Of a stretch of DNA of 27,300 bases, positions 1-27,300 are shown one piece after another. The notes under the pieces are model-generated. The model searched no databases, was not told the DNA's origin, and saw nothing but the letters and a program-made list of their open reading frames with translations. The DNA comes from a virus (taxonomy: Duplodnaviria > Caudoviricetes), in the IMG/VR virus record IMGVR_UViG_3300037424_000823, positions 1 to 27,300 of that record; one strand, written 5' to 3'. Position 1 is the stretch's first letter, and the number at the start of each line of letters is the position of its first letter. The position numbers and the translations under genes are program-made.

Positions 1-164
1 ATTTTTCCAGTTGCAGTTTGGTAAACACCTTCTGTCCAAGAATCTTCAACAGCTTTAATAATAGTATTTTGTTTTGCTTCGCCTAAGCGAATGTTACCTT
101 TATTTTCAGTAGTGAAAAATTGAAATCCACCTGCACCATGTTGTTGTTTTACTAAATTTTTCAT
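1..164 (-). CDS. Hypothetical protein, partial (runs off the left edge)
   Basis: Read by hand: ATG at 164, open frame MKNLVKQQHGAGGFQFFTTENKG... to the window edge, 17 bp after the stop of the upstream gene. Confidence 0.55.
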   Translation of the reverse strand, partial: MKNLVKQQHGAGGFQFFTTENKGNIRLGEAKQNTIIKAVEDSWTEGVYQTATGK

Positions 165-181
165 CTTTTTTAGTTTTTTAG

Positions 182-589
182 TTAAAATTTTACTGATTTT
201 ATTATCTTTTCAATTTCAGAATATTCGCCGCTGGTCATGTATTTTTTTGCAATTATGCTTTTGTTTATTCCAAAATTACGAACCAAAAATTTAATATCAT
301 ATTCGCAAGCGTCGGCTTTTGCAAATTTGAAGTTTTGGCAATGTTGAACAAAAGCATAAGCTTTTAATTCGAATAGACTTTGCGGGGTGGCTTGTTCGTT
401 GCCTTGTTCAATGTTGTAAACCTCTGCAAAAAATTTATTGCCATTTGCGTTTAAGTAATCAACTGAATCGGAGCATATAAAAGCTTCTTTTGACATTGTA
501 TCATTTACCAGGTAATCTAAATCCTCGGTATTGCGATCGCTGCCTAAGTTTCTTAAAGCTTGTCCCCCGATTAGTATTTGATTTTTCAT
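182..589 (-). CDS. Small nucleotidyltransferase-superfamily protein (AbiEii/MNT-like N-terminal motif)
   Basis: ILIGGQALRNLGSDRNTEDLDYLV fits the hhGGxA...G..R.T.DhD signature of pol-beta-type nucleotidyltransferases. Confidence 0.6.
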   Translation of the reverse strand: MKNQILIGGQALRNLGSDRNTEDLDYLVNDTMSKEAFICSDSVDYLNANGNKFFAEVYNIEQGNEQATPQSLFELKAYAFVQHCQNFKFAKADACEYDIKFLVRNFGINKSIIAKKYMTSGEYSEIEKIIKSVKF

Positions 590-774
590 TATCTATTTGT
601 TTTAAATCCTATATAAAGATAATACCTTTTTAAGTACATTGTACTAAAATTAGTAATTATTTTTAGTTTGTAAGTGTTTGATAATTAAATTGATATAAAA
701 TATAATGAAAATATTTATTGTTTTTAACATAATATAACATGAAAAGACGTCATTTTTTTGGTTGTTGAGTAAAT

Positions 775-807
775 AAAATAAAAAACCCGGGACAATTATA
801 TCCCGGG
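775..807 (-). terminator. Rho-independent terminator after the lysis module
   Basis: Hairpin CCCGGGA-N8-TCCCGGG (786-807) followed on the minus strand by a T-rich tract. Confidence 0.75.
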
Positions 808-834
808 GAAACCCTAAACTTATGAAAAAAACAC

Positions 835-1335
835 TTAAACCAACTTTCGCCTACTAATGTAAAACAAAAAAGAGACAACTGCAAATAAAATAATAAATAT
901 GAATGAGATGTTTCGATGCAATTTAACCTTAATCAAAAGCTTTTCATTATCTTTTTTTAACTTTTCGTTTACAGGATTAACCTTTGCAACATCTTTTGTT
1001 TTTAATGTTTGAATAGTCCTGTTTAATATAGCAATAGAATCGACAAAAGCAGACAATTTTAAGACATTATCCTTAAAGACAACCTTTGTTTCAACTCCTT
1101 TACTTTTAGTCTCATTTAAGCGCTTTAAAAGAACCTGGTTATTTGAGTCGCATTCAAACATCAATTCAAGATTGATTGAATCAGGAACTGTATAGACGAT
1201 TGAATCATAAATTGTTTGTACATCTGTTATTTTTACAGTATCGGCTGGGAAACATTCCGAGTGTTTTGCAACATAATTGCACGGCGAACAAGCCATCAGC
1301 AATAATATTGAAAAAATAGTTATTACTTTTATCAT
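835..1335 (-). CDS. Lipoprotein with C-terminal TM helix; probable unimolecular spanin
   Basis: N-terminal lipoprotein signal (MIKVITIFSILLLMA-C), C-terminal hydrophobic helix plus basic tail, directly after the endolysin. Confidence 0.6.
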   Translation of the reverse strand: MIKVITIFSILLLMACSPCNYVAKHSECFPADTVKITDVQTIYDSIVYTVPDSINLELMFECDSNNQVLLKRLNETKSKGVETKVVFKDNVLKLSAFVDSIAILNRTIQTLKTKDVAKVNPVNEKLKKDNEKLLIKVKLHRNISFIFIILFAVVSFLFYISRRKLV

Positions 1336-1345
1336 AATCGCAAAT

Positions 1346-1879
1346 TTAATCTCGTGGATGAATGAACCCCAACAAATTTAGTCCTGTTTTTACTTTTGCA
1401 AAATCAACTTTTCGCTTTAGATTTGCAAACTCAATACCCTCTCTACCTCCATGTGAATTGGAATTACCCTCTATTGTTACAATTGAGGAAAAATCTGGAT
1501 ATACAACCTCGACAATTCCAGCATGTCCGGTCCATTGTGGAATGAAATCCTTATATTTTTGCCAAATAACTATTGACCCAACAACCGGCATTTGTGATGT
1601 ATACCAATCATTTGACCGTTTGAAGTTATTAAAAGTCTGAACAGCGGAACCTGTCATTAATTTGTTGAGTTCATCGTGATAGGTTGCATCGTATTTCTGA
1701 TACGATTCCAACCATATCATTTTAGCTGCAAAAGCACACCAAGGGTCTGGAACCGCCCAACCGATTGCTTTCATTTTACGTTCTGTTTCTGGGTTTTCAA
1801 AGCCCCCATTAGTTAGCTTTTCTTTTTCCCCGATGTATGGCCTTGCGGTGGTAATTATTATTTGTCTTATCGAACTCAT
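1346..1879 (-). CDS. Endolysin, CHAP-domain amidase/peptidase
   Basis: CHAP motifs PWCA, GHAGIVE and TIEGN; lies in the lysis cluster. Confidence 0.8.
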   Translation of the reverse strand: MSSIRQIIITTARPYIGEKEKLTNGGFENPETERKMKAIGWAVPDPWCAFAAKMIWLESYQKYDATYHDELNKLMTGSAVQTFNNFKRSNDWYTSQMPVVGSIVIWQKYKDFIPQWTGHAGIVEVVYPDFSSIVTIEGNSNSHGGREGIEFANLKRKVDFAKVKTGLNLLGFIHPRD

Positions 1880-2082
1880 TTTTCCATGGGTTTTTGGCCT
1901 AATTTCAAACCAATAAAAACACCGGTCATGGCTGTAAAAAGTGCAATGACTTCCCCGGTTGCAGGTTTAATTCCTGAAAAAGTATAAAAAGCAGTAAAAA
2001 ACATAACGTAAATAATGCCGATAAAAAAAATCATTCTGGTCGAACTACTTTGTCCGTTTTTTTCCTTAAAAAAAGTATTCAT
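1876..2082 (-). CDS. Putative holin (2 TM helices)
   Basis: 68 aa, two hydrophobic segments after SSTR, stop overlaps the endolysin start. Confidence 0.6.
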   Translation of the reverse strand: MNTFFKEKNGQSSSTRMIFFIGIIYVMFFTAFYTFSGIKPATGEVIALFTAMTGVFIGLKLGQKPMEK

Positions 2083-2084
2083 AG

Positions 2085-2390
2085 TTATAATTTTAAATTA
2101 AAAATAAGAGCAGTTAAAGGTATTGTAATTCCAAATATAATAGAAATAACCTTAATCATTTGATATTTTTTTTCTTGCATTTTCACTTTTAACTTTTCCG
2201 TCACATCAAATTCGATTTGAGATTTAGCCAATGATGCCAAACTGGTAGCCATTGAAGAGATGCTTTCTTTTATTTCTCGAACCTCTAATTTTATAACTTC
2301 AACTTCTGTTATTAGTCCTAGTTTATCGTTTCCATAAACAGCTTTATTTAGCTTTTCGATGTCATATTTAGACTCGCAAGGTGTCGTCAT
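2085..2390 (-). CDS. Coiled-coil protein with C-terminal TM helix (holin/antiholin-like, lysis module)
   Basis: Heptad-like central region, hydrophobic C-terminus, position next to the holin candidate. Confidence 0.45.
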   Translation of the reverse strand: MTTPCESKYDIEKLNKAVYGNDKLGLITEVEVIKLEVREIKESISSMATSLASLAKSQIEFDVTEKLKVKMQEKKYQMIKVISIIFGITIPLTALIFNLKL

Positions 2391-2404
2391 TTGTTTAAAT
2401 ATTA

Positions 2405-2692
2405 TCAGTTAAAATAAAATTTATTTTTATGTTTATGTCTTTTCATCATTTTGTTTAACAGATAGTTTGTAGCAATCGATGTAATCACACACGAAATAAA
2501 AAAAACATCTTTGTTTGCTGGTGTCTTAAATTCTGGCCTGATATAATTCAATGTAATTGGGGCTGCCATAATAAAAGACGGAACGTAGATTTCCGGGTGC
2601 GATTGAATGCGATAATCAATTTTTTTTGCCATCTGTGAATAGCTGGTTAAACTGAACAAAACCAATCCGATAATAATAATTAGGTTTTTCAT
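2405..2692 (-). CDS. Hypothetical membrane/exported protein
   Basis: Signal peptide-like MKNLIIIIGLVLFSLTSYS-Q followed by further hydrophobic segments. Confidence 0.55.
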   Translation of the reverse strand: MKNLIIIIGLVLFSLTSYSQMAKKIDYRIQSHPEIYVPSFIMAAPITLNYIRPEFKTPANKDVFFISCVITSIATNYLLNKMMKRHKHKNKFYFN

Positions 2693-2705
2693 AGTTTTTT
2701 TTATT

Positions 2706-2713
2706 CAAATTTA
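2706..2713 (-). promoter_or_regulatory. Bacteroidota-type -7 promoter element upstream of the lysis module
   Basis: TAAATTTG on the minus strand (TAnnTTTG consensus), 13 bp upstream of the 2692 start. Confidence 0.4.
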
Positions 2714-2795
2714 ACCTTTTATATATTGAATTACAATATGTTATTTAACACTATTCATTTGCAGGGTCATTATTGTAATAACACCACGCCCTCGA

Positions 2796-3536
2796 TTAAT
2801 TAATTGAATATGAACACAATCCGACAGTAAGACAAGCAGTATAAATAAATGTACCGTCACCCCAAACTCCATAATAACCATTGCCCGCTTGAAAATCAGC
2901 ATCTATAAAAGTTAAAACACCACTGCCATCAACAGAATAAGTGCGAATACCACTTTCCATACAAGCAGTATAAATAAATGTACCGTCACCCCAAACATTA
3001 TAATAATTACCGCCCGCTTGAAAATCAGCATCTATAAAAGTTAAAACACCACTGCCATCAACAGAATAAGTGCGAATACCACTTCCCATACAAGCAGTAT
3101 AAATAAATGTACCGTCACCCCAAACTCCATAATAATCACCGCCCGCTTGAAAATCAGCATCTATAAAAGTTAAAACACCACTGCCATCAACGGAATAAGT
3201 GCGAAGCCCGCTTGCATAACAAGCAGTATAAATAAATGTACCGTCACCCCAAACATTATAATAATCACCGCCCGCTTGAAAATCAGCATCTATAAAAGTT
3301 AAAACACCACTGCCATCAACGGAATAAGTGCGAAGCCCGCTACCTTGACAAGCAGCATAAATAAATGTACCGTCACCCCAAACTCTATAATAACCATAGC
3401 CCGCTTGAAAATCGGAATCAAGAAAGGTTAATGTTCCATGCGTAACCGATGAATACTGGTTTTGCCCAAAAAACATTTGCCCGTTAGAAATTAACGAAGC
3501 AAAAACAACTGAAATTATCAATAAAATTCGTTTCAT
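2796..3536 (-). CDS. Exported 43-aa tandem-repeat protein (LVIVD-like beta-propeller)
   Basis: Probable start at 3536 (MKRILLIISVVFASLISNG-Q). Five copies of VWGDGTFIYxAC..SG.RTYSVDGSGVLTFIDADFQAG resemble LVIVD propeller blades. Confidence 0.65.
   Translation of the reverse strand: MKRILLIISVVFASLISNGQMFFGQNQYSSVTHGTLTFLDSDFQAGYGYYRVWGDGTFIYAACQGSGLRTYSVDGSGVLTFIDADFQAGGDYYNVWGDGTFIYTACYASGLRTYSVDGSGVLTFIDADFQAGGDYYGVWGDGTFIYTACMGSGIRTYSVDGSGVLTFIDADFQAGGNYYNVWGDGTFIYTACMESGIRTYSVDGSGVLTFIDADFQAGNGYYGVWGDGTFIYTACLTVGLCSYSIN
2832..3430. repeat. 129-bp intragenic tandem repeat, about 4.6 near-identical copies
   Basis: ACAAGCAG(T/C)ATAAATAAATGTACCGTCACCCCAAAC starts at 2832, 2961, 3090, 3219 and 3348 (period exactly 129). 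Confidence 0.95.
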
Positions 3537-3537
3537 A

Positions 3538-5490
3538 TTAATTGTAGTTTTTACCGTAAGTAATAAATAACGTAGTTCCATCATACGTATAGCTCAATAT
3601 ATCTACTGAATTTGCAGCCGTACTTAACGTCACAACTCCTGAACCCCCATTGATTACTTTAGGTGTTGGGGAAATGGTTATTGTCCTGCTTCCAGTTGCA
3701 TCTTGTGTTATGATAATATTGCCTTCGTCACCACTAGTCAGGTTTGATAAGGTCAGCGTTGCATTATGACCTAGCGTTAATTCAGCATTAATCCCTGAGC
3801 TTACGTCCATTGCGATACTGGCCGAACTGGTAAGCGTTTGATAAACTTTAGTACGTCCGATTGCATACCCGGAAGTAAGGCTAAATACCCCTGTTGTGTT
3901 TGTGTATGTCAATCCCGTTGCCGTTGAGCTTAAATCAGTCAACGTAATGAGTGCGCCTATTGAATCATGTATAGTGTTTTTGACAGTATAAAAATCCGGG
4001 ATAGACAAATCAACGTAGTCCGCGTAGTGTTCGCTGTACATAAGCCCTCTTCTGCTTCCTGCAAGTCTATAATCAACAATAACCATATTTGTGTCGTGGA
4101 AATAGATATTTCCTATTCCTTTAAATTCGAGTTTAGCAACGTAGGGGCTTAATGTTAAGTTACTCCACTTTTCTAATAAATCTCCGTGATATGATGTTAG
4201 TGATATTCCTGCCCCTACGTTATGATTAAAATCTGACCCGTCAATGACAGCAAACCCCCCGCTTGTTTCTCCACTATTACGCCCTAAATTGAAACTTATA
4301 CTGCCGTTTGCCCGGTCGTAAAAATACGTACCTCCGCCTCCAACATCATTAAATTCAATCCCACCACCTCCGTAGTCTGTAAAAGTCATCCCATTATCTG
4401 TCTTAACATAAACGCCATTTAATTTTGATGCAACAGTTCCTAAAGTCAACTCGTACCCACCAATAATTGTTGCATCAGCCGTTAACGTTCCCCCTAAATT
4501 AGTCGAATAGCCTGAAACCGTTGTTCCTGAACCGTTTAACAAAACAGGTATGGAATCGTGAATTAATGATTTAACCTCGGTAAAATTAGGTATAGTATCA
4601 CCTCGAACGTAGAAGTTTGACATTGAACGAACAGTTCCTGAAACGTCTAATGTATATGATGGCAAGGTTGTTCCAATTCCAACGTTACCACTGCCTAAGA
4701 TAGTCATCTTAGTTTCCATCGGTTGCAACGTTTTTCCCGTTGTACCAGTTGTACCAGTTTGAAACAAAATATTACTCGTTCCGTTTCCAGTTCCTAACCC
4801 GGCTTGTAAAATTAAACAGCCACCTACTACGTTATCGATAGATGTGCCTTCAATTGTTGACCCAGCCGCAACGGTTAAATCTCGTCCAACTACGTCTGTT
4901 GCTGAATTTTCTACCCAGAACTTTTGCCATGACGAGCTACCTAACGATAGCGTGTTTGTCGGTGTTGCAGTCCCTATACCTACTTTACTCTGTACTATGG
5001 CAGAATAATTCTGATAAGCGTTTGCTGAATATCCAACCTTTATTGCTGAAACGTTTATACCATAAGATTCAACTGCGACACCATTTCCATAGCCTTTGAA
5101 CCCCCCACTAACGACAGTTCCATCTACTTTTATGATATAGTTTGACCCAACTCCGCTATGGTAAACGTTTAATGGTGCGCTAGGATTAGTTATACCAACT
5201 CCAACGTTTCCGTCATTGTAATAGATAGACGTTCCACTTTTCGTCCAATAATCTGTTTCATAAGCGTAGTGTTTAATAAGATTAACCACCGTAGTATCTC
5301 GAACAAGCAAATCGTTGTTAATTGAGAACCCACTCAAATTATTATAGCTTTCAACATACGTTGACCCAATCGTTGTCTTTAGTGTATCACCTCGATAACT
5401 TTGAATCAACGTTTGATAAGGTAATCGGCCTTGGCTCATTCCTATAATTGAAATAAGCCCTAAAACTGATATTAAAATTAGTCTTTTCAT
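3538..5490 (-). CDS. Tail fibre/receptor-binding-like protein with N-terminal signal peptide
   Basis: Repeated GNVG(I/V)GxTxP motifs, Gly/Thr/Ser rich, C-terminal IITQDATGSRT...STAANSVDILSYTYDG module; distal tail position. Confidence 0.6.
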   Translation of the reverse strand: MKRLILISVLGLISIIGMSQGRLPYQTLIQSYRGDTLKTTIGSTYVESYNNLSGFSINNDLLVRDTTVVNLIKHYAYETDYWTKSGTSIYYNDGNVGVGITNPSAPLNVYHSGVGSNYIIKVDGTVVSGGFKGYGNGVAVESYGINVSAIKVGYSANAYQNYSAIVQSKVGIGTATPTNTLSLGSSSWQKFWVENSATDVVGRDLTVAAGSTIEGTSIDNVVGGCLILQAGLGTGNGTSNILFQTGTTGTTGKTLQPMETKMTILGSGNVGIGTTLPSYTLDVSGTVRSMSNFYVRGDTIPNFTEVKSLIHDSIPVLLNGSGTTVSGYSTNLGGTLTADATIIGGYELTLGTVASKLNGVYVKTDNGMTFTDYGGGGIEFNDVGGGGTYFYDRANGSISFNLGRNSGETSGGFAVIDGSDFNHNVGAGISLTSYHGDLLEKWSNLTLSPYVAKLEFKGIGNIYFHDTNMVIVDYRLAGSRRGLMYSEHYADYVDLSIPDFYTVKNTIHDSIGALITLTDLSSTATGLTYTNTTGVFSLTSGYAIGRTKVYQTLTSSASIAMDVSSGINAELTLGHNATLTLSNLTSGDEGNIIITQDATGSRTITISPTPKVINGGSGVVTLSTAANSVDILSYTYDGTTLFITYGKNYN

Positions 5491-6314
5491 AGAATATAAT
5501 ATTTAAAAATGTAAGTCCACGTTCCGGTTAAATCGTTATTAAAATTGACTGTAATTGTATTTGCATCAACAACAGTTAGAATATCGTTTAAATTAACAAG
5601 TACACCATTATTATCATAAACAATCAATTCGACTAAAGTTGTTCCCATTCCATGCGAAAGTGTCCAGACGTAGTCTACTAAATTGGCATTTACAATTGTT
5701 CCAATTTTGCAAGATATGTAAAATTTTAACGATGAAAAATTTGTTTCAAGTTTCCCTGCAATATTTCTGGCTATGATAAATTCGTATGTGTTCGAAGGAG
5801 GTACAACGCCCTCAATATAGGCAGATAGATCAGCAACAACGGAATACGTGAAAGCATTTGTAGAGGTGTTAAATGATAACTTTATACCTCCCCCTATCGG
5901 GATATTTGAAACAGTAGCGGTTGAAACATCATGAGCCGGTAAATCGGGTATAGCAATAGCCCCAGCCGGAAAAACAACAGACAAAACAGAATCAACGGAC
6001 GTAACCGTTAAAAAATCATCGTATTGAAATAATATTCTTGTTGCCCTTTTATTGAAATCCACTAGCCTTTTTAATTCTGTACCCTGAATTGCATCTAAAG
6101 CACTCCCGGAGCTTGCGGTTGTTAAATTATTTTGAATATAAGTAAAAAACTTACCGGCTAAAACCTGATAATCCTTCCCTAGCTGCTTTACATGCATTTG
6201 AGCAGTTGCAGCAACATTTCCAGGAGCAAGAATATCTAATTCATCAATTTTAAATGTTCCAACTGTTGCCGTTGCCGTAGTGCCATCTGCGAATGTAAGT
6301 GTTATCGTTGCCAT
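5487..6314 (-). CDS. Tail fibre-associated structural protein
   Basis: C-terminal WTLSHGMGT...VYDNNG...VDANTITVNF module resembles phage fibre beta-modules; tail-module position. Confidence 0.5.
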   Translation of the reverse strand: MATITLTFADGTTATATVGTFKIDELDILAPGNVAATAQMHVKQLGKDYQVLAGKFFTYIQNNLTTASSGSALDAIQGTELKRLVDFNKRATRILFQYDDFLTVTSVDSVLSVVFPAGAIAIPDLPAHDVSTATVSNIPIGGGIKLSFNTSTNAFTYSVVADLSAYIEGVVPPSNTYEFIIARNIAGKLETNFSSLKFYISCKIGTIVNANLVDYVWTLSHGMGTTLVELIVYDNNGVLVNLNDILTVVDANTITVNFNNDLTGTWTYIFKYYIL

Positions 6315-6317
6315 AAT

Positions 6318-7106
6318 TTAAGGTGTCAAATCGCTAAAAAGTGTAGTTGAAATTAAATAATAATAAAAAGTAAGGTTAGATACGCCAGTACCAGCCTCAG
6401 CATAATCTAATGTAAATCCTGTTGCTGTATGAAGTCTGGTTTTCCATGAAATTACGGGTAAAAGACCTGTTCCAAATTCTTTAAATGTACCAAAAACAAC
6501 GTAATTAGTCGTTCCAATAGTTGGGAAAGTGACATCAATTGTTTCTAATCCACCGGTTGGATCGCCAATTGTTTTATATCCTCGAATAATCGGAATTAAC
6601 GCATTATCTTGCAAATACTTTAATGTTACAGGTTCATAATTTGAATCAGGAACAAATGTTATAATGTTATTTAAGCCAAGAGTCTGTTTTAATAGATCGC
6701 GAATAAATAAGGTTGATCCAATTGAAATTATTTCAAAAAATAAAGTAGTTGCTGTATCGTTGAAATAATCAACAGTTGCCCCACTAAATTCGATTCCGCA
6801 AGCACTTGATTTAGTTATTTTAAGATAAACTTTAGAATCTGCCGGTATATTTGTTAATGAAATTGTTGCGGTAACCCCTGAAATTTCAGATAGTATTGTT
6901 AAATTAATTTGTTCTAAACTTGCAAAACTTAAAGTTAAATCGGTCAAATCATACCAATATACTGAACTCTGAACCCTTGTCCTTAATACATTTTCAAGAG
7001 TTTGTTTTTTCATGTTTGTGAAAGTAGATTTATCTACAACAACATATGCTGTTAAATCTTTTGTTGTTTGCGTATCCGTAAATGCGCTTATTCTAGCATC
7101 AGCCAT
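6318..7106 (-). CDS. Tail fibre/baseplate-associated protein
   Basis: C-terminal VTFPTIGTTNYVVFG...TATGFTL beta-sandwich typical of fibre tips; tail-module position. Confidence 0.5.
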   Translation of the reverse strand: MADARISAFTDTQTTKDLTAYVVVDKSTFTNMKKQTLENVLRTRVQSSVYWYDLTDLTLSFASLEQINLTILSEISGVTATISLTNIPADSKVYLKITKSSACGIEFSGATVDYFNDTATTLFFEIISIGSTLFIRDLLKQTLGLNNIITFVPDSNYEPVTLKYLQDNALIPIIRGYKTIGDPTGGLETIDVTFPTIGTTNYVVFGTFKEFGTGLLPVISWKTRLHTATGFTLDYAEAGTGVSNLTFYYYLISTTLFSDLTP

Positions 7107-7110
7107 ATTA

Positions 7111-8028
7111 TTAATTATTAATTTTAACCTTATCTGTTAAATTAATTAAAACATAATCAGTATCATTTATCATCATTAAAGAATCTTCATAAACAGGATT
7201 AATCCCTGTTAATTCTTCATCTTCTGCAAAGTTATAGTAATTTTTTTGAGTTAAGTTAATTTTTGGAGCATAAAGCAGATTATCAGTAGCCTCATATTCC
7301 CATCCTTCGTCAATCCCAAATTCAACTCCGTTTACATAAAACGAATCATGTTGAATTGCTAAATCTAATACCTCTTGAACGTATTCAGAGATTAAATTAA
7401 CCTGTAAAAGACGTTTATTTTTTGGCCGCGCATATGTTGTTTCAATATTTCCATCTGGATCGGTATAAGTTACATTTTCTATTCCAGAAAGTCGTTTTTT
7501 TATTTCGCCATCAATTCGCAATGTTGCTTTTTCTACATCCCACAAAAAAGGATCATCTATCGAATCTGAACCATACCATTCTAATTTTAATCCAGGACAA
7601 TTATTTTCAACCCGGAATCGCTCGCTTATAAATGTTACAATTGGCTTACCAATTTCATAGCATGAAATTAAAATATAATAGTTGCCTGAAAGCGAACTTA
7701 AATCAACAGATGATTGATATACTCTTTTTCCATAAAAATCACTTGTAGAATCATATGTTAATAATAATATCTTTGTCAATGTTCCAACTATTGTTCCTGA
7801 TTCAGAATAGAGTGTAATTGTAAAATCGGCATAATCTGTTCGGTACTGAAAAAATAATTGGTCCGTCTGATCAAATAAAAAATAATATGGCTCTTCGTAA
7901 TATTTATCATAATATTCGTAATCTTTAAACAATCTTGTCGTCTCTGTTTGAAGTTTCAATGCATAATCTTCTTCACACTTAAACGACAGGGGTGTATTTT
8001 TAAAAATGTTGAATGTTGCCATGCTCAA
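7111..8028 (-). CDS. Putative tail tip/baseplate protein
   Basis: Acidic, aromatic-rich 305-aa protein two genes after the tape measure; call based on gene order. Confidence 0.45.
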   Translation of the reverse strand: MSMATFNIFKNTPLSFKCEEDYALKLQTETTRLFKDYEYYDKYYEEPYYFLFDQTDQLFFQYRTDYADFTITLYSESGTIVGTLTKILLLTYDSTSDFYGKRVYQSSVDLSSLSGNYYILISCYEIGKPIVTFISERFRVENNCPGLKLEWYGSDSIDDPFLWDVEKATLRIDGEIKKRLSGIENVTYTDPDGNIETTYARPKNKRLLQVNLISEYVQEVLDLAIQHDSFYVNGVEFGIDEGWEYEATDNLLYAPKINLTQKNYYNFAEDEELTGINPVYEDSLMMINDTDYVLINLTDKVKINN

Positions 8029-8030
8029 AG

Positions 8031-10319
8031 TTACATTAATTCGTTGAAATAATTTTCATCATTAATTAAGATTAATCCAGTTTCATTTACCAAAAATTTT
8101 AAAGTTGCCTTATCAGGTGGAAATACTTCATATCCACTCCAATTATTTGCATTACTTTTAACAGGTTCATTTGTAATTGAATCAATAGCCATATAAATGA
8201 CTTGGTTTGTAATTTTGTCGGTTAATTGAAATATACCTCCTGTATTAAGCTGTACTAAATCCCATATTTCATTAGTTAAAGGAGCGCTAAATTCAATTTT
8301 AAACCCACTCAAAACAGGCATACCGAGACGACTATTAAGCATATTCCGATTCTCATATACTAATTCTGATTCACCATTTTTTATTGTACGCAAATCGGTG
8401 ACAAATGATGATTTTGAATAGACTAAATTTGATGATGGATATTTCCAAAGTCCAGAATTTAACCAAAACCCCCACCTTAATAGCGACCTGACCGGGGTAA
8501 GGTTCAAATTCATTGGGGTCGTTATAAGCGGTATCCCTTCAATAGTAGTAAATCCTTCTGTTGTCAATTGCATTAAATTGCCGTCAATGTCTTTTATTAA
8601 ATCAGTTATAAAAACATAATCATCATATTGGGTGTCGCGTGTTGAATATTCATCAATAGGGTATCTCCTGCAATATTCAACCGCATAACACGCTGTTTTA
8701 TACTCCGTTATAAGCTCTAATTTATTATCAACCGGTTTAATGCATGTTGCAAATTCACTTTTCCCACAATATTCTTCAAGTCCAGATGTTTCTTCGTAGT
8801 CAGCAACTTCACATCCAAATATTGCTGAATTAACAAATAAATCTGTATTAATTGTTTTTGTAAATGAACGCATCTCAATAGGAGGAACAACAGCTATAAT
8901 CGAATCATTAAAAAAGTATTCCCTTTTTTCAATTCTAACTTTATATATTCCGTCAATTGTATCAATCGACCAACCAAGGCATTTGTTTTTATTATAAAAA
9001 TCAAATAATTTTTCAAAAGTAAAAGTAAGTTGTGCAACCTTATTCGTGTCAGCACTTTCTGAATCAATAACATATCCCGCTGGAAAATTACGTAATAGCA
9101 TTCCATCTGTAAGTCCAATATACGCGAATTCGCCATCTTCATCATAACCTAAATCAGTCCTGCCAAATATTTGAGCATAAAGCCCGTCTGCGATTCCAGT
9201 TATTGATTCAATTACTCTGGTAAATGCCTCATGAGGTAATACATATTTCGAAAACGTAGTATTATATTTGTCGGCATAATCAAGCGATATAATACTATTT
9301 GGGTTAACTGTAAAACTACTCTGAGCAAAAAGTCCACTAGCATAATGATAAACAGAAATTAATAGCCCCTCCCGAGGTAAAAGGTTAATAATGCTATTTG
9401 TATTGAATTCGTAATTCCATAATGGACCACTTTCGTGATGAATAGTGTAAACGTGTTCGCACCTGGCAAGAATTGGGCTTCCATTGACATCAAAAGCCAT
9501 CTTATACAAGTCAATGTACAAATCCCATGTGTCTGGCAATAATAAAGTACTTCTGTGATTAAATTTTAGGTTAATATTATAGCTAACTTTTGCGTATCCA
9601 TCTGTATAAAAAAAACAATCATCTTTAACGGCAAAAGCAGGAACAGAACCATAAGCCGCATCAACTGCTTTTTCTGCTACATTTTGAATCAAAGGACTGT
9701 TGTAATCAGTTGAGATTCCAACTATTACATTCCTATTATTATCGTCAGAAGCATATGTTTTTTGGTCAAATGTATAAGGTATGCCTTTATCTGCGACATC
9801 TATTCCGAATATTTTAGCAGTTTTATATCCATCTGTATCATGAAATGTATTTCCGTCTCCAAAATCAGAATCAATTGAAGGGAAAGGGGTAATTGTACCG
9901 CCATCTATTGTTTCTAGCCTATCATAAGGAACTTCAATTGATTTACGGGCGGTTAATGTTTGCTCGAAACCTGAACTAATCAATGCTATTTTTATGCCTT
10001 TACCATTTTCGGTTGTGAATGAGAATTCTGTAAAATCAAATTTCATTAAAGGTTCTGCCTGATAGATTCCTGTTTTAGTATTCATCTTTTCGGCTTTAAA
10101 TTGAACATCTGCATTAATCCCATCCGATTCCCATATTGAATTCAATAATTTAAACCCATCTTTTACGAATACCATATCCGCCGTAAAAGTTCTAAACAAG
10201 CCAATTGCGCTTTCGCTTCTTTTTAGCGTGCGATTTCTATCATCCCATCCAATTGGAGCATGCTCTAAAACAGTTGTTTCAGAATTATAAATTATTGAAA
10301 ATCGATTAATATGTTTCAT
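8031..10319 (-). CDS. Putative tail tip/hub protein
   Basis: 762 aa, overlaps the tape-measure stop (ATGA); call based on gene order. Confidence 0.55.
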   Translation of the reverse strand: MKHINRFSIIYNSETTVLEHAPIGWDDRNRTLKRSESAIGLFRTFTADMVFVKDGFKLLNSIWESDGINADVQFKAEKMNTKTGIYQAEPLMKFDFTEFSFTTENGKGIKIALISSGFEQTLTARKSIEVPYDRLETIDGGTITPFPSIDSDFGDGNTFHDTDGYKTAKIFGIDVADKGIPYTFDQKTYASDDNNRNVIVGISTDYNSPLIQNVAEKAVDAAYGSVPAFAVKDDCFFYTDGYAKVSYNINLKFNHRSTLLLPDTWDLYIDLYKMAFDVNGSPILARCEHVYTIHHESGPLWNYEFNTNSIINLLPREGLLISVYHYASGLFAQSSFTVNPNSIISLDYADKYNTTFSKYVLPHEAFTRVIESITGIADGLYAQIFGRTDLGYDEDGEFAYIGLTDGMLLRNFPAGYVIDSESADTNKVAQLTFTFEKLFDFYNKNKCLGWSIDTIDGIYKVRIEKREYFFNDSIIAVVPPIEMRSFTKTINTDLFVNSAIFGCEVADYEETSGLEEYCGKSEFATCIKPVDNKLELITEYKTACYAVEYCRRYPIDEYSTRDTQYDDYVFITDLIKDIDGNLMQLTTEGFTTIEGIPLITTPMNLNLTPVRSLLRWGFWLNSGLWKYPSSNLVYSKSSFVTDLRTIKNGESELVYENRNMLNSRLGMPVLSGFKIEFSAPLTNEIWDLVQLNTGGIFQLTDKITNQVIYMAIDSITNEPVKSNANNWSGYEVFPPDKATLKFLVNETGLILINDENYFNELM

Positions 10320-13225
10320 CTGCTCATTCGTTCGTGTCTCTTAATATAACGAGAATCGTATCGATTTATAATATTAATTGTAGGTTCGTTCTTTTTATCA
10401 ACTAATTTGTCAAGATTTAGCACCATTTTATCTAATCTTTTTTCAATTCCACCGTTACCGTTCATCGTTATATCATTGTAGATAGCTGAATTTAACAATC
10501 GTTGTGTTTCTTGTGCTGTGCTAATCTTTTCTCCTCCCTGCAAATTAACCAATTGTTTATTTTCTGCTAAATATGCGCTACCGTCTTTAGATTCAATCAA
10601 CTCTGCCCCTCGCTCGGCAATCCACGCCAATCCAGCAGGGGCATTTTCTGTCCCTTTAAAGAATCCAGGGACTTCTGGTAAAGGTTCAGAGGCTATAACT
10701 CCTGCTGCTAATAATGACGAACCTAATAAAAAAGCCAATTGTCCATAAGCCATCGCAATTACAGGAGCGTAAATAACTGGGCCAGCGGGTCCTAATATTG
10801 TAGATGCTGCACTTGCTGCTGCTATACTTGCTTTTATTTCTAAAGCTCGCTGTGTTGTTGTTATTGCTAAATTGAACAATGCCTGATTCCTTTCAGACTT
10901 TGCTTGTTCGCGCTCTATTTGAGCTTCTTTTATAGCTAATTCTCGTGATAATTTTTCTTGCAAATCAGAATTACCCTCTGCCGCGGTTATTTTAGCATTG
11001 TAATTAGACCGAATTCCTTCGAGTTCCCTGTCTCTCTGTGATTGCCCTAAATCAAATATAGTGTTTACAATTTCAGCACTTTGATTGAAGTAGTCATTCT
11101 CAATATCATGAATCTGTTGCGCGGCATTTTTTTTTGCTTCTCTTATTTTATCTTGTAATTTTAATTCCTTGTCTGCTGAATCTTCAATTTTTTTATCATG
11201 CTCAGCAATTATATCATTGATATAATCTTGTGTATTCTTTTCTATTTTTTTCTTTTTATCAGCAACATCTTGTCTTAATTTTATTTCCTTTTCTTGCTGT
11301 AAAACAAACCAGTTATAATTTAATTCATTGTCTATTTTTTCTGGATTAACCCTAATTGAACTTTCTGTATCTTTTTTTGGTTTAATATTTGAAATAATAG
11401 TCTTGCTCCCGTTTAATAAATCAATATATAATTGCAGAGATTTAACTTCTGCTTCCCAATAAAACGATTCTTGAACATTTGTATCCGCCGTATCTTCAAC
11501 AAACTTTTTATATTTAATTAGTTTTTCATTTTGTTTATCTAATTCAGATGTTAACATTTCGCTTCTTATTCTTTCAGCCTCTTCGAGTGACGTAACAGAT
11601 TTAACGGCTTCATTTACCGATTCATTATAATACTTAAATGCATCATCAGCCTCTTTTGTCGCTTTAATATCTGCTCTTTCTAATTCAGTTAAATTTAATT
11701 TAGTCAACCAATCAATCAATGAAGTTACGTTTTGTGTTATATTTCTAAAAACACGACTAATAGTGCCTTGCCCTTTATCTAATCCTAATATAAATGTTTC
11801 CCATTTAACAGATAATTTAGTAATATCACCAGCTAAATTATCATTTTGAATTGATTGTTGTTCAAAAGCCGTATTGGTTCCTGTTACCGCTTTTGTCAAT
11901 TCATTAAACTTATCCTTATTTTCAATAATAATCTGCCCTACCGTAATGTTTTCAGCTCCAAATATTTTAGATAAATATGCATCTTTTTCTAAATTTGAAC
12001 CCATTGTCGCTAATTTTGAATTAACTTCATCAATTGCATCATTAAGATTAAATTGACCACTTGCATATCCTAATCCAGCTTGTTTTAATTTTAAAAGCGA
12101 TCCTCTTAATTTTGTTCCAGCTTCTGCTCCTTTTATCTGTTTTTCACCTAAAACCTCAATTAATGCGACCGTTTGTTCAAGAGTTAAATTTGAACTTTTG
12201 GCAACTGTTCCAGCATTTTTAAATGATTCAGTCAAATCAGCAACATTTGAACTTCCAACCAGCGATCCAGCCGCCAAAACATTGATTATATCTTTTGATT
12301 TAGATGCTGGTAATTCAAATTGATTCATGGCGGCTGTCAATGCGTCAACAGAACCTTCAAGTGCTAATTTTCCGCCAGTTGCTTCTGATAAAATAATAGC
12401 TTGTTCGGTTACATCTGCTAATGCTTTTTTATTTTTTAACAAAATAGGGGCCGCTGATCCTACTTTTTCATAGGCTTTTACAATATCTGTTGCGGATTGG
12501 AGTGTTTTGCCCGAGGTTTTAATTGCCGCGGCTCCATAATAAATCATATCTAACGTCGATGCCCCTGTAATTGCTTTTAATGAACTCATTGCCGAGCCAA
12601 ATTCTTTTACAGTGCTCATTACATTTTTAACAACACTAACAGCAGACCTGAATGTTAAAAATGCGGCTCCTGCTGCAATTGCAGACTTAATAATTGCACC
12701 AAAATATCCACCTACTTTTCTTTGATGTTGACCTAAACTACCATCAATGTTTTTTAACTCTTTCCCGTATTTATTTGCTTCTAAGGCTGCTTTTTTTGCT
12801 TCTGTTGAATTAATCCCATATTGGGCGGCCAAGGTTTTTGCGGTTTTAATCGCTTGCTTATGCTTTAATTCTAATTGTTTATACGCATCATCTTCCGCTT
12901 TAATCTGATCTGTATATGCTTTTTTTGCTTCACGTTCTTTTATTGTAGATTTAGTCAGTTCTTTTAATGAAGTATCTTGAGCTGCAATTAATTTGTTTCG
13001 CTGATTTAATAATGTTTCCCCTTCTTTTTCGATTAAATTTTGTGCTGATTTTGTTTTGTTAAGATTTTCGTTTGTATCAGTCAAACCCTTTACTGAGTTA
13101 AGCTCTTTCGTTGATGTTTTCTGTAGCTCAATAATAACTTTGATGCGTTCAGCAGTTTCTTGAAGTGAAGCATTTAATTTATCAACTTCTCCAATCGTTT
13201 TATTAATATCGATGTTATTTGCCAT
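10316..13225 (-). CDS. Tail tape measure protein (TP901-family core)
   Basis: 969 aa, helical and Ala-rich. Core motifs FGSAMSSLKAITGA, INVLAAGS and IKGAEAGTKLR; C-terminal FKGT...AWIAERGAELI. Confidence 0.9.
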   Translation of the reverse strand: MANNIDINKTIGEVDKLNASLQETAERIKVIIELQKTSTKELNSVKGLTDTNENLNKTKSAQNLIEKEGETLLNQRNKLIAAQDTSLKELTKSTIKEREAKKAYTDQIKAEDDAYKQLELKHKQAIKTAKTLAAQYGINSTEAKKAALEANKYGKELKNIDGSLGQHQRKVGGYFGAIIKSAIAAGAAFLTFRSAVSVVKNVMSTVKEFGSAMSSLKAITGASTLDMIYYGAAAIKTSGKTLQSATDIVKAYEKVGSAAPILLKNKKALADVTEQAIILSEATGGKLALEGSVDALTAAMNQFELPASKSKDIINVLAAGSLVGSSNVADLTESFKNAGTVAKSSNLTLEQTVALIEVLGEKQIKGAEAGTKLRGSLLKLKQAGLGYASGQFNLNDAIDEVNSKLATMGSNLEKDAYLSKIFGAENITVGQIIIENKDKFNELTKAVTGTNTAFEQQSIQNDNLAGDITKLSVKWETFILGLDKGQGTISRVFRNITQNVTSLIDWLTKLNLTELERADIKATKEADDAFKYYNESVNEAVKSVTSLEEAERIRSEMLTSELDKQNEKLIKYKKFVEDTADTNVQESFYWEAEVKSLQLYIDLLNGSKTIISNIKPKKDTESSIRVNPEKIDNELNYNWFVLQQEKEIKLRQDVADKKKKIEKNTQDYINDIIAEHDKKIEDSADKELKLQDKIREAKKNAAQQIHDIENDYFNQSAEIVNTIFDLGQSQRDRELEGIRSNYNAKITAAEGNSDLQEKLSRELAIKEAQIEREQAKSERNQALFNLAITTTQRALEIKASIAAASAASTILGPAGPVIYAPVIAMAYGQLAFLLGSSLLAAGVIASEPLPEVPGFFKGTENAPAGLAWIAERGAELIESKDGSAYLAENKQLVNLQGGEKISTAQETQRLLNSAIYNDITMNGNGGIEKRLDKMVLNLDKLVDKKNEPTINIINRYDSRYIKRHERMSR

Positions 13226-13823
13226 TCTTTTTTGCCCTTTCGTTTGCTGAAATCATTTGATTGTAATAACTGACAAATTTTTTAACGGTAGTCTTGTTTT
13301 CATCAATCTGAAATTTTATAAATACCTCTACGGCTGCTATTGTATCTGTAAACGATCCTCCTTGCTGCTGATATTTTTCAAGGTCCTTTTGTAATCTGTT
13401 AATCTGATTTAACTTGTTGTTTAGTTGTTTTTTTACGCGAATAATTTCATCTCCTATATTTTTAGAATCATCGAAACGATAATTGTAGTCATTAATTGTT
13501 TTTATAAAATATGTTAAATCAAACTTATCTTCAAAATTAATCAGATTGCAATTGTAAAATTCCTGAATTGCAAACAAACAGTTATTTATTATTTGATATT
13601 CTGCACTTAAAATGTACAACTGCTTTTTAAGTGCAAATATCATGTTATTGCTTTTGCTTTTCAATGCGTCTGTATATTGATCATATAAATGCAACCAAGA
13701 TTTTTCAGCTTCTGTTTCAATATATTCTCCAGAAATTTGGATAAACTTGTAATCATTTTCGTTTATTACACCCTTAAATACACTCAAAGGGCAGTGCTCA
13801 ATATTATCGTAATATTTGTTCAT
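13215..13823 (-). CDS. Putative tail assembly chaperone
   Basis: Helical protein directly upstream of and overlapping the tape measure gene; gene order only. Confidence 0.4.
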   Translation of the reverse strand: MNKYYDNIEHCPLSVFKGVINENDYKFIQISGEYIETEAEKSWLHLYDQYTDALKSKSNNMIFALKKQLYILSAEYQIINNCLFAIQEFYNCNLINFEDKFDLTYFIKTINDYNYRFDDSKNIGDEIIRVKKQLNNKLNQINRLQKDLEKYQQQGGSFTDTIAAVEVFIKFQIDENKTTVKKFVSYYNQMISANERAKKNGK

Positions 13824-14241
13824 GCAGTTTATTAAAAAATAATGGTTTAAACTTCTCTTTTAATTTATCAATACTTTCGTCTGTTAAACCTAAAAATTCT
13901 CCATACTTTTGTGTCAACTCATCAACTTTCCAATTTTCTGAATCTAATATTATGCTTGTTCCGACTACGCTTGTAAAAATTGATTTGTGTAATTCTCCAG
14001 TGTCATATAGTGTTACATATTCATAAATTCCGCTAATACCTGATTTATTGCTTTTGATTATTTTTGTTATGGTAGCATAATCAGGCGACAATTGTGAACC
14101 ATCACTTCTCTGCCCTTTATCAGCCATTTGTTTCCGATTCAAATCAGCTATAAACACTCCCAAATCATTTTCCATTATGTCGGTCACGATTTGCCAAATA
14201 TCTAACCCTTTAATATTGCTATATATCTGATCTAAATTCAT
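13804..14241 (-). CDS. Putative tail completion/neck protein (HK97 gp10-like)
   Basis: TLYDTGELHKSI matches the DTGxLxxSI motif of phage neck/tail-completion proteins. Confidence 0.55.
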   Translation of the reverse strand: MNLDQIYSNIKGLDIWQIVTDIMENDLGVFIADLNRKQMADKGQRSDGSQLSPDYATITKIIKSNKSGISGIYEYVTLYDTGELHKSIFTSVVGTSIILDSENWKVDELTQKYGEFLGLTDESIDKLKEKFKPLFFNKLHEQILR

Positions 14242-14244
14242 TTG

Positions 14245-14267
14245 AAAAAGGGAGGACTAAACCTCCC
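14245..14267 (-). terminator. Rho-independent terminator after the major tail unit
   Basis: GGGAGG-N6-CCTCCC hairpin followed by TTTTT on the minus strand. Confidence 0.6.
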
Positions 14268-14424
14268 CCTCCTTACCTTTTTTTATCTTCGGCTGTTTAC
14301 CGGTCACAGCCTCATAAAGTTGACATTGTTCTGTAAAACTCAACTTAGAAATATTTGTGTCTTTACAAAATCTATCGAATGTAACTTCTAAAGCCCATTC
14401 TTTATTTACATTTTCAAGCTTCAT
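14257..14424 (-). CDS. Small hypothetical protein (55 aa), absent from the ORF track
   Basis: Read by hand: MKLENVNKEWALEVTFDRFCKD...KGKEGEV*, starting 2 bp after the major tail stop and filling the gap. Confidence 0.6.
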   Translation of the reverse strand: MKLENVNKEWALEVTFDRFCKDTNISKLSFTEQCQLYEAVTGKQPKIKKGKEGEV

Positions 14425-14426
14425 AA

Positions 14427-15317
14427 CTAAGCGATTGTTACCGTTGCGGCAATACCTTCATAGTATTCAGAGCCAACAGTTACCACATCAGCTAAATTAA
14501 TAGTCCCAGTCACTAATGCTGTTCCGGCCAATGTATATCTGCCTGGAATTGTCGTGCTTTCAGTTACAGAGCTTATTGTTTGAGCACTTGAATCTGATGC
14601 TTTTAATAATTCAAATTCAGCAGGTAATGTTAATCCTTCGATTGCAGACCCGTCCTCGTTGTTTAATACGTCAACAATTATTTCAGTTGCGGTTGGAGTT
14701 CCAACAACCTCAATTGCTGCCTGTTGAACACCATTTAATCCTTTAATGTTCCAATCGACTTTGAATGTTGCAATATTTTCGTTTGTTTCAAATGCCGATT
14801 CCGACATGAATGTAATAATTGTAAAAGACAGATTTGATCCATCTGAGGGTTTCCACTTCTCAACTCGCAAAGTGCCAGAACTCCATCCCTTGAATTTTAA
14901 TACATCTTTTGTGCCAATTACATTATTAACAGCGTCAACTTGAATTAATCTCATTGTCTTTCCATTAATTCCAGCTCGCAATCTGGCATGTAATGCAGGG
15001 TTAAATTTAATCATGTATTTAAACCCATGTTTCCCTTCACGAACAAAAGTTCGCAGCGAGGTTATCGGAGATGTGTAATAAGTGTCTTCTTCACTTTCAT
15101 TTGAAAATTCTTCAACAAGTGGAAGTGGAAACAGTGTTTTTGCTGTAATTGCCGATACCCAATCGGCTAAAGTTTGCGCGGATGAAATAGTATCGAATTC
15201 AAACGCTTCATCAGTAAGAAATATCTTTTCTGCTGCACCAATTTGTACATCAGCGCGAGGACTAATCCCAGTCGTGAGATTTGCGTCCGAAAGTTCAAAT
15301 CTGTTGTAATCTGCCAT
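14427..15317 (-). CDS. Major tail (tube) protein
   Basis: 296 aa, acidic and beta-rich, with an Ig-like Thr/Val-rich C-terminus; lies between head-tail genes and the tape measure. Confidence 0.65.
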   Translation of the reverse strand: MADYNRFELSDANLTTGISPRADVQIGAAEKIFLTDEAFEFDTISSAQTLADWVSAITAKTLFPLPLVEEFSNESEEDTYYTSPITSLRTFVREGKHGFKYMIKFNPALHARLRAGINGKTMRLIQVDAVNNVIGTKDVLKFKGWSSGTLRVEKWKPSDGSNLSFTIITFMSESAFETNENIATFKVDWNIKGLNGVQQAAIEVVGTPTATEIIVDVLNNEDGSAIEGLTLPAEFELLKASDSSAQTISSVTESTTIPGRYTLAGTALVTGTINLADVVTVGSEYYEGIAATVTIA

Positions 15318-15415
15318 AATTGTATATTTATTAAATTAATATTTGATATTATTGTTTAAAACTTTAATTTTTTCAATTTTAATATTTGCAATTAATTCTG
15401 TTATTATTGTTTTAT

Positions 15416-16096
15416 TCATGTGAATAAAACAGCTACATCAATTGGGTCATTTGCAATTATAATCTCTTTAAATTCGACAATGATTGCATCAAGTTCGTCT
15501 GGTAAAGGATTCCCTGCTATGTATAAATTATCTACAAATTCACGTTTAATTTTGCGTTTATTAGCAACAACAACATTTGCGCTTTCACACATCCCATCTA
15601 ATATATTGTCTAAAATTGGATTTAAAATACTATCAAAGTTGTTATCATATCGCTCATCTGAGTACCATTCATAACTAGTATTGTTAACAATAATTAACCT
15701 GAAATCACATGAATAAGCTCCTATCTTGCTGTCATTTCGTTTAAATGGATGTGACAATAAAACAAGAGGGTATTTCTGATATTTATAAGTTTGCTGACTA
15801 TTTTTTTCAGTCAATATTTGAAAAGCCTTTAATTCTTTTTCGTGCATAAAATAAGGCTTGTTTTCGCTCCATGTAGTTTCTATTGTTTCAATTTCGAGGG
15901 TAAAACTTGCGGCATCAGCACGAATAATAGGAACATCTTGGTTATCAATAGTTATATGACATGGTATTGTAAATGAATTAGGCGAGTAATAAGTAAACGT
16001 TCCATCTCCGTTATCGATGTATGTTGTTATGTTACCAGTTTTTCTTTTGCTGGCAATAATATCAGATATGACGGTATGTAATTGTTTAAATGCCAT
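15416..16096 (-). CDS. Putative tail terminator/head-tail joining protein
   Basis: KYPLVLL motif and position immediately upstream of the major tail gene. Confidence 0.45.
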   Translation of the reverse strand: MAFKQLHTVISDIIASKRKTGNITTYIDNGDGTFTYYSPNSFTIPCHITIDNQDVPIIRADAASFTLEIETIETTWSENKPYFMHEKELKAFQILTEKNSQQTYKYQKYPLVLLSHPFKRNDSKIGAYSCDFRLIIVNNTSYEWYSDERYDNNFDSILNPILDNILDGMCESANVVVANKRKIKREFVDNLYIAGNPLPDELDAIIVEFKEIIIANDPIDVAVLFT

Positions 16097-16589
16097 ATGA
16101 ATATATTTTCATTTGTTCGGTATCTAAATCTGGATAATCGCTAGAATTTTCAATCAAAAAAGAATAAACTTGTCTATATAAAAGAACCATGTCATTCCAT
16201 GCTTTACCATATTTCCCTGCAATACTAACATTTTCAGAATTATCACTATTAGGACGAATAGCTCCTATCCCGGTTAATTGAGTTTGATTATTTATGCACC
16301 ATTCGCAAAAGGTATAATTTGCTATAATATTTTTTACACCAGGATTTTCTTTTTTTATTCCATCAACTTCATAAGTTGAACCATCCCGCAAATCAATCCA
16401 TTTTTGCAAAATAGTAGCTTCATCTAGTCCTATTTCGAAATTAATATATTCGTGGTATCCTAATAATTTAATCAAAATATTTTTTTGGCAAGGAGCTATA
16501 TATACAGTATTGAAACTAGTTATATCTTTGTCAATATTAGGTATATTGATTGCCCCTTTAAAATCGGTATATGTGATTAAATTGTTCAT
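16086..16589 (-). CDS. Putative head-tail adaptor/connector
   Basis: N-terminal LITYTDFK and LIKLLG motifs, helical; first gene after the capsid-unit terminator. Confidence 0.55.
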   Translation of the reverse strand: MNNLITYTDFKGAINIPNIDKDITSFNTVYIAPCQKNILIKLLGYHEYINFEIGLDEATILQKWIDLRDGSTYEVDGIKKENPGVKNIIANYTFCEWCINNQTQLTGIGAIRPNSDNSENVSIAGKYGKAWNDMVLLYRQVYSFLIENSSDYPDLDTEQMKIYSYGI

Positions 16590-16601
16590 TATTTTAGTGT
16601 G

Positions 16602-16622
16602 AAAAAGGCGGCATTAACCGCC
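16602..16622 (-). terminator. Rho-independent terminator after the capsid unit
   Basis: GGCGG-N6-CCGCC hairpin followed by TTTTT on the minus strand. Confidence 0.65.
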
Positions 16623-16624
16623 CT

Positions 16625-16846
16625 TTAATTTAGTTCTTTTAACTTCTTTTTGTAAGCATTTTTAACAACCTGTCTTGTATCGTTTTCAAACTCTGATAAG
16701 ATTTCCAAATCAGTTACTAAAGCGATTTGGTCGGCTACCTGTCTTGCTGTAAGTTCTTCTTTTAAAGGTTTTGCAACCCCTACTTTTATCATAAGGGCTG
16801 CAAGTTTTCCTTTAAATACTTTCCCTGTCTTGGAAACGCTTTCCAT
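16625..16846 (-). CDS. Small head-module hypothetical protein
   Basis: 73-aa ORF tightly packed in the capsid transcription unit. Confidence 0.6.
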   Translation of the reverse strand: MESVSKTGKVFKGKLAALMIKVGVAKPLKEELTARQVADQIALVTDLEILSEFENDTRQVVKNAYKKKLKELN

Positions 16847-16847
16847 G

Positions 16848-17309
16848 TTAATTTACTTTTCCATAAATGTAAATTCGTGGAATATTTACACCGGTTCCAG
16901 CCTGAATATAGATGAATTTTACATACGGGAATAATGCATCCGAATATGTAAGTTCCTCACTGTCTAAAATATCTGCGGTAATAGAAGCAACGGTAATGGA
17001 ATCAGCATCAGCGGTAACAACATAAGTAATGCCGTCTATTGATTTATATGATTTCAATTTTCCAGTTGCAGTCCCGGAGACGAAGTCATTATAAATCTGA
17101 GCCTTAATATCCATCGTCTGATCTCCTTTTATGCGCAAAACATAAGTGAGAGTGTCGGCATCTGTCAAGGTATCAGAAGTTGTTCCGCCTAAATAGACGT
17201 ATGATGCTCCAACTAAGTATCCATTCGGAGCTACTTCTGTAACTCTTGTTTGAGCTATCGAAACCATAACTGTTATGGTTAACGACAATAGTAATAATAC
17301 TTTTTTCAT
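16848..17309 (-). CDS. Capsid-adjacent beta-rich protein with a Sec-type signal peptide
   Basis: MKKVLLLLSLTITVMVSIA-Q followed by a Thr/Asp-rich beta domain; directly after the major capsid gene. Confidence 0.6.
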   Translation of the reverse strand: MKKVLLLLSLTITVMVSIAQTRVTEVAPNGYLVGASYVYLGGTTSDTLTDADTLTYVLRIKGDQTMDIKAQIYNDFVSGTATGKLKSYKSIDGITYVVTADADSITVASITADILDSEELTYSDALFPYVKFIYIQAGTGVNIPRIYIYGKVN

Positions 17310-17320
17310 TTTACTTCAAA

Positions 17321-18691
17321 TTAAACTGATTTATCAATTTGACCAACAGCAGTCGCTAAACTTGCTGCATAAATAACTGCTGCTTTATCGCGCACTCCAA
17401 AAGCCAGGCGAACTTTAATAACAACGGTTTTTTGACCTTCCGTCAAATCTGTGCCATTATGCCCAATTTCCATTGTCATGTCCTTACGCTTACCAATCAT
17501 AAGCTGTTTTGAATCACAAACAACCACGGCATCGGTGGCAAAAGCGGTTGCAGCGGTTTTAATAACTCTCATCCCGCAAATGAAGGTAGGCTCCCCAATT
17601 GAGGAATAAACTACCCTCCGGTCAGATATACTGTTATCTAATTGGTCTTTTTTAGAACCAAGTTTAGACACCGCCAATGGTCCTAAAACAACTACATCTG
17701 GCATGTACTTGTTGGTCTCACATTGCAATTTCATTGTCGCAATAACATCAACTTCATTTGCGGCATCAATAGAGGTAGCGTAAGTAGTTGCCCCTGCAAA
17801 ATCAGTCTTTTTATTGGCAGTCAATAAACCAGCGATTGCGCTGGAATCGTCTCCGGCAGTTCCTAAAATATACCCGTCAACTTTATCGAGTATTTTTGAA
17901 GGTGCGGTAACGGCCAATTCTTCCATTGCCTCATTCAAATCATCCAGCGTTTCATCTGAAAGTGTAAAATAAGTTGCAATGTAGAATGATTTGAATTCTA
18001 CTGTTTTCAAAAGGAAAGATGATTGGCCAGAAGCCGACCCCTCCGTTTTTGTTGCAGCCCCATCTTCATAGGAATAAACGACCAAAATGGACATGTAAGG
18101 CTTTTGGGTAGTTTTTGACGGCATCCAATCTGTCACGTGAGGGTATAACGTTAAAGGAATACCTACACGCTGAGGGTCAAGCTCGGTTAAACGAACGGTA
18201 GCTACGTTTGATTGCACAATTGATGATTCGAGCATATCAACAGCTACTTTTACCGTAAAAGTAGGGCTTGTTTGATTCCCTTTGTCAGTAAAATATTCCT
18301 TCATTGATTTACGTTGACCGTAATCATCATTCTTTTCGGTCAATAGACCAGCCACGCCTTCTTTTTCAATTACGGCATCAATAAGGGCATCCTTAAAGGT
18401 TTTAGGGTTTTCCCTAAATTCTTTTGATGTCTTTTCTGTAATTGCCTTAATGGAGGCAGCGTTTTCAGCGGATACAGCAAGTAACTTATCCACGTTTTCC
18501 TTTAATGCCAACATTCCGGCATTATCTAATTTTTCGGCAATAGTTTTGTTAACTGCCTCAATTCTTGCGTTCAATTCCTTTTCGGTTACTGTTTCTTTTT
18601 GGGATTCAGTAATTATGGATTTTACTTGCAATGTCACTTCTTTTAGCAGGGATTCTTTTTCTGCGGCTGCTTTTTTTTCTTCTTCGTCCAT
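17321..18691 (-). CDS. Major capsid protein (HK97 fold, N-terminal coiled-coil scaffold domain)
   Basis: Charged coiled-coil N-terminus, TEGSASGQS, TLSDETLDD and C-terminal VRLAFGVRDKAA; follows portal and protease. Confidence 0.85.
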   Translation of the reverse strand: MDEEEKKAAAEKESLLKEVTLQVKSIITESQKETVTEKELNARIEAVNKTIAEKLDNAGMLALKENVDKLLAVSAENAASIKAITEKTSKEFRENPKTFKDALIDAVIEKEGVAGLLTEKNDDYGQRKSMKEYFTDKGNQTSPTFTVKVAVDMLESSIVQSNVATVRLTELDPQRVGIPLTLYPHVTDWMPSKTTQKPYMSILVVYSYEDGAATKTEGSASGQSSFLLKTVEFKSFYIATYFTLSDETLDDLNEAMEELAVTAPSKILDKVDGYILGTAGDDSSAIAGLLTANKKTDFAGATTYATSIDAANEVDVIATMKLQCETNKYMPDVVVLGPLAVSKLGSKKDQLDNSISDRRVVYSSIGEPTFICGMRVIKTAATAFATDAVVVCDSKQLMIGKRKDMTMEIGHNGTDLTEGQKTVVIKVRLAFGVRDKAAVIYAASLATAVGQIDKSV

Positions 18692-19546
18692 TTAATTAAT
18701 TTTTAAATTAGTTGCTAAATATTTATAATCAATTCCCTTTTGAGTGGATTTCTCCGGCTCTATTTTTTTACCAGTGCCTTTTGGCGGCTGATTAATTTCT
18801 TCTGTTGTAAGTGTAGGGGTTGCCGAATTACTCCCCAGTGGCACGGCAGAACCTTCAATACATTTCGCTTCTAAAACATAGCAAAACATACCGCATTCAT
18901 CTACATCCACTTTATTAGCTATTTGTGGATAGTATTTTTTCCAAGCCTCATATTCATTTGGGTAGGATTCATCATTAAAAGCATAATCCATTTTAATATA
19001 CTGCATTCCGACTGAATGGTTAACTACCCAACCATAGAAGTATTGTTTTAGCATAAATTCATTTCGCTCTTTTCGGATTAAAGAATCAAACGTTAACCCC
19101 TCAGTCATTCCCTCGAATTGGTATCCTAATTCTGCCCATGTATATGTTTTCACATAGGCCGTTAAATCCTTTCCACTCGATATAATCTTTTCAAAATCGC
19201 AGGAATCATGCTCCTGAACGTGCATAATGAACTTATTTTCCCTTAGGCTTTTATCCCACAAACCTGGTATGTGGACATCTCTATGTTTATCGAAATAATT
19301 GGTAGTATTAATAAGCACAACCACCCTCAACTGTTTTAGGTTTTCAATATCAATCTTTGGGTTATCGGATAATGCTTTGTTTGAATGTTCTTTGGATTCT
19401 TTTACAATAGTTGGTAATACAATAACGCCACAATCCACGGTTTTTTTAGCCGCTTTCTTTTGTGCCAATATTTCGGGTTTGTTTTTTACAATAAAATCAA
19501 ACATCTCTTTGCGTGTCTGAAATTCTTTGCCGTTATAATATTCCAT
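18692..19546 (-). CDS. Prohead maturation protease (HK97-type)
   Basis: DKHRDVHIPG, QEHD, HSVGM and IEGSAVPLGSN motifs; lies between portal and capsid. Confidence 0.7.
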   Translation of the reverse strand: MEYYNGKEFQTRKEMFDFIVKNKPEILAQKKAAKKTVDCGVIVLPTIVKESKEHSNKALSDNPKIDIENLKQLRVVVLINTTNYFDKHRDVHIPGLWDKSLRENKFIMHVQEHDSCDFEKIISSGKDLTAYVKTYTWAELGYQFEGMTEGLTFDSLIRKERNEFMLKQYFYGWVVNHSVGMQYIKMDYAFNDESYPNEYEAWKKYYPQIANKVDVDECGMFCYVLEAKCIEGSAVPLGSNSATPTLTTEEINQPPKGTGKKIEPEKSTQKGIDYKYLATNLKIN

Positions 19547-19551
19547 GTAGT

Positions 19552-19641
19552 TTACTTTTTAATCAAAGTTTTATTGTCAAGTTGTTTCTGCTTCAATTCC
19601 CGAAGCCTTTTAATTTCTTCTTTTGTCGGTTTTGTTTTCAT
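19552..19641 (-). CDS. Small basic hypothetical protein (29 aa), absent from the ORF track
   Basis: MKTKPTKEEIKRLRELKQKQLDNKTLIKK*; ATGA overlap with the portal stop and ends 5 bp before the protease start. Confidence 0.5.
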   Translation of the reverse strand: MKTKPTKEEIKRLRELKQKQLDNKTLIKK

Positions 19642-20987
19642 GACTGTAATATTTGTTCGTTAACTGGTTTAAAAGATTTTTCATATTCGTTTTTATACAA
19701 ATTTCCGTTAGCTATCTGAGGCTGTTCCATTAAATCAAGATACTGGTTAACTGTAATAATATTTTGATTATATGCCTTTTCAGCACTAGAAACATTCATT
19801 GACAAAGCAGCTGCCTTATCCTTAAATGCTTCTTGTAATGCCTCTATATGGGACCAATCGGTGTGTAATTCAATGCCGTATTTCCTTAATTTTAATCGAT
19901 TTGTCCAATATTGGTCTTCATTTTTTACAAGCGGAATCACTGTATTTTGATACAGTCGTCTAACCGATTGGATTTGATTTTCAAATGTTGCCCCGGTGGT
20001 ATATGTTTTGTAAAGTTCAGGCGGCACATTGAGACCGTTTGAAATTATCATTGCGTTGTTGGAAAACTCCTCATAAATACCGAGTTCCTTTGAGTTCATT
20101 ATTGTTTTAATATACTCAACATCGGCATAAGTAACCATGAATGGGTTTTGCCCCTCAGTTATTCCGTAATCCTTATTAAAAGTTTTTTCTATTTCTTCTT
20201 TTATTTTTGGATTAACAACAATCTGAGAACCTTGGGCATCTTTTGTGTTTGTTTTGATAATACCCTGCATTCCACGGGTTTTAAGAATAACATTCATAGC
20301 CTCAAATGCAAGCTGTGTATTCGTTATCGGGTATTTTAATGATACAAGTTTTGAAACGCCAATCAATCCACGCCCGATATTTGAAGTATTCAATTCGTTA
20401 AAATGGATTATATTGTCAACATTTATAAATTCACGTGGTGGGTTTTCGTTTGTGACAATGTACTTTTCAACCAATCCTTTTAGTTCTACTTGATCATAAT
20501 ATTTACCTGTTTGCCTGATTTCGGTGTATTCCGATGGTAAATTGACTATTGTTTGCACGGTCATTATATCGGTTTCAAAGGATTCAAGCGGATTATTCAG
20601 GTAAACAAAATTGTTTCCGAAAGTAAAGAACATAAAATACCGCTCGAAATTAAATTCAATGGGTGACTGGAAAGGATTTGGGGCTTCTAGGAATAGTTTT
20701 CTAAGTTTCTTTACAACCTCTGTATTTTTATCCCATGAAATTTCATTGCCTTTTATGTCGGTAATGTATTTGTTACCGTTTGATGCTGCACGGCTTAATA
20801 TGTCAATACAGCCATTTAGCACTGGGTTTGATGATACGGCCTCCCTAAGCTCATGTGGATTCGATAGGCTTAACCATGCTGGCTTGTCAATTAAGTATTG
20901 GATTCTATTGTTGGCAATTTCGGATATGTTTACACCTGCTTTTTTTAAGCTCCATTCCCCAAGTTTGTAAAAAACATTGTTTGCCAT
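19638..20987 (-). CDS. Portal protein (HK97 family)
   Basis: PNPFQS, FGNNFVY, IIHF, NVPPEL and TFEN motifs; follows the terminase. Confidence 0.88.
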   Translation of the reverse strand: MANNVFYKLGEWSLKKAGVNISEIANNRIQYLIDKPAWLSLSNPHELREAVSSNPVLNGCIDILSRAASNGNKYITDIKGNEISWDKNTEVVKKLRKLFLEAPNPFQSPIEFNFERYFMFFTFGNNFVYLNNPLESFETDIMTVQTIVNLPSEYTEIRQTGKYYDQVELKGLVEKYIVTNENPPREFINVDNIIHFNELNTSNIGRGLIGVSKLVSLKYPITNTQLAFEAMNVILKTRGMQGIIKTNTKDAQGSQIVVNPKIKEEIEKTFNKDYGITEGQNPFMVTYADVEYIKTIMNSKELGIYEEFSNNAMIISNGLNVPPELYKTYTTGATFENQIQSVRRLYQNTVIPLVKNEDQYWTNRLKLRKYGIELHTDWSHIEALQEAFKDKAAALSMNVSSAEKAYNQNIITVNQYLDLMEQPQIANGNLYKNEYEKSFKPVNEQILQS

Positions 20988-21010
20988 AGAGATGTGTTAT
21001 ATAACATCTG

Positions 21011-21018
21011 CAAAATTA
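21011..21018 (-). promoter_or_regulatory. Bacteroidota-type -7 promoter element upstream of the portal gene
   Basis: TAATTTTG on the minus strand, 23 bp upstream of the portal ATG. Confidence 0.45.
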
Positions 21019-21081
21019 TAACATTATTCCACAATAAAAAAATAAATATGTTTTAAAACACATTAGATAATTTGGATACAC

Positions 21082-21109
21082 AAAAAAGCAACTCGGACTG
21101 GAGTGGCTT
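21082..21109 (-). terminator. Possible terminator after the terminase large subunit
   Basis: Imperfect hairpin AAGCAACTC-N6-GAGTGGCTT with a minus-strand T-tract. Confidence 0.35.
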
Positions 21110-21160
21110 AGTTGTGTTATTGATAGTAAATATTACTATGGTTGTATGTTTTACGGAAGG

Positions 21161-22540
21161 TTATTCATTAAACAATCCGTAATATTTTTCTAAGTGTTCA
21201 AATCCTAACGTGATTGAATCGGGGGCATCATCTTCTTTGCTCGCTATTTTTACTATTCGATAACATTGATCTAAAAAGTTGAGGGTTTCTTTGTTTGGTT
21301 TTTCGGGTACATGTAGATATTTCGATACAAGCCCAGAATAAACGTTAATTCTAGCCATTTTGTTTGAACTATTCCATTTACCGAAAACGTCCATATTTGG
21401 CATCAATGTAATAAGCCTATTTTTAAAATAATTGCCTACATGGTTTGTCTCAATAACTATCAATTTAACATTGTGTTCCTTGCATTTCAAGCGGACTATT
21501 TCTTCCTGCTCTATTATTTGGTCAGGGCTAAATATAACATCAAGCAAATAGATATTGATGCCAACTATCTGGACTATCGGCGCTGAAAAAAGGTCGCTAC
21601 CTTTATCGGCGGTATCAATGAACATAGCTGCCCATCCTTGGTTTATTATTGATTCTTTGCCGTTTTCATTAATCAACTCTTTAGGAAGTTCACTGTAAGT
21701 CTTGAATTTATTTGGATAAACAAGCCCCTCAATAGCCATAGGCGATTGCATGTATTCGGAATTCCAAATGAATTTAGCTATTTTGTCACGGATTTTCAAA
21801 TATTCATCTGTGCTTTTAACATATTCGCAAAATGAATGTTCATCAATTAATGCTGGGATTATGATTGATTTGTAAAGTAAACCTGAATCCATTTCAGTTC
21901 CGATAATATCATCTTTTACCCATCTCGTTCCGATAAATATTTCCGGGCAGTTTTTTTCTTTTCGGCTATCGTGTGCCGATTCTTTCCAAAGCTTCACAGA
22001 TGTGTTTGTTGTTTGTGACAAAGCATCTTGCATGGATTTATAAAGGTCATCAGTAATTGCTATGTTTGCTCCGAATCCTATAATAGTACCGCCAACCCCG
22101 CTGCCAAAATAGCCTACCTGTTTTGATGTTTCTAAATTCCAACCGTCAAGATTCTGCTTGTCTCCCTGCATTTTTATCTCAGGAAATACCTCTTTGAATT
22201 TTATTGATTTGATTATGTTTCGAGTGTCGTAACTAAACTTTTGATACAATGTTGATGTGCAGGAATTTCGCATTACCGATAATTCAGGAAACTTCGCTAA
22301 CCAAAAAGCGGCAAATAATGAGGTTATGTAAGATTTTCCAGCTCGTGGCGGCATTGATACGGATACGCTTATTGCAATTCCATTTTTATAATTGTCGATT
22401 ACTTCTTGAAACAATATAGCAACCTCTTTTAAAAATCGCCTTTTAACTCTAAAAAAATCCTCATCGTAATAAACACAAAACGCCCAAAAATTTGAGCGTG
22501 CAAGTGATATTGAAATCGGATTATCTTTAAAGGTTTTCAA
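21161..22540 (-). CDS. terL: Terminase large subunit
   Basis: Walker A-like MPPRAGKS, Walker B ITDD, GTRW, YMQSP, and nuclease motifs IDTA and DDAPDS. Confidence 0.92.
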   Translation of the reverse strand: MKTFKDNPISISLARSNFWAFCVYYDEDFFRVKRRFLKEVAILFQEVIDNYKNGIAISVSVSMPPRAGKSYITSLFAAFWLAKFPELSVMRNSCTSTLYQKFSYDTRNIIKSIKFKEVFPEIKMQGDKQNLDGWNLETSKQVGYFGSGVGGTIIGFGANIAITDDLYKSMQDALSQTTNTSVKLWKESAHDSRKEKNCPEIFIGTRWVKDDIIGTEMDSGLLYKSIIIPALIDEHSFCEYVKSTDEYLKIRDKIAKFIWNSEYMQSPMAIEGLVYPNKFKTYSELPKELINENGKESIINQGWAAMFIDTADKGSDLFSAPIVQIVGINIYLLDVIFSPDQIIEQEEIVRLKCKEHNVKLIVIETNHVGNYFKNRLITLMPNMDVFGKWNSSNKMARINVYSGLVSKYLHVPEKPNKETLNFLDQCYRIVKIASKEDDAPDSITLGFEHLEKYYGLFNE

Positions 22541-22931
22541 TTGCTTTATCTATTTGTTTCTTTGTTAAATTTAAGGGTGTTGTTTTTATTTCTCCTGAAT
22601 GTTCATATTTTTGGTCAGGTTTACCGATTCCCCTATCCAGTATCTTTTCTATAACGTCAAAACCTTTGCCTCCCAAAATAGCTTTTCCAACTATCCTAAT
22701 CAAAGCAGGTTGAGTGCCATCTTTTACTTTTGCTTCAAGTTCTGGTATTGGGATTTGTACTAACCTTAGATAGCAGGAAATTATATCGTTTTTGGTAGCC
22801 TCGGTATATCCAAGCCCTTCTAGTTCGATATTGACGGCTGAAATGGTTTTCCTGTTAGCCCCTGTTTTGTTGATGTTTTGGGGGTTTTTATCAAATCCTT
22901 TGCCTTTTATTTTGTCTGGATTACCTCGCAT
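22527..22931 (-). CDS. terS: Terminase small subunit
   Basis: GFDKNPQNINKTG N-terminus and LDRGIGKP...EHSGEI C-terminus; overlaps the terL start. Confidence 0.7.
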   Translation of the reverse strand: MRGNPDKIKGKGFDKNPQNINKTGANRKTISAVNIELEGLGYTEATKNDIISCYLRLVQIPIPELEAKVKDGTQPALIRIVGKAILGGKGFDVIEKILDRGIGKPDQKYEHSGEIKTTPLNLTKKQIDKAIENL

Positions 22932-22954
22932 TGCTTTTACATTGCTTTGAACTA

Positions 22955-22999
22955 CAAAGTTAGTTGATTATTCGTTATCCCATATCGTCTGCAAATTTA
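22955..22999 (-). promoter_or_regulatory. Two Bacteroidota-type -7 elements upstream of terS
   Basis: TAACTTTG (22955-22962) and TAAATTTG (22992-22999) on the minus strand. Confidence 0.4.
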
Positions 23000-23101
23000 A
23001 CTATTTTTTGAATAAAACACCATTTTTGTAACTATTTAATTGTTAGTTGATTAGTCAACTTTGCTCAGTGGGTGGATACCTTGTTTTTAAATTTTTATAA
23101 T

Positions 23102-23332
23102 TTAAGCAAATTTAGTGAATTTCTTCCTTATAATGACAAAAATACAATTAAATGGGACCTCAAAAATATTATAAATCTGTTTTCTTATATCAATAATATT
23201 ACAATCTATTGAACAATTAGCAATCAGTTTACCATTATTTTTAATGTCTGACGAATTCAATAATTTTGATAATTCATTCATTTTTGAAAATGAAGCATTA
23301 TTTGTTAAAATAATAACTTTAGTGAGTATCAT
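23102..23332 (-). CDS. Hypothetical protein
   Basis: 76-aa ORF, very AT-rich, no recognised motif. Confidence 0.4.
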   Translation of the reverse strand: MILTKVIILTNNASFSKMNELSKLLNSSDIKNNGKLIANCSIDCNIIDIRKQIYNIFEVPFNCIFVIIRKKFTKFA

Positions 23333-23418
23333 AGTTTTATATTATCATTTATAATACATATACATCTATTTTAAACGGGAATAGTATGGTTTTGTCATAC
23401 ATAGCAGAGAGTTATGCC

Positions 23419-23847
23419 TCATGCTAAAATAGCTCCGTGCATTATGACAAAATACAATTTGTTTGGCTCTGCTCCCCATTCAGAATTGCCAGTTCTTATT
23501 TCAATCCCTTTGTGTTCGAGTTTCAAAATTCGTTCAGTATCTCCATTTTTAGGATAACCTAATGTCATTATGTTAACTTCAAACTTTTTAGCCATTAACA
23601 TTTTCCATTCATTAGGTGGGGCTAAAATATCATTTAGACTATCGGATAAGTTTCGGTAACACTCTCCACATTGGACAAGTCTTTTCCACCAGTATTGATT
23701 TATCTCTCTGTAATCCTCTGTTTTTATGCCAGCTTTAGTCATTTCAAACCATTTAGTTTTTAGCGAAAGACGTAAGCACGAAGGCATAACCGCACCTATA
23801 CGCAAAATGGGGGTTTCGTTCTCGTTGGATAGTATTTCTGTGTTCAT
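23419..23847 (-). CDS. ASCH/PUA-like domain protein (cassette 1)
   Basis: LRLSLKTKWFEMTKAGIKTEDYRE matches the ASCH-type L.h...wf..h..G.K..E.R signature. Confidence 0.65.
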   Translation of the reverse strand: MNTEILSNENETPILRIGAVMPSCLRLSLKTKWFEMTKAGIKTEDYREINQYWWKRLVQCGECYRNLSDSLNDILAPPNEWKMLMAKKFEVNIMTLGYPKNGDTERILKLEHKGIEIRTGNSEWGAEPNKLYFVIMHGAILA

Positions 23848-23918
23848 AATTTCGTTATTCGTTTAAGTTTTGTGGATGCAATCCCCATTCAGCGCATAGC
23901 TGCAACACGTTATAAGCC
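23783..23918 (+). repeat. attC-like site 1
   Basis: GGCATAAC...GCACCTATACGCAAAATGGGG / CCCCATTCAGCGCATAGCTGC (17/21 paired)...GTTATAAGCC. Confidence 0.8.
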
Positions 23919-23921
23919 ATA

Positions 23922-24062
23922 TTAAGACGGCTTCGATTTAGAATTTTCGACAAGTTTTTTAAGTTCGTCCTGAATAAAGTTTTTTAGGTCTTTATCTTGG
24001 TCAATAGCCAGCTTTTTTAAGTCTTTAACTATTTCGTCCGATATGTCTATTACTTTACGCAT
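23922..24062 (-). CDS. Ribbon-helix-helix-like DNA-binding protein, 46 aa (cassette 2), absent from the ORF track
   Basis: MRKVIDISDEIVKDLKKLAIDQDKDLKNFIQDELKKLVENSKSKPS has the CopG/Arc-like strand-helix-helix pattern. Confidence 0.65.
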   Translation of the reverse strand: MRKVIDISDEIVKDLKKLAIDQDKDLKNFIQDELKKLVENSKSKPS

Positions 24063-24227
24063 TTATTTAATGGTTGTATGTGAAACATTTGCTAATGGGA
24101 ACATTTTTACAGTTTTTACAAAATGTTCCGCTTTTTTAACTTTTATTTCAAATCTATTATCCACTAATCTAACAATTGCGGAAATTCCTTCCGATTTTAA
24201 TTGTTCTCTTACTTCAATTGTACTCAT
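24063..24227 (-). CDS. Small hypothetical protein, 54 aa (cassette 2), absent from the ORF track
   Basis: MSTIEVREQLKSEGISAIVRLVDNRFEIKVKK...; its TAA abuts the ATG of the RHH-like gene. Confidence 0.6.
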   Translation of the reverse strand: MSTIEVREQLKSEGISAIVRLVDNRFEIKVKKAEHFVKTVKMFPLANVSHTTIK

Positions 24228-24348
24228 AATCGTGTGTTTTATTTGTTATTAATTATGAAGTAAAGATATACTATATATATGATATATACAAGTAAAAAGC
24301 GATTTATTTTTAAATTATTTTTCTTTCAATTGATAATCAAATAAATAC

Positions 24349-24483
24349 GGCTTATAACACCGTATATAAAAAATAGCGGGTTTAGTGCCGTTTGCAAGGT
24401 TCGTACTCGTATTATCTGTTATCATAGCTTGATAGTTTTTCGCTTCGTAGTCCGCTACTTTTCATATACGAAACGTTGGGTGC
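24349..24483 (+). repeat. attC-like site 2
   Basis: GGCTTATAAC-AC-CGTATATAAAAAATAGCGG / CCGCTACTTTTCATATACG-AAAC-GTTGGGTGC (17/19 paired). Confidence 0.85.
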
Positions 24484-24510
24484 AAGCATAAGAACCTGCC
24501 CCGTTCAAAC

Positions 24511-24732
24511 TTAGTTACTTGGTTTAGTTTCCAAGCTCGCCAAAACTTCCATTGGAACAATATCGGATGAATGTTTCCAATACTTATTTCCGTTCATATT
24601 TTGGATTTTAACCCAATTACCACTTGGAGAAATTTCGAGAATTTTAATTTCTTCAACTGTTTGTTTTGAATTGTAACCACGTTCTTTTTCGGCTACCAAT
24701 ACTCTTTTGTGTAAAAATTCGCTTAAATTCAT
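24511..24732 (-). CDS. Hypothetical protein, small beta-barrel-like (cassette 3)
   Basis: 73-aa ORF filling the unit between sites 2 and 3. Confidence 0.7.
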   Translation of the reverse strand: MNLSEFLHKRVLVAEKERGYNSKQTVEEIKILEISPSGNWVKIQNMNGNKYWKHSSDIVPMEVLASLETKPSN

Positions 24733-24755
24733 TGTTTTATGTTTTAAAAATGCCA

Positions 24756-24888
24756 GCCCCTAACAATGTATACAGCAAATTGGGGGTTGTTTACAAGTTG
24801 CTACATTCGCACTATTTATTTAGTTTCTACAAGTTGATAGGTTCGTGCGTTCTATCCCCCAACTTGCCATATACTTAACGTTAGGCGT
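24756..24888 (+). repeat. attC-like site 3
   Basis: GCCCCTAAC-AAT-GTATACAGCAAATTGGGGG / CCCCCAACTTGCCATATAC-TTAAC-GTTAGGCGT (16/19 paired). Confidence 0.85.
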
Positions 24889-25348
24889 AATAAAAACCAC
24901 GTTCACCAATCCAGTGCAATTCTTTAATGTCTAATATTTCAAATTCAATTGGATTAGTAGTGATAATAATATTATCATCCATAGGCTTTGAATTAAGCCA
25001 ATAACTCGGACAATTTCTGTTACTTGTATGTACATTCAACTTAAATCCACATACTATTTTAGTCCCTGAATCTTTAAGTTTTCGCCAAAGCAAATTCATT
25101 AATGATTTATCCTCATTTTCTGAACTTAAAAAATATAAATCGCTATCATTGTATTTCACGAAATCATGTAGTTCTATCAATGGTACATCTATCATTTTTT
25201 CTTTGCCATTTTTTAAGTCCTTAAATTTGACTTGTACCGTTTGTTTTTCGTAATAATCTAAAGGCATATTTTCATCCTTTATATTTTCATAGTAGTAATC
25301 CATTTGGCTTACTTCATATTTTCCTATTCTATTTGACCAACCGCCCAT
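24881..25348 (-). CDS. Hypothetical protein (cassette 4)
   Basis: Fills the unit between sites 3 and 4. ATG at 25348 (TTG at 25357 is an alternative); the stop codon overlaps the GTTA core of site 3. Confidence 0.7.
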   Translation of the reverse strand: MGGWSNRIGKYEVSQMDYYYENIKDENMPLDYYEKQTVQVKFKDLKNGKEKMIDVPLIELHDFVKYNDSDLYFLSSENEDKSLMNLLWRKLKDSGTKIVCGFKLNVHTSNRNCPSYWLNSKPMDDNIIITTNPIEFEILDIKELHWIGERGFYYA

Positions 25349-25362
25349 GATTAACAATTTAC

Positions 25363-25498
25363 TACGCCTAACACATGCTATAAAAAATAGCGGTTTTAGT
25401 GGTTTGCGTAAGGTTTATACTACTATTTATCTTTACTATATTTTGATAGTTTTGTTCCTCGATTTCCGCTACTTTTCATAGCATCAACGTTGTAGGTA
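25363..25498 (+). repeat. attC-like site 4
   Basis: TACGCCTAAC-AC-ATGCTATAAAAAATAGCGG / CCGCTACTTTTCATAGCAT-CAAC-GTTGTAGGTA (17/19 paired). Confidence 0.85.
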
Positions 25499-25502
25499 AT
25501 AG

Positions 25503-25781
25503 CTATTCAGGGTTAAGTTCCTTAAATAACTTATCTATGTTTTCGGGTTTTGTAAATAAATCATTGACCCCAGTCAGCACTCTTACAACTGTATATAATG
25601 CTCGTAGGTAGTCAGCTCTATCATTGAAGTAAATTGCGGAAACTGCTGCATTGAGTGCTTCCTTACTTGCATCGCTACTACCTACAACACCAAATAAAAC
25701 AAATAGCCTGTCTTTAGCTTCTTGTTTGCTTATTTCGTGCTTGCAAAGCTTATCTATAATCGAATCTATTTTCTTTTCCAT
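25503..25781 (-). CDS. Hypothetical protein (cassette 5), N-terminus encoded within site 5
   Basis: 92-aa ORF whose ATG at 25781 lies in the loop of site 5. Confidence 0.65.
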   Translation of the reverse strand: MEKKIDSIIDKLCKHEISKQEAKDRLFVLFGVVGSSDASKEALNAAVSAIYFNDRADYLRALYTVVRVLTGVNDLFTKPENIDKLFKELNPE

Positions 25782-25817
25782 ACGGCTACTGTTTTTATTT
25801 ATGGAAACGTTAGTAGC
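25679..25817 (+). repeat. attC-like site 5
   Basis: TACCTACAAC-ACC-AAATAAAACAAATAGCC / GGCTACTGTTTTTATTT-ATGGAAAC-GTTAGTAGC; less regular stem than the others. Confidence 0.75.
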
Positions 25818-25904
25818 AAGCGGGGAAAAGTGCTTCGATTCAAACTTTCTGCGTAATTGAAAGAAAAAATAAAAGCCCCACCCACTTTGCTTTTTTCAAA
25901 AGCA

Positions 25905-26123
25905 TTAGGTTTTTAACTCCTGTGCTTTATTTAAGTACCATTGTTCTTTTGCTAAATCCTGTTTTACATCGTCCTTATGTCCAAGCCTCATTCTATATTT
26001 AAAAGCATTCATTAGGCAAAAATCAATAGCTTTTTCTTTGCCCCAAATTGCCACCATCATATCAATAACCTCAATAGGATATTGGTTATAATGTTTTGGA
26101 TGGTTTACTTTTTCTTCGCTCAT
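25905..26123 (-). CDS. DUF3310-like protein (SaV / T7 gp1.7 nucleotide-kinase-like) (cassette 6)
   Basis: VNHPKHY...IEVID...N..KY..R.G.K....DL.K..WYL family signature; probable start MSEEK at 26123. Confidence 0.8.
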   Translation of the reverse strand: MSEEKVNHPKHYNQYPIEVIDMMVAIWGKEKAIDFCLMNAFKYRMRLGHKDDVKQDLAKEQWYLNKAQELKT

Positions 26124-26124
26124 A

Positions 26125-26796
26125 TTAGTAAGTAATATCGTTAAACACAACGGGAATAATTGCTTTCAATTCATCCAAAAGTGGACACATCAATTCACGC
26201 ATTTGCGGGTGTGCTACTTTTGCGGTTCGTTGTTTAAAAATGGTTCTCCACTCTCTAATATTAGCGGTTACAACTATTTCCGTTTTTAAAGAGTTTGGCA
26301 AAACTGAACGAGCTTGTTGTGGTTGCCATCCAAGTTTTGAAAGTAAATTATAAGCCTGTTCACTTTCTGAAATTGAAGCATACCATGCTTTTGTTGTATC
26401 TTCAACTTGCATGTAATTCTTTTCATTCATTCTTTGCACCAATTTAATTTGCTCATCACTTATCCAAAGCGGTTGAATAAATGTAATTTTGCTTTCAAAT
26501 TTGTCTTTTGCATAGTTGCAATATCTTGTACTTTCCTGTGAAAAACTTGCAATTCTATGTCTTACAATTTCGTGAGAAACTCCACGGTCGCAAACAAATA
26601 AAATGCTTATTTTTTCGTGCTCTAAAACGCTTTCGTGTCCACGTTCCACAAGCATTTTAATAAACTTTTCTGCACTTTCGTCTGTTATTTGGTCTTCACT
26701 CTTATAACAAGTACGCCCAGCACGTTCAATGCTTTTTAGCATTTCTTTACCGTCAAATTTTGACAGGATTTCATAACTCTGTTTAATAATTTTCAT
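26125..26796 (-). CDS. thyX: Flavin-dependent thymidylate synthase (cassette 6)
   Basis: GHESVLEH, RGVSHEIVRHRIASFSQESTRY (ThyX RHRX7S motif) and ARSVLP; probable start MKIIKQ at 26796. Confidence 0.95.
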   Translation of the reverse strand: MKIIKQSYEILSKFDGKEMLKSIERAGRTCYKSEDQITDESAEKFIKMLVERGHESVLEHEKISILFVCDRGVSHEIVRHRIASFSQESTRYCNYAKDKFESKITFIQPLWISDEQIKLVQRMNEKNYMQVEDTTKAWYASISESEQAYNLLSKLGWQPQQARSVLPNSLKTEIVVTANIREWRTIFKQRTAKVAHPQMRELMCPLLDELKAIIPVVFNDITY

Positions 26797-26878
26797 ATAA
26801 TTTGTTTTAAAAAAAATTGCCCACACTTCGCTTTTATTTTTTGTGCTTCGAGTTGGGGTAGTGGGTTTAAATCCGCCA

Positions 26879-26975
26879 GCTACTAACACAGTGTATAGCA
26901 AATAAGCCATTAAAGTTTGTACTAAATTGATAGTTTTGTGCGTGGCTTACTTGCCATACACTCAACGTTAGCCAC
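26879..26975 (+). repeat. attC-like site 6
   Basis: GCTACTAAC-AC-AGTGTATAGCAAATAAGCCA / TGGCTTACTTGCCATACACT-CAAC-GTTAGCCAC (two mismatches). Confidence 0.85.
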
Positions 26976-26979
26976 CATA

Positions 26980-27165
26980 TTAAGAAGCCTTCGAGCGTTT
27001 CTTTAGGTGTTGATTAATCCAAAAAGCAAACAACCCAGAAATATTTTGATTACCGAGTAGTTCTTTGCTTTTTCGATTGTATAATCGGATAGCTTTTCAA
27101 CTGCAATTCGTTTTTCAACCCAATTTTTTGCACTTACTTTTAGATTTTTGTTTAGTCTTGTTCAT
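26980..27165 (-). pseudogene. Possible frameshifted small gene in cassette 7
   Basis: An RHH-sized protein (M-TRLNKNLKVSAKNWVEK...IEKAK-ELLGNQNISGLF...KAS*) can be read only by allowing two single-base frameshifts. Confidence 0.25.
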
Positions 27166-27300
27166 TTTTTTTAATAAAGTTTAATAAAATGTTTCAAAAT
27201 AAGTCCTTTCAAAAACTTCATCAAAAAGACTATATTTTTTAGTCATCTTATTTCTGAACATTATTGCACTAGAATAATCAAAAAACAAATGAACTTTTTT

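Follow-up and report, generated by a model that had tools for sequence, protein, structure and literature searches.

Organization of the locus

The window, that is, the whole analysed stretch of 27,300 nt, is a tailed-phage contig in which six units and their hairpins form a cassette array directly upstream of the terminase genes. The portal, capsid and tape measure genes come after the terminase and complete a phage head and tail module, and the terminase genes share their reading direction with the cassette genes. Genome matches to the hairpin motif are labelled Bacteroidota in 20 of 23 cases, and the phage host is likely a member of this group. The features are as follows; hairpins are given without strand.

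21161-22540, minus strand: terminase large subunit (phrog_38, E 3e-62)
22527-22931, minus strand: likely terminase small subunit (label inferred from position)
23395..23425, plus strand: landing site (attI-like array end), GTT at 23411-23413, no hairpin on its left
23411..23790, plus strand: unit 1, 380 nt, ends pair at 9/15
23419..23847, minus strand: ASCH-like phage protein (phrog_625, E 2e-24)
23788..23911: hairpin 1, AAC...CGTT, 124 nt, by folding
23909..24358, plus strand: unit 2, 450 nt, ends pair at 14/15
24063-24227 and 23922-24062, minus strand: two small ORFs, the unit 2 cargo (ORF list)
24356..24477: hairpin 2, 122 nt, by folding
24475..24764, plus strand: unit 3, 290 nt, ends pair at 11/15
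24511-24732, minus strand: unit 3 ORF, 73 aa, without family match
24762..24882: hairpin 3, 121 nt, folding z -3.0 on the minus strand
24880..25372, plus strand: unit 4, 493 nt, ends pair at 14/15
24881-25357, minus strand: unit 4 ORF, without family match, stop codon inside the left box
25370..25491: hairpin 4, 122 nt, by folding
25489..25688, plus strand: unit 5, 200 nt, ends pair at 14/15
25503-25781, minus strand: unit 5 ORF, start inside hairpin 5
25686..25811: hairpin 5, 126 nt, less regular than the other five
25809..26887, plus strand: unit 6, 1079 nt, ends pair at 13/15
26796 (likely start) to 26125 (stop), minus strand: ThyX in unit 6 (PF02511, E 4e-47)
25905-26150: DUF3310 protein in unit 6 (PF11753, E 2e-17)
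26885..26969: hairpin 6, 85 nt, folding z -2.6
26967..27300, plus strand: unit 7, incomplete at the contig end, start matching a closed 882-nt unit in locus L134

The main cargo ORFs of the window all read toward 23411. The Atlas neighbours of the ASCH-like protein carry the name ASCH (score 0.90-0.92); its frame starts within hairpin 1, and the next ATG sits in the box at 23787. None of the nine ORFs scanned with PADLOC matched, and a sigma-70 promoter scan, whose model does not include Bacteroidota promoters, remained at chance level. The rest of the window holds no further hairpins, a finder match at 11603-11731 being treated as chance.

A defined 15-bp box joins the two ends of each unit

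The initial annotation had described the two ends of each unit as reverse complements over 9-15 bp, and all six end pairs lie where it had placed them. The pairing is indeed longer than the 7 bp of the classical attC box, but it follows a defined 15-bp box rather than a loose range of lengths. The values of 9/9 and 10/10 that had been given for units 1 and 4 are their uninterrupted stretches. Permuted end pairings score worse: the observed start-to-end assignment is the single best of 720, with 57 matches at 15 nt against a permutation mean of 28, and it keeps this rank at 9, 12, 15 and 20 nt with the GTT/AAC core left out. The flanks of the same hairpin match at 2-5 of 12 positions, so that, as had been noted, the bases outside the cores do not pair within one palindrome. 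The proposed folding of circularised junctions gave the same picture, since for each hairpin the junction folds best, out of seven possible starts, with the start of its own unit (6/6, on both strands), and the observed assignment ranks 1 of 5040. On the minus strand, the closed junction is 1.9-8.9 kcal/mol more stable than the linear junction. Five of the six left ends are set by hairpins, and thus only 23411 was picked by pairing.

Across 268 fetched loci and the window, 166 units have a detected hairpin on each side, and 104 of them are closed. The rate of matching is 0.73-0.79 over positions 5-9, drops to 0.05 at position 11, returns to 0.67-0.71 over positions 12-14 and is at background from position 16. 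An independent set, composed of loci fetched by recombinase and not by site sequence, contains 65 closed units among 91. Here, positions 12-15 match at 0.86, as compared to a permutation maximum of 0.53, while an invariant A (65/65 closed units) occupies position 11 and is unpaired, its complement occurring at the other end in 1/65. On the gene-coding strand this position is usually a G·T pair. Some of the unclosed units (62/166 and 26/91, respectively) are due to missed sites. Moreover, homologous units show compensatory changes, in L294 (unit 1) and in the families of units 2 and 7. A defined box with a conserved mismatch argues for a maintained arm rather than for a passive trace of variable length. 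Judged by its sequence, the box looks like the recombinase-binding arm of a folded single strand.

Structure of the hairpins

The six hairpins are imperfect, run from AAC to GTT and measure 85-126 nt. The minus strand, which is the gene-coding strand, folds better at 6/6 sites, and only two of the six linear sites are clearly better than shuffles (z below -2.5). At five of the six sites the stems are ungapped, 19-21 bp long and interrupted by 1:1 mismatches, while site 5 is irregular. The five regular sites have no extrahelical bases; the wider set is biased against bulged sites, because the finder requires ungapped stems and CGTT. An unpaired central spacer is asymmetric, with 1-4 extra nt on the GTT side. 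Rfam gave no match at gathering score in the window, nor in 13 array loci except for tRNAs, and the Flavo-1 RNA motif was rejected as a candidate, with no match up to E 10 within 23000-27300.

Units and hairpins change neighbours among related loci

Relatives of the units and hairpins recur in other contexts. A 71% homologue of unit 1 is the first cassette beside the recombinase in L294, with its compensatory box change, and a 91% copy of hairpin 1 lies beside other units in L174. Unit 2 is 87% identical over 450 nt to a unit in L064 that has different hairpins on both sides, and a ~90% copy of unit 5 is followed by another unit in sediment run X1. L147 contains a 627-nt unit with different cargo whose ends resemble both ~100-nt ends of unit 6 at 79%. 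Copies of hairpins 2 (88-94%) and 4 (88-91%) occur in other loci, and copies of hairpin 6 (95-96%) adjoin other units. As the initial annotation had proposed, the units behave as independent cassettes, and closing a circle restores their pairing; their insertion from circles is likely, although no excised or circular form was found among the joints, which come from contigs only.

The two borders of the hairpin differ in these comparisons, in which a common unit was judged on 85-nt flanks for most pairs. When two loci have a common right-hand unit, the hairpin is never common (0/20); when they have a common left-hand unit, it is replaced in 17/28 and kept in 11/28, including 3/3 pairs with left-hand units at least 97% identical. 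Counted by family, the hairpin on the AAC side is replaced in 10 of 21, kept in 10 and mixed in one. In the pairs with a common left unit, identity falls at the AAC from 0.89 to 0.55 (random 0.44). In 52 pairs, hairpins that are at least 90% identical are flanked left and right by unrelated units. Thus, the hairpin is no fixed part of the cassette and is often replaced at the AAC border. The crossover had been placed at G|TT, and relatives indeed show breaks at GTT; this does not follow from the end pairing, which cannot fix the crossover side because a circle with the left-hand hairpin folds equally well.

At the array start, the 20-kb backbone contig stops at 23414, and in contigs of run X1 the first GTTA is followed by three alternative sequences, at this same position. 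Units 3-4 are without contig cover in this run. With a profile built from 44 hairpin-less array ends, 23411 is the best of the 991 GTT sites in the window, but on a stricter profile of recombinase-adjacent sites it fails, ranking 844 of 1188. Its TACATA-to-GTT spacing is 7 nt, as compared to 5 nt in the consensus beside recombinases, and given this deviation 23411 may represent a secondary site or what is left of a hairpin. Terminase relatives were too distant (37 loci, 42-63% identity) to reveal an empty or alternative state of the site.

The first 107 nt of unit 7 are 99% identical to the closed unit in L134. The same 19-nt start occurs in 21 other distinct copies. Nine of these, L134 included, close with an end in GGTGGCTAAC, four have less than 600 nt available, and eight have no closing end within 2.5 kb. 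The lack of a closing end in 8 of the 17 copies with enough sequence counts against the model developed below.

A small Xer-like recombinase is linked to the hairpin family

The 27,300-nt contig has no recombinase by a Pfam and phage-family search, and five terminase-relative records (one complete) gave no match to the enzyme that is linked to arrays elsewhere. Related arrays adjoin a tyrosine recombinase of ~270 aa that is Xer-like. Hairpins lie within 1.5 kb upstream of it in 40/57 loci and within 1.5 kb downstream in 0/75, with none on the same strand, as compared to 2/37 terminase-anchored control loci (2 sites in 401 kb); these counts, from loci that include near-duplicates, represent an association. 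Among 65 flanking ORFs, three were recombinases according to Pfam. The enzymes of L156, L168 and L063 score 169.5, 152.6 and 111.3 on TIGR02249, against a cut-off of 265, and each in two stretches. The closest sequence is archaeal XerA (PDB 4a8e, 5hxy), which aligns in one stretch, while IntI4 aligns only in two pieces. A pattern search near arrays gave two candidates (L181 and L041), of which the L181 ORF did not look like a recombinase.

A close recombinase is present in 4/5 Bacteroidota genomes (best E 1e-64 to 1e-72). A convincing landing site was seen at just one of five host recombinase loci, L352 of Zobellia, where it precedes a 272-aa frame, and a host source of the enzyme is possible on these sequence matches.

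Comparison with integrons, phage CALINs and Xer systems

In integrons, the R' and R'' boxes at the cassette ends pair across the cassette as standard logic (PMC5027507). The array follows this logic in several respects (Nivina et al. 2016, PMC5027507): it is headed by a hairpin-less GTT site, its imperfect hairpins have an AAC/GTT core and resemble attC (57-141 nt), its outer box re-forms only between the two ends of the same cassette (6/6 units), one strand is favoured through G·T pairs, and in related loci the recombinase gene begins at a distance of ~50 nt from the landing site and reads in the opposite direction from it. However, the outer box is 15 bp with a fixed mismatch instead of the 7-bp GTTRRRY; fixed G·T pairs are found here and no extrahelical bases; and the hairpin precedes the gene, at times with its start codon, and is often replaced at the AAC border. 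The genes lie on the folded strand and read toward the landing site, whereas integron genes read away from attI. The recombinase is XerA-like, of ~270 aa, and below the IntI cut-off. The end pairing is therefore ordinary integron logic, but the geometry and the surrounding system are not.

CALINs have been reported in phages (Qi et al. 2023, PMC9892861), and like them the array has small hairpin-bounded genes in a phage without an integrase. Polaribacter phage P12002L carries sites of the same family, one of which had been called by HattCI (PMC9892861). Its unit around the methyltransferase gp35 (29237-30011) pairs at 13/15 with an unpaired A at position 11, and what had been published as two 'divergent attC sites' are the opposite ends of this single unit. 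The accessible text of PMC9892861 reads them as ordinary, divergent attC sites, without the 15-bp box, the reversed genes or a dedicated recombinase.

XerA proteins are, by sequence, the closest structural relatives of the array-linked recombinase. The landing motif and the 15-bp box span ~26 bp around the GTT, near the size of a dif site, which is 28 bp. Unlike in Xer systems, the landing site has as its partner a folded hairpin whose sequence varies, and there is no sign of a role in dimer resolution.

A model for the array and its alternatives

Taken together, the region is an array of units with a self-complementary 15-bp box and an AAC...GTT hairpin, which probably serves as an integron-like cassette store in a likely Bacteroidota phage. 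The anatomy, the changing neighbours and the association of the hairpins with the recombinase family are observed, whereas the circles, recombination through a single strand, the choice of this strand and the enzyme active here are inferred. The contig without a recombinase, the joints without a circular form, the atypical spacing at 23411, the unclosed units and the weak folding of four of the six linear sites weigh against this reading. A cassette would consist of a unit and the hairpin on its AAC side. In the circle, the gene-coding strand may fold into a rod, with the 15-bp box as one arm and the 19-21-bp stem as the other around the AAC/GTT core, and this strand would be distinguished by the fixed G·T pairs at position 11 of the box and at +10 and +15 of the stem. 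The enzyme would be a ~270-aa Xer-like recombinase acting in trans, encoded by the host, by a co-infecting phage or in a missing part of the genome. It would recombine the folded site with a landing site in double-stranded form, a GTT like that at 23411. Insertion would then split the box between the two ends of the unit, giving the pattern first noticed, and a less frequent exchange at the AAC border would provide a unit with a new hairpin.

The replaced hairpins could instead reflect two equally mobile modules, units and hairpins, with GTT and AAC as ordinary crossover points and no fixed cassette. Homologous units with unrelated hairpins on both sides, the replacements in pairs with a common left unit, the drop of identity at AAC, near-identical hairpins between unrelated units and the stable folding of left-hairpin circles all fit this reading. 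We nevertheless consider it unlikely, given the asymmetry between the AAC side, where the hairpin can be kept and is kept in all near-identical pairs, and the GTT side, where it never is. Furthermore, arrays start with a hairpin-less GTT site, and thus each insertion there must bring its right-hand hairpin. Classical integron cassettes in a CALIN, inserted in reverse by a host IntI, would account for the cores, the hairpin size, the asymmetric spacer and the G·T-rich strand, which are like those of attC (PMC5027507), and CALINs are reported from phages (PMC9892861). Against this, GTTRRRY fits 2/7 starts and RYYYAAC 1/6 ends, although AAC and GTT are present at all sites, extrahelical bases are missing, reversed genes are the rule (91/104 closed units on the opposite strand), the window has no IntI integrase, and the linked recombinases stay at 111-170 on TIGR02249. 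In addition, a hairpin of this family, assayed as P12002L_attC1, was the only one of six sites at which IntI1 gave no integration, although the delivered strand may have been wrong for this family. The classical integron reading is largely refuted and its probability very small.

A role of the hairpins as RNA elements (terminators, processing or translation signals), with the genes shuffled by homologous recombination between them, appears just as improbable. The better-folding strand is the mRNA strand, where the G·T pairs would be G·U, and several start codons sit in hairpins. However, covariation links unit ends that are 200-1079 nt apart and not the two sides of a single hairpin, the precise breakpoints at GTT and AAC and the link to a recombinase are left without explanation, and Rfam offers no match.

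Beyond the preferred reading of this array, it is conceivable, though we would not call it probable, that a second integron-like system, independent of IntI, operates in the Bacteroidota and in their phages. In it, a small Xer-type enzyme could cross over at either hairpin border, and units, hairpins (with leaders and start codons) and ~100-nt cargo frames would be reshuffled separately. Such a system would offer a visible route for ordinary phage genes, such as thyX and the ASCH-like gene, into cassettes, a step unexplained in classical integrons, and the replaced hairpins and the cargo within conserved frames bear on cassette origin. The 15-bp box with its fixed mismatch makes it possible to locate cassette borders precisely, and its mutation would test directly how one folded strand could be chosen by a tyrosine recombinase that lacks the IntI insertion.

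A literature search found no description of these arrays as a system, and a plasmid collection gave no hairpin match. The accessible text of the IntegronFinder 2.0 preprint reports very few integrons in surveys of Bacteroidetes; despite this, the site family is common in Bacteroidota phages and chromosomes, and a single strict site pattern recurs in an estimated ~500 stretches of the viral collection.

Layout of the phage and its array

The stretch carries two parts:

1-22931, - strand: tailed-phage morphogenesis module (terminase large subunit, portal, capsid, tape measure, endolysin)
23411 to contig end: cassette array

The main ORFs of the array all lie on the - strand and read toward the terminase genes. 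In other phages as well, an array end lies directly upstream of terminase genes (L214 8836-10493, L066 1145-2852). The host is likely to be a member of the Bacteroidota, given that 20 of 23 genome contigs with the motif taken from hairpins 2 and 4 are so labelled, and that homologues of the unit 1 gene occur in phages of Cellulophaga and Flavobacterium. A 10-hairpin array of the same family occupies positions 1-4943 of a contig (L044) from a genome labelled Methanolobus, which may be mis-binned. A 129-nt tandem repeat of ~6 copies (2703-3476), possibly a tail-fibre repeat, lies within ORF 2796-3584.

Pairing of the unit ends

The end pairing is real, and the array is integron-like. The analysis establishes its anatomy, the 15-bp box at the unit ends, the varying neighbours of the units and the association with a recombinase family; circular forms, recombination of a folded strand, the strand chosen and the source of the enzyme are putative. 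The initial annotation proposed that the two ends of each gene-bearing unit, running from GTT to AAC, pair with one another, and this is true for all six complete units. In a permutation test restricted to the bases beyond the GTT/AAC core, the observed assignment was the best of 720 at every length tried, and matching between the two flanks of one hairpin was at the chance level. When the circular junctions were folded against permuted ends, the unit's own start ranked first of seven for all six hairpins, on both strands. The further proposal, that this pairing reflects crossover at the core, stood only in part: the pairing is real, but a circle that includes the hairpin to the left of the unit is stabilized to the same extent, and the pairing therefore cannot locate the crossover. 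Of 21 other copies of the cut unit 7, which starts at 26967, 9 have the predicted closing end, the closest copy (L134) among them; 8 lacked closure and 4 were too short. The end of the unit 7 ORF (27010-27200) matches a 50-aa L134 protein over its last ~25 residues only; upstream of these the frame has no in-register start, and may be chimeric or frameshifted.

Among 166 distinct units between consecutive hairpins (268 loci and the window), 104 were closed, meaning that six or more of the seven bases at positions 4-10 of the 15-bp box formed by the unit ends matched. Matching was high through position 10, dropped to 0.05 at position 11, was regained at positions 12-15 and fell to background from position 16. 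Since many of the 268 loci had been gathered by site patterns, the box analysis was redone on loci gathered by recombinase only. There, 65 of 91 units were closed, and the left base at position 11 was A in all 65; its partner was non-complementary in 64, and was C on the + strand in 56, which amounts to a G·T pair in the - strand. The match at positions 12-15 was 0.86, as compared to at most 0.53 in 2000 permutations. The position-11 A is present in all six window units. We infer that a conserved mismatch within a covarying stem makes sense only in a folded single strand. The hairpin stems contain two further such pairs, at +10 in 61% and +15 in 91% of 513 hairpins, and lack bulged bases, although the hairpin finder used favours stems free of gaps. 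The - strand, the putative strand of choice, folds more stably than its complement at each of the six window sites, clearly beyond shuffles at only two.

Recombinase and landing sites

The contig contains no tyrosine recombinase. The 65 ORFs to the left of 86 candidate array ends include three that encode tyrosine recombinases, two of which start ~50 nt from the terminal GTT. A search with these recombinases provided 80 loci (the best 80 of 167). Of the 57 with enough sequence, 40 have hairpins within 1.5 kb upstream of the recombinase and on the strand opposite to it; none of 75 has hairpins within 1.5 kb downstream. The array-linked recombinases are ~270 aa long, score under the cut-off for IntI and have archaeal XerA as their closest match.

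The landing site is the hairpin-less GTT site heading an array. The 32 distinct recombinase-adjacent landing sites, derived from 33 loci chosen because a GTT box lies 50-56 nt upstream of the recombinase, read approximately TACATA, 5 nt, GTT. The window site at 23411 has a spacing of 7 nt instead of 5 and fails this profile; it tops a looser profile built from 44 hairpin-less array ends. Our interpretation is that the site is secondary and would be served in trans. In L352, a locus on a host chromosome, a landing site accompanies the compact recombinase. Two near-identical landing sites that lack a hairpin, at different positions and each with its own cassettes, occur in several phages: L062 (3492, 7766), L145, L214 and L215.

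Mobility of the units

In the single sequencing run holding the stretch, from sediment, a 20,061-nt contig stops exactly at GTTA 23411-23414, and three contigs extend from one 30-mer, into unit 1 of the window and two other sequences. These contigs, which cover 73% of the run, possibly the one from which the window derives, show branching and say nothing of linkage or frequency; no circular form was found among them. Unit 2 recurs in another locus (L064) at 87% over all 450 nt, with other neighbours on its sides. In L294, a homologue of unit 1 is the first cassette beside the recombinase, with a compensatory change in its box. The unit 1 gene is also found boxless in phages phi39:1 and FL-1, in phi39:1 upstream of the terminase.

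New cargo appears to enter existing cassette frames. The two ~100-nt ends of unit 6 (25809-25913, 26791-26887) are 79% like those of a 627-nt unit in L147 (878-1504), which carries an unrelated ~160-aa ORF, and the families of units 2 and 7 have common ends around differing middles. The frames of units 1 and 5 begin inside the upstream hairpin (23788-23847, 25689-25781); over its first 27 residues, the unit 1 frame has 78% identity with a frame of the corresponding L174 hairpin, which precedes another unit.

Among 498 distinct sites, the hairpin was common to none of the 20 pairs (8 families) sharing the right-hand unit only, and was kept in 11 and different in 17 of the 28 pairs (21 families) sharing the left-hand unit only. 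For most pairs, unit sharing was scored from 85-nt flanks, and pairs of the same family are not independent observations. At 97% or above, left-unit-sharing pairs kept the hairpin in 3 of 3. The absence of shared hairpins in right-unit pairs, as compared to 11 of 28 in left-unit pairs, indicates that the usual travelling piece is a unit with its AAC-side hairpin, with crossover at GTT, as in integrons when the array is read along the + strand.

Hairpin replacement at the AAC border is nevertheless common. At AAC itself, identity drops from 0.89 to 0.55 (random 0.44), one 492-nt unit occurs in five copies with five different right hairpins, and 52 pairs of hairpins with 90% identity or more are flanked on either side by unrelated units. 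A simple route would be that the other strand occasionally recombines at AAC, so that a unit leaves together with the hairpin on its left, and that normal insertion then puts this hairpin on the right. Nivina et al. (PMC5027507) show that recombination of the top strand, which is infrequent, cuts in the other R box.

Comparison with integrons

The array probably works like an integron, but departs from one with respect to integrase, 7-bp consensus, extrahelical bases and the orientation of the genes, which is reversed in 91 of the 104 closed units. The IntegronFinder 2.0 preprint names a single complete integron in Bacteroidetes. Full-text searches of the openly available literature found no description of the cassette system.

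The primers of Qi et al., mapped to the genome of the Polaribacter phage P12002L (L358), place their two sites, published as divergent attC sites, at the two ends of one unit of the window's site family. At 29237 this unit has a GTT site lacking a hairpin, and at 30009 a short hairpin begins; the ends of the unit pair at 13 of 15 positions, with an unpaired A at position 11. In that paper (PMC9892861), P12002L attC1 is the only one of six sites not integrated by IntI1. It is the true hairpin of the two published sites. The strand delivered as its bottom strand is probably the one that would be inactive here, and the failure of IntI1 on attC1 is therefore suggestive only. As a cultured phage, P12002L could be a test system. 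It carries at least six sites of the family, including 14503-14624, 30009-30056, 32224-32280 and 38036-39244, and several of its sites flank DNA methyltransferase genes.
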